64,000 bases of DNA from Clostridia bacterium (GTDB lineage: Bacteria; Bacillota; Clostridia; Oscillospirales; UBA644): NCBI GenBank assembly GCA_017427285.1, contig JAFRTE010000035.1:6038-70037 (forward strand). The letters run 5' to 3'. Numbering within the stretch: position 1 is the first letter of the stretch; each line of letters opens with the position of its first letter. Position numbers and translations under genes: made by a program. The notes under the pieces were generated by a model. The model saw only the letters and a list, made by a program, of their open reading frames with translations, had not been told where the DNA came from and ran no database searches. This document shows positions 1-64,000 of the stretch, piece after piece.

Positions 1-593
1 ATGATATGTGCGTCAGGATACTCACTGCGTATTCTGCTGGATGCGCTGATGAAATTCAGGAAGCTGTCAGGCGTGGTGGCGACCGTAAACACAAGTGGAT
101 CGAAATACAGACGATCCATGGCGACGCCGTATTCCGCTGCCTTCTTCACAATCCGGTGAAAGCTCTCCATCCGCTTATCCACCGTATCCGGCATACCGGT
201 TTCGTCGAGCAGAAGCGCGATTATCTTCCAGTCGTTTTGTCCTTTGGCCTCTCGGTTTACAACCGAAAATATCCTGTCGGTTTTGTCCCCTTCGAGGGAG
301 ACCGAATTGATGATGCCCGGATTTTTGCAGAGGGGAATGCACGTCAGGATCGTGTCGAGATTCGGGCTGTCGAGGCTGAAGCGCACGTCGGGGTGATCGT
401 CCTGAATGAGTTCGATCATCCAGCAGAGAACATCCGCGTCTTCCTCCGGTACACCGGAACAGATATCAAGATAATCCGCACGGGTGTCGAGCTGGCGCGA
501 AGCAAGATCTCGGATGAACGCCCCATCCCGGTTCCGGATCGCCTCTGCCACGGATTTGATGGCTCCGTTAAGTTTTTCTCCAATGATCAGCAT
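1..593 (-). CDS. acsE: Methyltetrahydrofolate:corrinoid methyltransferase (AcsE / pterin-binding family), 3' end outside window
   Basis: Not in ORF track; manual translation from ATG 593 (SD AAGGAG upstream) gives MLIIGEKLNGAIKSVAEAIRNRD...YLDICSG...FSLDSPN...GIINSVSLEG...LYFDPLV, open to the window edge; matches AcsE/MeTr motifs. Confidence 0.85.
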   Translation of the reverse strand, partial: MLIIGEKLNGAIKSVAEAIRNRDGAFIRDLASRQLDTRADYLDICSGVPEEDADVLCWMIELIQDDHPDVRFSLDSPNLDTILTCIPLCKNPGIINSVSLEGDKTDRIFSVVNREAKGQNDWKIIALLLDETGMPDTVDKRMESFHRIVKKAAEYGVAMDRLYFDPLVFTVATTPDSFLNFISASSRIRSEYPDAHI

Positions 594-650
594 AGCATGT
601 CTCCTTGTTATCAACTTATTTTTGTATTTTTGAGTAGGCTTTGTATGTAA

Positions 651-1673
651 TTATGCGCGGACGCGCTCATCCAGTTCATTTATGACCGAAGGGATGATCT
701 CAAAGAGATCGCCCTTCACTGCGATATCCGCGAGCTTCATCATTGGCGTCGTGTCGTCAACGTCGATGGCGATAATCGTTTTGCAGGACTGCATCCCGAT
801 AAGGTGCTGGATTTGTCCGGAGATCCCGCAGGCGATGTAGACGTCCGCCTGTACAGTCGCGCCGGTCTGCCCCACCTGATGCGGGTAGCCGATCCAGCCG
901 TTGTCCACCGCCGCCCGGCTCGCTCCCACAGCGCCGCCGATCCGCTTCGCGAAATCCTCCAGCAGCTGAAACCCCGCTGGCCCTCCCATGGCGCGTCCGC
1001 CCGCAACGATGATTTGGGCTTCGCTGAGGTTGACGGAGGACTCCTTCCGCTCGACGACGCGAAGGATTTCCTTGATTCCCGCGGCGTCTTCGGGCACAGT
1101 CTCCTCCCGGATGATCTCCCCGGTCCGGTTAAGGTCCGGTACAGGCGCCCGCATGACCTTCGGACGGACCGTCGCCATCTGCGGACGGTATTCCACGCTT
1201 CGGATGGTCGCCATGATGTTGCCGCCGAATGCGGGACGGGTCTGGAGCAGCTCTCCCGTTTCGGGATCAATGGCGAGGGCGGTACAGTCCGCGGTCAACC
1301 CCGCCTCGATTTTCCCGGCCAGCCGGGGGATCAGCGCACGTCCCCGGTTCGTGGCGGCTCCGAGCATGATTTCAGGGCGGTATTTCGCCGTAAGACGCTC
1401 GAGGATATGGCATTCGAGCTCGTCGTTGAATGCGCCGAGGCGTGGGTCTTCCACAAGGATCACGCGGTCCGCGCCGTATGAGATTAGCGATTCTGCCGCG
1501 CCTCCGAGTCCGCTCCCAAGGACGACCGTCCAGACCTCACATGCCCGCTTTGCGGCGAGCTCCCGTGCGATCCCTAAAAGCTCGAACGAAACTGGCAGGA
1601 CCTCTCCTCCGAGAATCTCGGATATGGTCCAAATGTTCCGGTACTCTTTCTTTTCATATTCGTTTACTTTCAT
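651..1673 (-). CDS. etfA: Electron transfer flavoprotein alpha subunit
   Basis: GLTADCT, RPAFGGN, QMATVRP, GASRAAVD, QVGQTG, GISGQIQH motifs; SD AAGGAGG. Confidence 0.95.
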   Translation of the reverse strand: MKVNEYEKKEYRNIWTISEILGGEVLPVSFELLGIARELAAKRACEVWTVVLGSGLGGAAESLISYGADRVILVEDPRLGAFNDELECHILERLTAKYRPEIMLGAATNRGRALIPRLAGKIEAGLTADCTALAIDPETGELLQTRPAFGGNIMATIRSVEYRPQMATVRPKVMRAPVPDLNRTGEIIREETVPEDAAGIKEILRVVERKESSVNLSEAQIIVAGGRAMGGPAGFQLLEDFAKRIGGAVGASRAAVDNGWIGYPHQVGQTGATVQADVYIACGISGQIQHLIGMQSCKTIIAIDVDDTTPMMKLADIAVKGDLFEIIPSVINELDERVRA

Positions 1674-1685
1674 GCTCAGCCCTCC

Positions 1686-2474
1686 TTATAAGAGTCCGCG
1701 CGCCAGCATCTCGCCGACCAACAATTTCGCCGCATCCGCCGGAGCGCCAGAAATGGTCAAGGTATCTGTGTTCCGAATTGCGGGAGGCTCTGTACGTACC
1801 ACCCGGGTCGGGGATGCTGCGAGACCGATTTTGTCGGGATCAGCGCCGATGTCCTTATATGTCCAGAGGGGGATTTCAATCCGTCTGGCTTCTCTTGCCC
1901 TGCGAAGGGTCGGGATGCGAGGAACGTTAATGTCCTTCACTACAGTGATCAGTGCAGGCGTTTGCAGCCTGACGATGTCATATCCCCTTTCGTTCATCCG
2001 GCGGACGGTGAGCGTTCCGTTTCCGATTTCGTCCACCTGCATGACGTTTGCCGCCTGCATAATATTCAACTTTGCTGCGATTCCGGGACCGACCTGAGCG
2101 GTATCCCCGTCGATCGCCTGCTTTCCGCACAGGATCAGATCTACACCGCCGACTGTCTCAATGGCTTTTGCCAGCGCGTAGCTTGTCGCCCATGTATCCG
2201 AGCCGGCAAACTCCCTGCCGCAGAGCAGAAACGCCCGGTCCGCTCCCATGGAAAGCGCCTCGGTAAGGACGTTCTTCGCGCTCTCGGGACCCATGGACAG
2301 TGCGATCACCTCGCCGCCGACCCATTCCCGGATACGTATAGCCTCTTCGAGTGCATACAGATCGAAGGGATTCAGAACCGCTTTCGTCCCCTCGCGGATG
2401 ATTCGCTTAGTTTCGGGATCGATCTTCGCGTCGGTCGTTGCGGGAACCTGCTTGACACAGACTACTATTTTCAT
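1686..2474 (-). CDS. etfB: Electron transfer flavoprotein beta subunit
   Basis: Start reassigned to MKIVVCVKQVP (ATG 2474, SD GAGGAGG, ATGA overlap with metF stop); NPFD, LSMGP, GSDTWAT, GKQAIDGDTAQVGP motifs. Confidence 0.95.
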   Translation of the reverse strand: MKIVVCVKQVPATTDAKIDPETKRIIREGTKAVLNPFDLYALEEAIRIREWVGGEVIALSMGPESAKNVLTEALSMGADRAFLLCGREFAGSDTWATSYALAKAIETVGGVDLILCGKQAIDGDTAQVGPGIAAKLNIMQAANVMQVDEIGNGTLTVRRMNERGYDIVRLQTPALITVVKDINVPRIPTLRRAREARRIEIPLWTYKDIGADPDKIGLAASPTRVVRTEPPAIRNTDTLTISGAPADAAKLLVGEMLARGLL

Positions 2475-3286
2475 TTGCTGTTCCTCCTCTCTTCCGCCAT
2501 TTCCTCGATGGCGGAATACTGCGTTTTGAAGCCGAGAAGGGAGAGATAGAATCCGCACCCCGGATACAGTTTCAGAAGTGTTTCCAGCGTCCCGATCGGA
2601 TCGAAGGCCGCGTCCTCCGGAATGGGATAGCCAACCACATCCGAAAGCAGGAAGAGCTTTTTCGACATCCACGCCTCTACGATCACAGGCAGATCGGGAT
2701 ATTCCGCGAGCAGACGGTCCACAGCCGCGTTTCGTTCGATGATCGGCTGCGTGATGACGAACGACGCCCCCGCATCAAGTTTTCGTTTCAGCTTTTCAAA
2801 TTCATGCTCCTCCGGTTCGTACGGGTTGAAGGCGACGCCGACTGCGAATGACGGATAATGCTTCCGGATATACCGCGTCAGATCCACGGAGGTGACGGAT
2901 GCAGTGCCGTCCGCTTCCGCTTCGGAAGGCTTCAGTTTCGGCAGCCGTGGAGAGCCGTCCCCGCTGATCGCAAGGATCGAATTGATTCCCAGCTTTTCGC
3001 ATGATTCGAGGATGTCGTCGAGATTTTGTTTCGTGTGGAAGGTGTTGAGATGGATCAGAATCTGATCCGGACGCGCGCGGAGTCCGAGCTCCTTGATGCA
3101 CTCGTGCCCCTGAAATGCAAGAAGACCCATCGCGTTATCGGTGATCGAGGCTGTGAATCCGCTCTCCATCACTCGCTCGAATTTAGACGCGAAAAGATCA
3201 AGATCTTCTTCGAGCTTCTGGGAATCCTGCTTCGGCGGGATGATTTCAATGTGGAACCCGGACGGGTCGCTTCTTGTGAAGATCAT
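2471..3286 (-). CDS. metF: Methylenetetrahydrofolate reductase (MetF family)
   Basis: EIIPPK, ITDN, HLN, AISGD, VAFNPY, KLDAGASFVITQP motifs of the MTHFR fold. Confidence 0.85.
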   Translation of the reverse strand: MIFTRSDPSGFHIEIIPPKQDSQKLEEDLDLFASKFERVMESGFTASITDNAMGLLAFQGHECIKELGLRARPDQILIHLNTFHTKQNLDDILESCEKLGINSILAISGDGSPRLPKLKPSEAEADGTASVTSVDLTRYIRKHYPSFAVGVAFNPYEPEEHEFEKLKRKLDAGASFVITQPIIERNAAVDRLLAEYPDLPVIVEAWMSKKLFLLSDVVGYPIPEDAAFDPIGTLETLLKLYPGCGFYLSLLGFKTQYSAIEEMAEERRNSK

Positions 3287-3670
3287 ACGGAACCTGTGCC
3301 GTGCGGCTGCGGCGGGAAACGATTGTCAGGATGAGACGGATGCCGCGGGATTTTCCGTTTCATTTGAGGTGCCTCGGACAAATATCTGTCGTAAGAGGTT
3401 TCTTTTCGAGAATGGGGTACTTCAGGTCTGCCGTCAGAAATGACTTCCGTTCAGGCATCGTCTTCCGCCACCCGCGCGTTCGCCTTGTCTGCGCCGACAT
3501 CCGTTTTGCAGGGACCGGATAAGTGCCGTTCTGAGAGATGAAATTCCAAGTGGCGGCGAGCATGACAACGGGATAGCGGCGGGCGGCGAAACTACCGGCA
3601 GGCATGAGGAGCACTGATATTCGGACAGAATAAAATTATATACCTACTCACCTAGTTGGCTACTGGGCGT

Positions 3671-3699
3671 ATTATACAGGAAATCCGTATCTTTGTCAA
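3671..3699 (-). promoter_or_regulatory. sigmaA promoter for the metF-etf-acsE operon
   Basis: TTGACA-17 nt-TATAAT perfect consensus on minus strand. Confidence 0.75.
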
Positions 3700-3735
3700 G
3701 TATTCGCGATCCAGACACACAAATTTAACATATTA

Positions 3736-3816
3736 TACCTGCTTGAGCTGTTTGAACTGCTCGAGCCGAAACACCAAAGACTCTTGCTGCATATCGCAAA
3801 AGAGCTTGCCCAATAG
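3736..3816 (+). pseudogene. Possible C-terminal remnant of an XRE/HTH-type regulator
   Basis: Startless frame YLLELFELLEPKHQRLLLHIAKELAQ* resembles the C-terminal helices of small XRE regulators; weak resemblance only. Confidence 0.25.
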
Positions 3817-3884
3817 AACAGGAAAGAAAAACCGGGGCCGATTAACACACCTCGCGCTTTTTGCTCTTGTTTCAGAGTTCGCTT

Positions 3885-4079
3885 TTAATATGGGGTGTCA
3901 AACTGCTGAAAAAACGGCCGTTTTCGGCGAAAATTGGGTGTCAAACTGCCTTTCGCAAACCGAAAAAGGAATGCAAAATGAGTCTCAGGCACGAACATGA
4001 GAACATTTCCTATGAACATCAGGATGATCGTCGTCATGATGGCATTCCGTTTGAGCTTGTCCAGACTTTGAAAAAGCAT
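3885..4079 (-). pseudogene. N-terminal fragment of a membrane protein running into the repeat region
   Basis: SD GAGGGG then MLFQSLDKLKRNAIMTTIILMFIGNVLMFVPE (one TM helix), then reads into the direct repeats and stops. Confidence 0.45.
3891..3949. repeat. Direct repeat GGGTGTCAAACTGC x2, candidate integrase arm-type sites at an element end
   Basis: 14-bp exact repeat at ~3893-3906 and ~3936-3949 located at the compositional boundary. Confidence 0.55.
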
Positions 4080-4143
4080 ACGTGACCCCTCTTGCAAAGA
4101 TTTTGAATGATATCAGATTTTACTGTACAATACTCGCCAAGTG

Positions 4144-4368
4144 TTAAAGTATTGTTTGCGTTTTGTTAACGGTCTTTGCAAACTCATAGCCGTCGATTTC
4201 CGGCATCATGATATCTGAAATAATGAGATCGAACATTGTTTCATACATGGCATCATAAGCATCGCCTGCATTCAGACAGCCGGTCGCCTCGTAGCCGTTC
4301 TGTTTCAGGAAGGAGCAAACCGAGCGATTCAGATTTCTGTCGTCTTCCACCACAAGAAGCTTAAACAT
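4144..4368 (-). pseudogene. Truncated response regulator (partial receiver domain)
   Basis: MFKLLVVEDD...FDLIISDIMMPEIDGYEF then stop after 74 aa; lacks the second half of the receiver and any output domain; SD GAGGTG. Confidence 0.8.
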
Positions 4369-4470
4369 AGTGCTCACCTCTACATTGATTATCACTAATA
4401 ATACGCTATGTCGATCCTCCACTTGATTTTCTCCGCAAAATGTGGTATTATAATGGCGGAGGGAATGAAA

Positions 4471-5112
4471 ATGACGGAAAATATACAGGTTTTCAGGCAA
4501 AATCACATTTGTATCCGGTTCGGAAACAGAATAATACATACCGACCCGTTTATGTCGGATTTTTCGCCGCGAAACGCGGATTTTATACTGATCACTCACG
4601 ATCATCACGACCATTTTTCCTTAAAGGACATTGAAAAAACCGCGAATAAAAACACCGTGCTGATTTACCCCGAAGATATGCGTAAAAAGGCGGCGGAAGC
4701 CGAAAAATACGTCGGCAAAACGTTTTCCGTAAAACCGTGTGAAAGCCGTAATATCGAAGGACTTGAATTTGAGACCGTTCCTTCTTACAATATCGGCAAG
4801 CCGTTTCATCCGAAAAGCGCGGGCTGGGTAGGATATATCCTTAAAATCGACGGAAAACGCATATATATTGCGGGCGATACGGACGACACGAAAGAGGCGG
4901 AGCAGGTAAAATGCGATATCGCTCTCGTGCCGATAGGCGGTACGTATACGATGAACGCTTTGCAGGCGGCGGAATTTATAAATATAATAAAGCCGGAAAT
5001 CGCAATCCCCGTCCATTACGGCGGGATCGTCGGCAGCGTTAAAGACGGAGAAACGTTTGAAAAAGCGGTTGACAAAGATATTAAAGTGGAATTTAAAATA
5101 AAATTCCGATAA
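4471..5112 (+). CDS. MBL-fold metallo-hydrolase (UPF0173-like)
   Basis: THDHHDH, FHPK, IYIAGDT, PIGG, IPVHYG motifs; SD GGAGG. Confidence 0.9.
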   Translation: MTENIQVFRQNHICIRFGNRIIHTDPFMSDFSPRNADFILITHDHHDHFSLKDIEKTANKNTVLIYPEDMRKKAAEAEKYVGKTFSVKPCESRNIEGLEFETVPSYNIGKPFHPKSAGWVGYILKIDGKRIYIAGDTDDTKEAEQVKCDIALVPIGGTYTMNALQAAEFINIIKPEIAIPVHYGGIVGSVKDGETFEKAVDKDIKVEFKIKFR

Positions 5113-5145
5113 TGCTTACAATAACGTAAATGCGGTAAAACTGAT

Positions 5146-6027
5146 ATGTCGGTTATTAAAGAGCGGATAGGTTTTATTCTCGCGGTGGTCCTTTACGGCA
5201 CCATCGGTATGTTTCTGCGCTTTGTTTCTCTTCCGAGCGAAGCGGTTGCGTTTTACCGCGGAGTTATAGGCGCGGTCGTGATCCTGCTGTGGCTCGTTAT
5301 CCGAAAAAAGCTGCCTGACGTTAAAAAAATAGGTAAAAATATAGTTTTGCTTCTCGTTTCGGGCGTAGGTCTCGGCTTTAACTGGATTTTTCTTTTCGCG
5401 GCGTATACGAATACGACCGTTGCGGTGGCGAGTCTTTGCAACTATATGGCGCCGATATTCGTTATAATCCTTACGCCCCTCGTTCTTAAAGAAAAGCTCG
5501 ACAAACGGAAGATCCCCTGTATCTGCGCGGCATTTCTGGGAATCATTCTCGTTTCGGGCATCATAGGCGGCAACATAGGCAATATCGCGGGCGTTATTTA
5601 CGGTATTCTCGGGGCGTTTTGCTTTACGGGCATAGTTTTTTGCAACCGTAAGCTCAAAGACGTTTCCGCATTTGACAGATCGCTCGTTCAGCTTGCCGTT
5701 TCAGCGCTGACAGTCCTGCCTTACGTGTTGATAAAAAACGGAGGACTGCCTTTGCCGGACCTGAAATCCGGACTTATAGTTCTGATGCTCGGCGTTTTGC
5801 AGACGGGCGTTGCGTACTGCCTTTATTTCAGCGGAATGGCGTCTCTGCCCGTTCAGAGCGTTGCGATACTCGGATATCTCGAGCCGGTCGTTTCCGTACT
5901 TTGCTCCGTACTGTTTCTACGCGAAGTTCTCGGTTTACTTGGCTGGGCGGGCGCCCTGCTCGTGCTTGCGGCGGCCGTGATAAGCGAAATTATCCCCGAG
6001 AAACCTACTGTTAAGGAGGAAACATGA
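5146..6027 (+). CDS. DMT/EamA family transporter
   Basis: ~10 hydrophobic helices in two repeats; YLEPVVS motif. Confidence 0.9.
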   Translation: MSVIKERIGFILAVVLYGTIGMFLRFVSLPSEAVAFYRGVIGAVVILLWLVIRKKLPDVKKIGKNIVLLLVSGVGLGFNWIFLFAAYTNTTVAVASLCNYMAPIFVIILTPLVLKEKLDKRKIPCICAAFLGIILVSGIIGGNIGNIAGVIYGILGAFCFTGIVFCNRKLKDVSAFDRSLVQLAVSALTVLPYVLIKNGGLPLPDLKSGLIVLMLGVLQTGVAYCLYFSGMASLPVQSVAILGYLEPVVSVLCSVLFLREVLGLLGWAGALLVLAAAVISEIIPEKPTVKEET

Positions 6028-6554
6028 AAAAATATCTTTTAATTCTGGCGATCGTCTTCACATTTACCGTTATTTTTACCGCATGCGTTGCCGCCGCCGA
6101 TATTCCCGAAACGTCCGGCGCGGAAAATAACTATGATAATACAGAAACGGAGACGGAAACGGAAATGAATACGGAAAAAATAACCCCGTCGTGCGTGCTT
6201 GTTATAGAGGCGAACGGAAAGATCTTTTACGCAAATCTTGAGGACAATCCGTCTGCTGCGGCATTAACGGAAAAGCTCAATTCGGGCGCGATAACTCTCG
6301 AAATGCACGATTACGGCAATTTTGAAAAAGTCGGGTCTTTACCGTGGGAGCTTCCGAGAAGCGACAGTCAGATAACGACGAAGCCGGGAGACGTGATACT
6401 TTATCAGGGTAATCAGATAACGGTTTATTACGACGAAAACAGCTGGAATTTCACTAAACTTGCCGAAATAGGAAACACGTCAAAAGACGAACTGCTCGAA
6501 GCGTTCGGCGAAGGTGACGTTACCGTAAAATTTTCTCTCGAATGGGGAGAATAA
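6024..6554 (+). CDS. Lipoprotein with cyclophilin-like fold
   Basis: Lipobox-like FTAC; MHDYGNFEKVG, GDVILYQGNQITVYY, FTKL motifs. Confidence 0.8.
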   Translation: MKKYLLILAIVFTFTVIFTACVAAADIPETSGAENNYDNTETETETEMNTEKITPSCVLVIEANGKIFYANLEDNPSAAALTEKLNSGAITLEMHDYGNFEKVGSLPWELPRSDSQITTKPGDVILYQGNQITVYYDENSWNFTKLAEIGNTSKDELLEAFGEGDVTVKFSLEWGE

Positions 6555-6578
6555 ACGTTTTTCAGAAAAAGTACGCAT

Positions 6579-6619
6579 AAAAAAGACCTTGCGGGCGCAT
6601 AAATCCCGCAAGGTTTTTT
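6579..6619. terminator. Bidirectional intrinsic terminator
   Basis: Stem ACCTTGCGGG/CCCGCAAGGT flanked by A- and T-tracts between convergent genes. Confidence 0.8.
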
Positions 6620-6653
6620 GCTGTATTCGATCGGTATTACGGAAAAACGCCGT

Positions 6654-6992
6654 TTATCCTCTGCGTTCTTCTCTCAGCGGTCTTTCCCAAAATACTTTTC
6701 CGCCCGCTTCACCCGCAAGGGAATCGATAACGTCGCGGAGGTCTTTTAAAAACTTTTCCTCTCTTTTTTTTGAGCGTCTGCCCGTCGCGCTGAAAATCTC
6801 CTTTTCAAAATATGCGTCGTAAGAAACTGCAAAATCGTCCTCGCTTGTATACGGGAAAAAGCTTACAGATACCGTGTAACGTATATTCCCCGCTTCCGAA
6901 TCCGATGTCAGTTTTACCGAGGCGGCGCGTCTTTTTACGCCGTTGAAAGTCATTTCCGCCGCAAAATACTGCGCGTATACGTCTGTTGTCAT
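6654..6992 (-). CDS. Hypothetical protein (112 aa)
   Basis: SD GGAGG, ends near the terminator, protein-like composition. Confidence 0.7.
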   Translation of the reverse strand: MTTDVYAQYFAAEMTFNGVKRRAASVKLTSDSEAGNIRYTVSVSFFPYTSEDDFAVSYDAYFEKEIFSATGRRSKKREEKFLKDLRDVIDSLAGEAGGKVFWERPLREERRG

Positions 6993-7137
6993 TTCATTAC
7001 CTCCGTCTGTGCGGTTTTATTTTGATTTTCCTTGCCGCAGCAATGATCGCGATCACGGCAATTTTTATATATCGGATAATTCCTGTTGCCGAACGGATCG
7101 TCTCAGGGCGGTGAAGATCCGAGGCGTTTTTCGGCTT

Positions 7138-8643
7138 TTAATCTCCGCCTTTGTGGCCGCCGACCTGCCTGTTCCTCTCAATGGTGGTTGCACCTTCCTG
7201 GAGATTTATGCCTTTTAAAATTGCGTTTTTGCCGAATTTCCTTTTAAGCTCTATCGCCGCCTGCTGAATGCGTCGCTCTTTTTCTCTCGCCGCTTTTTCC
7301 GCCGCCTCCGTTTTTTCGGTTTCGGCCGGATCTTCAAAAAGCGAGAGCTGTTCGCGTCCGTTTTTTATCGGCGCCGCAGTTTCCGCAATAACGTGGTTTG
7401 CCACAACGTACATTCGGCGGACGGTCAAATCCCGGTCCGTTATCCTGTCGTAAAGCTCGGTCGCTTTTTTCATTATAAGCTTTGTTGAGGACGTAAATTC
7501 GCCGAGATTTATCGAACCGTGAGCTTTTTTCGGCGCTTTTCTGCCGTAATGGTCTGTTTCGACGGCGCCGTTGTAGCCGTTTTTGACGTTTTCCGTATCG
7601 TAGCCGACCGTAAGGACTATCTGGTCCGTAACAAGGCCTTTTTCAACGAGATCGAGTACGAGAAGATCGGTCATCTCGCATAAAACGAGCCGTCCCTTTT
7701 CCCAGCTGTACGGCTTTGAAAGCACCTGTCCAGAGCTTATGCTGTTGTTTTCTGGCCTGAACGCCTTGACATCCGCTATAGTTGTCGGTTCGTAGCCCCA
7801 CGCGTGGTTTATAAGCAGCTCCGCGTTTATACCGAATTCCCTGTAAAGCCACTCTTCGTTTCTGACCGAACAGAGCGCAATGTCTCCAAGCGTATAAATT
7901 CCCATTGTTTCAAGCCGTCTTGCAATGCCGCCGCCTATACGCCAGATATCGGTTATAGGTCTGTGACACCACAGCGTTTTGCGAAACGTCATAACGTCAA
8001 GCTCAGCTATGCGAACTCCGTATTCATCGGCAGGCATATGCTTTGCGGTAACGTCCATTGCAACTTTTGCAAGAAACAGGTTCGTACCTATGCCCGCCGT
8101 TGCCGTGATCCCCGTTTCGGCAAGCACGTTTTTTATCAGCCGCATCGCAAATTCGCGCGCCGTAAGATTATACATTTTCAAATACTGCGTTGCGTCTATA
8201 AAAACCTCGTCTACGGAATACGCGAAAATATCTTCCGGCGAAACGTCCCGCAGATACACCGAATAGACCTGCCCGCTTACGCGCATATATTCTCTCATGC
8301 GCGGGACGGCGCGTATAAAATCAACTTCAAGCGACGGATCCGACGAAAGCGCGGTATAATCGTCGGATTTTCCGGAAAACGGTCTGCCGCGAAGCGCGTA
8401 TTTCCGTTGGGCGTTTACCTCTTTTATGCGCTGAACCGCCTCGAAAAGTCTTGCTCTGCCCGAAATTCCGTATGATTTTAGCGACGGTGAAACCGCAAGG
8501 CATATCGTCTTTTCCGTTCGGCTCTCGTCGGCTACGACAAGGTTTGTCGTCAGCGGGTCGCGGCCCAGCGCAACGCATTCGACCGAAGCGTAAAAAGACT
8601 TCAGGTCTATCGCAATGTATTTTCTGTTTCCGTCGTCCGTCAT
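7138..8643 (-). CDS. Y-family error-prone DNA polymerase (UmuC/ImpB/MucB type)
   Basis: IAIDLKSFYASVE and YSVDEVFID catalytic motifs, GIGTNLFLAK, QLSLF clamp-binding motif, C-terminal RNRQVGGH. Confidence 0.92.
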   Translation of the reverse strand: MTDDGNRKYIAIDLKSFYASVECVALGRDPLTTNLVVADESRTEKTICLAVSPSLKSYGISGRARLFEAVQRIKEVNAQRKYALRGRPFSGKSDDYTALSSDPSLEVDFIRAVPRMREYMRVSGQVYSVYLRDVSPEDIFAYSVDEVFIDATQYLKMYNLTAREFAMRLIKNVLAETGITATAGIGTNLFLAKVAMDVTAKHMPADEYGVRIAELDVMTFRKTLWCHRPITDIWRIGGGIARRLETMGIYTLGDIALCSVRNEEWLYREFGINAELLINHAWGYEPTTIADVKAFRPENNSISSGQVLSKPYSWEKGRLVLCEMTDLLVLDLVEKGLVTDQIVLTVGYDTENVKNGYNGAVETDHYGRKAPKKAHGSINLGEFTSSTKLIMKKATELYDRITDRDLTVRRMYVVANHVIAETAAPIKNGREQLSLFEDPAETEKTEAAEKAAREKERRIQQAAIELKRKFGKNAILKGINLQEGATTIERNRQVGGHKGGD

Positions 8644-8687
8644 ACGCGCGCCGCCTTTCCTCTCAAAAAATCATTCGCCGGAAAATG

Positions 8688-9119
8688 TCATTTTGCCCCG
8701 CTTATCCGTTTTTCAAGTGCCTTTTTCAGATATTCATATCGTTTTTTCTTTTCTTCTTTTGAGAAATGGACGTCTTTGAACTGTTCGGGACAGTTTTCGT
8801 AATCAAGCGCGGTATCGCCGAACTGTTCGCTCGTAAGGTCAAAAACGCCGCCGTCTATTACGTTGAAACAGTGAAAATTACCGTCGTCAAGAGGCACTCC
8901 GCATACCTTTCCGCCGAATATGTCCTGCAATGCAAACGCAGTTACAGAGCACTGACCGAGCGTTTTGTTTTCGCTTTTCCATTCGCCGCGCATCCTCGGC
9001 GCGCATGTTTCGGCGCACCAGATATCGGAGAGAATATCGTAGTAATCGCAAAGATTTCGTCCGTTTCCGTCCGTTACGGTATCGGCTCTCTGCCATCCGT
9101 AAAAATCGTATCTTTTCAT
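8688..9119 (-). CDS. YunG-like protein
   Basis: WCAETC, GQCSVTA, GG, HCFN, DLTSEQF pattern typical of the YunG family. Confidence 0.7.
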   Translation of the reverse strand: MKRYDFYGWQRADTVTDGNGRNLCDYYDILSDIWCAETCAPRMRGEWKSENKTLGQCSVTAFALQDIFGGKVCGVPLDDGNFHCFNVIDGGVFDLTSEQFGDTALDYENCPEQFKDVHFSKEEKKKRYEYLKKALEKRISGAK

Positions 9120-9155
9120 TTTGTTCTCCGTTTTTTTTACTTTGAGTCCGATGCC

Positions 9156-9184
9156 ATTATATCACACTTTGCGAAATCTGTCAA
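9156..9184 (-). promoter_or_regulatory. sigmaA promoter for yunG-umuC
   Basis: TTGACA-17-TATAAT with extended TG. Confidence 0.75.
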
Positions 9185-9225
9185 CAGGAAAAACAAGATT
9201 TTTTTAATAAAATTGCGAATATTAC

Positions 9226-9254
9226 TTGACAGAAGGCAAATTTTATGCTATATT
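9226..9254 (+). promoter_or_regulatory. sigmaA promoter for yolD-like gene
   Basis: TTGACA-17-TATATT with TG extension. Confidence 0.65.
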
Positions 9255-9297
9255 GTATACACGAAATGTGATATTTTAATATTTGGGAGGGGAGCGT

Positions 9298-9726
9298 ATG
9301 GAAAACAAGTATGCGGGAATACTTTTTTTGCCGTATCATGTTCCGGCTTTGCCCGCGGGGAGAGGGCGCGCAAATTACGCTGCGCAGTTTTCTCCGTTTG
9401 CCGCGCTTGCGGGATATGAGGGTATTGTCCGCGAAACGGAAAGGTATACGGAATACAGACCCGAGATTGACGAAAGCGAAAAAATGCGCATCGGGTGGAA
9501 GCTTAAACTGATTCTTGCCAAAGCGGATGAAAAACACGAGATCACCGTAACGTATTTTGTTGCGGACCCGTTCAAGCCGGGCGGTGCATACGTTACGTCA
9601 AAAGGGGCGGTTAAATCGTTTGACGGTTATCGGGGCGTCGTTGTTTTTACGGACGGAACGGAGATACCGGCGGAGGATATTCTGGCGCTTGATGCGGATA
9701 TAACCGATGCTGCAGACGGTTTATAG
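9298..9726 (+). CDS. YolD-like protein
   Basis: RANYAAQFSPFAALAGY motif and C-terminal ITVTYF...GGAYVT...G beta domain; adjacent to UmuC-like gene. Confidence 0.85.
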   Translation: MENKYAGILFLPYHVPALPAGRGRANYAAQFSPFAALAGYEGIVRETERYTEYRPEIDESEKMRIGWKLKLILAKADEKHEITVTYFVADPFKPGGAYVTSKGAVKSFDGYRGVVVFTDGTEIPAEDILALDADITDAADGL

Positions 9727-9734
9727 CGGGCGTG

Positions 9735-9763
9735 TTGACAAATTCCGAGGAAAATGGTATAAT
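9735..9763 (+). promoter_or_regulatory. sigmaA promoter
   Basis: TTGACA-17-TATAAT with TG extension. Confidence 0.75.
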
Positions 9764-9795
9764 TGCCGCAACAGGATATAGGGAGGAACGATATT

Positions 9796-10110
9796 ATGGA
9801 AAGATCTTACGGGGAATCGGAATTTAACGGCGGACTTCTCGGTCTTATCGGCATAAAAATACTTCAGGCGATTATCACAACTTTTACTCTCGGTATAGCC
9901 GTTCCGTGGGCGGTATGCATGAAAGAGAGATGGATAGCTCAGCATACCCGTATAGACGGCAGACAGGTGTTTTTTGACGGCACGGGAGGACAGCTTTTCG
10001 GCAATTACATAAAGTGGTTTCTTCTTACGGTAATTACGCTCGGCATCTACGGCTTCTGGCTCGATATAAAAATGAAAAAGTGGGTCGTAAAGCATACGCA
10101 TCTGGCGTAA
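9796..10110 (+). CDS. DUF898/YjgN-like small membrane protein
   Basis: TLGIAVPWA, IDGRQVFFDGTGGQLFG, ITLGIYGFW repeats; SD GGAGG. Confidence 0.85.
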   Translation: MERSYGESEFNGGLLGLIGIKILQAIITTFTLGIAVPWAVCMKERWIAQHTRIDGRQVFFDGTGGQLFGNYIKWFLLTVITLGIYGFWLDIKMKKWVVKHTHLA

Positions 10111-10136
10111 AATCGTCAGGAAAATCATTTGAACTC

Positions 10137-10177
10137 AAAAAAACAGAGGGGGAAAACATATTTTCCTCTGTTTTTTT
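10137..10177 (+). terminator. Intrinsic terminator
   Basis: AAACAGAGG/CCTCTGTTT stem followed by T-tract. Confidence 0.75.
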
Positions 10178-10298
10178 ACATTCTTTGCCGTTCTTTTTCC
10201 ATTTTTCCTATTGCATTTTTTGAGAATATCTGTTATAATATGCTAAATAGGCAATTTTGCTTTTTTTATAAAATTCTACTTCACAGTTTATTCTTGAA

Positions 10299-11123
10299 TT
10301 GGAGCTGATTATTTTGGAAACCAGAGATTTCGCGAAAAACATGCGAAAACTGATAGTTGAAGCTATCTATAATTCCGGCAGCGGACATCCGGGAGGTTCT
10401 CTTTCGTGCGCGGATATAGTTGCCGTGCTTTTCAACGAGGAAATGAACAAATCCCCCGAAAATCCGTGCGATCCGAACAGAGACCGCTTTGTTATGTCCA
10501 AGGGCCATGCGGCGGCAACTCTTTACTCCGCGCTTGCCCTGAAGGGCTTCTTCCCCGAAGAGGAAATGAAAACATTCAGAAAAATGAGCGGACGTCTCGA
10601 AGGACACCCCGATATGAAAAAGATTCCCGGCGTTGATATGTCCACGGGTTCTCTCGGTCAGGGCATTTCAGCTGCATGCGGCATGGCGGTATACGGAAAA
10701 AGAGCCGAAAAACCGTACCGCGTTTACGCCGTAATGGGCGACGGCGAGCTTGAAGAGGGACAGTGCTGGGAAGCGTTTATGTTCGCTGCACACTACAAAC
10801 TTGACAATCTCTGCGTATTTATAGATTTTAACGGACTTCAGATAGACGGCGAGATAACAAAAGTTATGTCTCCTCTTCCCATCCCCGAAAAAATGAAGGC
10901 ATTCGGTTTCAACGTGATCGAAATAGACGGCCATAATCTTGACGAGATACGCGCCGCGCTGAAAAACGCAAAAGAAACAAAGGGCATGCCCACCGCAGTT
11001 GTCTGCCACACGGTAAAAGGCAAAGGCGTTTCGTTTATGGAAAACGTTGCAAGCTGGCACGGCACCGCTCCCAACAAAGAGCAATACGAACAGGCAGTAA
11101 AGGAGATAGAAGCAAATGGCTGA
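10299..11123 (+). CDS. Transketolase, N-terminal (TPP-binding) subunit
   Basis: SGHPGGSLS, RDRFVMSKGH, STGSLGQG, GDGELEEG motifs; start uncertain (TTG). Confidence 0.93.
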   Translation: MELIILETRDFAKNMRKLIVEAIYNSGSGHPGGSLSCADIVAVLFNEEMNKSPENPCDPNRDRFVMSKGHAAATLYSALALKGFFPEEEMKTFRKMSGRLEGHPDMKKIPGVDMSTGSLGQGISAACGMAVYGKRAEKPYRVYAVMGDGELEEGQCWEAFMFAAHYKLDNLCVFIDFNGLQIDGEITKVMSPLPIPEKMKAFGFNVIEIDGHNLDEIRAALKNAKETKGMPTAVVCHTVKGKGVSFMENVASWHGTAPNKEQYEQAVKEIEANG

Positions 11124-12093
11124 TATGAAAGCTCAGAGAGACGCTTACGGAGAAGTACTTGCGGAACTCGGAAGAAAATACCCGAATATGTTCGTTCTTG
11201 ACGCAGACCTTACCAAATCCACAAAGACGGTTACGTTTCAGAAAGAATTTCCCGAACGTCACATAAACTGCGGTATCGCGGAAGGAAACATGATGGCCGT
11301 AGCGGCCGGTATCGCAACGTGCGGCAATATCGTTTTTGCCTCGTCGTTTGCAATGTTTGCCGCAGGACGCGCATACGAACAGATAAGAAACAGCGTATGC
11401 TATGCGCATAACAACGTCAAAATAGTTGCGACCCACGCGGGTCTTACCGTCGGCGAGGACGGCGCAACGCATCAGTGTCTTGAAGATCTCGGACTTATGC
11501 GCTCTATACCCGGAATGGTCGTTTTGGCGCCCTCGGACGCAGGTTCGACAAAAGCTGCCTGCCGTTTTGCGGCGGAATACGACGGACCCGTTTATATCCG
11601 TCTCGGCAGACTTCCCCTCACAAAATTCAACGATGAAGAAAATTACAAATTCGGTCTTGAACAGGCAGACGTGCTTGCTGACGGCGATTTTGCCACGGTT
11701 ATGTTCTGCGGACCGTTTTACGATCTTGCAATGCAGGTTAGAGAGCTGTTTGCCAAAAACGGACTCAATATCCGCGTAGTTGACGTTCCCTGCATAAAGC
11801 CCATAAACAGAACGGTTGTCAAAAACGCCGTTAAAGAAACAAAAACGATAGTTACGATCGAAGACCACAATATCTACGGCGGTCTCGGCTCTGCGGTCGC
11901 CGAAGCGATAGCCGAAGAGGATATTCCCGAAAGAAAATCCGTTGAGCTTATCAGGATCGGCGCTCAGGATATATTCGGAAAATCCGGCGCGCCCAAGGAG
12001 CTTCTCGAGCGCTACGGCTTCTCGGCTGTCGAAATCGCAAAAAAAATCATCAAAACCGTTTGTCCCGGTTGCGAAAAGAATTTCACTTTTTAA
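11116..12093 (+). CDS. Transketolase, C-terminal subunit
   Basis: GIAEGNM, GEDGATHQ, GPVYIRLGR, GGLGSAVAE motifs. Confidence 0.93.
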   Translation: MADMKAQRDAYGEVLAELGRKYPNMFVLDADLTKSTKTVTFQKEFPERHINCGIAEGNMMAVAAGIATCGNIVFASSFAMFAAGRAYEQIRNSVCYAHNNVKIVATHAGLTVGEDGATHQCLEDLGLMRSIPGMVVLAPSDAGSTKAACRFAAEYDGPVYIRLGRLPLTKFNDEENYKFGLEQADVLADGDFATVMFCGPFYDLAMQVRELFAKNGLNIRVVDVPCIKPINRTVVKNAVKETKTIVTIEDHNIYGGLGSAVAEAIAEEDIPERKSVELIRIGAQDIFGKSGAPKELLERYGFSAVEIAKKIIKTVCPGCEKNFTF

Positions 12094-12104
12094 ACGCATT
12101 CAAA

Positions 12105-12147
12105 CCGACGGCGGAGAAATCCGTTTTCCGCCGTCGGAACATTTTTT
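12105..12147 (+). terminator. Intrinsic terminator
   Basis: CCGACGGCGGA/TCCGCCGTCGG stem then T-tract. Confidence 0.7.
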
Positions 12148-12257
12148 AAAAAATACAGTCTAATTAACCGAAAACACAACACACTTTTACACCAAGAGTT
12201 CGTTTTACTTACGAAAATCCAAATTACAGCCCGTAAAACGGCGGAACGGAGAAAAAA

Positions 12258-13865
12258 ATGCAGATAAAAAACGGCCAAGCGATATTATCTCTTGTTCTCG
12301 CGGTAATAATGATTGCATTCCTTGCCGCATGCGGCGAACCCGAAGAACAGCAAACAGGTAATCCCGTAATGAAAGTTATGCTCAATATAACCGAGTATGA
12401 TTTCACTTCACCCGACGAGTCGATCCGTCTTTCGGCGGTTGTTTTGCCCGAAGACGCGGACGACAAGACGCTCACATGGACAAACAGCGATCCGAACGTT
12501 GCAGCGCTGAACGACGAATACACGGTAGTTCCCCTTGTTAACGGCGAAACCGTTATAACGGTAACTTCCGTTGCGAGCGGACTGAGCGCAGAATGTAAAA
12601 TAACCGTCAATCTCCCCGAAGTGGAGCCGCCTGTGCTTACAACTCCCGTAACAGGTGTAATTATTTCTCTCACGGAGCTGACATTTGACGAAATCGGCGC
12701 GTCCGAACAGATAACCGCAGACGTAACACCGTTTTCCGCAACAAATCAGAACGTAACGTGGATTAGCACCGACCCCGCCGTTGCAACGGTTGACGAAACG
12801 GGAAAAGTAACTGCCGTAAAAGAAGGAAATACCGTAATAGCGGTTACTACCGAAGACGGCGGATTTTCCGCAACGTGCGCGGTAACGGTTGCGATACCCA
12901 AAGCCGAAACGCCTTCCGAAAGCACAACCGAAAGCAACAGCGGTTCGAGCAGCTCCGGCAACTCAGGCACTTCGAGCGGCAATTCGGGAAATTCGGGCAG
13001 CAGCTCCGGCAACTCCGGGAGCAGTTCGGGCAGCAGCTCCGGCAGCAGTTCGGGCAGCAGCTCCGGCAATTCCGGCAGCTCGAGCACTTCCGTTAAGCTC
13101 CCGTCTATTCCCGCTGCAAAAACGGACTCCGACCACTTCCTTATTTCCGACAACCTTCTTGATTTCAACAAGGTAAATCCCGATGTCAAGGCATGGCTCT
13201 ATGTTCCGGGAACGAATATGAACTTCCCCGTAGCGCAGACGACCGACAACGATTATTATCTTACAAGAGGCCTTGACAAAAAGTCTAAATACACGGGTTC
13301 GTGCTACGTAGACCACCGCAACGAGCTTCTTATAGACTCCAATACGATTCTTTACGGACATGCGAAGGGCACTGATATTTTCGACCAGCTTGAAAACGTT
13401 ACTCAGACAAAAGAATGGTTCTCCAAAAAGGACAATATGTATGTCTGCCTGAATACTCTTACGGAGCTTACCGTATGGCAGGTATTCGCATGCTATTATA
13501 CAGACTCAGACGAATATTACTATCTTTATACAAACTTCTATCTGGACGAGCAGACCGTTTTGAAAAAGTATAATGAACTTGCCGCAACAGACCCCGAAAA
13601 GGCAGTTTTCGGATTGCTCGATCCTCAAACGATGCACGATTTCATGACCGATGACGAGGCGTTCGTCAACTTTATGACGGGCTGGAGACAGCGCGTTGTA
13701 ACTTATAAATACAACGAAGTAAACAATTATCTCAAGAGCCGTGATTACGGAGTAAAGATCGAACCGGGCGACAAAGTTATCACTCTTTCAACGTGCGCCG
13801 ATGCATCCGGTCCCATACGCTACATCCTTCTTGCAAAGCTTATAGCCACAAAACCGAGACCGTAA
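12258..13865 (+). CDS. Lipoprotein with two Big_2 Ig-like domains, Ser/Gly linker and C-terminal class B sortase domain
   Basis: Lipobox FLAAC; two Big_2 repeats (WTNSDPNVA, WISTDPAVATVD); NPDVKAWLYVPGT, DNDYYL, ILYGH, ITLSTC...R sortase B motifs. Confidence 0.85.
   Translation: MQIKNGQAILSLVLAVIMIAFLAACGEPEEQQTGNPVMKVMLNITEYDFTSPDESIRLSAVVLPEDADDKTLTWTNSDPNVAALNDEYTVVPLVNGETVITVTSVASGLSAECKITVNLPEVEPPVLTTPVTGVIISLTELTFDEIGASEQITADVTPFSATNQNVTWISTDPAVATVDETGKVTAVKEGNTVIAVTTEDGGFSATCAVTVAIPKAETPSESTTESNSGSSSSGNSGTSSGNSGNSGSSSGNSGSSSGSSSGSSSGSSSGNSGSSSTSVKLPSIPAAKTDSDHFLISDNLLDFNKVNPDVKAWLYVPGTNMNFPVAQTTDNDYYLTRGLDKKSKYTGSCYVDHRNELLIDSNTILYGHAKGTDIFDQLENVTQTKEWFSKKDNMYVCLNTLTELTVWQVFACYYTDSDEYYYLYTNFYLDEQTVLKKYNELAATDPEKAVFGLLDPQTMHDFMTDDEAFVNFMTGWRQRVVTYKYNEVNNYLKSRDYGVKIEPGDKVITLSTCADASGPIRYILLAKLIATKPRP
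12935..13090 (+). repeat. Low-complexity tandem repeat encoding SSGS/SGNS linker
   Basis: Recurrent GGCAGCAGCTCC / GGCAGCAGTTCG units in frame. Confidence 0.85.
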
Positions 13866-13898
13866 CCGTGAAAAATCGGCAAAAAACGCATTTGTAAA

Positions 13899-13968
13899 GC
13901 AACTTACCGCCTAAAATCTGCAACTTACTTAAAAGAGGCTTGATTTCAGGCGGTTTTTGTTGTATAAT
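13899..13968 (+). promoter_or_regulatory. GCAACTTAC-N12-GCAACTTAC direct repeat upstream of a TTGATT-17-TATAAT promoter
   Basis: Exact 9-bp repeats at 13899-13907 and 13920-13928; -35 at 13940-13945, -10 at 13963-13968. Confidence 0.65.
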
Positions 13969-14027
13969 TGTTATATCGAAACGAGAATACTGTTAATTGA
14001 TATATTTTTATTTGAAAGGCAAGGACT

Positions 14028-15671
14028 ATGGAAAACAGCGAAAACAAAACAGTCGAAAATGAAGCTGTAAGCCCTGTTGAGAAAAAACCCGAACCCGAAA
14101 ACGCTCCCGAAGAAAAGGCAGACGGTAAAACCGCTGCTGAAAATACGGAAAATACGGCGGAAACAAAGGCCGAAGAGGCGACGGAGCCGAAAGAGGAAAA
14201 GACGGAAGAAAAACCCGAAGAACCCGCCGCGGAAAAACAGGAAGACGCCGCAGAGGCGAAAGCCGAAGATATCTCGACGGAAAAAGCGGAAGAGTCCGAA
14301 AAGGCAGATCCCACGTCGGAAGAAGCGGATACAAAGGTATTTCCTGTCGTTGCCGCTGAGACCGATACAAAAAAATTCCCCGCTGTTTCCGCAGGTTCGG
14401 ATCCCGCCGAAAAACACGCCGAAGAAACGGAAAAGAAAAAAGAAGAAAAGCCGAAAAGGTCAAAATCAAAAACAAGTCCCGTAAGAATAGTTATCCTTGT
14501 TGTCTGCATTGCCGTTTTCGCATTTTCGGGCTATAAAATAGTAATGGAGATAATCGACGGCATAAATACGGATAAGATGTCGGGCGATATATGGGAAACG
14601 GTAAGATCCGACGATGAAGAATTTGAAGCAAACCACGACGACATAAACGTCCCTCCCGCGCCGATAGATCCAAACGTTTCGGGCTACGGAACAGGCAAAA
14701 CGCCTTCTCAGGAAACAACCGAAAACACGGAAAATCAGCAGAGCGGTCAGAGCGTGGAAAACAGCGAGAATACCGAAAACACTGAAAATCCGCCCGAAGA
14801 AAACCCCGACGATATTTCGCAGACTGTAACTCCCTCGACGCCCGAAAATACCGATCCGTCAGGCGAAACGGAAGACAATCAGGAGTATAACGACAGAACT
14901 TACGAAGAAGAGCTTCAGGAACAGGAAGAAACAGCCGAAGAGGAAGATACGCAGTATTACATCCGCCGTCCGTCAAAAGACAGGGATACAAAAGAAATCG
15001 GCGTTGTTATCCGTCCCGAAGAAATAAAAATGTCTTCGGTAACTTATCTGAGAGTAAGCAATTTAAAGAGTCTTCTCAACATAAACTCGGATACGGTCGG
15101 CTGGATTTATCTTCCGGGCTCGAAAGAAGAGGCGAAGGGCACTCCTATAGATACCGCAATAGTGCAGACTACCGACAACGACTTTTATCTCGACCATACT
15201 TTCGATAAAAAAGAAAACGCCAACGGCTGGGTCTATGCAGACTACCGCTGCAATATGGACAGCATAACAAGCAACTACAATACCGTAATTTACGGTCACG
15301 CAAGAAGCTATACGATGTTCGGAGGTCTTAAAAACCTCAACGAGGCGGTTGAATGGTATTCGGACGGCTACAATCATTTTATCAAGATAAACACGTTCAA
15401 GGACGAAACCGTATGGCAGATATTCTCATGGTATGAAACGGATATCTACTTCGATTATATCAAAACCGATTTTGCCGATTCAAACGATTTTATAAGGTTT
15501 GCATACGAAGTTCAGCGCAAAAATCAGATGGAAGGCGTTTTTGAAACGTTTGAGTTCAGCGAAAACGACAGGATACTCACGCTTTCCACCTGCAAGGGCT
15601 TTGACAGAGCCGTACGCGTTGCGGTCCACGCAAAGCTTGTCAAACGCAACGATTTAACTCAGAAGCAGTAA
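14028..15671 (+). CDS. Class B sortase with long acidic N-terminal region, TM anchor and acidic stalk
   Basis: TM IVILVVCIAVFAFSGYKI; NSDTVGWIY, DNDFYLDH, NTVIYGH, ILTLSTC...R motifs. Confidence 0.88.
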   Translation: MENSENKTVENEAVSPVEKKPEPENAPEEKADGKTAAENTENTAETKAEEATEPKEEKTEEKPEEPAAEKQEDAAEAKAEDISTEKAEESEKADPTSEEADTKVFPVVAAETDTKKFPAVSAGSDPAEKHAEETEKKKEEKPKRSKSKTSPVRIVILVVCIAVFAFSGYKIVMEIIDGINTDKMSGDIWETVRSDDEEFEANHDDINVPPAPIDPNVSGYGTGKTPSQETTENTENQQSGQSVENSENTENTENPPEENPDDISQTVTPSTPENTDPSGETEDNQEYNDRTYEEELQEQEETAEEEDTQYYIRRPSKDRDTKEIGVVIRPEEIKMSSVTYLRVSNLKSLLNINSDTVGWIYLPGSKEEAKGTPIDTAIVQTTDNDFYLDHTFDKKENANGWVYADYRCNMDSITSNYNTVIYGHARSYTMFGGLKNLNEAVEWYSDGYNHFIKINTFKDETVWQIFSWYETDIYFDYIKTDFADSNDFIRFAYEVQRKNQMEGVFETFEFSENDRILTLSTCKGFDRAVRVAVHAKLVKRNDLTQKQ

Positions 15672-15689
15672 TTTCAGGGAGATACGCTC

Positions 15690-16187
15690 ATGCCGGATAT
15701 GCTCGTTAAGCTTTTCACCCTTCCGCCGCTTCAGCCCGAACTTGACAGAATGGCGTCGGCAGGTATTACCGTCAGAAGACCGATCGGCCCCGAAAACTAC
15801 GCCGTTACGGAATGGATAAAAAAATATTTTCCCGATTCGCTTTGGGCGGCAGAGGCGGAAAATGCATTTTTCAACAGTCCCAAAACAATCTACATTGCGC
15901 TGCGTGAAACCGAAAACGGCAGCGAAATGCTCGGCTTTGCCTGCTGGGACGCTACGGTGCGCAACTTCTTCGGTCCTACCGGCGTTAAGGAAAGCGAACG
16001 CGGAAAGGGGATAGGAAAAGCGCTTTTGCTTGCATGCCTTCACGGTATGCGCGAGGACGGCTACGCCTATGCTGTCATAGGAAGTCCCGGACCGGTTGCG
16101 TTTTACGAAAAATGCTGCGGGGCAAGGATGATCGAAGACTCCGGACGGAGCGTATACAAGGGAATGTTTACCGGAAAAATTTTATAA
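15690..16187 (+). CDS. GNAT family N-acetyltransferase
   Basis: FFGPTGV..ERGKGIGKALL acetyl-CoA motif; FYEK. Confidence 0.9.
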   Translation: MPDMLVKLFTLPPLQPELDRMASAGITVRRPIGPENYAVTEWIKKYFPDSLWAAEAENAFFNSPKTIYIALRETENGSEMLGFACWDATVRNFFGPTGVKESERGKGIGKALLLACLHGMREDGYAYAVIGSPGPVAFYEKCCGARMIEDSGRSVYKGMFTGKIL

Positions 16188-16228
16188 AAAATGAGAGCGT
16201 AAGTAAATCTTACGCTCTTACTTTTTTT
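16187..16228. terminator. Bidirectional intrinsic terminator
   Basis: AGAGCGTAAG/CTTACGCTCT stem between convergent genes. Confidence 0.75.
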
Positions 16229-16244
16229 ATAATCAGTTTTAAAA

Positions 16245-17828
16245 TCAGTTTAAATATTGCTTCCAGGGTATCCTCTTTGCGGAGATCGCACGGATATCCG
16301 ATCTTGTGTCGTAAATGGCCGTAGCTCCGTTTTCTCTTACGGTAAAGAGAACCTCAAACTCCGTTTCGCCCTTCTTTTTCATATGTATGCAGTCTTTTAT
16401 AAGATGCTTTCCGAGCACAGCTTCAACCGTTCTTGACGGCACATACCGTCCGTCGCTTTCAAAAAGAAGACCCTTTTCCGTCATTCTGTCAACCGTTTCT
16501 TCAACAGCCGAAATATCGGAAAGAGCGCCGAAAGTTTCCGCGGTTTTGAAAAAACCTTCCTCTTCAAGCCCTTCTTTCAGCTTTCCGCAGATATCCGGGC
16601 GCACAATATCGTCGATTTCGAACGGATCGCGGAAATCGAGTATCTGTGAAAGACAGTAAAGCGAAAATTCGGGATATTCAAACGAAATATCCGCAGTAGG
16701 GATCGTTTTTTCAGCGCCGTAAATGTCGAAAACTTCCGAAATCCAGCCGCAAAGAGAGTCGATACTCTCAAAGATACGTATCTGAATATTTTCGTTTCCG
16801 TTTACGGCGTACCAGTTGCCGCCGCATGTGCAGAAAGTATATTTGCCGGAAAAAACGGTGTCAAATGTAATTGCCGTTTTTGCAAGCGCGATTTCCGTAA
16901 GACAGTCAGAAACGTTTTCCTCCGTTTTCAGACCGCCGTCTGTTTTCAGCACTATCCCTTCAAGAATAAGCGCTGCAAGAGTGTCGCCTCTGTCCGAAGT
17001 GTCGGGAACAGTGAAGGGAGACAGCTTATTGGGAGATACGCGCATAACGTTTAAAAGAACGGCGAGCTCGTCTTTTGAAAACGTTACGTCCGCAGCGTCG
17101 GTCGGCGAAAAAACCGCTTTGTCCGGTCTGCTTTTTCCCGAAATCGCAATCGTTTTATAAAGTCTGTATGCTCCGCTCGATTTATTTTCCGCAACCGGCG
17201 GTTTTTCGGGCGGCGCTTCGGGCAGCTCGTCCTCTTCTTCGGGCTGAACGGGAGCGGAAACCGTAACGGGTTCTTTTTCCGCATTTGCCTGTTCGGGCAG
17301 TTCGGCGGCTTTCTTTGCGAAAAAGTCGGTTTTGTGGGCCGCTGCGCCGAGCGCGATGAGTATGAGCGCAAAGAATATCGCAAGCACGGGTATTACGGCG
17401 CTTTGCGGTTTGCCTATGTTGAGAAGGGAGATATTGCCCGATCTTCTTTGCTGTTCGGCATATAAAACTGCTTCTCTGTCGCTTCTGCAGTCGCAGAGAA
17501 TGCACGGTTTGCCGCAGCCGGCACAGAGACGGGAGGTATACGCGCTGTATTCTCCGTCGGTATCGGTTACCGTTTCGGCTCCGCACCAGCAGTTGCAGGT
17601 GCAGGAATACATATTCTGACCGCATTTTATGCAGTCGAAAGCGGAATGACCGTTTTCAGTTTCGGAATAATATTCTCTTCCGCAAAAGCAGTGGGTCCGT
17701 ATCAGCTCCGCATATTCGGGTTCAGTCTGTGCTTCGGCAGGATCGTCAATTTCGCTTTCCGCGAATACGGAAAGAGGAGCAAGCGCGAAAACGAGCGCCA
17801 TTAAAATCAGAAACAATTTCTTTTTCAT
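16245..17828 (-). CDS. Hypothetical single-pass membrane protein with Cys-rich N-terminal repeats
   Basis: Start MKKKLF (SD GGAGGTG, TGATG overlap); signal peptide; 13 Cys in two repeats; TM helix; ~330-aa C-terminal domain. Confidence 0.8.
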   Translation of the reverse strand: MKKKLFLILMALVFALAPLSVFAESEIDDPAEAQTEPEYAELIRTHCFCGREYYSETENGHSAFDCIKCGQNMYSCTCNCWCGAETVTDTDGEYSAYTSRLCAGCGKPCILCDCRSDREAVLYAEQQRRSGNISLLNIGKPQSAVIPVLAIFFALILIALGAAAHKTDFFAKKAAELPEQANAEKEPVTVSAPVQPEEEDELPEAPPEKPPVAENKSSGAYRLYKTIAISGKSRPDKAVFSPTDAADVTFSKDELAVLLNVMRVSPNKLSPFTVPDTSDRGDTLAALILEGIVLKTDGGLKTEENVSDCLTEIALAKTAITFDTVFSGKYTFCTCGGNWYAVNGNENIQIRIFESIDSLCGWISEVFDIYGAEKTIPTADISFEYPEFSLYCLSQILDFRDPFEIDDIVRPDICGKLKEGLEEEGFFKTAETFGALSDISAVEETVDRMTEKGLLFESDGRYVPSRTVEAVLGKHLIKDCIHMKKKGETEFEVLFTVRENGATAIYDTRSDIRAISAKRIPWKQYLN

Positions 17829-18244
17829 CACAGCACAACACCTCCGCAAAGAGATATGAGCGCAAAAAGCGTGATCGACGCTGTCCCGGCTCCCGCTATC
17901 ATGAGTGTTCCGCGCAGCGTTTTTGCTTTGTATTTTGAATATGCGTCAAGCGTTATTGCAATTATCCCCGCAGCGTAAAACGGCATAAAAAGATCCCAGC
18001 CGAGTATGATGCGCGAAGCTATGAGCATAAGGGGAAACGGAACATAATAAAGCCAGTCAACGTTTACTCCGATAAAATGGGGAAGCAGATACGAATAAAT
18101 CAGAAGCACCGCAGCCGCGGCTATTATGTAAAAAAGAGCTGAAAGGAGTATCGAGCCGATATCACCGTTAAGAGAAAAAATACCGCAAACGCCCGTGAGG
18201 ATGAGTGCGACGGTGCCGAAAATGAGATTTCTGTCTATTTTCAT
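17828..18244 (-). CDS. Hypothetical polytopic membrane protein
   Basis: 138 aa, about five hydrophobic segments, SD AAGGAGG. Confidence 0.8.
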   Translation of the reverse strand: MKIDRNLIFGTVALILTGVCGIFSLNGDIGSILLSALFYIIAAAAVLLIYSYLLPHFIGVNVDWLYYVPFPLMLIASRIILGWDLFMPFYAAGIIAITLDAYSKYKAKTLRGTLMIAGAGTASITLFALISLCGGVVL

Positions 18245-18256
18245 GATCGGTCCTCC

Positions 18257-18859
18257 TTAATACGACGCAAAAAACAGGATGTTCAGACCGAGCATGGTCA
18301 AAATCCCGCCGAGCGCCGAAAAAAGTGCGAAAATGTATTTCTTTTCTTCGCTCAGATCAAAATAACATCTGAAAACGAAGATAAGAGATACGAATATACC
18401 GAGTATCCCGAATGAGGAGGTCGTGTTTGCGCCCGTAATAAGTCTTATTATCAGCCCGATAAGCTCGATTATAAGTCCGAACCCGAACGAATACTCAACG
18501 CTGCCGAGAAACCTTAAACCGTTTATTTCACGGTCTGCGGCTCTGCCAGCCAGATATGCGATACCCGCAAGCACAATGGCTGTAACTATGCCGACGATGA
18601 TCGCAAAAAACACTAGAAGCAGCGTTTTGAAGCCCGTAGCGGACGATAAAAACGACTGGCGTTCAAGCCCGAGATTAAGGGCAAAAAACAGATATGTAAG
18701 ACACGGCAGAAGAATACCGGCAAAAATGTATTCCGAATTACTGCGCCTGTATGCGTTTTCGGGGTGAACGCAAAGTTCTCCTATAGTATAGGCATACCGT
18801 AAAAAGTCTGTTTTAAAATCACCTTTTCTGTCCAAATTATCAATTCCTTTTATCCGCAT
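18257..18859 (-). CDS. Yip1-like membrane protein
   Basis: HPENAY followed by five TM helices, Yip1-like topology; start uncertain. Confidence 0.6.
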   Translation of the reverse strand: MRIKGIDNLDRKGDFKTDFLRYAYTIGELCVHPENAYRRSNSEYIFAGILLPCLTYLFFALNLGLERQSFLSSATGFKTLLLVFFAIIVGIVTAIVLAGIAYLAGRAADREINGLRFLGSVEYSFGFGLIIELIGLIIRLITGANTTSSFGILGIFVSLIFVFRCYFDLSEEKKYIFALFSALGGILTMLGLNILFFASY

Positions 18860-19018
18860 ATCAAAAATGCGGTTTTTGTATATCCCGACCGAACGGACAT
18901 ATACACCATAGTATAACATATTTCCGCGGATTTTGCAAGTGGGAAAATAACTTGACAAAATAACCTTTTTGTGATATTATATAAAATTATAATAATACAT
19001 ACGTAAGGATCGAAAAAT

Positions 19019-20194
19019 ATGATTTTTTCCGATAATATATCAGGCGTAAAACCGTCTGCGATAAGAGAAATATTCAAAGTGATCGGCGACCCGTCCATAA
19101 TCTCGCTTGCGGGCGGAAATCCCGATCCGTCAACGTTCCCCGCAGATAAAATGGCGGTTATTGCAAACGATCTTTTGCTTAATAATCCCACTCCCGCGCT
19201 TCAGTACGGCGTAACGGAGGGATATTCTCCACTTCGCGAACAGCTTGCAGACAGGCTTGCGAATAAATTCGGTATAAAAAAGGACGGAAACACCGTGCTT
19301 GTTTTAACGGGCGGGCAGCAGGGCATCGACCTGACAACGAAAGTCCTCTGCAACCCGGGCGATACGGTGATCTGCGAAGAACCGTCGTTTATCGGCGCGC
19401 TTAACTGCTTCCGTACTTACGGTACGAAGCTCAGGGGCATTCCGATGGAGGACGACGGCATAAATACAGACGAGCTTGAAAAGGCGCTGAAAGAAGAAAA
19501 ACGCGCAAAGCTCATATATCTTATCCCGACGTTCCAAAATCCGATGGGCGTTACGATGTCCTCGGAAAAGCGCAAAAAGGTATACGCTCTCGCGGTAAAA
19601 TACGGCGTTGCCGTACTTGAAGACAACCCCTACGGCGAACTTCGTTTTGCGGGCGACGATATCCTTCCCATTAAAGCACTCGACGAAACGGGCGCCGTCG
19701 TTTACTGCGGATCGTTTTCAAAAGTGCTTTCGCCGGGCATACGCGTCGGTTTCGTTTCCGCGCCCGAAGAAATTGCGAAAAAACTCGTTGTTGCAAAGCA
19801 GGTAACAGACGTTCACACAAATATCTTCTGGCAGATGCTCGTTTCGGAATTCCTGGAAAGATACGATATAGACGAACATATAAGCCGAATAAAAAATATC
19901 TACAAAACAAAGTGTGACTGCATTACCTCCGCGCTTGACAGATACATCCCCGCGGACAGACTGTGGCGTTCGTCGCCCGAGGGCGGAATATTTATTTACG
20001 CAAGATTTTTCGGTTTTGACGCCGGCGAGCTTAGCAAAAAGCTCATTGAAAGAAAAGTAGCCGTTGTTCCGGGTACCGCATTTCAGACGGACGAAAACGC
20101 AAAAACCGAATATGTCCGCCTTAACTACTCTATGCCGACTTGCGAAAATATAGAACGCGGAGTAAAAACGATAGGAGAATTTATAAATGGATAA
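19019..20194 (+). CDS. PLP-dependent aminotransferase class I/II (LysN/ARO8-like)
   Basis: ISLAGGNP, LQYG, PTFQNPMG, EDNPYGEL, GSFSKVLSPGIRVG. Confidence 0.92.
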   Translation: MIFSDNISGVKPSAIREIFKVIGDPSIISLAGGNPDPSTFPADKMAVIANDLLLNNPTPALQYGVTEGYSPLREQLADRLANKFGIKKDGNTVLVLTGGQQGIDLTTKVLCNPGDTVICEEPSFIGALNCFRTYGTKLRGIPMEDDGINTDELEKALKEEKRAKLIYLIPTFQNPMGVTMSSEKRKKVYALAVKYGVAVLEDNPYGELRFAGDDILPIKALDETGAVVYCGSFSKVLSPGIRVGFVSAPEEIAKKLVVAKQVTDVHTNIFWQMLVSEFLERYDIDEHISRIKNIYKTKCDCITSALDRYIPADRLWRSSPEGGIFIYARFFGFDAGELSKKLIERKVAVVPGTAFQTDENAKTEYVRLNYSMPTCENIERGVKTIGEFING

Positions 20195-21185
20195 TACGAA
20201 AAAAACGATACTCAGCGGTATTAAGCCGACGGGAACTCTGAATATAGGCGGCTATCTCGGAGCCGTTAAAAACTGGATAAAAATGCAGGACGACTACAAC
20301 TGTCTTTACTGCATAGCGGACCTTCATTCGCTGACGATACGCATAGACCCTGCCGTTTTAAGAAAAAACTCGCTCGAGCTTTTCGCTCTCTATCTTTCCT
20401 GCGGACTTGACCCCGAAAAAAACACCGTTTTCTTCCAGAGCCACGTTTCCCAGCATGCCGAGCTTGCATGGATCCTTGACTGCTACGCGATGTTCGGCGA
20501 ACTTTCAAGAATGACTCAGTTTAAGGATAAATCCGCAAAAAATGCGGAAAACATAAATGCCGGACTGTTTACATACCCTGTTCTTATGGCTGCCGATATT
20601 CTGCTTTATCAGGCAAATCTCGTTCCGGTAGGCGAAGACCAGACTCAGCACGTTGAAATCTGCCGCGATATCGCAAACAGATTCAACGGAATTTACGGCG
20701 ACGTATTCACTCTTCCCGAGGCGTATACGCCGAAGATCGGCGCAAGAGTTAAATCTCTTACCAACCCGACGGCTAAAATGTCCAAAAGCGACGACGACGA
20801 AAACGGATGCGTAAATCTGCTCGACCCGCGCGATGTCGTTATACGAAAATTCAGAAAAGCGGTCACGGACAGCGAAGCATGCGTTCGATACGCACCGGGA
20901 AAAGAAGGCATAAACAATCTTATGTCTATTTATTCCGCGGTAACGGGAAAAACCTTTGAAGAAACGGAAAAGGAATTTGACGGAAAGGGTTACGGTGATT
21001 TCAAGCTTGCCGTAGGCGAAGCGGTCGCCGATATGCTTGAGGGCATTCAGGATAAATACAAAGTTTATACCTCCGATAAAGCTCAGCTTGAAACGATTTA
21101 CAGAAACGGCGCAGACCGCGCGCGCTATATCGCAAATAAAACGCTTTCAAAAGTATACAAAAAAGTCGGTTTTGTTTTAAAATGA
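20187..21185 (+). CDS. trpS: Tryptophan--tRNA ligase
   Basis: SGIKPTG, YPVLMAADIL, VPVGEDQ, KMSKS. Confidence 0.97.
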   Translation: MDNTKKTILSGIKPTGTLNIGGYLGAVKNWIKMQDDYNCLYCIADLHSLTIRIDPAVLRKNSLELFALYLSCGLDPEKNTVFFQSHVSQHAELAWILDCYAMFGELSRMTQFKDKSAKNAENINAGLFTYPVLMAADILLYQANLVPVGEDQTQHVEICRDIANRFNGIYGDVFTLPEAYTPKIGARVKSLTNPTAKMSKSDDDENGCVNLLDPRDVVIRKFRKAVTDSEACVRYAPGKEGINNLMSIYSAVTGKTFEETEKEFDGKGYGDFKLAVGEAVADMLEGIQDKYKVYTSDKAQLETIYRNGADRARYIANKTLSKVYKKVGFVLK

Positions 21186-21631
21186 AAACTCCGAAACCGG
21201 ATAAAAACGGCAATTTCGTTTTCAGACAGTCGCTTCTCAAAACAGTACCTTTGCTGACGGTCGCCGTTTTTGCGCTTATTCTCGCCGTTCTTTCGCTGAT
21301 AACCGTTTTTACTGGCAGCTACATCAATTTAACGGAAGTTATCATCCGCACCGTTTTTTGCGCTGCGCTTTTTGCGGTTTCCGTTTTTATGCTGATAAAA
21401 AGCCCCGTATACGTTATCACATCCGAAAAAATCCTGCTTTACGGCAAATGGGAGCTTTGGTTTTCGGATATCGAAAGCGTCGAGCTGCACGACAATATTT
21501 TCGGAATGCTTGAAATAAAGGGAAAAGACGGCGGTTTCAGCATTTTTTCTCACGATATATCCTGTCCTCTGAAGGTTTTCAGCGAAATTCTTGCCGAAAG
21601 GATATCAGTATATGAACAACGAAACTCTTAA
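21182..21631 (+). CDS. Hypothetical membrane protein (2 TM plus small soluble domain)
   Basis: ATGA overlap with trpS; two hydrophobic helices. Confidence 0.7.
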   Translation: MKTPKPDKNGNFVFRQSLLKTVPLLTVAVFALILAVLSLITVFTGSYINLTEVIIRTVFCAALFAVSVFMLIKSPVYVITSEKILLYGKWELWFSDIESVELHDNIFGMLEIKGKDGGFSIFSHDISCPLKVFSEILAERISVYEQRNS

Positions 21632-22082
21632 CGTATACCGTCCGAAGCTCAGAAACGCTTTCTGGGCTGCGGGGTTTGCAGTTATCGCGGTCCCCGCCTT
21701 CATTGTTCTTTTAAACAGCGTAAATCTTCCTTCGGGCACGGCGGCGGAAAAAGCGCTGAATATAGCTGTGTTTATCCTTTCGTGGGAAGTTTTTGAAATG
21801 TCTCTGATCTCAGCGATACACTGTTTTCGCAATATTTTTTCGGGACCTTCCGTAGTGCTTACAAACGAAAAGCTCTGGGTTATGCGTAAAGGAGAGCTTG
21901 CAATCCCCGATATAGATGCGGAAAAGACCTACGTAGACAAAAATTCGGTCACTTTTTACGGTAAAGACGGCAGCGAGATAAAGGTTAAAAGCAGAATGAT
22001 CTCCATTCCCGTCGGTACTCTCGCCTATGCGGTAAAACAGCGCACAGCTGCGGTCGAAAAACAGACGGAAGGTGAAGTATGA
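21612..22082 (+). CDS. Hypothetical membrane protein (2 TM plus small soluble domain)
   Basis: In operon; SD AAGGA; same layout as upstream gene. Confidence 0.7.
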   Translation: MNNETLNVYRPKLRNAFWAAGFAVIAVPAFIVLLNSVNLPSGTAAEKALNIAVFILSWEVFEMSLISAIHCFRNIFSGPSVVLTNEKLWVMRKGELAIPDIDAEKTYVDKNSVTFYGKDGSEIKVKSRMISIPVGTLAYAVKQRTAAVEKQTEGEV

Positions 22083-22675
22083 AAATCCTTCTTACCGGTT
22101 TTGAATCGTTCGGCGGAGAAACGGTAAATCCGTCGTGGCAGGCGGCTTTAAAAACTGCAGAAAAGATAGACTTTGCGGAAGTTTTGACCGTTTGTCTTCC
22201 CGTTGAGTATTACAAATCCGTTGAAATCGCAATAAAAGCCGTCGATGATTTTTGTCCCGACGCAGTCCTTTTAACGGGACAGGCGGGCGGCAGAACATGT
22301 GTAAGCTTTGAAAACATTGCCGTGAATATTGCGGACAGCGACACGCCGGACAATGCGGGAAAAGCGCTTCACACAGTAAACTTTACGGGCGGTCCGGACA
22401 GACTTTTTTCGTCGCTTCCGTTAAAAGAAATGGTTGACGCGGTAAATAAAATCGGACTTCCGGCATATATATCCCAAAATGCGGGAAGATTTGTTTGCAA
22501 TCACGTTTTTTACGGTGTTTTAAAGCATATTTCAGATAATAACCTTAATATTAAAGCCGGCTTTGCGCACGTTCCGTTTATCCCCGCGCAGACCGTGAAT
22601 AAGCCCGAGAAACCGTCTATGTCGCTTGAAAACATAACGGAAAGCATGTTTGCGGCGCTGGCGGTATTGCGATAA
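22079..22675 (+). CDS. pcp: Pyroglutamyl-peptidase I
   Basis: ILLTGFESFGG..NPS, GQAGGR, NAGRFVCN, GFAHVP. Confidence 0.95.
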   Translation: MKILLTGFESFGGETVNPSWQAALKTAEKIDFAEVLTVCLPVEYYKSVEIAIKAVDDFCPDAVLLTGQAGGRTCVSFENIAVNIADSDTPDNAGKALHTVNFTGGPDRLFSSLPLKEMVDAVNKIGLPAYISQNAGRFVCNHVFYGVLKHISDNNLNIKAGFAHVPFIPAQTVNKPEKPSMSLENITESMFAALAVLR

Positions 22676-22686
22676 AAGGAGAAAAA

Positions 22687-23523
22687 ATGTTCACGATAGG
22701 ATGTCATCTTTCCGCTTCGGACGGATTTTTGGCTATGGCTAAAACAGCGCTTGCCGTCGGCGGAAACACGTTTCAGTATTTTTCGAGAAACCCGCGAGGC
22801 AGCAGAGCCCGTCCGCTCGATACGGAAGATATAGATAAATACGTATCTTTTGCCGCGGAAAACGGTATAAAAACGGTGCTTTGCCACGCTCCGTATACGA
22901 TGAACGCATGCTCTTCCGATCCGGGGCTTCGCGATCTGGCAAAACAGATGATGGCGGAAGATTTCTCACGTCTTTCGTATATCCCCGGCGCAATGTATAA
23001 TTTCCACCCGGGTAGCCATACGGGACAGGGAACGGAAAAGGGAATAGAAGAAATTGCAGATCTTCTCAACAACGTCCTTACCGAAGATATCAAAACTCCC
23101 GTTTTACTTGAAACAATGGCGGGAAAGGGCTCCGAAGTAGGCGGAAGATTTGAAGAAATTGCCGAAATAATCAAAAAAACCGAGCTTTCGGAAAAACTCG
23201 GCGTATGCCTCGATACGTGTCATATAAACGACGGAGGTTACGACATAGTATCAGATCTTGACGGCGTTCTTTACGAATTTGACAGAATAATCGGTCTTGA
23301 CAAGCTTTATGCCGTTCATCTCAACGACAGCATGAACCCCGTAGGCGCTCATAAAGACAGACATCAGAAGATCGGCGAGGGTACGCTCGGGATCGATACG
23401 GTAAAAAAGGTCATAAACCATAAAAAGCTGCGTGATCTTCCGTTTTTTCTCGAAACGCCAAACGAGCTTGACGGTTACGCAAAAGAAATAGCGATCTTAA
23501 AAACTCTTCGAAACGAAGAATGA
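22687..23523 (+). CDS. nfo: Endonuclease IV
   Basis: HAPY, FHPGS, LETMAGKGSE, CLDTCH, HLNDS, KDRH, LETP. Confidence 0.95.
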   Translation: MFTIGCHLSASDGFLAMAKTALAVGGNTFQYFSRNPRGSRARPLDTEDIDKYVSFAAENGIKTVLCHAPYTMNACSSDPGLRDLAKQMMAEDFSRLSYIPGAMYNFHPGSHTGQGTEKGIEEIADLLNNVLTEDIKTPVLLETMAGKGSEVGGRFEEIAEIIKKTELSEKLGVCLDTCHINDGGYDIVSDLDGVLYEFDRIIGLDKLYAVHLNDSMNPVGAHKDRHQKIGEGTLGIDTVKKVINHKKLRDLPFFLETPNELDGYAKEIAILKTLRNEE

Positions 23524-23554
23524 AATATTATAAAGAAAAGGTGTAATTTCCCCC

Positions 23555-24250
23555 ATGATGTACATTATTGACAGCGCAAATCTCGATCAGATAAGGGAGT
23601 GCGTTGAGTATTACCCCGTTGCCGGAGTTACAACAAACCCGACAATAATCTCAAGAGAGAAAACGGATTTTATCTCTCTTATAAAAAGTATCCGTGAAAT
23701 CATCGGTCCCGACAGAATGTTGCATATCCAGGCGACCTCACACGACGCGGAAGGCATAGTCAGAGAGGCCGTTTCTCTTCAGGGCATAGTAGGCGGTGAC
23801 TTTTATATAAAGATACCCGTTAATCCCGAAGGCCTTAAAGCGACTATGGCGCTCAAAAAAATGGGTATAAAAGTAACGGAAACGGCAATATTCACTCAGC
23901 AGCAGGCGATGCTTGCCGCGATAGCCGGCGCGGATTTCGTAGCTCCGTATGTAAACCGTCTTGACAATATCGTATCTGACGGCGTACACGTTGTAGGCGA
24001 AATAGTGGATATGTTCAAAATTCACGATATAAAAACGAAAGTTCTTGCCGCAAGCTTCAAAACGGTTGAACAGATACATAAAATCGCTATGGTAGGGGCG
24101 CAGGCGGTAACGATAAGCGCGGATTTGTTCCAGACCCTTACATATCATCCTCTTACTCAGTATGCCATTGACGATTTTATTGCGGACTGGGAGTCCTGCT
24201 ACGGCAAGGTAGATATCCTTCAGATAATCGAAAATCAGAAAAACAAATAA
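23555..24250 (+). CDS. Transaldolase / fructose-6-phosphate aldolase family
   Basis: GVTTNPT, IKIP, APYVNR, LAASFK. Confidence 0.92.
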   Translation: MMYIIDSANLDQIRECVEYYPVAGVTTNPTIISREKTDFISLIKSIREIIGPDRMLHIQATSHDAEGIVREAVSLQGIVGGDFYIKIPVNPEGLKATMALKKMGIKVTETAIFTQQQAMLAAIAGADFVAPYVNRLDNIVSDGVHVVGEIVDMFKIHDIKTKVLAASFKTVEQIHKIAMVGAQAVTISADLFQTLTYHPLTQYAIDDFIADWESCYGKVDILQIIENQKNK

Positions 24251-24255
24251 AGAGT

Positions 24256-24290
24256 AAAAATATCTGTCCCGAAAAGACAGATATTTTTTT
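24256..24290 (+). terminator. Intrinsic terminator
   Basis: AAAAATATCTGTC/GACAGATATTTTT stem. Confidence 0.7.
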
Positions 24291-24381
24291 GATAACTATT
24301 GCAATTAGCGTTTTGATGTGTTAAAATATATAAAGAAACATACGTTTCGAAATTGAGTAACAACAGAGAGGAAAACCTAAC

Positions 24382-26544
24382 ATGAACGGAAAAGATAATT
24401 CGCTCGCCCGTGCGGAAGAACTTCTCAAACAGCTTTCTCTCGAAGAAAAGCTTCATCAGCTCACCGCACAGATGGTATTTGATATCGACGAGGAATATGA
24501 AAGCCGGCGGCGCGACCACCTTTGCGGCTCTTACCGCAATCCCGGTCATTTTATGCACCGCGACGGCAAAATATCAACTCCCGGCGAAGTTGCGCGCCGT
24601 ATAAACCGTGACGTTGAAATAAGCATGGAAAAACAGCCCCACGCTATCCCTCCGCTCGAACACGGCGAAACGCTTCACGGCGCACAGTGGGGTATGGCAA
24701 GCATTTTTCCCCAGCCGATCGGACTTGCGTCAACTTTTGACCCCGAGCTTGTAAAGGCAGTAGGGGACGTTATAGGTAAAGAAACATCCGTGGTAGGCGT
24801 TCATCAGGCGCTTGCTCCGGTCGTTAATATCGCGCGTGACGTCCGCTGGGGACGCACGATAGAAACATTCGGCGAAGACCCCAAACTCTCATCCGATATG
24901 GGCGTTGCAATAACTCGCGGACTTGAAGAAAACGGCGTTATCGCAACACCGAAACATTTCGTTGATAACTATGCCGACGGCGGCCGCGACTCGAACTATT
25001 CCACTCACTCCGAAATAGAGCTTCGCGAAGTATATCTCAAACCGTTTGAGGCGTGCTTCAAAGAAGGTCACGCTCACGGCGTTATGGCGTCTTACAACAG
25101 CATCTTTAACGGGCTTCCCGCTCACGCCAATCACTGGCTTCTCACAAAAGTCCTTCGTGACGAATGGGGATTTGACGGAATAGTCGTTTCAGACTACGGC
25201 GGAGTTGACGGCGTTGCGGGAGCTCACGGAATAGCCAAGGATATGCCTGAAGCGTTTGCGCTCTGCCTAAAAGCAGGGCTTGACGTTACGCTCGCTTCAA
25301 TAGATTATAAAACGGTAAAGGAAGCGTGGGACAGAGGACTTCTTACCGAAGAGGATATCGACCGTCCCGTACTCAGGATCCTTAAACGGAAATTCGAGCT
25401 CGGTCTTTTCGATAAACCTTTCGCCGATCCCGACGAAGCGGACAGGACCGTCCGTTGCGACGCGCATAAGGCGATCGCGTTGAAATCGGCAAAGGAAAGT
25501 CTTGTTTTGCTTGAAAACGACGGTATCCTTCCGCTCGATAAATCAAAAATCCGCAAGCTCGGCGTTTTCGGCCCCGGCGCAGACGTATATCCTACCGGAC
25601 GCAACTACTCCGGTCCATTCGGACATCTCTGGGAAGCTCCCGACGCTTTTACGCCGCTTGAATACTTCAGAGCCAATGCGAACGGCATGGAGATAATTAC
25701 GGGCAAAGACAGCGATATCCCGTCTCTCGCTTCGGGCTGCGACGCGGTTTTGTATTTTACTACGGTTGTTGAGGGCGAGGGACTTGACCGTTCGGATCTG
25801 AAGCTTCCTTCATACCGCACGTCGGCATCGGAAGATGACGCGGCAGTGATAGTTGACAAGGCGACGCATACGGTTGAGGTCGATCAGGAAGCGTCAATAC
25901 TTGCGCTTTCAAATGCAAATCCGAATACGGTTGTCGTTTTGATGAACGGCGCGCCGGTTGATATGACCGCGTGGAAAGACAAAACACGCGCGATCCTCGA
26001 AGCGTGGTATCCCGGTGAAGCAGGCGCTGAGGCTGTTTCGGACGTGCTCTGGGGCAATTACAATCCGGGCGGCAAACTGCCCGTAAGCTGGCCGAAAAAT
26101 GTCGGACAGCTACCGCTCTTTTACGCATGCAAGCCGAGCGGACGCGGATACCGTTACGAAAACAACGACGGAAAACCGCTTTATCCGTTTGGCTACGGAA
26201 TAAGCTATACAACGTTCAGTCTTGAAAATCCGTCCGTAAAAAAGGCGGAAAACGGCTGGACCGTATCTCTCGACGTTGCAAACACGGGTGATTTTGACGG
26301 CGACGAAGTAATTCAGGTATATCTGAAAGCAAAAAATACGAAGGTAGTCCGTCCGTTAAAAGAGCTTGTTGCATATAAGCGCGTTTTTGTAAATAAAAAG
26401 GACAAAGTAAGCTTAAATATCGATATTCCCGAAACCGTAACGTATTATTACGACTCAAATACGGTATTCGGAAATCACGGCGGAGAATTTACTCTTCTTT
26501 TGGGCAATTCTGCCGAAAACACTCCGTTTGAGCTTCCCCTGTAA
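24382..26544 (+). CDS. Glycoside hydrolase family 3 (beta-glucosidase/xylosidase)
   Basis: RWGRTIETFGEDP, KHF, VVSDY nucleophile, AWYPGE, YPFGYGISYT, Fn3-like tail; no signal peptide. Confidence 0.93.
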   Translation: MNGKDNSLARAEELLKQLSLEEKLHQLTAQMVFDIDEEYESRRRDHLCGSYRNPGHFMHRDGKISTPGEVARRINRDVEISMEKQPHAIPPLEHGETLHGAQWGMASIFPQPIGLASTFDPELVKAVGDVIGKETSVVGVHQALAPVVNIARDVRWGRTIETFGEDPKLSSDMGVAITRGLEENGVIATPKHFVDNYADGGRDSNYSTHSEIELREVYLKPFEACFKEGHAHGVMASYNSIFNGLPAHANHWLLTKVLRDEWGFDGIVVSDYGGVDGVAGAHGIAKDMPEAFALCLKAGLDVTLASIDYKTVKEAWDRGLLTEEDIDRPVLRILKRKFELGLFDKPFADPDEADRTVRCDAHKAIALKSAKESLVLLENDGILPLDKSKIRKLGVFGPGADVYPTGRNYSGPFGHLWEAPDAFTPLEYFRANANGMEIITGKDSDIPSLASGCDAVLYFTTVVEGEGLDRSDLKLPSYRTSASEDDAAVIVDKATHTVEVDQEASILALSNANPNTVVVLMNGAPVDMTAWKDKTRAILEAWYPGEAGAEAVSDVLWGNYNPGGKLPVSWPKNVGQLPLFYACKPSGRGYRYENNDGKPLYPFGYGISYTTFSLENPSVKKAENGWTVSLDVANTGDFDGDEVIQVYLKAKNTKVVRPLKELVAYKRVFVNKKDKVSLNIDIPETVTYYYDSNTVFGNHGGEFTLLLGNSAENTPFELPL

Positions 26545-26575
26545 TGCGAAAATCGGAAAGCGGCGTATAAAAGTA

Positions 26576-26610
26576 AAACAGTCCCGACGGAATTTCCGTC
26601 GGGACTGTTT
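26576..26610. terminator. Bidirectional intrinsic terminator
   Basis: 16-bp stem AAACAGTCCCGACGGA/TCCGTCGGGACTGTTT. Confidence 0.85.
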
Positions 26611-26620
26611 GTAAAAAAAA

Positions 26621-27232
26621 CTATTTTCCTTCTTTTTCTTTCGGCTTGTCTTTCTCTTTTTCCTTTTCTTCTTTCGCCGCGTTGTTTATCCTGTCTATTA
26701 TTGCTGTCAGCTTGCCTGAAACGGCTTTTTCGGAATTGGCGGCAATTGTAGAGCGCAAAATAAAATCTTCAACCATTATCTCGTTTGAAGGTCCGTTAAG
26801 TTCACGCGCCTTTTTTACAGCTCCGAGAAACGCTTTTTCCTGTTCTTCGCAGAAAAGGTCGTATGCCTCCTCTATGGAATGTCTGCTCATCTGATGCTCG
26901 ATCATTCTCGTTATGGCGTTTATGGGTATAACCTGTTTAAGGATGCATATAATGAGGATATAGGCAAGATGTATCTTTGAATACTTCTTTTTTACAGGTG
27001 CGGGAATAAGACCGAGCTTTACGTAATTGTTTATCATAGACGGAGTTATCGTCTTGTTTTCTTCATCGTAAAAAACGCCGAGATATTTTTCCATAAGAGC
27101 GATCACCTGATCCATATAAAGCTCTATTTCGGGCAGTTCGCTCCATCTCGGTATGCGATATTCAAGCATCTGACTGCACCATTCCGCAATCTGACCGTCG
27201 AGTTCGCTGTTTTTAGTTCCGTTTTCGTCCAT
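26621..27232 (-). CDS. DUF1836 family putative transcriptional regulator
   Basis: PRWSELPEIELYMDQV, ITPSMINNYVK, PVKKKYS motifs. Confidence 0.9.
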   Translation of the reverse strand: MDENGTKNSELDGQIAEWCSQMLEYRIPRWSELPEIELYMDQVIALMEKYLGVFYDEENKTITPSMINNYVKLGLIPAPVKKKYSKIHLAYILIICILKQVIPINAITRMIEHQMSRHSIEEAYDLFCEEQEKAFLGAVKKARELNGPSNEIMVEDFILRSTIAANSEKAVSGKLTAIIDRINNAAKEEKEKEKDKPKEKEGK

Positions 27233-27350
27233 ATTTCGGCTCCGATCCGATTTTGATATCAATTCTGTACGTTTTGCTGTATTATAGCACATTTTTTTTG
27301 AAAATGGAAGATAGTTTGAAAATATTTCAAAAACTTGTTATTTATAACGC

Positions 27351-27393
27351 TTGACATAATTTGAGACCCGTGATATAATAGTTTTAGAAACTA
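27351..27393 (+). promoter_or_regulatory. sigmaA promoter with overlapping palindromic operator TAGTTT-N3-AAACTA
   Basis: TTGACA 27351, TG-TATAAT 27374, palindrome 27379-27393. Confidence 0.65.
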
Positions 27394-27420
27394 GATGATA
27401 TGGGAGGCGAGATTACAAAC

Positions 27421-28122
27421 ATGCATCATGTTCTCAACATATTCGGCGATTCGATTATGAAGGGCGTGCTTCTTGACGAAGCGACAAAAAAATATATCCT
27501 TTCGTCAAACGCTCCGGGCGACGAAGTGGCAAAAAATATGAATATAGACGTATTCAACAGATCGGTTTTCGGATGCACCGTTGTTAAAGGCGCAAAACTC
27601 GTCTCTTCCGCGATAGAAAAAGGCAGGGTAGGAGGGGACGGTCTCGTCCTTATAGAATACGGCGGAAACGACTGCAATTACGAATGGAAAGACGTTTCAG
27701 AGTTTCCCGAAAGCGTTCACGACCCCGTAACACCTCTGAAACAGTTTGAGAATCTTTACTCAAACCTGATCGACGGTATAAAAAAAGCGGGCATAACGCC
27801 CGTAATAATGTCTCTCCCGCCTGTTGAGCCGTCAAGGTATCTTGCATGGATAACAAAAGACGGTCTGTCTGCGGAAAATATACTGAAATGGCTCGGCGAC
27901 GTAAATATGATTTACCGCTTTCAGGAGCTTTATTCAAACGCGATATCAAAAATAGCGTATAAAACAAATTCGCTTTTTATAGACGTACGCTCGTATTTTC
28001 TCGATAAACACAATTACGGCGAACTTCTCTGCGCGGACGGCATACATCCAAACAGGGAAGGACAGAAACTCATTTCTGAAGCGTTGATAGACTTTTACAA
28101 ATCTTCCGCAGCCACGGCATAA
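27421..28122 (+). CDS. SGNH/GDSL hydrolase
   Basis: FGDSI, GGND, DGIHPN blocks. Confidence 0.92.
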   Translation: MHHVLNIFGDSIMKGVLLDEATKKYILSSNAPGDEVAKNMNIDVFNRSVFGCTVVKGAKLVSSAIEKGRVGGDGLVLIEYGGNDCNYEWKDVSEFPESVHDPVTPLKQFENLYSNLIDGIKKAGITPVIMSLPPVEPSRYLAWITKDGLSAENILKWLGDVNMIYRFQELYSNAISKIAYKTNSLFIDVRSYFLDKHNYGELLCADGIHPNREGQKLISEALIDFYKSSAATA

Positions 28123-28307
28123 CTGAAAAAATAAAAACAAAACGGCGCAGTTCAAAGCTGTGCCGCTTTATTTTATATCTGAAAAAGACGGTTTTACATA
28201 CTTCCTTCCTCATCGGAAGGCGTTTACTTTTCAGTAAACTCAGGTATTCTCTTTATTTTGGAGTTTCGGCAAAACCGACTCAGACGGATATCGCCTCTGA
28301 TTTTGCC

Positions 28308-30479
28308 CTAAATAAGTTTTGTTTGCGCGGGAGCTTCGTCTTCCTTTAAAAACGCGCCTGCGGCGGGGATGTTTTTCGTTCTGTATTTGTTCGGTTTGTC
28401 AAACATTCCCTCTTCATACAAAACAACATCAGAAAGCACGTTTTTCGATTTGAGCGTCATAACGTTTACGCCTGCCGTGCTCTTCGTTGATTTTGCTCCG
28501 ATTGCACCGCTGTCAACTATAAGGCAGCGTCCGTTTGATGAGGTTAAAACGAAAAGCTTTTCTTCGGTTATTGCAAACATTGCAACGAGCTTTGAAGCGT
28601 CCGAATAAGCGTTAATGAGCTTTTTGCGGTTAGTTTTCGTTTCGTAGGACGACATTTCTATCTTTGCGCACTTTCCGTTTTCGAAAAATGCAAGAATATA
28701 TCCCTTGTAATCGGTTGTTGCCGCTATAAATACGGGCGTTTCGCCGCTGTCCATACCGAGCTTCTGAGGCAGAAAATCGCCGAGCACGGAAGTACGCGAA
28801 TCGTCAAAATCGCATATCTTCGCTTTGTAAACCTGGCATTTATCGGTAAAAACAAGAATATCCGATAGGTTGGTCGCCTCAAACGTAAAGCGGATCTCGT
28901 CGCCTTCTTTGAGCTTATGGTCGCCTGACATACGAAGCGACTGCGCGGTTATCTTCTTGAAATAGCCGGCGGCGGTCATAAATACCGTTACGGGGTAATC
29001 CTCCGCAGTATCCTCTTCTTCGGGCTCTTCTATCTCGTCTTCGTATAAAAGCGCGGTCTTTCTCGGCTTGCCGTATTTTTTCATTATCTGGGTAAGCTGG
29101 TCGATTATCACCTTTTTGAGCTTCTGATGCGAATTTAAGATGCCTTGCATCTCTTCTGCGGACTTTTTCAGCTTTTCGATTTCCGCGGTCTTGTTTAAAA
29201 TATATTCGCGGTTTAAATTTCTCAGTTTGATTTCCGCAACAAACTCCGCCTGTATTTCGTCTATGCCGAAACCTATCATGAGGTTGGGAACAACTTCGTC
29301 TTCCTCTTCCGTTTCGCGGACGATTTTTATCGCCTTGTCTATATCGAGAAGTATTTTCTGCAGTCCGAGCAGAAGATGAAGTCTGTCGTTCGTTTTCTGA
29401 ATATCGTAGTAAAGACCGCGTTTAATGCATTCTGTTCTGAACGCTATCCATTCGCTGAGTATTTCCTTGATACCCATAGTTTTCGGCCTTCCGCCGATAA
29501 GGATGTTGAAGTTTGCGGCAAACGAGTCTTCAAGAGTTGTCATTTTGAAAAGACGTTGCATGAGCTTGTCGGGGTCTGCGCCGCGTTTTAAGTCTATCGC
29601 TATTTTCATGCCGTTGATATCCGTTTCGTCTCGGATATACGACGCTTCCCTGATTTTACCCGTCTTTACAAGATCGACAACTTTGTCTATTATGGCTTCA
29701 ACGGTCGTGGAAAAAGGAATTTCCGTTATTTCTATGCAGTTTGCTTTTTTATCGTATGAGTATTTTGCCCTTACTTTAAAAGAACCGATCCCCGTATCGT
29801 ATATCTGGCGAAGCTGCTCGCGGTTGTAGATGATATATCCGCCGGTCGTAAAATCGGGCGCGGTAAGAGTAAGCATTATATTGTGGTCCGGGTTTTTTAT
29901 AAGCTCAATCGTAGTCTGGCATATTTCGTTTAAATTAAACGAGCATATCGTGCTTGCCATACCTACCGCGATGCCCTGATTCGGGTTTACAAGCACGTTA
30001 GGAAACGTGGTGGGCAAAAGCGTCGGCTCTTTCATCGTACCGTCGTAATTGTCTACAAAATCAACAACGTCCTTGTCGATATCCGCAAAGATCTCTGAGC
30101 AGACGGGGTCAAGCTTCGCTTCGGTATATCTCGGCGCGGCAAAAGCCATATCTCTTGAATAATGTTTGCCGAAATTGCCTTTTGAGTCAACGAGCGGCAG
30201 TATCAGCGCATCGTGACCTCTTGTCAGACGGACCATGGTTTCGTAAATCGCCATGTCTCCGTGAGGATTTAAACGCATTGTCTGGCCAACGATATTCGCG
30301 CTTTTCGTTTTTGCTCCGTTTAAAAGCCCCATTTTATACATTGTATAAAGCAGCTTTCTGTGAGACGGCTTGAAACCGTCTATTTCGGGTATTGCACGCG
30401 ATACGATAACGCTCATCGTATATGGCATATAGTTTTCTTCAAGTGTCCGTGTGATCGGCTGTTCTGTCTGATTCTGCAT
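28308..30479 (-). CDS. Type IIA DNA topoisomerase subunit A (ParC/GyrA-like, no GyrA-box)
   Basis: DGFKPSHR, PHGD, AAPRYTE catalytic Tyr, GIAVGMA; short C-terminal pinwheel. Confidence 0.92.
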   Translation of the reverse strand: MQNQTEQPITRTLEENYMPYTMSVIVSRAIPEIDGFKPSHRKLLYTMYKMGLLNGAKTKSANIVGQTMRLNPHGDMAIYETMVRLTRGHDALILPLVDSKGNFGKHYSRDMAFAAPRYTEAKLDPVCSEIFADIDKDVVDFVDNYDGTMKEPTLLPTTFPNVLVNPNQGIAVGMASTICSFNLNEICQTTIELIKNPDHNIMLTLTAPDFTTGGYIIYNREQLRQIYDTGIGSFKVRAKYSYDKKANCIEITEIPFSTTVEAIIDKVVDLVKTGKIREASYIRDETDINGMKIAIDLKRGADPDKLMQRLFKMTTLEDSFAANFNILIGGRPKTMGIKEILSEWIAFRTECIKRGLYYDIQKTNDRLHLLLGLQKILLDIDKAIKIVRETEEEDEVVPNLMIGFGIDEIQAEFVAEIKLRNLNREYILNKTAEIEKLKKSAEEMQGILNSHQKLKKVIIDQLTQIMKKYGKPRKTALLYEDEIEEPEEEDTAEDYPVTVFMTAAGYFKKITAQSLRMSGDHKLKEGDEIRFTFEATNLSDILVFTDKCQVYKAKICDFDDSRTSVLGDFLPQKLGMDSGETPVFIAATTDYKGYILAFFENGKCAKIEMSSYETKTNRKKLINAYSDASKLVAMFAITEEKLFVLTSSNGRCLIVDSGAIGAKSTKSTAGVNVMTLKSKNVLSDVVLYEEGMFDKPNKYRTKNIPAAGAFLKEDEAPAQTKLI

Positions 30480-30497
30480 GATTTCTCCTAAAATCTT

Positions 30498-31148
30498 CTA
30501 TAAGCTTTCAATTATGCCGTAAACGTCTTCGGCTGTATCAGCAAACATTTTTGCTCCGGCGCTTTCAAGCTCTTCTCTGCTTCCGTGACCGTAAAGCACG
30601 CAAATACAGTCTATCCCGTTTTGCTTCGCTCCGATAAAATCGTGTTTTCTGTCGCCGACCATCACGGCAAGCGACTTACTTTTTACTTCAAGCGCGGCGA
30701 GCGCATTTTTTATTATGTCCGCCTTAACTTCGTCCGTTCTTTCCGGATCGCTGCCGCAGACTGCGGTAAAATATTTTTTCAGTCCGAAATACTCAAGGAC
30801 CCTGCAGGAAGCAGGCGTAGGCTTTAATGTGGCGACAGCAAGCGTGTATCCGCTTTCGCAAAGACGCGACAAAAGAATTTCAACGCCGTTATAAACGCGG
30901 TTTTCAAAGATCCCCTTCGGCGTGTAATATTCCCTGAAAAGCGTTATCGCCTCTTTTGCCTTTTCATCCGAAAAGCCGAAATGCTCCTTATATGCCTGCG
31001 AAAGAGGCGCTCCGATAAATGTCGGAAGCGTTTTTTCGTTGTAATTCGTTATGCCGAGCTTTTCAAGAGAGTATTTTACGGAATTTACTATCCCTTCCTG
31101 AGGTTCGGTAAGCGTACCGTCGAGATCGAAAAGAATATATTTTTTCAT
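30498..31148 (-). CDS. HAD-IA family hydrolase
   Basis: FDLDGTL, MVGDRKHD. Confidence 0.92.
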   Translation of the reverse strand: MKKYILFDLDGTLTEPQEGIVNSVKYSLEKLGITNYNEKTLPTFIGAPLSQAYKEHFGFSDEKAKEAITLFREYYTPKGIFENRVYNGVEILLSRLCESGYTLAVATLKPTPASCRVLEYFGLKKYFTAVCGSDPERTDEVKADIIKNALAALEVKSKSLAVMVGDRKHDFIGAKQNGIDCICVLYGHGSREELESAGAKMFADTAEDVYGIIESL

Positions 31149-31153
31149 GTTTT

Positions 31154-33139
31154 TTATGAAATATCCGCAAGCTCGAGGTATTTCGGACCGTTTTCTTCGA
31201 TAAAGAGTTTTCTTGCCTCAAGATCGTTGCCGAGCAGCGTATTAAACATTATATATGTCGGTTCTTCGTCTTCGGGCATAACTTTTATGAGTTTTCTTGT
31301 TGCGGGGTCCATTGTTGTAAGCTTCATCATTTCCGGGTCGTTTTCGCCGAGACCTTTCGATCTCTGAACGGAGTATTTGCCCGTAAGCTTGGATACGATC
31401 TCGTTTTTCTCTCTGTCGGTATACGCAAACATCGTCTTGTCTTTTGCCGTAATTTCGTAAAGCGGCGATTCGGCAATATACACTTTTCCGTCTGCAATAA
31501 GCGATGGCGTAAGTCTGTAAAGCATTGCAAGTATAAGGGTGCGTATCTGATATCCGTCTTCGTCGGCATCGGTGCAGATTATTATTTTATGAAAACGGAG
31601 CCCGTCGGGATTGAATTCCGCAAGCTGCTTGCCGTGAGCCGATATTTCAATACCGCAGCCGAGGACTTTTATTAGGTCGGTTATAATATCGCTTTTGAGT
31701 ATTTTTGCATAATCCGCTTTAAGACAGTTGAGTATCTTGCCTCTTACGGGCATAATCGCCTGAAATTCCGCCATCCTTGCAAGCTTTACCGAACCGAGAG
31801 CGGAGTCGCCCTCAACGATATAAAGCTCTCTTTCAGCGGGATTTTTCGAACGGCAGTCCACGTATTTTTCTACCCTGTTCGCAATATCCATCTCGCTCGT
31901 GAGCTTCTTTTTAATGTTGAGCCTGTTTTTCTCGGCGTTTTCCCTGCTTCGTTTGTTTATCAGGACCTGGTCGGCAATTTTATCGGCTTCCTGCTTGTTT
32001 TCAATAAAGTATACTTCAAGGGAATGCTTCAAAAAATCCGTCATGCATTCCTGAATAAATTTATTGTTTATCGCTTTTTTCGTCTGATTTTCGTAGGAAG
32101 TTACGGTGGATTGCGAGTTTGAGATCAGCGCAAGACAGTCTGAAATATCAACGAAAGTAACTTTCGATTCGTTTTTCAGATATTTGTTGTTCTGCTTGAG
32201 ATATGCATCTATAGCGTGGACAAATGCGCTCTTTACGGCTTTGTCAGGAGAGCCGCCGTATTCTAGAAAACTTGAATTGTGGTAGTATTCAAGCATCTGT
32301 TTTGTATTAGTAAAGCAGAAAACAACGTTTAAACGGACCTTATATTCCGGCTTGTCCTCGCGGTCTCTGCCTTTTCTGTCCGCCGAAATATTCTGTATCG
32401 AAGTCATCGCCTCAACTCCGACGCATTCTTCAAGATATCCCTCGATGCCGTTTTCGTAAAGGTATGTTTCGTCTTCAAAACTACCTTTTTCGGTCTGATA
32501 TTTCAGCACGATGGTAAGACCTGCGTTGCAGACCGCCTGTTTTTTTATCGTTTCCGAAAAGTATTCGCGCGGTATGTTTATATCGGTAAAAACATCTCTG
32601 TCAGGGCGCCATTTTATCCTTGACCCCGACGCGTGCGTGCTCGGAGCTTTGCCGAGCTGCTCTTCTTTGTTCTTTTTTACCGGTTTGCCCTTTTTAAACT
32701 GAAGATTGTATGAATACTCGCCGTTGTAAATCTCCGCTTCCATATATTCCGAAGCGTATTGCGTGGCGCAAAGGCCTAGACCGTTCAGACCGAGAGAGTA
32801 TTCGTAGCTTCCCGACGTATCGTTGTCGTATTTGCCGCCCGCATACATCTCGCAGAAAAGAAGCTCCCAGTTATACGCCTTCTCTTTTTCGTTCCAGTCA
32901 ACGGGAACGCCTCTGCCTGAGTCTTTTACTTCAATGCTTCCGTCGTTGAATACGGTAACGGTGATCTTTTTGCCGTATCCTTCCTTAAACTCGTCAATAG
33001 AGTTTGAAAGGATCTCGAAAAAGGCGTGTTCGCAGCCCTCAAGTCCGTCGGAACCGAAAATGACGGACGGGCGCAGACGGACCCTGTCGGCTCCTTTGAG
33101 AGATTTTATGCTGTTGTCGTCATATACTTTTTTTGCCAA
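31154..33139 (-). CDS. Type IIA DNA topoisomerase subunit B (ParE/GyrB-like)
   Basis: EILSNSIDE, DSGRGVP, VEGDSA, PVRGKILN, TDADEDG, RSKGLGE; TTG start. Confidence 0.93.
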   Translation of the reverse strand: MAKKVYDDNSIKSLKGADRVRLRPSVIFGSDGLEGCEHAFFEILSNSIDEFKEGYGKKITVTVFNDGSIEVKDSGRGVPVDWNEKEKAYNWELLFCEMYAGGKYDNDTSGSYEYSLGLNGLGLCATQYASEYMEAEIYNGEYSYNLQFKKGKPVKKNKEEQLGKAPSTHASGSRIKWRPDRDVFTDINIPREYFSETIKKQAVCNAGLTIVLKYQTEKGSFEDETYLYENGIEGYLEECVGVEAMTSIQNISADRKGRDREDKPEYKVRLNVVFCFTNTKQMLEYYHNSSFLEYGGSPDKAVKSAFVHAIDAYLKQNNKYLKNESKVTFVDISDCLALISNSQSTVTSYENQTKKAINNKFIQECMTDFLKHSLEVYFIENKQEADKIADQVLINKRSRENAEKNRLNIKKKLTSEMDIANRVEKYVDCRSKNPAERELYIVEGDSALGSVKLARMAEFQAIMPVRGKILNCLKADYAKILKSDIITDLIKVLGCGIEISAHGKQLAEFNPDGLRFHKIIICTDADEDGYQIRTLILAMLYRLTPSLIADGKVYIAESPLYEITAKDKTMFAYTDREKNEIVSKLTGKYSVQRSKGLGENDPEMMKLTTMDPATRKLIKVMPEDEEPTYIMFNTLLGNDLEARKLFIEENGPKYLELADIS

Positions 33140-33141
33140 AA

Positions 33142-34059
33142 TCAGTTTTCCTCCATATCAAGCAGCGCGTTTGCAAATTCAACGGGAACGAACGGCTGCA
33201 AATCGTCTATTTTTTCCCCGACTCCGACGAGTTTTATGGGGATCTGAGCGATATCTCTTACTGAAAGCGTAACGCCGCCTTTGGCGGTCCCGTCAAGCTT
33301 TGTTAAAACAACACCCGTAACTGACGTTGCCTCTTTGAAGTTTTGCGCCTGGACTATGGCGTTTTGTCCCGTTGTGGCGTCCAGAACGAGCAGTATCTCT
33401 TTATCCGCGTCGGGAAGCTCTTTCGAGACTACGCGCGTTATCTTTGCAAGCTCGTCCATAAGTCCCTTTTTATTGTGAAGTCTGCCTGCCGTATCGCATA
33501 TTACAACGTCCGCTTCGCGCGCTTTTGCCGCCTGTATTGCATCGTAAACAACCGATGCGGGGTCAGAACCGTCCTTATGCTTTACTATATCTATTCCCGC
33601 GCGTTCCGCCCATATTTCCACCTGCTCGATGGCGGCTGCCCTGAACGTATCCGCGGCGGCGATAATAACTTTTTTGCCCTGCTGCTTTAACAGATTTGCA
33701 AGTTTGCCTATCGTTGTGGTTTTTCCTACGCCGTTTACGCCAACAACTACTATAACGGACGGCTGTGTGTTTATTACTAGCTCGTTTTCTCCGGTCATTT
33801 TCTCCGCGATTATATCGCGCAAAACGGTTTTAAGAGTTTGAGCGTCTTCGATCTTTTCGAGCTTCGCTCTTTTTCTGAGCTCTTCGATTATTCCTTCGGC
33901 TGTTTCATATCCGACATCTGAAAGCAGAAGAAGCTCAAAAAGCTCGTCAAGAAACTCTTCGTCAACTTTTCTGAATGTTGCGAATATTTCGTTCAGTCCG
34001 TGCTGTATGTTTTCTTTTGTTTTTGACAGTCCGGCTTTTATTTTTTCAAAAAATCCCAT
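33142..34059 (-). CDS. ftsY: Signal recognition particle-docking protein
   Basis: GVNGVGKTTT, DTFRAAA, DTAGR, TKLDGTAKGG. Confidence 0.97.
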   Translation of the reverse strand: MGFFEKIKAGLSKTKENIQHGLNEIFATFRKVDEEFLDELFELLLLSDVGYETAEGIIEELRKRAKLEKIEDAQTLKTVLRDIIAEKMTGENELVINTQPSVIVVVGVNGVGKTTTIGKLANLLKQQGKKVIIAAADTFRAAAIEQVEIWAERAGIDIVKHKDGSDPASVVYDAIQAAKAREADVVICDTAGRLHNKKGLMDELAKITRVVSKELPDADKEILLVLDATTGQNAIVQAQNFKEATSVTGVVLTKLDGTAKGGVTLSVRDIAQIPIKLVGVGEKIDDLQPFVPVEFANALLDMEEN

Positions 34060-34079
34060 TAAACCCCTCCTTTTTGCCG

Positions 34080-37000
34080 CTATTCTTCGTTTTCAGCGGC
34101 CTCAGATATATCGATGGTAAGTATTTTCGATATGCCTTTTTCTCGCATGGTTACTCCGTAAAGTCTGTCCGCAGCTTCCATGGAGCCCCGTCTGTGGGTT
34201 ATGAGCAGAAACTGAGTTGTATCGGAAAATCCGCGAAGATACTGAGCGTATCTCGTTACGTTAACGTCGTCAAGAGCGGATTCTATCTCGTCAAGCAGAC
34301 AGAAAGGCGACGGACGCACCTTCATAAGCGCGAAATAAAGCGCGATTGCGGTAAGCGACTGTTCTCCGCCCGAAAGCGACGACAGATGCTTTATTACTTT
34401 TCCGGGAGGCGCAACGTATATCTCAACGCCCGATTCGAGCGGATCGTCGGGGTCCGTAAGCGTAAGCTTTGCGTTTCCTCCGCCGAAAAGCTCTCTGAAA
34501 ACCTGTAAAAACGCTTCGTTTATCTTTTTGAACTGCGTTTCGAAAATACCCGTCATTTCCTTCACAAGCTGCTCGATTATCTTTTCAAGCTGCTCTTTTG
34601 AAGAAATAAGATCGTTTGTCTGCTCTTCGAGAGAATCGTGGCGCTGTTTGACCTGCGCAAACTCTTCTATTGCTTCAACGTTTACGCTGCCAAGCGCCTT
34701 GATCTGGCTTTTAAGCTCGGATACGCGCTTTCTTGATGAATCGGCATCTTCGAAAACGTTGTTTTTCGCAAACTCTTCCGCGTCGGACATCGTCATTTCG
34801 TATTCGTCCCAGACTTTTGAGGAAACAGAGTCGATTTCCGTTTTTAAGGACGTCTTTTTGATCGTTATCCTTTCCGATTCTCTGCCCAGACGGTCTTTAT
34901 TAGCAAAATACTTCTTTTCTTCTTCGAAAAGCGAGTTCTTTTCCGCCTCGATTGCCGTCCTTCTTTCGTTTTTCGCAGTAATCGCCTTTACTTTTTCTTC
35001 CGAAGTATAGCGGACGGCGGCAAGCTCCTCGGTTTTTTCAAGAGCGTTTTTACGCAAGCAATCTATGTTTGAATTGATCGTTTCGATCTCGTCTTTCAGC
35101 TTTGCGGTAAGCTCTTCGCCTTCTTTTCTGCGGTCTTCGAGACGCTGCGTGATATTGGCGATATTTTCTATATCCTTGAGTTTTTCAAGCTTCTGCATGT
35201 CTTTTTCGTGAAGACGTGCGGAAATCTCTTCCTGTATCTTTGCCAACGCCTCATGCTTTTCGTTTAAAGCGGTGATCTCTTTTTGCTTTTCGGCTATCGC
35301 CGCAAGCTTTTCTTTAAGAGCGGACTTTGTTTCTTCAAGCTCCGCAAGAGTTTTTGCCTTTTCTTCCGTATTTGCTTCTACGGTGCTTTCGAGGGCCTTT
35401 ATCTGTTCTGATACATTGAAAATATACTGCTCGCTATGCTCCGTTTCGGCTTTGACCTTTATATGTTCGTCGCTTACCGCCTGATTTTCGGCGATAAGTC
35501 CGTCAAGAGCCGCCTGCGCGGATGCGAGTTCGGCGGTAACGGCTTTAAGGCGGGTCTCTTTTTCGCGGAGCTTTTCGGTAAGCGTTTCTATTTCACTTTC
35601 AAGTTTCTTTATCTCGTTTGCTCTGCTTAAAATACCCGTGTTTTTGCCTACCGAACCGCCCGTGAGCGAACCGCCGGGGTTTACAACCTGTCCATCAAGC
35701 GTAACGGCCTTGAAAGAATATCTGTTTGCCCTTGCGATATCTGTTGCGTCGTCGATTGTATCTACTATTACGGTCCTGCCGAGAAGCTGTTCTATAACAC
35801 CTCTGTATTTTTCGTCGTATCTGATAAGATCGGAAGCAATCCCGCGGTAGCCGCGCGCGCCGCGAAGGTGCGTTTCGTCAAGCTTTCTGCCCGAAACGGT
35901 TGAAACGGGAAGAAAAGTAGCTCTGCCCAGGTTTTTTGATTTCAGAAAATATATGCAGTCTTTTGCAGTGCGTTCATCTTCCGTTATTATATTCTGAATT
36001 GCGGCGCCGAGCGCGATCTCCGTTGCCGTTGCGTATTCGGGGTCAACTTTTATTACCGATGCGACCGTGCCGTGGACACCCGTAAGAACCCCGCGCGCCG
36101 CCTCGTTCATAACGCTTTTTACGCTTCCCGCAAAGCCCTCGTAATGCTTTTCCATATCTTCAAACATCGTTTTACGGCTCTTTTTTTCGGAAATGCTGAA
36201 TTTAAGCGTATTGTATTCGCTGTTTGCGGTTTCAAGCTTTTTCCGCGCGCCTGAAACCTTAATTGAATATCCGTTGAAAATGTTTTTGTTGTCCGCGAGC
36301 TTCTGCTCAAGTTCGGCAAGCAGCTGTCTGCCCGATTCTCTGCCTTTATTGAGCGAATCGAGCCGCTCTTTTGCGTCTTCAAGCTCTTTTTTGACATTTT
36401 CTGTCGACTCGTCGAGCACGGCCGTTTTTTCTGTGCAGCGTCCTTCCGTAACGCGAAGAAGAGTTATCTCGGAAGAAAGAGCGTCGTATTCGCCCGTCAG
36501 CCTGTCGGAGTTTTCGGCGTAGTTGCGGTCGTCTCCGAGCTTTTCGTCTTTTTCCGCGTTTATCTTTTCTGTTTCTTTGTCAATTTCGTATATCTCTTTT
36601 TTCAGCTCCTCGATTTTTTCCGACTGCGCCTCTATCTCCTTCAGTATTTCTGCGTCGGAACGGCTGCCCGAAAGAATTTCGGAATTAATCCTTTCGATAT
36701 CTTTCTGCGCATGCTCGACATCGTTGTTTATAATAAGGATCTCGGAGTTTTTCTGCTGTAAAAGCTCGTCAAACTGCTTGCTTTCCGTGCGCATCTGTTC
36801 TATTTTTGCGGTAAGCATCGCAATATCGTCGGCAAGCTGCTCCATTTTATGCTCGCATCTTAAAATTTCCGCGTCGTTTTTCTCGGTCGATTCAATAAGC
36901 GCGGCTTCTGTTTTTTCGATCTCTTCAAGCTCTTTTGTGAAACGGTCGAGATCGGAAATCCACAGCGATATTTCAAGCTTTTTCTTTTCGTCAAAAAGCT

Positions 37001-37649
37001 CGATATACCGTCTCGCTTTTTTTGCCTGCTGCTCAAGCGGCCCCAATCTGTCTGCAAGCTCTGTGATTATATCTGAAAGGCGGACTATATTGTCCTGCGT
37101 AGCGATAAGCTTGCGCTCGCTTTCCTCTTTTTTGAATCTGTATTTCGCTATTCCCGCGGCTTCTTCAAAAACAGTCCTTCTGTCTGCGCTTTTTGCGGAA
37201 ATTATTTCTGTGACCGAGCCCTGTCCGATAATGGAATAGCCCGTCTTTCCAAGTCCGGTATCGCGGAAAAGATCGTGAATGTCTTTTAAACGGACGTTTT
37301 GCTTGTTTATGAAATATTCGCTTTCGCCCGAACGGTAGTATCTTCTTGAAATAACTACTTCGGAATACGTTTCGGGTAAAGTGCCGTCGCTGTTATCGAG
37401 AGTAAGCGATACTTCGGCAAACCCGAGCGGACGGCGAGACTGCGTGCCGTCAAAAATAACGTCTTCCATTTTAACGCCGCGAAGCGAACGCGAAGAGGTT
37501 TCGCCCATTACCCAGCGTATCGCGTCGGCTATATTGCTTTTTCCGCTTCCGTTCGGACCGACTATCGCCGTTATGCCCGAACTGAAATTGATGAGCGTTT
37601 TATCGGGAAATGATTTGAATCCCGTAAGCTCAAGGCTTTTTAACTGCAT
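34080..37649 (-). CDS. smc: Chromosome segregation protein SMC
   Basis: GFKSF, GPNGSGKSN, hinge, coiled coils, LSGGE, LLDEIE; start MQLKSLEL with SD AGGAG. Confidence 0.97.
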   Translation of the reverse strand: MQLKSLELTGFKSFPDKTLINFSSGITAIVGPNGSGKSNIADAIRWVMGETSSRSLRGVKMEDVIFDGTQSRRPLGFAEVSLTLDNSDGTLPETYSEVVISRRYYRSGESEYFINKQNVRLKDIHDLFRDTGLGKTGYSIIGQGSVTEIISAKSADRRTVFEEAAGIAKYRFKKEESERKLIATQDNIVRLSDIITELADRLGPLEQQAKKARRYIELFDEKKKLEISLWISDLDRFTKELEEIEKTEAALIESTEKNDAEILRCEHKMEQLADDIAMLTAKIEQMRTESKQFDELLQQKNSEILIINNDVEHAQKDIERINSEILSGSRSDAEILKEIEAQSEKIEELKKEIYEIDKETEKINAEKDEKLGDDRNYAENSDRLTGEYDALSSEITLLRVTEGRCTEKTAVLDESTENVKKELEDAKERLDSLNKGRESGRQLLAELEQKLADNKNIFNGYSIKVSGARKKLETANSEYNTLKFSISEKKSRKTMFEDMEKHYEGFAGSVKSVMNEAARGVLTGVHGTVASVIKVDPEYATATEIALGAAIQNIITEDERTAKDCIYFLKSKNLGRATFLPVSTVSGRKLDETHLRGARGYRGIASDLIRYDEKYRGVIEQLLGRTVIVDTIDDATDIARANRYSFKAVTLDGQVVNPGGSLTGGSVGKNTGILSRANEIKKLESEIETLTEKLREKETRLKAVTAELASAQAALDGLIAENQAVSDEHIKVKAETEHSEQYIFNVSEQIKALESTVEANTEEKAKTLAELEETKSALKEKLAAIAEKQKEITALNEKHEALAKIQEEISARLHEKDMQKLEKLKDIENIANITQRLEDRRKEGEELTAKLKDEIETINSNIDCLRKNALEKTEELAAVRYTSEEKVKAITAKNERRTAIEAEKNSLFEEEKKYFANKDRLGRESERITIKKTSLKTEIDSVSSKVWDEYEMTMSDAEEFAKNNVFEDADSSRKRVSELKSQIKALGSVNVEAIEEFAQVKQRHDSLEEQTNDLISSKEQLEKIIEQLVKEMTGIFETQFKKINEAFLQVFRELFGGGNAKLTLTDPDDPLESGVEIYVAPPGKVIKHLSSLSGGEQSLTAIALYFALMKVRPSPFCLLDEIESALDDVNVTRYAQYLRGFSDTTQFLLITHRRGSMEAADRLYGVTMREKGISKILTIDISEAAENEE

Positions 37650-37775
37650 ATTCTCTCCTGTTGAAATGCCATATTTTATCAGTATAATTATAGCACATTT
37701 TAATAAAAATTTCAACCTTTTAATGATAAAATTACCGTGAAATTTATACTTTACTCAAATATTTCGGCTTATTGC

Positions 37776-37803
37776 GGAACATTTTTACTCTCTTTCCGTC
37801 TAA
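37776..37803 (+). promoter_or_regulatory. Putative ECF sigma promoter
   Basis: GGAAC-N16-CGTCTA upstream of beta-propeller lipoprotein. Confidence 0.5.
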
Positions 37804-37849
37804 AAAGACAAATGCAGGAGATTATTCGTGATTTACGGAGGCGCATACA

Positions 37850-39997
37850 ATGAAAAACAGTTTTAAATTTACAGCGGTATTACTCATTATATCTGTCCTG
37901 TTGGGCATATTGTCCGCAGGATGTTCCGCCGAGCCGAACAGGCCCTTTACGGTAAAAGACCATGCGGCGTCGCAGAGTATCGAAACCATTGAAAATACGG
38001 AGATTACCGAAAACACGGAAACAAACGAAAATACCGGATCTTCTAAAAACGCTGAAAACACCGAAACGGCGGAAAACACAGAGAATACGGAAACATCGGA
38101 AAATACCGAGACAACGGAGAGCGCCGAAAATACCGGCGAGACGGAAAACGGCGGGAAAGAAAATCAGAATCCTTCGGTTTCCACACTCGAAAAAAAGGAT
38201 CTCGATACTTTTGAAAGCGAGCAGGAGCTGCTTGACTTTATAAACGAATACTACACAAGCTACCCTATATATTATGAAGCTGAATACGCCGCCGGCGATA
38301 TGGTGGTTGAGGAAGCCACAGCCGAAACCGCACCCACGGCAGCCGCTTCATCGTATAACGGAATGCAGTCCGACGGTGAGAAGGCCGAAGAGAGAGAAGT
38401 ATCTTCAACAAACCTTGTTGATGAAAACGTTGACGAAGGCGATTACGTTAAAACAGACGGCGATTATATCTATATTATCCGCGATAACGAGCTTATCACG
38501 GTATCCGCAAAAGGAAAGGATACGGAAGTTCTTTCATATTACAAACTCTTTGCTCAGGGCGAGGGCTCCGTTGCCGAAATGTATATAAAAGACGGCAGGG
38601 CGATCGTAATTGCCGAAGTAACTTACTACGAAAAGCCGGATTTTATCTCCGATACGTCTTTCGGCAAGCCCGTTGAGGACGTTGAAGGCGATGAAATGAC
38701 CGACAGCTATTACTACGGCTATTACGGATACGATCCTTACAAATCGTATGTGGCGGTTTATACAATAGATATTTCGGACCGCGAAAAGCCGAAAGAGGAA
38801 TCTCTCGTACTTGCGGAAGGTTATCTTCTGTCCTCGCGCGAAACGAACGGAAAAATCTATCTCGTTGCAAATAAATCGTTCGGTTATTACTACAGAGGCG
38901 ATCCCGTTACAGCGGCGGACGTCCTGCCCGAGGTATACGATACGGAAAACGGTTTTCGCACGGTCGATGCGACAAGCGTTGTCCGTCCGATTTTCGAAAA
39001 CGTATATCCGAACGTTATGACGCTTTGCGTTATAGATTATCTTAACGGCGGAAAAACCGAAACGGTCACTGTCCTCGGCTCCGGCTCGGATATTTACATG
39101 ACCGCAGACAGTCTTTACATATTCAGCGTAATGAGCGACAGCACCTGCGTTGCAAAATACTGCGTAAGCGATACGCTTTCATACGTTGCGTCGGTTAAAG
39201 TACCCGGATATACGGCAACGGATTTTTCCTACAATGAATATAACGGCAAATTCAGGATCGCCACCACAACTTATTCATATAACGACTCCAAAACGTGGAA
39301 CGGCACCGAAAACAACATTTACGTTTTTAACGAAAAACTCGAAAAAATAGGCGAACTTACAGGCCTTGCCCCGCTTGAACGCATTTACTCAGTCCGTTTT
39401 TCGGGCGACGTTGCGTATCTCGTAACTTTCAGACAGGTTGACCCGCTTTTCGTTATCGACATGAGCGAAAACGATCCCAAAGTAATGGGCGAGCTGAAAG
39501 TCCCCGGTTTTTCAACGTATCTTCATCCCGTCGGAGAAGGTCTGTTGCTCGGTATAGGCAAGGAGACGAAAGACAACGAATGGACCGACTATAACGGCAA
39601 CAAATATACGTCCACCTATACGGACGGCGTAAAAATATCGCTTTTCGACGTATCAGATCCGTTTGATCCGCAAGAAAAAGACGTTAAAAACTATATCGGC
39701 GGAGAATATGCAAGTACGGAAGCGTGGGACAATCACAGAGCTTTTGTTTATTCCAACGCAAAAAATACAGGTTACTTTGCAATACAGTCAAACGACGGCA
39801 ACGGATTCGTATGCGTGACCGTGGAAAACGGCAAGCTTATCTGCAAAACCGTATATCCGTCATCGCATTTCAGCTATTATTCCGGAAATTCGAGAATATG
39901 CTACGTTGACGACGTCCTTTATTTCTATCAGTATAACAGAATAACGGTGTTTGACAGAAATACGCTTGAAGAGATCGCTGCAGTTACGGTTAAATAA
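37850..39997 (+). CDS. Beta-propeller domain lipoprotein (Beta_propel family)
   Basis: Lipobox LSAGC; STN..ENVDEGDYVKTDG, GLAPLERIYSVRF, VTFRQVDPLFVID, LKVPGFSTYLHP. Confidence 0.9.
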   Translation: MKNSFKFTAVLLIISVLLGILSAGCSAEPNRPFTVKDHAASQSIETIENTEITENTETNENTGSSKNAENTETAENTENTETSENTETTESAENTGETENGGKENQNPSVSTLEKKDLDTFESEQELLDFINEYYTSYPIYYEAEYAAGDMVVEEATAETAPTAAASSYNGMQSDGEKAEEREVSSTNLVDENVDEGDYVKTDGDYIYIIRDNELITVSAKGKDTEVLSYYKLFAQGEGSVAEMYIKDGRAIVIAEVTYYEKPDFISDTSFGKPVEDVEGDEMTDSYYYGYYGYDPYKSYVAVYTIDISDREKPKEESLVLAEGYLLSSRETNGKIYLVANKSFGYYYRGDPVTAADVLPEVYDTENGFRTVDATSVVRPIFENVYPNVMTLCVIDYLNGGKTETVTVLGSGSDIYMTADSLYIFSVMSDSTCVAKYCVSDTLSYVASVKVPGYTATDFSYNEYNGKFRIATTTYSYNDSKTWNGTENNIYVFNEKLEKIGELTGLAPLERIYSVRFSGDVAYLVTFRQVDPLFVIDMSENDPKVMGELKVPGFSTYLHPVGEGLLLGIGKETKDNEWTDYNGNKYTSTYTDGVKISLFDVSDPFDPQEKDVKNYIGGEYASTEAWDNHRAFVYSNAKNTGYFAIQSNDGNGFVCVTVENGKLICKTVYPSSHFSYYSGNSRICYVDDVLYFYQYNRITVFDRNTLEEIAAVTVK

Positions 39998-40108
39998 ACA
40001 GAAGACCCGAAAATCGGAAATTTACAGAAACATCCCGTTTTGTCGGTTGACAAAACGGGATTTTGTATGATATAATATATCAGAATAATTTTTTATTTAC
40101 GATATATT

Positions 40109-41431
40109 ATGAAAAAAACCGTTGCAGTAATCCTTCTTGCCGTTTTTTTTCTGTCGCTGATGCCTGTCTGCGCTTTCGGTGATGAAACGGAAACGGATCC
40201 CGAAAAAGAGATATTTGACATTGCCTCTCCGTTCGCCGCAATTGTAAATGCGGACACGGGGACGGAGCTTTTTGCGAAAAATGCCGACACCCCTGTTTTC
40301 TGCGCTTTTTTACCGAGGATAATGACCTGCATTATGCTTGTTGAAAGCGGGCTCGATCTTTCAACGGAGATACTTATAACAAAAGAAATGATGGCGGTAT
40401 CTCACGATAAAAGCTCGGCAAACCTCGTTTCGGGGGACAGAATTTCGCTTTACGACCTTTTGAAATGCATACTCGTGGCAAATTCGCAGGAAGCGTGCAT
40501 AGCGGCGGCTGTAACACTTGCGGGCAGCGTTCCCGATTTCATAGTAAATATGAACCTGCGGGCGCGCGAACTTGGGGCGGAAAGCACCGCTTTTACAAAC
40601 GTAACGGGGCAGTATTCCTCTTTAACAAAACAGACGACCACGGCGCACGACATCGTTAAAATCTGTATTCACGCCCTTACGCTTGATTATATCGAAGATC
40701 TTTCCAATTACAGATATATCGATATTACCGTAAACAAGTCTCAGAAAAGCATATATACCCATAATTCGCTTGTGGACCGCAACAGCTCTTATTACAACAA
40801 AAAGGCGTCTGGCCTTGCAATATCGGGAAACAACACGACCGGCTATGCGCTCGTTTCTATTGCCGTTGATAAATCCATGCGTATCGTCTGCTTTGCGCTC
40901 AACTACGACAGTGCGTCTCAGCTTTATGCGGATATGACGGATATGATCAACTTTTCGCTTACGGAATACGCATACAGAACGCTTATTCAGAAAAACGCCC
41001 CCGTCGTTGAAATTCCCGTCGTATTCGGAAAAGAGCGCGATACCGTAACGCTTGTTTCATCGTCAACGATAAGCGCGTCGCTACCGTCGTCAGTGCCCGA
41101 CAGCGATATAGTTGTTGAAAAAAACATCCCTGATAAAGTCGATGCCCCGATTGCTAAAGGGACCGTACTCGGCACGGTAACGTATTCTTATGAAGGACGG
41201 ATATACGGAACCGCCGATCTGATAGCGCAAAGCGATATTTCGCTTGACGTAATAGAATCGTATTCATCCGCTATAAATTCATTTTTCTCAAATAAATATA
41301 TCTGGGCGGCAATAATAACCGTAGTTACCGTTGTTATTTTCTACTCGATCGTTTTATATGTAAAAAACAAGAAGAAAATGCGGCGCAACGAAAGCAGCAA
41401 GCGAAACAGAATTACAAAAATGCCGAGATAA
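40109..41431 (+). CDS. D-alanyl-D-alanine carboxypeptidase (S11/PBP5) homolog, catalytic motifs degenerate
   Basis: Signal peptide, KNAD, MNLRARELG..TAFTNVTG, TTAHD, PBP5_C (APIAKGTVLG), C-terminal TM; SxxK/SxN/KTG absent. Confidence 0.85.
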   Translation: MKKTVAVILLAVFFLSLMPVCAFGDETETDPEKEIFDIASPFAAIVNADTGTELFAKNADTPVFCAFLPRIMTCIMLVESGLDLSTEILITKEMMAVSHDKSSANLVSGDRISLYDLLKCILVANSQEACIAAAVTLAGSVPDFIVNMNLRARELGAESTAFTNVTGQYSSLTKQTTTAHDIVKICIHALTLDYIEDLSNYRYIDITVNKSQKSIYTHNSLVDRNSSYYNKKASGLAISGNNTTGYALVSIAVDKSMRIVCFALNYDSASQLYADMTDMINFSLTEYAYRTLIQKNAPVVEIPVVFGKERDTVTLVSSSTISASLPSSVPDSDIVVEKNIPDKVDAPIAKGTVLGTVTYSYEGRIYGTADLIAQSDISLDVIESYSSAINSFFSNKYIWAAIITVVTVVIFYSIVLYVKNKKKMRRNESSKRNRITKMPR

Positions 41432-41694
41432 AACAAAGATTCGGAAAAGGGATTTTAATTTTGAAACAGTAAACGGCATAGCCGGCAATATGATACAGGT
41501 AAAGCTGAAGAATTCGGATTGGCGATTAACATTATTAATGAATAGGGGATCGTTTGATAACTGAGATTCCTTTGCCATGACTTTGCGTTTTCCGAATTCG
41601 TATTTCATATTCCGCTTTTGTGATTAAACGAGTTTAAACAAAAGGAATAGACAGACTGTCAGAAAAGATATTCTGCGGCAAAGATATTCAAAAA

Positions 41695-41736
41695 AATACC
41701 GGCTGAAAAAAGAAATTCTCTTATTCAGTCGGTATT
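41695..41736. terminator. Intrinsic terminator
   Basis: AATACCGGCTGAA/TTCAGTCGGTATT stem. Confidence 0.65.
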
Positions 41737-41760
41737 ATTCTGTTTTTATATATTATTCCG

Positions 41761-44700
41761 TCAGCCCTGCTGCCTGAAATATGCCACAATGCCTCTGACT
41801 ATCGCGTCTGCCGCTTTTTCCATATTTGCCTCGTCGGTAAACCACTCATAGTCGTAAATATTGCTTAAAAACGCCGTTTCAAAAAGTATGGACGGGAAGT
41901 CGGGGAACATTGAAACCTTGTAATAACCGATTTTATATGAGTTTTTCTTCATTCCCGTTGCGTCCGTAAACTCGTCAAGCATAACTTTTGAGAGCAGTTT
42001 AGAGCTTGTATACGAATAATATGTTACCGTGCCGCTTGAATTGAGCGGGTTTGCCGTTTCGCCGACATAGTTGAAATGTATCGATAAGTTTATATCGGGT
42101 TTCCACGCTCTGTATTCTAGAATAAGCGGATCAAGGTCTTTTTCAAGTTCGCGGTGATGCGTGAGGTAAACCGTAGCGCCGAGTTTTAAAAGCCGTGTTT
42201 CAACAAGGCGTGAAAGCTCGTAGTTCCAGTCCGCCTCAGTCCACTTGATCCGTCCCCACGGACCGAGGGCTCCGCCGTTGAGACTGTGTCCCGGGTCAAG
42301 CGATATTTTTATGCCGTAAAGCGGATAATCGTCGCTGGCGTAAAGCGAAACGGGATTTTTAAACGATATGATCAGCGCGTCGTTTTCAAATGAAGTTGTG
42401 TATCCGAAGATATACAGCTCTTTTTTATAGCTCAGAGTTATTTTTGCCGTTGTAGAATCAACTCTCGATACCGTTGCGTCTTTAAACAGCGGGTTTTCGG
42501 GAAGCGAAAATCCTGCGGGGAGCGCCGAAAGATTGTAAAGCGTGATATCCGCTTTCGTATCGCTCATCCATATCGTATTCATTGTTTTTCCGTCGGTAGG
42601 AATAACGATATTTGTGTATTTTCCGTCCGCGCTCTGCGAAACGGTTATTTTGCCGATCGCCGAGTAGGGGATGGATGTGTTTTCAACGCGTTTTATGTTT
42701 TCGTTAACGGTATAATATCCGCTGCCGAGAAGCGTATTGCCGTCATATTTCGAAACGACCGTATCATAAGCGCCGATCGTGGCGTAAACGTATTCCTCGC
42801 CCGTAACTTTAAGGTCCGGCTTTAACTGAGCGGGGGAATCGCCCGTAAACTCAACTACGTAGCTTTCGGGGGCGTTTATTACCTCGATAACGTTGGTGCC
42901 CTTATGGCGGATCGTGTCATATCCGCTTTTTTCTATTACAAATTCCGGACTTCCGAGCACCGCGTTGCCTTCTATTTCCGGCAAAACGAACGTGCCCGAA
43001 TACCATGCTCGCTTCAGAGAACCGTCAGTTGAGTCTCTGTCGGTAGTGGAAAGATCAACGGTATAATCTCCGATGATTACGTATACGTTCGCTCCCGCGG
43101 TCGCGGTGCAGGCAAAAGTTATCTTTTCGCCGGATTTTTCCGCTCTGTCGTATTTCGGGGCGCATGTGCCCGAAACAAACCCGAACGAAGACATCGTGGT
43201 TATTTCCGAAGACTTGCCCGCGCGTTTTATCAGATAATCTACCGTTTCACCCTTATGCTCGATTGTATAGTGGTTTTCTCCTGTTTTCGGAACCTCCACA
43301 ACGTGTGTGAAATATCCCTTCGGAGAACGCGTAGTAACTTCTTTTCCGTCTATATAAAGGGGATAGTTGGGGTCTGAAACGCCGATTATAAACGTTCTGG
43401 TAGTTGAATTTTCAACGGACAGTGACGAATACGACAGCACAAGCTTGTCGCTTGCCGCCTCAACGCCGGTCTCTCCGTTTTTAAAGTAGGTTTTTGCCGT
43501 ATCCTGAATTCCGGCAAGGTTTTTGGCGATATCTTTGTAGGAAAACAGAACTGCGCCTGAAACGTGAGTTTTCGTTTTTAAATAATTGAGCTGATTCTGT
43601 ATCTCCGACGGCGATTTGTATGCCGCAACGGAAGAACCCTTGTATGCCGCAATACCTATGTAAAGCTTGACTTTTGTTGTTGATACGAGGTCGTCCCACC
43701 AGTCTGCTATCGGCTTGAACGGCGCCGTTGAATGGTCTATCTCCCAATAGATCTGCGGGCAGATATAGTCTATCCACTCGTTTAAGACCCATTTTCTCGT
43801 ATCCGCATAAACCTGATAGTAAGATTCCGAAGAGCTCTTGATATCGGTGCCGAGACTGTTATTCATTTTCAGCGCCCATACGCCGCTCGGGCTTACGCCG
43901 AAAGCGACATTGGGTTTTGCGTTTTTAACGGCTGCGGCGGTCTGAGAGATAAGCGCGTCGTTATTCGATCTTCTCCAGTCCGCAATCGACTGACCTTCTG
44001 TTTTGTATTTTTCGTATTCCGCGCTGTCCGCAAATTTGGAAGCGTCTGTATACGGGTAGAAATAGTCGTCAAAGTGAATACCGTCGATATTGTAATTGTT
44101 TACTATTTCAAGAATTCCGTCTATTATCAGTTTGCGGACTTCCGGAATGCCGGGATTGTAGTATGACGCGCCGTCGGTATGCTTTACGACCCATTCGGGG
44201 TGTATCCTCGCGGGATTTGATTCCGCAAGAAGCGAAAGGTTATGTCCGCCGCTTCCGCTCTGCATTATCCTGTACGGATTTACCCATGCGTGAAGCTCGA
44301 TTCCCTTTGAGTGGGCCGCGGTGATGAAATATTCGAGACAGTCGAGGGGGAGGGGATCGCCCTGCTTTTCAACTATGCAGTCTGAAGACGGGAAAATCGA
44401 CGAAAAGTAAATTGCGTCGCTTTTCGGGCGTACCTGGAGGAATATTGCGTTAAAGCCCCAGTCGGAAGCGTTGTTTACTATCGTGTCTATCTCCGCGCGC
44501 AGCTCTGCGGCGGAGAGTCCCGATTTGGACGGAAAATCTATATTGGAAACAGTAGCTACCCATAAACCTTTCAGCCCATCGCTCGCGGCGCCGATGGTTA
44601 TTTCCGGTATTTCGGGGGTCTCTTGTTCCGCCTGCTTTTCAACGGTTGCGGTGAAAGCGGCAGTATATCCTCCGTCTTCGGTCTGTACCGTTATTAAGGC

Positions 44701-46029
44701 GGTTCCCTCCGCAAGAGCGGTTATCCTTCCGTTTTGGTCAACCGATACGACAGACGGCTCGGAAGACGTAAAAGTAACGTTTTTATTTGCAGCGGCAGAC
44801 GGCGTTACTGACCACGAAAGCGTAAGCGAATCGCCCGTTTTTGCAAATGTATAACTGTCAGGCGAGAAGGAAACGCCCGAAACCGCAACGTTTTGCGGAA
44901 TATCAACTTTGACCTGCAGATCTGCCGTTACCGCCCCGTTTGATGCGAATACGACTATTTTTGCGGTACCGTTTGCAACGGCGGTTACTTTTCCGTTCTG
45001 ATCAACCGTTGCCACTTCGGGATTTTCAGAAACGAAAACCACTGTTTTTTCGGTCGTGTTTTTCGGCGAAAGCGAATATGAAACAGTATACGTCGCGCCC
45101 TTTTCATCAAAGCTTACCGAGCTGTCGGCAAGAGTGATTTTTTCAACGGGAATTACGGCGTCAACCTTTATTTTGCAGATCGCCTGTTTTTTTCTGTTAT
45201 CCGCAACGGCGTATATAGTCGCCTCGCCGTTTCCCACAGGCGTGACTATGCCTGTACCGCCGTCAACGGTGATCGTTGCCACCGATTTATCCGACGTTAT
45301 CCATTCAAGTCCCCGTTCCGTAGTATCTTCGGGCTCCCATACCGGCGTTAAGCGCAGATCTTCGTCAAGCGTAGTAAACGTATATTCCGACACGTCGAAA
45401 TTGACGTCCGTCATCGGTACGTTTACGTCGACGTTTACACTTACAGCGCACGATGCCGTAAAATCTCCCTTTACGGTTCTGGCGGTAATAATTGACGTTC
45501 CGTTTGAAACGGATATAACCGTACCGTTGCTGTCAACAGTTGCCACCGATGGGTTCGACGATGACCACAATAAGTCCGGTTCGCTTGCGTTTTCGGGAAA
45601 TACGCTGCAGTTTAGAGCGTATATTTCGCCGAAATATGTAAACTCGTGTTCGCTCCCGGAAAGAGAAATACCCGTAACGTCAACGTATGTCGTTACGGTT
45701 ATTTTGCATGACGCAATCGCAGTTCCGTCCGCCGAGCGCGCATAGATATACGCCTCGCCGTTATTCACCGCGGTTACAAGTCCGTATTGTGTTACCGCCG
45801 CCACCTTATCGTCCGATGACGACCACTGAAGTTTTCTGTCTGTCGCATCGTCCGGCTTGATTACGGCTGCAAGCTGATATGTCTGACCGGTTTCGGAAAA
45901 CGCATATTCCGTTGTAAGAAACTGAACGGACGTTACCGGAACGGTCTTTTCGAAAAGAGAGCACGATGCCGCCGAAAAAATAAAAAGCAGCAACGTCAAA
46001 AAAAGCAGGGTCAGACTTTTTTTGTTCAT
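41761..46029 (-). CDS. Lipoprotein with five Big_2 domains, GHL10 (YddW/DigH-like) glycosyl hydrolase and C-terminal Amidase_3
   Basis: Lipobox-like AASC; repeated Ig units; GLWVATVSNIDFP, LHAWVNPYR, GIHFDDYFYP, DYICPQIYW; LDPGH..E..N, SIHFN, ILFETAFLSN. Confidence 0.9.
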   Translation of the reverse strand: MNKKSLTLLFLTLLLFIFSAASCSLFEKTVPVTSVQFLTTEYAFSETGQTYQLAAVIKPDDATDRKLQWSSSDDKVAAVTQYGLVTAVNNGEAYIYARSADGTAIASCKITVTTYVDVTGISLSGSEHEFTYFGEIYALNCSVFPENASEPDLLWSSSNPSVATVDSNGTVISVSNGTSIITARTVKGDFTASCAVSVNVDVNVPMTDVNFDVSEYTFTTLDEDLRLTPVWEPEDTTERGLEWITSDKSVATITVDGGTGIVTPVGNGEATIYAVADNRKKQAICKIKVDAVIPVEKITLADSSVSFDEKGATYTVSYSLSPKNTTEKTVVFVSENPEVATVDQNGKVTAVANGTAKIVVFASNGAVTADLQVKVDIPQNVAVSGVSFSPDSYTFAKTGDSLTLSWSVTPSAAANKNVTFTSSEPSVVSVDQNGRITALAEGTALITVQTEDGGYTAAFTATVEKQAEQETPEIPEITIGAASDGLKGLWVATVSNIDFPSKSGLSAAELRAEIDTIVNNASDWGFNAIFLQVRPKSDAIYFSSIFPSSDCIVEKQGDPLPLDCLEYFITAAHSKGIELHAWVNPYRIMQSGSGGHNLSLLAESNPARIHPEWVVKHTDGASYYNPGIPEVRKLIIDGILEIVNNYNIDGIHFDDYFYPYTDASKFADSAEYEKYKTEGQSIADWRRSNNDALISQTAAAVKNAKPNVAFGVSPSGVWALKMNNSLGTDIKSSSESYYQVYADTRKWVLNEWIDYICPQIYWEIDHSTAPFKPIADWWDDLVSTTKVKLYIGIAAYKGSSVAAYKSPSEIQNQLNYLKTKTHVSGAVLFSYKDIAKNLAGIQDTAKTYFKNGETGVEAASDKLVLSYSSLSVENSTTRTFIIGVSDPNYPLYIDGKEVTTRSPKGYFTHVVEVPKTGENHYTIEHKGETVDYLIKRAGKSSEITTMSSFGFVSGTCAPKYDRAEKSGEKITFACTATAGANVYVIIGDYTVDLSTTDRDSTDGSLKRAWYSGTFVLPEIEGNAVLGSPEFVIEKSGYDTIRHKGTNVIEVINAPESYVVEFTGDSPAQLKPDLKVTGEEYVYATIGAYDTVVSKYDGNTLLGSGYYTVNENIKRVENTSIPYSAIGKITVSQSADGKYTNIVIPTDGKTMNTIWMSDTKADITLYNLSALPAGFSLPENPLFKDATVSRVDSTTAKITLSYKKELYIFGYTTSFENDALIISFKNPVSLYASDDYPLYGIKISLDPGHSLNGGALGPWGRIKWTEADWNYELSRLVETRLLKLGATVYLTHHRELEKDLDPLILEYRAWKPDINLSIHFNYVGETANPLNSSGTVTYYSYTSSKLLSKVMLDEFTDATGMKKNSYKIGYYKVSMFPDFPSILFETAFLSNIYDYEWFTDEANMEKAADAIVRGIVAYFRQQG

Positions 46030-46075
46030 GTGTTTTCTCCGTTAGTGTTTTTTATGCGTCAGTGTGTTTTATGTG

Positions 46076-46819
46076 TCAGTTTTTCTTTCTTATGAGTATT
46101 ATCGGGGTGCATTGATCGTCCTGCCCTGCGGGATTGTCTCTTACGATATCCTCAAGGGTGGGAACGTCAATATCAAGGGCGTCGCATTTGCCGAGGAGTT
46201 TAACGGAAATATCGCAGGCGTCAACTATCATACATTTGATCCCGAGTTTTTCGTATATCTCGTTGCATACGCCCGACGGGTTTTCTGGATTGAGAATACC
46301 GTAATTAACGTATTCTTTATACGAAATATCGTAATCGATAAGACCGTCTATTCCGTCTACTTCATGTCCGCAGACCTTGTAAAAAACGCCTTTTATTCCG
46401 AAAAGCTTCGTTACCGCGGAGCAGAAGGTAGCAAGAAGTACCCTCGGAAGTCCGCATATCATTATAATAAGCTGCATTTTATGCGGAGTTCCCGCTCCGG
46501 GACCGGCAGGCGTGACGTGGACGAATTTGCAGAGCAGTTTCGCCCAGAATCCCGGATGTATATCTTTGCGGTAAACGATCCTTTTCTGGCATAGCGCGAT
46601 TATCTTCTCGCTTATGGATATAAAATCGCCCTCTTTAACGAGAGGAAGGGCATATTCCTTTACAACGTCGATATAATCGTCTCCGATATTTACAAAGCGC
46701 GTTTTTATCGCATAACGCTCGTATTCCGTATCTCCGACTTTTCTTACGACCTGCTTGTTTTCATTCGGTTTAAGCTCGGTTACGGCGTTTCCGGCGTTAA
46801 ATTCGGGAGTATCTGTCAT
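46076..46819 (-). CDS. F420-0:gamma-glutamyl ligase (CofE-like) family protein
   Basis: ISEKIIA, IVDACD, DNPAGQDDQCTPI motifs. Confidence 0.8.
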   Translation of the reverse strand: MTDTPEFNAGNAVTELKPNENKQVVRKVGDTEYERYAIKTRFVNIGDDYIDVVKEYALPLVKEGDFISISEKIIALCQKRIVYRKDIHPGFWAKLLCKFVHVTPAGPGAGTPHKMQLIIMICGLPRVLLATFCSAVTKLFGIKGVFYKVCGHEVDGIDGLIDYDISYKEYVNYGILNPENPSGVCNEIYEKLGIKCMIVDACDISVKLLGKCDALDIDVPTLEDIVRDNPAGQDDQCTPIILIRKKN

Positions 46820-46820
46820 T

Positions 46821-47171
46821 TCAGACGATCCTTTCGGGTAGTTTTTTGCCGCCTAACAGGTGGAAATGTATGTGTTTTACAGACTGCGCGCCGTCTTCTC
46901 CGCAATTGTTGATTATTCTGTATCCGTTTTCAAGGCTGAGAGCTTGCGCGGTCTTTTTTATCGCCACAAAAATATCCGCAATGATTTTTGCGTTTTCTTC
47001 GTTTATGTCGTCAGCCGAAGAAAGTATGTGATCCTTTGGAATAAAAACGATGTGAACGGGTGCCTGCGGGGCTATATCCCTGAAAGCGAGAACGTTTTCG
47101 TCTTCATACACCTTTGCGGACGGGATCTCGCCCGCGGCGATTTTGCAGAATATGCAGTCGTCTTTTTTCAT
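46821..47171 (-). CDS. Histidine triad nucleotide-binding protein
   Basis: CIFCKI, QSVKHIHFHLLGG. Confidence 0.95.
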   Translation of the reverse strand: MKKDDCIFCKIAAGEIPSAKVYEDENVLAFRDIAPQAPVHIVFIPKDHILSSADDINEENAKIIADIFVAIKKTAQALSLENGYRIINNCGEDGAQSVKHIHFHLLGGKKLPERIV

Positions 47172-47219
47172 GTTTGCTCCTTCCTTAACCGTTAGTGCTG
47201 TTTTGATTCAGGTAATAAA

Positions 47220-49838
47220 TTATTTCAAAGAATTTACCGCTTCGCAAAGCGCCTGAGCAATCTTTGAAGCGTCTTTGCCGCCGGCAGTTGCGCTGTCCGG
47301 CCTTCCTCCGCCTCCGCCTCCGCATATTACGGCGGCTTTCTTTACGATATTGCCGGCGTGAGCGCCGTTTTTAACCGCGTTTTTGCCGCATGCGCACGCA
47401 AAGCTTACCTTGCCGCTTTCCTTGTCTTCGGATGCGAGGATAATAACGGCGTTTTCGTCTTTTTCCTTTACCTTGTCGCACATCTCGCGCAGAATATCCG
47501 CTTTTGCGTCTATGACGCCGGAAACAACCGTGAACTTATCGGTCTTTTCGGCTTTGGCGATAAGCTCGTCAAGCGAACCGAGGGCGATTTTTGAGTTGAG
47601 CTCGGCAATCTGTTTTTCTGCGGCTTTAAGCTCTGCAGCAGTCTGTTCTGCTTTAAGGGCTATATCGTTGACGTTGCATTTGAATACCTGCGCCGTTTTT
47701 GCTATCAGCGCATTTTTCTCGTTTATGTATTCAAGAACGTTTTCGCCGGTTATCGCTTCTATTCTTCTTACGCCTGCCGAAATTCCCTGTTCGGCAAGTA
47801 TCTTGAAACAGCCGAGCATACCCGTATTGTCTACGTGAGTACCTCCGCAAAGCTCTGTGGATACGTCCCCCATTTTGACAACGCGGACCTTTTCGCCGTA
47901 TTTTTCGCCGAAGAGCGCGATGGCGCCCGTCTTTTTTGCTTCTTCGAGAGACATTTCCGTTTTTGTTACGGGAATAGCTTCGAAAATATGCGAATTTACT
48001 ATCTTTTCGACCTTTGCTATCTGCTCCGCCGTCATGGCTTCGAAATGCGAAAAGTCAAAACGCACGCGCTTGGCGTCAACGTAAGAGCCTGCCTGCGCAA
48101 CGTGGGTGCCGAGCACTTCTCTCAGAGCGGACTGAAGAAGATGAACGGAGCTGTGATTTCTCATTATGCTTACTCTGTTTTCTTTGTCAACTTCGGCGGT
48201 AACGCAGTCTCCCACAGTAAGTTCGCCCTCTTCGATATGTCCGTAATGGACGAATATCCCGTTTACGCGCTTTACGTCGTGAATTTTTATTTCCGCGTCG
48301 TCTTTTGAGATATATCCTATATCTCCGACCTGTCCGCCGCTTTCGCCGTAAAACGGCGTTTTATCAAGGACGATCTGTACTTCCGCGCCGGTAAACGCCT
48401 CGGAAACACGCTCGCTGTTTATAACGAGGGCGATTACTTTAGCGTCGTTTTCAAGAGTATCGTAACCGGTAAATACAGTTTTTTCAACGCCTTCGAGCGT
48501 TTCGTCGCCCTTCCATGCGGTGTCGTTTCCTCTTGCGGCTCTCGCTTTTTCCTTCTGTTCCTTCATAAGGGCGTTGTAGCCGTCTTCGTCAACGGTAAAA
48601 CCTTTTTCTTCGAGGATCTCGAGGGTAAGGTCAAGAGGGAAGCCGAAAGTATCGTAAAGCTTAAATGCGTCTTCGCCCGCAAGAACGGTCTTTCCTTCCG
48701 CGGTGAGTTTGTCCGTAAGGTCGGAAAGAAGAACAAGACCCCTGTCTATCGTCTGGTTAAACGAATTTTCCTCGTTTTCGATTACTTTCTTTATATAATC
48801 GGCCTTTTCAATTAGATCGGGGTACGCCGCGCCGCTTTCGCGGATTACAACGTCAACAAGCTCGCAGAGAAAATGGCTGTCTTTGATGCCGAGAAGCTTT
48901 CCGTGACGTGCGGCTCTGCGCAGAAGTCTGCGCAAAACGTATCCTCTGCCTTCGTTTGACGGAAGCACGCCGTCGCATACCATGAAAGTAGTGCTTCTTA
49001 TATGGTCGGTAACGACGCGAAGAGATACGTCCGCTTCGGGCGATTCCCCGTATTTTTTATCGGACATTTCGGAAAGACGGTTTGTAATGTTTTTTATCGT
49101 ATCTACGTCGAAAAGCGAATCAACCCCCTGCATTATGCAGGCAAGACGTTCAAGTCCCATGCCGGTGTCGATGTTTTTCTTTTCAAGTAGCGAATAGTTT
49201 CCGTTTCCGTCGTTGTCAAACTGCGTGAATACGAGATTCCAGAATTCAACGTATCTGTCGCAGTCGCATCCTACGTGGCAGTCGGGCTTTCCGCAGCCTT
49301 TTTCGGGGCCGCGGTCAAAATATATTTCGCTGCAGGGACCGCACGGACCCGAGCCGTGTTCCCAGAAATTGTCCTCTTTGCCCAGACGCGAAACGTGCGA
49401 CGGATCAACGCCCACTTCCTTCGTCCATATATCGTATGCCTCGTCATCATCCTGATAAACGGTAACGTAGAGCTTTTCTACCGGCAGCTTCATTACCTGC
49501 GTTACAAATTCCCACGCCCATGCGGTTGCTTCGCGCTTGAAGTAATCGCCGAAAGAGAAGTTTCCGAGCATCTCAAAAAACGTACCGTGACGGGACGTTT
49601 TTCCGACGCGCTCGATATCGGGCGTCCTTATACATTTCTGGCATGTCGTAACACGCTTTCTCGGCGGTGTCTGCTGACCCGTGAAATACGGCTTTAACGG
49701 CGTCATGCCGGCGTTGATGAGAAGAATGCTTTTGTCGTTCTGAGGTACGAGCGGAAAAGATTCCATTCTCAGATGTCCTTTGGACTCAAAAAAACTGAGA
49801 TATTTTTCGCGTATCTCATTAAGACCCATGAATTCCAT
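47220..49838 (-). CDS. alaS: Alanine--tRNA ligase
   Basis: NAGM, HGTFFEMLGNFSFGDYFK, DTGMGLER, editing ELCGGTH, C-terminal GGGG. Confidence 0.98.
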   Translation of the reverse strand: MEFMGLNEIREKYLSFFESKGHLRMESFPLVPQNDKSILLINAGMTPLKPYFTGQQTPPRKRVTTCQKCIRTPDIERVGKTSRHGTFFEMLGNFSFGDYFKREATAWAWEFVTQVMKLPVEKLYVTVYQDDDEAYDIWTKEVGVDPSHVSRLGKEDNFWEHGSGPCGPCSEIYFDRGPEKGCGKPDCHVGCDCDRYVEFWNLVFTQFDNDGNGNYSLLEKKNIDTGMGLERLACIMQGVDSLFDVDTIKNITNRLSEMSDKKYGESPEADVSLRVVTDHIRSTTFMVCDGVLPSNEGRGYVLRRLLRRAARHGKLLGIKDSHFLCELVDVVIRESGAAYPDLIEKADYIKKVIENEENSFNQTIDRGLVLLSDLTDKLTAEGKTVLAGEDAFKLYDTFGFPLDLTLEILEEKGFTVDEDGYNALMKEQKEKARAARGNDTAWKGDETLEGVEKTVFTGYDTLENDAKVIALVINSERVSEAFTGAEVQIVLDKTPFYGESGGQVGDIGYISKDDAEIKIHDVKRVNGIFVHYGHIEEGELTVGDCVTAEVDKENRVSIMRNHSSVHLLQSALREVLGTHVAQAGSYVDAKRVRFDFSHFEAMTAEQIAKVEKIVNSHIFEAIPVTKTEMSLEEAKKTGAIALFGEKYGEKVRVVKMGDVSTELCGGTHVDNTGMLGCFKILAEQGISAGVRRIEAITGENVLEYINEKNALIAKTAQVFKCNVNDIALKAEQTAAELKAAEKQIAELNSKIALGSLDELIAKAEKTDKFTVVSGVIDAKADILREMCDKVKEKDENAVIILASEDKESGKVSFACACGKNAVKNGAHAGNIVKKAAVICGGGGGGRPDSATAGGKDASKIAQALCEAVNSLK

Positions 49839-49870
49839 GATTTTGATTTCCCCTTGATAATATTGAAATT

Positions 49871-50740
49871 TTATGTTTTAACGAATTGAAATACTCCGCA
49901 AAATCCTGCGGTTATACGTTTTTTCAGCTCCGGAAGAGCTTTTTCGGCTTTGATAGCGCTGTCAAAGAGCGCAAAAACGGTCGGGCCGCTGCCGGTCATT
50001 TCGGATGCAAGAGCCCCGAGAGACAGAAACTCCCTTTTTATTTTTGCGATTTCCGCGTTTTTCCTTTCGGAAACCGGCGCAAGCATATTTGAAACATATT
50101 TCCAGCGTTTTTTTGCGTTTAAAAACTTTTCGGTCGAGGGCTTCGGAAAAACGCCCTTTTCGTTTTCGGCAATTTCGTCAAACTCTCTGTATATCTCGCC
50201 GGTCATAAGCGGTCTGTCTGGCATTGCGACGGCAACGGAAAAATCGCCCAACGGATAATCTCCCGAAAGTTCTGTTCCCGTTCCCTCCGCTTTGCGGCAT
50301 CCGCCTTTTATAAAAAACGGAACGTCTGCGCCGAGCTTTCCCCCGAGCGATTCAAGTGTTTTTGCGGGAGCGTTTATCCCGGAAAGCTCGTTTAAAGCTT
50401 TCAGCGTTGCCGCGCAATCCGAGCTTCCGCCTCCAAGACCCGCTCCGACGGGAATATTCTTTTCAATGTGGATCTTAACGGTTATCCCGCTGAGCCCGAA
50501 TTCATTGAAAAACAGCTCGCACGCGCGGAAACAGAGGTTTTTTCCGTCTGTGGGAAGAGTCGGATCGGAAGACGATATTTTTATTCCGTTCTGCCTGCCG
50601 CTCCCTTTACGGTAGTCAAAAGTCAGGCGGTCGCAAAGCGAGATCGTCTGCATTACAGACTCTATATTGTGGTATCCGTCTTCTCTTTTACCGAGAATAT
50701 CGAGTGTGAGGTTTAATTTGGCATGTGCGGAGTATGTCAT
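49871..50740 (-). CDS. ispE: 4-(CDP)-2-C-methyl-D-erythritol kinase
   Basis: AKLNLTL, IPVGAGLGGGSSD, GADVPF, MTGSGPTVF. Confidence 0.96.
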   Translation of the reverse strand: MTYSAHAKLNLTLDILGKREDGYHNIESVMQTISLCDRLTFDYRKGSGRQNGIKISSSDPTLPTDGKNLCFRACELFFNEFGLSGITVKIHIEKNIPVGAGLGGGSSDCAATLKALNELSGINAPAKTLESLGGKLGADVPFFIKGGCRKAEGTGTELSGDYPLGDFSVAVAMPDRPLMTGEIYREFDEIAENEKGVFPKPSTEKFLNAKKRWKYVSNMLAPVSERKNAEIAKIKREFLSLGALASEMTGSGPTVFALFDSAIKAEKALPELKKRITAGFCGVFQFVKT

Positions 50741-50743
50741 TTT

Positions 50744-51907
50744 TCACCTCTTGATGTATTTTTCAAACCGTTCGACGGCTTTTTTCAGATGTTCGAGCGA
50801 ATACGCGTATGAAATACGGATAAATCCTTCGCCGCTTGCGCCGAACGCGCTTCCCGGCACGACCGCAACGTGAGCTTTTTCGAGAAAATCGTTGCAGAAA
50901 GCGTCTGAAGTATCTGCAAATTCCGAGATATTCGGGAATACGTAAAACGCGCCTTTCGGCTCAAAACACGGAACGGAAAGAGACTCAAACGCATCAAGCA
51001 GAAAACGCCGTCTCATATTGTAATTCTGTCGCATATTTTCAATGTCTTCGTCGCCGTTTTTCAGCGCCTCGATCGCGGCGTACTGCGAAACGGTAGGAGC
51101 GCACATTATTCCGTACTGGTGTATTTTCAGCGTCGCCTTCATGATTTCTTTCGGACCGCACGCAAAGCCTATTCTCCAGCCCGTCATGGCGTAAGTTTTG
51201 GAAAAACCGTTTACAACTATCGTTCTTTCCCTCATTCCTTCTGTTTGGGCGAACGAAAACGGATGTTTTCCCGAATAGTTGAGCTCGATATATATTTCGT
51301 CCGCAAGCACAAGGATGTCAGTATCTTTAAGTGCTTCGGCTATCTTTTCGTAATCCTCTTTTTCCATCAGTGCGCCTGTCGGATTGTTTGGGTAGGGCAT
51401 AATGAGAAGTTTCGTTTTTTTGGTTATGGCGTTTTTCACGGTTTCGGGCATTAGCTTAAACCCGTCTTTTTCGTATGTCGGCAAAATTACCGGCTTACCG
51501 CCCGCAAGCTCCGTAAGGGGAGCGTAACATACGAAACTCGGCTCGGGAATAAGGACTTCGTCGCCGAAAGACACAACGGAGCGGATAATATTGTCTATCG
51601 CTTCGCTGCCGCCTACGGTGACCGTGATCTCGTTTGACGGATCGTATTCAAGAGAAAAGCGCCGTTTCATGTAATTTGCGATCTCTTCCCTGAGAGGCAT
51701 GAGACCTGCGTTTGAAGTGTATCGGGTCTGTCCTTTTGAAAGAGCGTCAACCGCGGCCTGGCGTATATGCCACGGAGTTTTGAAGTCGGGCTCGCCTACG
51801 CCGAGAGCGATCACGTCCGGAATGCGCTCGGCAACGTCAAAGAATTTCCGAATTCCCGACGGCTTTAAATTCTTCGCCGTATCGGTAAGAAGCTTTTCGT
51901 AATCCAT
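50744..51907 (-). CDS. Aminotransferase class I/II
   Basis: GVGEPDF, PNNPTG, DEIY, SKTYAMTGWRIG. Confidence 0.93.
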   Translation of the reverse strand: MDYEKLLTDTAKNLKPSGIRKFFDVAERIPDVIALGVGEPDFKTPWHIRQAAVDALSKGQTRYTSNAGLMPLREEIANYMKRRFSLEYDPSNEITVTVGGSEAIDNIIRSVVSFGDEVLIPEPSFVCYAPLTELAGGKPVILPTYEKDGFKLMPETVKNAITKKTKLLIMPYPNNPTGALMEKEDYEKIAEALKDTDILVLADEIYIELNYSGKHPFSFAQTEGMRERTIVVNGFSKTYAMTGWRIGFACGPKEIMKATLKIHQYGIMCAPTVSQYAAIEALKNGDEDIENMRQNYNMRRRFLLDAFESLSVPCFEPKGAFYVFPNISEFADTSDAFCNDFLEKAHVAVVPGSAFGASGEGFIRISYAYSLEHLKKAVERFEKYIKR

Positions 51908-51913
51908 ATCAGA

Positions 51914-52405
51914 CTAAAACTCCGCCATTACTCTCGTATCTTTTTCTCTCTCGCCGAATATAAGGCCCTTGTCTTTGTATTTATTCAGAACAAAATGGGT
52001 CGCCGTTCCGGTAACGCCGTCTATTACGGCGAGTTTTTCAACAACGAAAAGCGCGACCTCGCGCATGCTTTTGCCCTCGAGCATTACGGCAAGGTCGAAA
52101 CCGCCCGACATGAGAAATACGGAGACCACCTCGTCGAATGCACATATTTTTCTTGCAACGCTGTCAAACCCTTCGCCTTTTTCCGGCTGAACTTTTATTT
52201 CTATCATCGCCGAAACGTAGTCGCGTTCGGTTTTATCCCAGTTTATAAGCGCCTTGTAGCCTAGTATCGTTCCGTCGTCGATACATGCGGCGATAACGTC
52301 TGCGACCTCCTGCTCTGTAACGTCGAGAGCGTCGGCAATGTTTTTTGCCGTAAATCTGCAGTCGTTTTCAAGAAAGCGAAGGACTTTTTCTCTTAATCTG
52401 TTCAT
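51914..52405 (-). CDS. Lrp/AsnC family transcriptional regulator
   Basis: N-terminal HTH, LMSGGFDL, TATHFVL; usual pairing with the downstream aminotransferase. Confidence 0.9.
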   Translation of the reverse strand: MNRLREKVLRFLENDCRFTAKNIADALDVTEQEVADVIAACIDDGTILGYKALINWDKTERDYVSAMIEIKVQPEKGEGFDSVARKICAFDEVVSVFLMSGGFDLAVMLEGKSMREVALFVVEKLAVIDGVTGTATHFVLNKYKDKGLIFGEREKDTRVMAEF

Positions 52406-52437
52406 TTTACTCAATTCCTTTCGGGAAAAGCGTTCGG

Positions 52438-53247
52438 TTATATTTTATGAAAAACGGGTATCTGCTTTTCAAACGTTGCAACTTCAAAAAAACCTGCCTG
52501 CTTTATCATTTCATACGCCTTATCAATGCCGAGACCGACTTTGTCCGTGCGGTGTGCGTCGCTGCCGACGGTTACGATTTTCCCTCCGAGATCTTTAAAC
52601 ATAGCGGCGTATTTCAGACCGGGAACGAAATCGCCGTATTTATCGTTCAGCGCGCTCGTATTTATTTCAAGCCCGATATCCTTTTTTGCGCAAAGCTCCA
52701 GAACGGCGTATATCTGCTCGTCGAAAAGGGACATATCAACGCTCATTCCGGCGCGGTAAATATATCTTACGGGGTAGTAAAGATGCGAAAGCGAGGAAAA
52801 ACCGCCGAATGAAACAGTTTCGTAAAGCTGAGAGAAATATTCTGAAAAAAGTTTTTTTAAATCTTTTCCCTTATAGTCGATATAATAAAAATCAAGCTCG
52901 TTTCTCATGTTGTGAAGCGAACCGAGGATAAAATCCCAGTTATAGGCGGCAGTCATTTTCGCGGCGTATTCTTTTCCCTGCGTTGCCTGACCGAGCTCTA
53001 TGCCTATGTTTATTTTTATCGGTGAAATTTCTTTCAGTTTTTCAAACGTTTCGGTGTATGACTTGACGTCGAGATCAGGCCACGGCGTTTCTCCATCAGG
53101 CAGCGCCGCGTTGCCGTTGCACTCGCAGTGTTCTGTAACGGTGATTTCCGTCAGCCTCGCCTCTGCCGCCGCTTTCAGCATCTGCTCCGGCGTCTGGTTG
53201 CCGTCCGGAGAAAAAACGGTGTGTATATGGCAGTCTGATCTAAACAT
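52438..53247 (-). CDS. Histidinol-phosphatase HisJ family (PHP)
   Basis: DCHIHT, TEH, GIELG, GSLH, EINTS, GSDAH. Confidence 0.88.
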
Positions 53248-54382
53248 TTTCAATCGCTTTCAGAAGCTCGTTCGTCATATCGCATTTTTCCCACTTTACG
53301 CCGAGGTCTTCTCTTCCGAAATGTCCGTATGCGGAAAGCGGCTGATATATCGGCTTTCTCAGATCGAGCTTCTCTATTATGGATTTCGGGCGCAGATCGA
53401 ATACTTCGCGGACCTTTTGGGTGAGCGTTTCGTCGGGAACAATGCCGGTGCCGAAAGTATCGACGTAAACGGAAACTGGCTCAGCAACGCCTATGGCGTA
53501 TGCGACCTGTATCTCGCATTTTTTTGCAATGCCGGCCTTTACGATGTTTTTTGCGATATAGCGCGTCATATAAGCCGCGCTTCTGTCAACCTTCGTCGGG
53601 TCTTTGCCCGAAAATGCGCCGCCGCCGTGGCGCGCGTATCCGCCGTATGTATCAACTATTATCTTGCGGCCGGTAAGTCCGCTGTCGCCCTGAGGTCCGC
53701 CGATTACAAACTGACCCGTCGGGTTGATGAAAATGCGGGTGTCTTTATCGGTCATACACTCTGGAATCACCGGTTTTATGACCTCTTCGATAAGTCCCTC
53801 TTTTATCGCGTCGTAGCTTACTACGGGGGAGTGCTGCGCGGAAATGACTATTTCGCTTATGCGGACTGGCCTGTCGTTTTCGTATTCGACGGTTACCTGA
53901 GTTTTTCCGTCCGGACGCAGAAAACCGAGCGTTCCCTGCTTTCTTACGTCGGTCAGTCTTTTTGAAAGCTTATGCGCGTAATAAATCGGCATAGGCATAA
54001 GAGTATCGGTTTCATCGCACGCAAAACCGAACATCATGCCCTGGTCGCCCGCTCCGTCGCGGTCAACACCGAGCGCGATATCTGCGGACTGATCTTCTAT
54101 CGAGGTGAGAACGGAACATGTGGAGCCGTCAAAGCCGTATTTTGCGCGGTCGTAGCCGATACCGTTTATAACTTCTCTTACGATATGCGGAATTTCAACG
54201 TAGCAGTCGGTCGTTATTTCTCCCATTATAAGGACCATACCCGTAGTAACGCAAGTTTCGCACGCAACTCTCGCAACGGGGTCTCTGGCGATTATCGCGT
54301 CAAGGACCGCGTCGGAAATTCTGTCGCATATTTTATCGGGATGACCTTCCGTGACTGATTCGGATGTAAAAACTCTTTTCAT
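53240..54382 (-). CDS. metK: S-adenosylmethionine synthetase
   Basis: [35 protein letters not shown]. Confidence 0.98.
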
Positions 54383-54542
54383 TCAATGTGCTCCTTCGGG
54401 TTTGAAAAAAAAACCGATTAGTAAAATTCTTATTTATAATAATATTTTATAATCAAAGATTATATTACTTTATATTATAGCATAAATTCCCGGAAAAGTA
54501 AACATCTTTCCCGGGAATTACATATATTTTTCGGATTTTCAG

Positions 54543-55907
54543 TTAATATTTTTCATAAAACGCCTTGCAGAGCCTGTCAAGCATGTAAATATCCGTTTTT
54601 GCAGCCACTTCGCAGGGCGCGTGCATCGAAAGCATTGCAACGCCGATATCAAGGACTTCTATGTTTCTGTCCGCAATAAACTGCGAAACGGTTCCGCCTC
54701 CGCCCTGGTCAACTTTGCCAAGCTCGGTAAACTGATAAATAACGTTTGCCTCGTCAAATATCGAGAGAAGCTTTGTTATAAATTCGGGGCAGGCGTCGGA
54801 TGCTCCGCTCTTTCCGCCGTGGCCCGTGTATTTGCAGATCGCGGGGCCGCAGTTTATGCACGCAGCGTTGTGTTTTTCGAATACTTCGGGATAATTCGGG
54901 TCGAAAGCCGCCGCAACGTCGGAAGAAATTGCCGCGGAATTTGCAAAGGCAATGCGGCTGTTGTATCCGTCGCAAAGCGCGAGAAGGAAATTGTTCATGA
55001 AGTCCGAGCGCAGACCCGTTACGCCTACGCTGCCTATTTCTTCTTTATCGGCAAAAACGCATACGCAGGTTTTTTTCGGTGTTTTTGTTTTAAGAAGAGC
55101 GGTAAAGCACGGATATGCGCATACTCTGTCGTCGTGTCCGTATGCGGCGATAAGACTTCTGTCAAAACCGACGTCTCTTGCGTTGTCGGCAGGCACAACG
55201 GTGATTTCCGCCGTGAAAAGGTCGCTTTCTTTTATGCCGTATTTTTCGTTGAGAGCTTTTAATACAAATTCGCGGATCTTATCTTTTTCTTCGCCGTTAT
55301 CGGGTTTTGAGCCGAGAAGGACGTTGAGTCCCTCGCCCGTAAAAGCAGTTGCGAGCGGCTTTTGCGCCTGGTCTTTTGCGAGGTGGGGAAGAAGATCGGT
55401 TATCATGAAAACGGGGTCTCCGGGATCGGAACCGATATTTACGTTAACCGAAGTTCCGTCCTTTTTGCATATAACGCCGCAGAGCGCGAGAGGCCTTGTT
55501 ACCCACTGATATTTGCGTATTCCGCCGTAATAGTGCGTTTTGAAAAACGCCATCCCGTTGTCCTCATAAAGAGGCGCGGGTTTGAGGTCGAGGCGGGGCG
55601 CGTCAACGTGCGCTGCGGTGATATTGAATCCTTTTTCGGGGGACTCCGTACCGATTACCGCAAAAATGGCGGCGTGTTTTTTCTGGGAAAGATATATCTT
55701 ATCTCCCGCTTTGTATTTTTTGCCGTCTTCAAACGGTCTGAAACCTTCTTTTTCGGCAAGGGAAATTGCGTATTCAACGCACATTCTCTCAGTTTTGCCG
55801 TTGTCAAGGAATTTTTTGTATCCTTCGCAGTATTCCGAAACCTCGTTTAATTCCGCTTCGGAAAGCACGTCGAAGGCATTTTTTGCCTGATAGGAAAGAT
55901 CGCTCAT
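54543..55907 (-). CDS. M18 family aminopeptidase
   Basis: AHVDAPRLD, YYGGIRKYQW, DDRVC, DKEEIGS, SMHAP. Confidence 0.93.
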   Translation of the reverse strand: MSDLSYQAKNAFDVLSEAELNEVSEYCEGYKKFLDNGKTERMCVEYAISLAEKEGFRPFEDGKKYKAGDKIYLSQKKHAAIFAVIGTESPEKGFNITAAHVDAPRLDLKPAPLYEDNGMAFFKTHYYGGIRKYQWVTRPLALCGVICKKDGTSVNVNIGSDPGDPVFMITDLLPHLAKDQAQKPLATAFTGEGLNVLLGSKPDNGEEKDKIREFVLKALNEKYGIKESDLFTAEITVVPADNARDVGFDRSLIAAYGHDDRVCAYPCFTALLKTKTPKKTCVCVFADKEEIGSVGVTGLRSDFMNNFLLALCDGYNSRIAFANSAAISSDVAAAFDPNYPEVFEKHNAACINCGPAICKYTGHGGKSGASDACPEFITKLLSIFDEANVIYQFTELGKVDQGGGGTVSQFIADRNIEVLDIGVAMLSMHAPCEVAAKTDIYMLDRLCKAFYEKY

Positions 55908-56491
55908 TTTGTTCCTCCGTATATTGTATTTAATATTTTGTTGACTTGTTTTTTTGTATCCGAAAGAGTATTGTTGTAAACAACAAAATCGGAATGCTCT
56001 TTGAAAAAATCATCGGAAAGCTGACGTGAAAAACGCTGTTTTGCCTGCTCTTTTGTGATCCCGTCTCTTGTGATAACTCTTTCGAGACGTATGTTTTCAT
56101 CGCATAAAACGGCTATTACGTAATCGCACATCTCGTTGCCGCGCGCCTCGAAAAGAGCGGCTCCGTCAATAACGAATCTGTCGTTGCCGCGCCGTTTTTC
56201 GTCCTCGGTGATTTCTTTTACGCGGTTCATGATCGCCCCGTGCATGAGAGCGTTGAGCGCGGCTGTGTTTTCCTGCGAAGAAAACGCTTTTTTTGCAAGA
56301 GCCGCACGGTTAAGAGTGCCGTCCGAAAAAAGGATGTCTTTTCCGAACTGCTTTGCAAGCTTCGGCAGAACTTCTGCTGCGACATCGCGCGAAATAAGGT
56401 CTGTATCTATATGCAAAAAGCCGTGAGCGCAAAACATCTGAGATACAGCGCCTTTTCCCGCTCCGCTCGGGCCCGTGATACCGATCGTCAT
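55904..56491 (-). CDS. coaE: Dephospho-CoA kinase
   Basis: IGITGPSGAGK, LNRAALA, RVITRD; ATGA overlap with sua5 stop. Confidence 0.92.
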   Translation of the reverse strand: MTIGITGPSGAGKGAVSQMFCAHGFLHIDTDLISRDVAAEVLPKLAKQFGKDILFSDGTLNRAALAKKAFSSQENTAALNALMHGAIMNRVKEITEDEKRRGNDRFVIDGAALFEARGNEMCDYVIAVLCDENIRLERVITRDGITKEQAKQRFSRQLSDDFFKEHSDFVVYNNTLSDTKKQVNKILNTIYGGTK

Positions 56492-57522
56492 ACGTATTCC
56501 TCCGTATTTACAACTTTGAAATCGGAAGCCCGAAGCAGTCTGTTGTATACGGCGAGCCCTTTTCCTTCCGGCGGCGCGCATCGAACGAATATCCGCTCGC
56601 AGTCTTTTATTCCGTCCGCCTTCCTCAGCGCCGCAAAAACGTTTTCGGCAAGCGTTTCGGGCTTTTCGGGCAAGCCGTATGGGATAACGGTATAATCCGA
56701 AAAAATTTCTTCTTCGCCGTCAAAGCAGATAACGGCTGTTTTTTTGCCTTCCGCGCGGGCTTTTATGTATCTGAGCGAGGACTCTGCACTTCCTGTAAGG
56801 CATACGGTTTCGGCGGCGGGCGCATAGTGCTTATGCTTGAGACCCGGGGAAAGTGCTTTTTCGTTTTGAGGCAGCTTTTGCAAAACGGCATCCGCTACCG
56901 TTAGATCGGGAACGACCGTTCGCAGCATTTCGACCGTAACCGCTCCGGGGCGCAGAAGACACGGATGGTCTCCTATAAGACTTACAACGGTGGACTCAAC
57001 GCCGCACTCGCATCTTCCTCCGTCTATCGCCGCCGCAACAAATTCATTTCGGGATAAATCGTTTACAACATGTTCAAATCTCGTCGGTGAAGGCTTTCCG
57101 GAAATATTGGCGCTCGGCGCCGCGAGAGGAAAACCGCAAAGCGATATTATCCTTTTTGCTACGGGGTGCGACGGCATTCTTACCGCAACGCTCGAGAGCC
57201 CCGCGGTAACAGCGGAAGGAACGACCGTTTTTTTCGGCAAAATCACTGTCAGCGGGCCCGGCCAGAAATTATCGGCAAGTAAAAATGCGGATCTTGTCGG
57301 AAAACAGTATTCGGGAAACATTGAAATATCGCTTATATGTATTATCAGCGGATTGTCTGCCGGTCTGCCCTTCGCGAGGAATATCCTCTTTACCGCGTCT
57401 TCGTCAAGAGCGTTTGCCGCAAGACCGTATACCGTTTCTGTGGGGACGGCAACCGTGTTCCCGTTTTTCAGCAAACGCGAACACATCAAAAGATCTTCTG
57501 AAGAAGTTGAAAGAATAAGCAT
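56488..57522 (-). CDS. sua5: Threonylcarbamoyl-AMP synthase (Sua5/TsaC2)
   Basis: PTETVYGL, KGRPADNPLI, FWPGPLT, APSANISG, HYAP. Confidence 0.95.
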   Translation of the reverse strand: MLILSTSSEDLLMCSRLLKNGNTVAVPTETVYGLAANALDEDAVKRIFLAKGRPADNPLIIHISDISMFPEYCFPTRSAFLLADNFWPGPLTVILPKKTVVPSAVTAGLSSVAVRMPSHPVAKRIISLCGFPLAAPSANISGKPSPTRFEHVVNDLSRNEFVAAAIDGGRCECGVESTVVSLIGDHPCLLRPGAVTVEMLRTVVPDLTVADAVLQKLPQNEKALSPGLKHKHYAPAAETVCLTGSAESSLRYIKARAEGKKTAVICFDGEEEIFSDYTVIPYGLPEKPETLAENVFAALRKADGIKDCERIFVRCAPPEGKGLAVYNRLLRASDFKVVNTEEYV

Positions 57523-57717
57523 AATCTTCCCCCGAAACGGATAAATAAAAGAAAAACCTTTACGGCCGTTTTTCCGGCAATGAAAATTTATACGGTTAGT
57601 ATATCACAACGCGGGCGTTTTTTCAAGTGTAAATACGTATTTTTATCGGACATTTTTAAGTTAAACGGGTTAAAAATGCAAACAAATGTCAACTTTTATT
57701 GCCGTCGCATTTTTTAC

Positions 57718-57746
57718 TTGACAAATAGTGAAATTGAGATTATAAT
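57718..57746 (+). promoter_or_regulatory. sigmaA promoter
   Basis: TTGACA-17-TATAAT. Confidence 0.7.
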
Positions 57747-57778
57747 TGTTTTACGGTTTATCGGAAAGGATGATTAAT

Positions 57779-58441
57779 ATGTCATATAAAATAGAGCTGC
57801 ACTGTCATACAAGCCCGGTGAGCGGGTGTTCAAACATGAAAGGTCAGGATCTTGTAAGATACTATGCGCAGGCGGGATACTCGGCGGTACATATAACCGA
57901 CCATTTTACCCCCTGGTTTTTTGCCGAACAGGATTTTACCGATTATCTTTACGGATATCACGCGGCGAAAAAGGCCGGAGAAAAGCTCGGAGTAAAGGTA
58001 TATCTCGGCGCCGAACTGCGCTATGAAAGCAATCCTAACGACTATCTTCTTTTCGGGGTAACAGAAGATTTTCTCAAAGGCGCAAAAGAGCTTTTGAAAA
58101 GCACGTATCCCGAGATCTTCGCTTATTGCAGACAAAACGGAGTGCTCATATACCAGGCGCATCCTTTCAGAGACGGTATGCTTGAGACTCCTCCCGAAAT
58201 GCTTGACGGAATAGAAGGATACAATATGCACCCGCACCACCGTTCGAGAAACGAAAAGGCGATCGCATACGCGGAAAAGCACGGTCTTAACTATCTTTCC
58301 GGCTCGGACGCCCATTCAAAGGAAATGGTGGGAAGAGGCGGAATAATATCGGATACTCTTCCGGAAGACTCAAAAGGCCTCAGAGACCTTATTCTCAGCG
58401 GAAAATACGAACTTTATCACGAAGGAGAAGTGGTGGAATAA
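57779..58441 (+). CDS. PHP domain phosphoesterase
   Basis: ELHCHT, ITDH, AHPFR, GSDAH. Confidence 0.9.
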   Translation: MSYKIELHCHTSPVSGCSNMKGQDLVRYYAQAGYSAVHITDHFTPWFFAEQDFTDYLYGYHAAKKAGEKLGVKVYLGAELRYESNPNDYLLFGVTEDFLKGAKELLKSTYPEIFAYCRQNGVLIYQAHPFRDGMLETPPEMLDGIEGYNMHPHHRSRNEKAIAYAEKHGLNYLSGSDAHSKEMVGRGGIISDTLPEDSKGLRDLILSGKYELYHEGEVVE

Positions 58442-59157
58442 TGGCATTTATTCAGATGAACATTTTTTCGGATTCGATCGGCATGATGACGGGAGTTAAC
58501 GTTATAATCCCCGAAAGAGCGGCGGAACCTCCCGCAGTCCTTTACCTTCTTCACGGACTTTCCGACGACCAGAGCGCTTGGATGAGACGGACTTCGGTAG
58601 AACGGTATGCGGAACGCAGAAATCTTGCGGTCATAATGCCCACAACCCACAGAGGCTTTTATACCGATATGGCAAACGGATACAACTACTGGACGTATGT
58701 TTCAAAAGAACTTCCAGAAAAAATGCACAGTATTTTCAGACTGTCCCGCGAACGTGAAAAAACTTTTGCGGCAGGACTTTCGATGGGCGGATATGGCGCT
58801 TTAAAGCTCGGTCTCCGCATGCCCGAAACGTTTGCCGCCGTCGCAGGCTTTTCGTCTGCCGCGGATATGAAAAACAGGGTTTCTGCATCAGACGAGCATA
58901 AACGGATATTCGGCGACGAACTGAGCGAAGAAAACGATCTTTTTGCTCTTGCGGAAAAACTTTCGCCTAAAGACGCTCCGCGAATTTATATGTGGTGCGG
59001 CACGGAGGATTTTCTTCTCGACGCAAACAGACGTCTTTCGTCGCATCTGAAAGCTCTCGGCTTTGAGATCGACTATTCCGAATCCGCGGGCGGACATCAG
59101 TGGGAAAGATGGGACGAGCAGATAGAGAAAGCTCTCGACTGGTTTGGAATAAAATAA
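58441..59157 (+). CDS. Alpha/beta-fold esterase (tributyrin/acetyl esterase type)
   Basis: YLLHG, GLSMGG nucleophile, CGTED, GGHQW. Confidence 0.92.
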   Translation: MAFIQMNIFSDSIGMMTGVNVIIPERAAEPPAVLYLLHGLSDDQSAWMRRTSVERYAERRNLAVIMPTTHRGFYTDMANGYNYWTYVSKELPEKMHSIFRLSREREKTFAAGLSMGGYGALKLGLRMPETFAAVAGFSSAADMKNRVSASDEHKRIFGDELSEENDLFALAEKLSPKDAPRIYMWCGTEDFLLDANRRLSSHLKALGFEIDYSESAGGHQWERWDEQIEKALDWFGIK

Positions 59158-59360
59158 TTTGGTGATTATAACGGAATGTCAATTTTTGAGCTTGCCGTAT
59201 TTGTAAATTTTTAACGAAGTTTTGTCTGACGTAAATTTTTTTAAAAAATGTCTTTATTTTCTTGTTAAAATATGCTATAATATATTCGTAACGGGGAAGC
59301 TTTTATGATAAAATTGCTAAATAAAGGTTCCTTTACAATATGACGTAAGGAGTGAAACGT

Positions 59361-59888
59361 ATGCAAATTACCTACACGGAAAGAAAATGTCACATCTGGG
59401 ACAGCACGAAGGATTATACCGAAAAAAAGATTCAGAAGCTCGAAAAATTCTTTGCCGGTGATTGCGTCGTACACGTTATCTACACCCTGGAAAAAGACGA
59501 CAAATGCAAAGTCGAGATAACTGCCGATTACGGCGGAATAATTTTCAGGGCGCAGGAGACAACAAAGGACTTCCGCGAAAGTGTCGATAAAATCGTGGAC
59601 GTTCTTATCAGACAGATCAGAAAACACAAAACAAAGCTCGAAAAACGCCTCAAACAGAGCGACTTCACATTCGAGCGCGGCTTCTCAACCGATACGGAGG
59701 ATGAGGACGAAGATATCATCACGAGAAGAAAATCGCTTGTTGTAACGCCTATGTCAGAAGACGAGGCGATACTTCAGATGAATATGGTCGGTCACGACTT
59801 CTTCGTTTTCCGTTCCGATCCCGATAACCATATCTGCATTGTTTACCGCCGCAAGGACGGAAATTACGGTCTTATAGAAACCGAGTAA
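59361..59888 (+). CDS. hpf: Ribosome hibernation factor, long HPF
   Basis: RQIRKHKTKL, PMSEDEAILQM, HDFFVF, VYRRKDGNYGLIE. Confidence 0.95.
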   Translation: MQITYTERKCHIWDSTKDYTEKKIQKLEKFFAGDCVVHVIYTLEKDDKCKVEITADYGGIIFRAQETTKDFRESVDKIVDVLIRQIRKHKTKLEKRLKQSDFTFERGFSTDTEDEDEDIITRRKSLVVTPMSEDEAILQMNMVGHDFFVFRSDPDNHICIVYRRKDGNYGLIETE

Positions 59889-59901
59889 AACGGTATAATA
59901 C

Positions 59902-59935
59902 ACGGGTCACGCATTACGCGTGACCCGTTTGTGTT
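59902..59935. terminator. Intrinsic terminator between convergent genes
   Basis: ACGGGTCACGC/GCGTGACCCGT stem. Confidence 0.8.
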
Positions 59936-59945
59936 TATAAGGTTT

Positions 59946-61505
59946 TTACTGTTCGAGTATCCATGTTTCGGGGTCGGAAAAAAGATCGAAACATCCGGGC
60001 GAAAACGTACCCGATATATTTCTGTTTATTGCGAGCGCCCCGCCGGAAAAGTAAAGAGGGATAAACGGCAGTTCTTCCTGAAAAACGCTCAGAAAAGATC
60101 TCATATCGGTTTTTCCCGCATAAAAATCGGAAACCGCCGCTAAAAATTCTTCGGAATACGCCGTTTCGGGGTCTTCGTTTTCAGTTATTCTTGCGGATAA
60201 AACAAGCTCGTTTTGCATAACCGAAGTAATATCCATATTCGGAAAAAGATTCATTTCCCCTATAAAAATATCGTAATCGCCCTCGATTACCGCAGCCGTC
60301 ATTTCATCCCACGGCAATGTTTTTACAACTGCACCGAACCCGAAATTTTCCAGGTTTTGAGCGATATATCCGGCTATTTCCGTTTTTATTACGCTTTCCT
60401 GATTTACGAGTATCACAAGCTCGAGCGGCTGATCTTTCCATACTCGCTGCGTTCCTGAAATTCCGAGAGACGCCGAGTTGAAATAATCGTGAGCGGTTGT
60501 TGAAGAATATATATTCGCGTTAAGATCGGCTGCCTTCGTTACGGACCAGTCGGGATTGAAAGGATACCATACGCTTCTTGAAGAGGAGGAAAGAATGCTT
60601 TTTACTATTCCGTCTCTGTCGAACGCATAGGTGATTCCCTTAACGGAATCGGGGGAGGCGAAGTATTCCCTGTTTCTGTTTACTACGGCAAAAAGAAGAT
60701 CGTTTGTTGTAAAATCCTTTATTTCCACGGTGCCGCGAAACGACGAACTTCCTTCGGAAAGATCCGCATATGCGAGATGGACGTTGCCGTAGTTGACGTT
60801 GTATAAAAGCTCTTCGGAATTTCCGAAAGCGAGCAGATCTATCCTTTCCGTTTCGGGCGCTTTTGCGGCATATCTGTTTGCGGTAAGATACATTCCGCCT
60901 TCGTCGGAGTTGAATACATACGGACCGGAACCTACAGGGATCGTTTTTACGTCGCTTCCCGCTTTTATTATCGGTATCGAGGCGAGATTTACGTTAAATA
61001 TGCTGTCTGAAACAAAGGTGACGGTGAAAACGAAAGTATCCGTTTCCTCATACTCCGATATCACCGAAAAACGGTTTTTGTAAACCGAGTCCGCAGCGCT
61101 TGCCCTTGCAAACGAATAAACGCAGTCCGACGCCGTAATATGCGATCCGTCTGAAAAAAGAGCAGATTCGTCAAGATAAAATACCGCTCTGTTGCCGATT
61201 ATTTCGTATGATTCACATATCTGCGCTACTGCGTTAAGTGAGTTGTCAAGTTTTATCAAAGCACCGTAACACAGCGAGACAATACCCCTGTTTGCAGCGC
61301 TTTTGCTGTTGTAAGGGGATATCTGCTCGCCTGAATATCTCGCTATTGTCAGAGTGCGGGGCTCGGTGGGTGTTGTTTCCTGATCTTCCGTTCCGTCCGG
61401 TTCTTCAAGAACGGAGTGAGTGAAAAACTCGGAAAAAGTGCATGACGATAAAAGTGCGGCCGTGAGCACGAAAATTATCGCCGTAAGGAAAGACGGTTTT
61501 TTCAC
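59946..61505 (-). CDS. ABC transporter substrate-binding lipoprotein, family 5
   Basis: Lipobox LSSC; FSDGSHITASD, PVGSGPY, LPFIPLY; GTG start overlapping upstream stop. Confidence 0.85.
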   Translation of the reverse strand: MKKPSFLTAIIFVLTAALLSSCTFSEFFTHSVLEEPDGTEDQETTPTEPRTLTIARYSGEQISPYNSKSAANRGIVSLCYGALIKLDNSLNAVAQICESYEIIGNRAVFYLDESALFSDGSHITASDCVYSFARASAADSVYKNRFSVISEYEETDTFVFTVTFVSDSIFNVNLASIPIIKAGSDVKTIPVGSGPYVFNSDEGGMYLTANRYAAKAPETERIDLLAFGNSEELLYNVNYGNVHLAYADLSEGSSSFRGTVEIKDFTTNDLLFAVVNRNREYFASPDSVKGITYAFDRDGIVKSILSSSSRSVWYPFNPDWSVTKAADLNANIYSSTTAHDYFNSASLGISGTQRVWKDQPLELVILVNQESVIKTEIAGYIAQNLENFGFGAVVKTLPWDEMTAAVIEGDYDIFIGEMNLFPNMDITSVMQNELVLSARITENEDPETAYSEEFLAAVSDFYAGKTDMRSFLSVFQEELPFIPLYFSGGALAINRNISGTFSPGCFDLFSDPETWILEQ

Positions 61506-62032
61506 TGCTCGGTTTTTGAACCGGAATAAGACTGTTTGAGCTGATTGAGGGTGCTGAGAGCCGTACCGAGAGATTTTTCGCTTTCGTTGATAACACCGTC
61601 AATATATGAAATGGTAACGTTTCTCATCTTTATGGCATCCTGTTTTGCCTGCTCGATAAGCTTTTCGGCGCGCTCGTTTGCAATTACGGTGATCTGCTGC
61701 TCGTTTACAAGCGATTCGGCTTCGGCTCTTGCGTTTTCAAGTATCTGTTCCGACGCCTTTTTCGCTTTTGAAAGCATAAGTTCGGAATTCTTTTTAGCGC
61801 GTTCAACTATAATATCCGCTTCTTCTTTTGCGCGGGCTACGGTCTTATCTTTTGTATCGAGAACTTCTTTTGCCTTTTTGAGCTCCTGCGGAAGGCTGTC
61901 TCTGAGCGCCTCGATAATACTGCGCATGGTGTTTCCGTTAACAATATACTTATTGTTTGCAATGGGAAGACTCCACGAGTCTTCAAGAAGGTTTTCAAGC
62001 TCATCGAGATTTTTGTTGAATTCACTTACCAT
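61502..62032 (-). CDS. Conserved coiled-coil protein (DivIVA/ATPase-H-like)
   Basis: LDELENLLE, LPQELKKA, Ala/Glu-rich coil; usual neighbour of coaD. Confidence 0.8.
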   Translation of the reverse strand: MVSEFNKNLDELENLLEDSWSLPIANNKYIVNGNTMRSIIEALRDSLPQELKKAKEVLDTKDKTVARAKEEADIIVERAKKNSELMLSKAKKASEQILENARAEAESLVNEQQITVIANERAEKLIEQAKQDAIKMRNVTISYIDGVINESEKSLGTALSTLNQLKQSYSGSKTEQ

Positions 62033-62091
62033 TGTAGAGTTCCTTTCTGTCTGTACGTTTATTCAGACGGAGAATCGAATCCTCCGAAAAA

Positions 62092-62592
62092 TTACTTTTC
62101 CGCGCTTCCCGCCGCGGGGTTCAATTTTTTTGCTACTTCGTTTATTATCGCCGGACTTATAAATCCGGAGAGATCGCCGCCGTAAGAGCCGATATCCCTT
62201 ACCGCCGTTGAACTGATAAAAGTCTGATTTGCGTATGCCGGTATAAATACCGTTTCAAGCCCCGGCGCAAGCGCGTCGTTTATAAGAAAAAGACTGTATT
62301 CGTAATCAAAATCCGATACGCCTCTTACTCCTTTTACCATCGCGCATACTCCGAGATCCTTCGCAAGGTCAGCAAGAAGACCGTTTGAAGTGATCACTTT
62401 TATGTTTTCGTTATCGGCAAAAACTTTTTTGGCGAGACTTACTCTTTCTTCGGCGGAAAAAACCGTTTTTTTATCTATATTGTCAAGAACGGCGACGTAA
62501 ACGGTATCGAAGATCTTTGCGGCGCGGCGTACTACGCTTTCGTGGCCGAGAGTTATCGGATCGAACGTTCCGGGACAAATCGCGCTCCTCAT
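62092..62592 (-). CDS. coaD: Pantetheine-phosphate adenylyltransferase
   Basis: PGTFDPITLGH, KGVR..DFDYE, ISSTAVR. Confidence 0.96.
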   Translation of the reverse strand: MRSAICPGTFDPITLGHESVVRRAAKIFDTVYVAVLDNIDKKTVFSAEERVSLAKKVFADNENIKVITSNGLLADLAKDLGVCAMVKGVRGVSDFDYEYSLFLINDALAPGLETVFIPAYANQTFISSTAVRDIGSYGGDLSGFISPAIINEVAKKLNPAAGSAEK

Positions 62593-63143
62593 TCCGCATC
62601 CTCCTTTATTTTGTAAATAAGAACGGAAGCTATGCCGTATTTGCGCCTGTCAGCCAGATAGAGCCGTCCCTCTTCTTCGGGCAGAGATTCGATATATTTG
62701 CATTCTACTATGACCGTTCCGCCGTCATTCAGGCACGAACCGCTTTCTCCCAAAACGGCAAGCGCCCTTTGGGCAAGTCCGCGGTCGTAAGGGGGATCGA
62801 TGAAAATAATATCGAATTTTTCCGTTGCGGTTTTGAGATATTTTCTGTAATCCCCGTAAAAAACGGAATAATTCGTAAACCCCGTTTTCTTCAGGTTGGC
62901 TTTTGTGAGCGATACGGCATCTCTGTCGTTATCGCAAAAAACGGCTTTTTTGGCCCCTCTGCTCAGCGCTTCAATGCCCATTTGCCCCGACCCGGAAAAA
63001 AGGTCGAGAAACGCGCCGTCCAACCCTTCGTGAATAAGATTGAAAACCGATTCCTTCGTTCTGTCCGAAGTAGGACGTATAGGTGCGTCCTCGGCGGGAG
63101 AGAGCAGTTTCATTCCGCGTTTCTGTCCCGTTATAACCCTCAA
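62589..63143 (-). CDS. rsmD: 16S rRNA m2G966 methyltransferase
   Basis: RVITG, RPTSDRTKESVFN, LDLFSGSG, IFIDPPY; TTG start likely. Confidence 0.95.
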   Translation of the reverse strand: MRVITGQKRGMKLLSPAEDAPIRPTSDRTKESVFNLIHEGLDGAFLDLFSGSGQMGIEALSRGAKKAVFCDNDRDAVSLTKANLKKTGFTNYSVFYGDYRKYLKTATEKFDIIFIDPPYDRGLAQRALAVLGESGSCLNDGGTVIVECKYIESLPEEEGRLYLADRRKYGIASVLIYKIKEDAE

Positions 63144-63312
63144 GCCGATTCCCCCAGTATCACAAAGATCGAGAAAACAATATCTCATTTCATATTATAC
63201 CAAATAAAAAAAGAAATTTCAATAGTTTTTATCGAAATAATTCATACTTTTTTTATTGAAAAAGTAAATATTTTATGATAATATAAAAAAAACGCATCGG
63301 AAAAACGCATTT

Positions 63313-64000
63313 ATGAACGAAATATCGCAAAAAAATCTTTTTCTTCTCGATATGGACGGCACGGTCTATTTTGAAACCGAGCTTATACCCGGCGCAAAAG
63401 AATTTATCGACACGCTCATAAAAACAGGCAGAGATTATGTTTTTATGACGAACAATTCTTCGAAAAGCGCCGAGCTTTATCTTGAAAAACTGAAAAAAAT
63501 AGGGCTTCCCGCAGGAGAAAAGAATATTTTCACTTCGGGAATGGCTGCAGCAGTCCATATTAAAGGACAGAAAAAATCGCCCCGTATTTACGTTGTGGGC
63601 ACGGAGTCGCTCAAAAAGGAGCTCGGAAAGAGCGGAATTGAAATATCTGAAGACGGAAAGGGAAACGTCGACTTCCTTCTTGTCGGTTACGATACCGAGC
63701 TTGAATATAAAAAGCTGGAGATCGCCTGCGATCTTCTTTGCGACGGCGTTCCTTTTCTTGCCACCAACCCCGACGTTGTATGTCCCGTAAGAAACGGAAG
63801 ATATCTTCCCGACTGCGCCACTATATGCTATATGCTTGAGAAAGCAACGGGAAAAACGCCTTTTTATATCGGTAAACCGCGCCGTGAGATGGCTTTGACG
63901 GCAATTGAATGGAAGGGCGGAGACCCGCGCAGCTCCGCGATCGTCGGAGACCGCCTTTATACGGATATTGCCTGCGGAAAAAACGCAGGTGTATATGCAG
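63313..64000 (+). CDS. HAD-IIA hydrolase (NagD-like), 3' end outside window
   Basis: Manual translation: LLDMDGTVY, FMTNNSS, LATNPD, IGKP, IVGDRLYTDI. Confidence 0.92.
   Translation, partial: MNEISQKNLFLLDMDGTVYFETELIPGAKEFIDTLIKTGRDYVFMTNNSSKSAELYLEKLKKIGLPAGEKNIFTSGMAAAVHIKGQKKSPRIYVVGTESLKKELGKSGIEISEDGKGNVDFLLVGYDTELEYKKLEIACDLLCDGVPFLATNPDVVCPVRNGRYLPDCATICYMLEKATGKTPFYIGKPRREMALTAIEWKGGDPRSSAIVGDRLYTDIACGKNAGVYA

Follow-up and report, generated by a model that had tools for sequence, protein, structure and literature searches.

Excerpts of PMC8515935 distinguish anaerobic methylenetetrahydrofolate reductases (MTHFRs) of the MetFV, MetFV-RnfC2 and MetFV-HdrABC-MvhD types together with a proposed NuoEFG-linked type; in the same excerpts EtfAB appears as an MTHFR partner only as a proposal, one considered unlikely for C. 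ljungdahlii. Among the Etf proteins themselves, the non-bifurcating members are described in part of PMC9232219 as lacking the b-FAD recognition stretch DGDTAQVGP. Our search of the literature for an EtfAB-linked MTHFR found no such enzyme described. The operon presented here likely encodes a dedicated EtfAB-dependent MTHFR together with a methyl-THF:corrinoid methyltransferase (MT2), and we propose that it bifurcates electrons and supplies a split methionine synthase.

The window, that is the whole 64,000-nucleotide stretch analyzed, comes from a rumen bacterium whose genome is 95.7% complete. ORF and profile searches of the window placed a metF-like gene, etfB, etfA and the MT2 gene together on the minus strand (Table 1). 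A preliminary description of this DNA had reported a consensus promoter in front of metF, an overlap of the metF stop with the etfB start, etfA following 12 nt later and then a methyl-THF:corrinoid methyltransferase gene, and each of these features was confirmed. The etfB ATG overlaps the metF-like TGA as ATGA (2474..2471), the gap between etfB and etfA is exactly 12 nt (1674-1685), and the four genes are uninterrupted, with no metV, rnfC2, hdr or acyl-CoA dehydrogenase gene between them, as had also been stated. The MT2 gene begins after a 57-nt spacer containing an AAGGAGA ribosome-binding site and leaves the window at its start; in the contig the whole gene encodes 272 aa (C30:5815-6630). 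The preliminary description had recommended looking beyond position 1 for a corrinoid protein, MT1 or another dehydrogenase. None was found in the adjoining contig sequence, which contains two ORFs without a Pfam family, one of 111 aa and a convergent one of 574 aa.

Table 1. Features of the metF-like operon and its upstream region (window coordinates).
Feature	Position	Strand	Basis or remark
Sigma-70-type promoter, TTGACA-17-TATAAT	3671..3699	-	12/12 consensus matches
Long 5' leader	3287..3670	-	between promoter and metF-like gene
metF-like, divergent MTHFR, 271 aa + stop	2471..3286	-	PF02219
etfB, bifurcating-type Etf small subunit, 262 aa + stop	1686..2474	-	PF01012
etfA, Etf large subunit, 340 aa + stop	651..1673	-	PF01012 + PF00766
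MT2 gene, 5' part (methyl-THF:corrinoid methyltransferase, pterin-binding)	1..593	-	PF00809, NF005719

The promoter is separated from the metF-like ATG by 385 nt, a distance not given in the preliminary description. Four promoter-like sites with at least 9 of 12 matches were present in the region, against 2.6 expected from shuffled sequences, and one of the four was perfect. Alignment and motif searching revealed a conserved element in the last ~85 nt of the leader (about 3287-3375), with motif matches in close rumen relatives only; compensatory change was observed in none of its 11 predicted pairs. An Rfam search of the leader returned nothing at gathering score or at E<=10, and no SAM, T-box, THF or B12 riboswitch was found upstream of the operon by the same means. 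The operon forms a GC island (53-60%, compared with 34-45% in the flanks) and may therefore be a recent import whose role in this host is not yet integrated.

The metF-like product matched PF02219 with 63.3 bits (cut-off 24) over residues 11-184, and fell far below TIGR00676, the curated equivalog for NAD(P)H-dependent MetF (49.2 bits, cut-off 293.7). Profile-profile comparison with canonical MTHFR using hhalign gave a match of 99.8% probability over columns 10-226. Residues E14, D110 and Q180 were invariant in 16 family members, and the Glu (IEIIPPK), Asp (SGDG) and Gln (ITQP) columns aligned with invariant columns of 12 canonical MTHFRs. We take these three to be the catalytic folate/flavin-site residues, with roles assigned after E. 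coli MetF. Judged from these alignments, the MTHFR core is retained in a protein belonging to a separate sequence clade, since only 23 representatives were recovered at E<=1e-30 and canonical MTHFRs appeared from 1e-9 and weaker.

Both Etf subunits gave their higher scores against bifurcating enzymes. EtfB scored 190-211 bits against LctB, CarD and the EtfB chains of C. difficile, T. maritima and A. fermentans, compared with 57-88 bits against non-bifurcating proteins, and EtfA scored 226-299 bits against EtfA of solved bifurcating complexes, compared with 85-129 bits. The b-FAD stretch DGDTAQVGP is present without change at EtfB residues 122-130; it was likewise exact in 56 of 60 MetF-linked EtfB proteins, replaced by conservative variants in two and not found in two. 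EtfA has no N-terminal ferredoxin domain. On these similarities EtfAB is of the bifurcating type, nearest to LctBC, CarDE and Bcd-Etf.

The product of the fourth gene matched PF00809 (57.7 bits, cut-off 25.5) and NF005719 (274 bits, cut-off 259). The label acsE, used for it in the preliminary description, was rejected, as the protein scored 110.7 against a cut-off of 370 with the CODH/ACS methyltransferase model NF040758 and ACS is missing from the genome; the name does not fit a host that is not an acetogen.

In profile searches of the genome, PF02219 and Pterin_bind each gave a single match and EtfB/EtfA a single pair, and all of these lie within the operon. The 95.7%-complete genome contained no match to PF02770 (Acyl-CoA_dh_M, acyl-CoA dehydrogenase), PF02913 (FAD-oxidase_C, LctD-type oxidase), PF05187 (Fer4_ETF_QO, FixCX/ETF-QO) or PF12225 (MTHFR_C, which we take to be the MetV family). 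The name MTHFR_C is used for PF12225, also called DUF5981, in an excerpt of PMC5736913. A canonical ETF-dependent dehydrogenase, which the preliminary description had held would, if it came later in the operon, speak against its proposal of MetF as the ETF partner, is thus encoded neither in the operon nor elsewhere in the genome.

Conservation of the gene arrangement, another point on which that proposal had been made to depend, was assessed in the 80 best of 529 relatives in species-representative genomes (57-99% identity). Of the 78 loci that left 400 bp or more of sequence for it, 76 encoded EtfB directly 3' of the MetF-like gene; EtfA followed in 70 of the 71 that left 1400 bp or more. 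These 80 loci came from Bacillota, Spirochaetota and Lentisphaerota/Verrucomicrobiota-labelled MAGs. Among 40 genomes carrying the module, the linked EtfA was the only ETF_alpha match in 23 and the MetF-like protein the only MTHFR match in 20. In a quick tree, 48 MetF-linked EtfA proteins were split from 16 same-genome paralogs with an SH-aLRT of 100; the genes beside the paralogs encode an acyl-CoA dehydrogenase at 10 loci, an FAD-linked oxidase at three and an OYE-type reductase at one. That the MetF-like protein is the partner of the operon EtfAB is strongly supported by these genomic patterns: the uniqueness of both in the host, the conserved adjacency, the separate EtfA clade and the b-FAD motif. 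The preliminary description is partly supported: the pairing it put forward is probable, and its acsE/Wood-Ljungdahl framing finds no support in a genome without ACS.

We infer complex formation, the electron path, bifurcation, the direction of the reaction and the link to methionine as follows, the mechanism being modeled on that of solved Etf complexes. NADH would reduce the b-FAD in EtfB, and the a-FAD carried by EtfA's mobile domain would relay electrons singly to the flavin of the MetF-like protein, a TIM-barrel, which would reduce 5,10-methylene-THF to 5-methyl-THF. With an intact b-FAD site and an Etf of the bifurcating lineage, the second, low-potential electron would probably pass to ferredoxin or flavodoxin. 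The proposed net reaction would be 2 NADH + Fd(ox) + CH2-THF -> 2 NAD+ + Fd(red) + CH3-THF. The E0' of the folate couple is given as -200 mV in an excerpt of PMC5861303, and this would leave a driving force of only about -5 kJ/mol, the value quoted there for an analogous NADH/ferredoxin bifurcating reaction.

The methyl-THF would most likely be passed by the operon MT2 to a stand-alone corrinoid protein and then to homocysteine, so that MT2, the corrinoid protein and a homocysteine methyltransferase would constitute a split methionine synthase reactivated by RACo. The genome encodes MetA and O-acetylhomoserine sulfhydrylase, a single stand-alone corrinoid (B12-binding) protein (197 bits against TIGR02370, cut-off 215), a single RACo and two PF02574 homocysteine methyltransferases; none of the genes for the corrinoid protein, RACo and the homocysteine methyltransferases is linked to the operon. 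MetE (PF01717) and a full multidomain MetH were not found in the 95.7%-complete genome. The genome searches thus showed the pterin, B12 and homocysteine modules as separate proteins and gave no alternative methionine synthase, the combination sought for a split enzyme. In two spirochaete loci (L072, L074) the genes for MT2, the MetF-like protein, EtfBA, a homocysteine methyltransferase and a corrinoid protein are all adjacent. The probable role of the operon is to supply methyl-THF to a split methionine synthase of the corrinoid kind, and yet electron bifurcation would be surprising in a biosynthetic step of low flux. Methyl supply to such a synthase, the best-fitting context, did not feature in the preliminary description.

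The same complex could instead work mainly in the oxidative direction, as a confurcating methyl-THF dehydrogenase resembling Ldh-EtfAB which takes methyl groups from methoxylated or methylated compounds to formate with a gain of ATP. The reaction would then be CH3-THF + Fd(red) + 2 NAD+ -> CH2-THF + Fd(ox) + 2 NADH, fed through a URO-D-type MT1, the corrinoid protein, RACo and the operon MT2 and continued to formate by FolD and FTHFS. The nearest Etf is indeed LctBC, of the confurcating lactate dehydrogenase, and the lactate/pyruvate couple lies at about -190 mV. The folate couple is close to this at the -200 mV quoted in part of PMC5861303, so that oxidation with NAD+ would need the same kind of help. 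Besides the corrinoid protein and RACo, the genome encodes two MtaA/CmuA-like URO-D proteins, FolD, FTHFS and Rnf, and at the 80 loci of the best relatives the neighbors included FTHFS (26), a formate transporter (12), FolD (8), RACo (6) and a URO-D-type methyltransferase with a thioredoxin domain (4). Such frequent neighbors suit a catabolic C1 route equally well; in L037 and L045 the module forms a single operon together with fhs, folD and the gene of a formate transporter. Against this, the genome contains no MttB-family methyltransferase, the only methyltransferase linked to the operon is MT2, and one of the two MtaA-like genes lies in a metY-cysK-cysE operon, which suggests methionine synthesis. 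Homocysteine is made in this host and no other methionine synthase or MTHFR is encoded, which calls for reductive operation for some of the time or more. We regard a mainly oxidative function as unlikely, if still to be taken seriously.

Co-transcription need not mean a redox unit, as the MetF-like protein could use NAD(P)H or ferredoxin directly while EtfAB served another partner. E. coli-type MetF works without a partner according to an excerpt of PMC8515935, and locus L041, with ample room, has a MetF-like gene and no adjacent etf genes, the only EtfA of that genome being encoded beside an acyl-CoA dehydrogenase. However, the known classes of Etf partner are absent from the host genome, and the genes stay neighbors across phyla and are translationally coupled here (ATGA). 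The linked Etfs also group in a clade of their own, whereas each same-genome paralog sits beside its own dehydrogenase, and we consider independent functions improbable. That the operon is the Wood-Ljungdahl methyl branch (metF + acsE) of an acetogen is scarcely credible: MT2 does match the methyl-THF:corrinoid/iron-sulfur protein methyltransferase domain model, and ACS occurs in 5 of 40 module genomes, with the MetF-like protein as the only MTHFR match in three that carry it (G008, G013, G027), but the 95.7%-complete host genome has no CdhC/ACS match, its MT2 falls short of NF040758, 35 of the 40 module genomes are without ACS, and of 31 ACS-positive genomes in the family of G013, G013 alone depends on the MetF-like protein and 17 encode an MTHFR of canonical score.

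With the EtfAB-dependent MTHFR as the preferred reading, the pairing points to an undescribed way of powering methylene-folate reduction. We suggest tentatively, as something possible rather than expected, that MetF-like plus EtfAB is both a fifth Etf-based bifurcating or confurcating complex and a new MTHFR type. If so, it would be the long-hypothesised enzyme linking NADH, ferredoxin and the methylene-/methyl-THF couple, and an energy-conserving Wood-Ljungdahl step or its reversal where it is the sole MTHFR alongside ACS (G008, G013, G027) or shares an operon with fhs and folD (L037, L045).

Compared with described systems, the MetF-like protein shares its superfamily and the conserved Glu/Asp/Gln core with E. 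coli/Thermus-type MetF (PDB 1v93, 3apt), but scores only 29-51 bits against solved MTHFRs, is shorter, and diverges in its last 45 residues, which fall outside the aligned core. The O-demethylase/methyltransferase systems of anaerobes consist of MT1, a corrinoid protein, MT2 and an activating enzyme. The host has MT2, a cognate-type corrinoid protein, RACo and URO-D-family methyltransferases, but these are unclustered, with no MttB-type MT1 and no ACS as methyl acceptor. A three-part split cobalamin-dependent methionine synthase has reportedly been described for Phaeobacter, in which, as proposed here, separate pterin-, B12- and homocysteine-binding proteins replace multidomain MetH. In our host the parts are scattered, with the gene of the pterin module sharing a transcript with the MTHFR-Etf genes. 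A RACo-type ATPase, in place of a MetH activation domain, would carry out reactivation.

Butyryl-CoA dehydrogenase-EtfAB and caffeyl-CoA reductase CarCDE (PDB 5ol2, 4kpu, 6fah) are bifurcating Etf systems with b-FAD, matched with 190-294 bits, and the proposed logic, from NADH to a high-potential acceptor and ferredoxin, would be the same. The acceptor enzyme here is not an acyl-CoA dehydrogenase, of which the genome has none, and the potential of the acceptor couple (-200 mV, as excerpted from PMC5861303) is far lower. For both Etf subunits, the top-scoring or nearly top-scoring solved structure is the lactate dehydrogenase-EtfAB complex LctBCD of Acetobacterium woodii (PDB 7qh2); it has the same DGDTAQVGP stretch, its Etf genes adjoin the gene of a flavoprotein dehydrogenase, and its substrate couple, near -200 mV, is likewise beyond the reach of NAD without help. 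The partner of LctBC is an FAD-linked oxidase, whereas here it would be a TIM-barrel MTHFR-family protein, and the N-terminal ferredoxin domain of LctC has no counterpart in EtfA, which aligns with LctC from residue 67 of the latter. As in the anaerobic MTHFR types, the catalytic subunit would be fed electrons by a separate module instead of binding NAD(P)H itself; no MetV, Hdr or RnfC2 adjoins it here, and the module would be EtfAB.

The four genes of the operon lie on the minus strand within the first 3.7 kb of the window (G000:C30:6038-70037; G000 is the genome and C30 the contig of the window), and the metF-etfB-etfA-methyltransferase order, the promoter, the ATGA overlap and the 12-nt gap reported in the preliminary description were all confirmed. 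The last gene, encoding a pterin-binding methyl-THF:corrinoid methyltransferase (MT2), is complete in the contig (272 aa) and is separated from etfA by 57 nt that include a good ribosome-binding site, and its product scored 274 bits against NF005719 (NCBIfam cut-off 259). Inspection of the genes beyond position 1 revealed no corrinoid protein, substrate:corrinoid methyltransferase (MT1) or other dehydrogenase. Past MT2 are just two ORFs without a Pfam family, one of 111 aa and a convergent one of 574 aa, and the genes upstream of the operon are unrelated. The 111-aa ORF (L001:5128-5460, minus strand; L001 is the window's own contig) has a partial copy, 60% identical, 2.6 kb away on the same contig (L001:2399-2554), and the pair may be a repeat or mobile-element remnant. 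Elsewhere in the window (12258-15671, 34080-37715 and 41761-46029) are two sortase-domain proteins, one with Big_2 repeats, and two very long ORFs (1211 and 1422 aa).

Features of the operon, in window coordinates
Feature	Position	Strand	Description
Promoter	3699..3671	minus	TTGACA-17-TATAAT, perfect
Leader	between promoter and metF-like start	minus	385 nt
metF-like	3286..2474	minus	271 aa; PF02219, 63 bits
ATGA overlap	2474..2471	minus	metF-like TGA / etfB ATG
etfB	start overlaps metF-like stop	minus	262 aa; PF01012
etfA	start 12 nt past etfB stop	minus	340 aa; PF01012 and PF00766
MT2 gene	starts at 593, continues beyond window edge	minus	PF00809 and NF005719

The metF-like gene is without a clear Shine-Dalgarno sequence, and directly 5' of its start codon lies an element of approximately 85 nt (window 3287-3375, minus strand) which is kept solely in close rumen relatives (loci L011-L016 and L018). 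This element had 0/11 compensatory pairs and no Rfam family, and may be a lineage-specific regulatory leader. No Rfam family reached its gathering score anywhere in the window, a snoRNA match in 3200-4200 (E=9) being at chance level. RNA-library contigs from three studies (95-99% identical) span 1-3971, one of them extending beyond the operon promoter, and such contigs cannot show transcription, strand or ends; a metatranscriptome contig of 176 nt spans the metF/etfB junction, and this coverage is not taken as evidence of expression.

The assembly (2.2 Mb, 49 contigs, 95.7% complete), closest among public records to a rumen MAG with the label Ruminococcaceae (99% identity), was searched whole for the relevant families. 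The metF-like gene, the etfB/etfA pair and the MT2 gene of the operon were its single matches for methylenetetrahydrofolate reductase (MTHFR), EtfB/EtfA and Pterin_bind, respectively. These searches found no acyl-CoA dehydrogenase, FAD-linked oxidase C-domain or ETF-QO, and no MTHFR_C/MetV; the Etf is without a partner of any known class in this genome. Acetyl-CoA synthase (ACS) was also not matched, and therefore the organism is not an acetogen, the name acsE given to the MT2 gene in the preliminary description is a misnomer and the Wood-Ljungdahl framing used there does not hold for this genome. Neither MetE nor MetH nor an MttB-family methyltransferase was found by the same searches, while MetA is present and a second locus (L092, G000:C42:52052-56329) carries an operon for O-acetylhomoserine sulfhydrylase (metY), cysteine synthase (cysK) and serine acetyltransferase (cysE); the organism makes homocysteine and is without a conventional methionine synthase. 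The last gene of this operon encodes an MtaA/CmuA-like URO-D protein, one of two MtaA-like proteins in the genome. It is a candidate for methyl transfer from the methyl-corrinoid to homocysteine, in which case methionine synthesis would end with an unusual module. One stand-alone corrinoid protein (211 aa), two PF02574 proteins with a homocysteine S-methyltransferase domain, FTHFS and FolD are encoded elsewhere. The gene for a corrinoid reductive activase of the RACo type with 2Fe-2S and ASKHA ATPase domains lies immediately downstream of an rnfCDGEAB operon (L091, G000:C38:20725-27604), a position suggestive of a link between reactivation of the corrinoid and the ferredoxin pool. FolP (dihydropteroate synthase) was not detected in this genome, whose one Pterin_bind match is MT2, and the organism may depend on imported folate.

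Profile-profile alignment of 16 MetF-like proteins with 12 canonical MTHFRs gave a probability of 99.8% (columns 10-226 vs 15-232), leaving the C-terminal ~45 residues beyond the aligned core. The family-invariant Glu of IEIIPPK, Asp of SGDG and Gln of ITQP align with canonical SFEFFPPK, LRGD and ITQ, respectively; in E. coli MetF these serve as general acid and as contacts to folate and flavin. At least 1097 MetF-like matches were present in a 90%-clustered protein collection, annotated, where at all, as MTHFR; among 50%-identity representatives there were just 23 at E<=1e-30, canonical MTHFRs appearing more weakly, from 1e-9, and in sequence terms the MetF-like protein is a well-separated clade. 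Complex prediction for EtfA, EtfB and the MetF-like protein, with alignments as input, scored 0.80 in 3/3 runs; partner-swapped controls scored 0.17 and 0.00 and an EtfA-replaced control 0.76, and in view of this last value the scores are used neither for nor against a complex.

A scan of species-representative genomes gave 529 confirmed MetF-like relatives, of which the best 80 (57-99% identity) were fetched with their flanks to survey the metF-etfBA adjacency; the locus counts in this paragraph refer to these best 80 of 529. More distant family members, at 34-50% identity, include P0121-P0136, and Clostridium thermosuccinogenes (protein P0110) is a holder available in culture. The adjacency is kept, with EtfB directly downstream in 76 of the 78 loci having at least 400 bp of room and EtfA next in 70 of the 71 having at least 1400 bp; the exceptions were L041 (ample room, no etf genes) and L087 (just 640 bp of room). 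The loci were from MAGs labelled Clostridia, Oscillospiraceae, Erysipelotrichaceae and Limnochordia, and also Treponema, other Spirochaetales, Lentisphaerales and Akkermansia. An MT2 homolog was found in 60/80 loci, at 27-51% identity outside the close clade, and the conserved core is therefore metF-like-etfB-etfA (the module). FTHFS adjoined the module in 26 loci, and other neighbours were a formate/nitrite transporter (12 loci), FolD (8), a corrinoid protein (6-7), RACo (6), FchA (4), URO-D with a thioredoxin domain (4), CobW (4) and homocysteine methyltransferase (3). Two termite-gut Treponema MAGs (loci L037 and L045) combined metF-like, etfB and etfA with fhs, a formate-transporter-like gene and folD in a single co-directional row, the MT2 gene lying upstream and divergent, and their genomes encoded ACS and no other MTHFR match. 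Forty holder genomes were searched whole; most holders are MAGs of unknown completeness. The MetF-like protein was the only MTHFR match in 20/40 and the linked EtfA the only ETF_alpha match in 23/40; a single ETF_alpha match was present in 25/40, being in two of these (G011 and G040) not the linked copy. ACS was found in 5/40, a PF01717 match in 6/40 (one full length) and a Pterin_bind match in an ORF of MetH size (at least 790 aa) in 5/40.

Five bifurcating or confurcating Etfs of solved structure (LctBC, CarDE, C. difficile Bcd-Etf, T. maritima EtfABCX and A. fermentans Etf) were far nearer to both Etf subunits of the window than were the human, Paracoccus and Methylophilus proteins. PMC9232219 describes DGDTAQVGP as the EtfB stretch recognizing the b-FAD (the flavin of EtfB), absent from non-bifurcating Etfs. 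This stretch is exact at residues 122-130 of the window's EtfB and in 56 of 60 linked EtfB ORFs, with conservative variants in two and none in two. Twenty further etf loci were taken from holder genomes with more than one Etf and, for G011, from its only Etf, unlinked to the MetF-like gene; their neighbours were acyl-CoA dehydrogenase (10), FAD-linked oxidase (3) and an OYE-type reductase (1), two loci having no telling neighbour and four lying outside the neighbour check. A quick maximum-likelihood EtfA tree of 64 sequences, which omitted eight of 56 linked ORFs (odd length) and paralog loci without a called EtfA, separated all 48 MetF-linked sequences from 16 paralogs by a branch with SH-aLRT 100. 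Each Etf lineage therefore travels with its own dehydrogenase gene, the MetF-linked lineage with the MetF-like gene.

A sample spread evenly over the window's class had the MetF-like protein in 14/399 genomes (~3.5%) and 7/217 genera, and in none of the same-order genomes listed. The four-gene operon has a GC content of 53-60% vs 34-45% in both flanks (island at L001 about 5800-9600, that is, window 1-3560 plus 240 preceding bases). The flanks encode HTH regulators and a Y-family polymerase. This GC island suggests that the operon was laterally acquired, and together with the patchy distribution, which it fits, speaks for lateral spread of the module as a unit.

The proposal in the preliminary description that MetF is the ETF partner is thus well supported by genomics (uniqueness and conservation), though biochemically unproven; by elimination and conservation the MetF-like protein is most likely the redox partner of EtfAB. 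By analogy with solved Etf complexes, NADH would reduce the b-FAD, one electron would pass via the a-FAD (the flavin of the EtfA mobile domain) to the MTHFR flavin and the other to ferredoxin or flavodoxin, and Rnf would link the ferredoxin and NADH pools. Buckel and Thauer (PMC5861303) put E0' of the folate couple at -200 mV and the energy change of the same overall reaction, proposed there for the Hdr-linked enzyme, at about -5 kJ/mol. Bifurcation by an EtfAB-MTHFR would therefore be possible with little energy to spare, and operation in reverse (confurcation) is just as plausible.

For the organism of the window we favour the reductive, biosynthetic direction, because it makes homocysteine and has no other MTHFR, MetE or MetH, because MT2 is the sole candidate for methyl transfer from methyl-THF to the single corrinoid protein, and because two spirochaete loci (L072 and L074) have MT2, MetF-like, EtfBA, homocysteine methyltransferase and corrinoid protein genes side by side. 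The main rival is the oxidative direction, in which a URO-D-type MT1, the corrinoid protein and MT2 would carry methyl groups of methylated substrates to methyl-THF, with formate as the later product. This route also agrees with the same set of proteins and with FTHFS, the formate transporter and FolD as neighbours.

Both MTHFR genes are described as missing in Treponema primitia in a pan-genome paper (PMC5039349). The module as the general missing MTHFR of acetogenic termite treponemes was rejected, as 31 of 101 sampled genomes of the family of holder genome G013 were ACS-positive and 17 of these had a canonical-scoring MTHFR, 13 no match and only G013 the MetF-like protein. With a termite-Treponema MetF-like protein as query, no match named Treponema primitia was among the 120 listed. 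The MetF-like protein is the sole MTHFR match in ACS-positive G008, G013 and G027, and the module is at most a minority solution.

Electron supply to the methylene-THF reductase step of anaerobes, and energy conservation there, have been debated for acetogens for decades. The module, whose genes annotation pipelines label just as generic MTHFR and generic Etf, is a natural, widespread candidate for an Etf-coupled MTHFR, and since many holders have no competing Etf partner, three small soluble proteins would suffice for a direct test. If true, it would explain methyl-THF and methionine supply in many gut, rumen and sediment anaerobes without canonical MetF, MetH and MetE, which matters for metabolic reconstruction of MAGs.

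The bacterial MTHFR classes are MetF alone, MetFV, MetFV-RnfC2, MetFV-HdrABC-MvhD and a proposed NuoEFG-linked type (PMC8515935, 2021, C. ljungdahlii), and no Etf partners beyond Bcd, CarC, LctD and FixCX are named in the accessible parts of two reviews (PMC5861303, PMC6085437). No MetF-Etf complex or metF-etfBA adjacency was described in the full-text literature searched, which does not include subscription journals and supplements, so that a prior mention is possible. On these genomic comparisons the module would be an Etf-dependent flavoenzyme complex whose partner is new and, equally, an MTHFR supplied with electrons in a new way. According to PMC8515935, EtfAB coupling of MTHFR had been proposed but is unlikely in C. 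ljungdahlii, where each etfAB set has its own dehydrogenase gene; whereas that pairing argues against an Etf-MTHFR in C. ljungdahlii, the same argument here points the opposite way.
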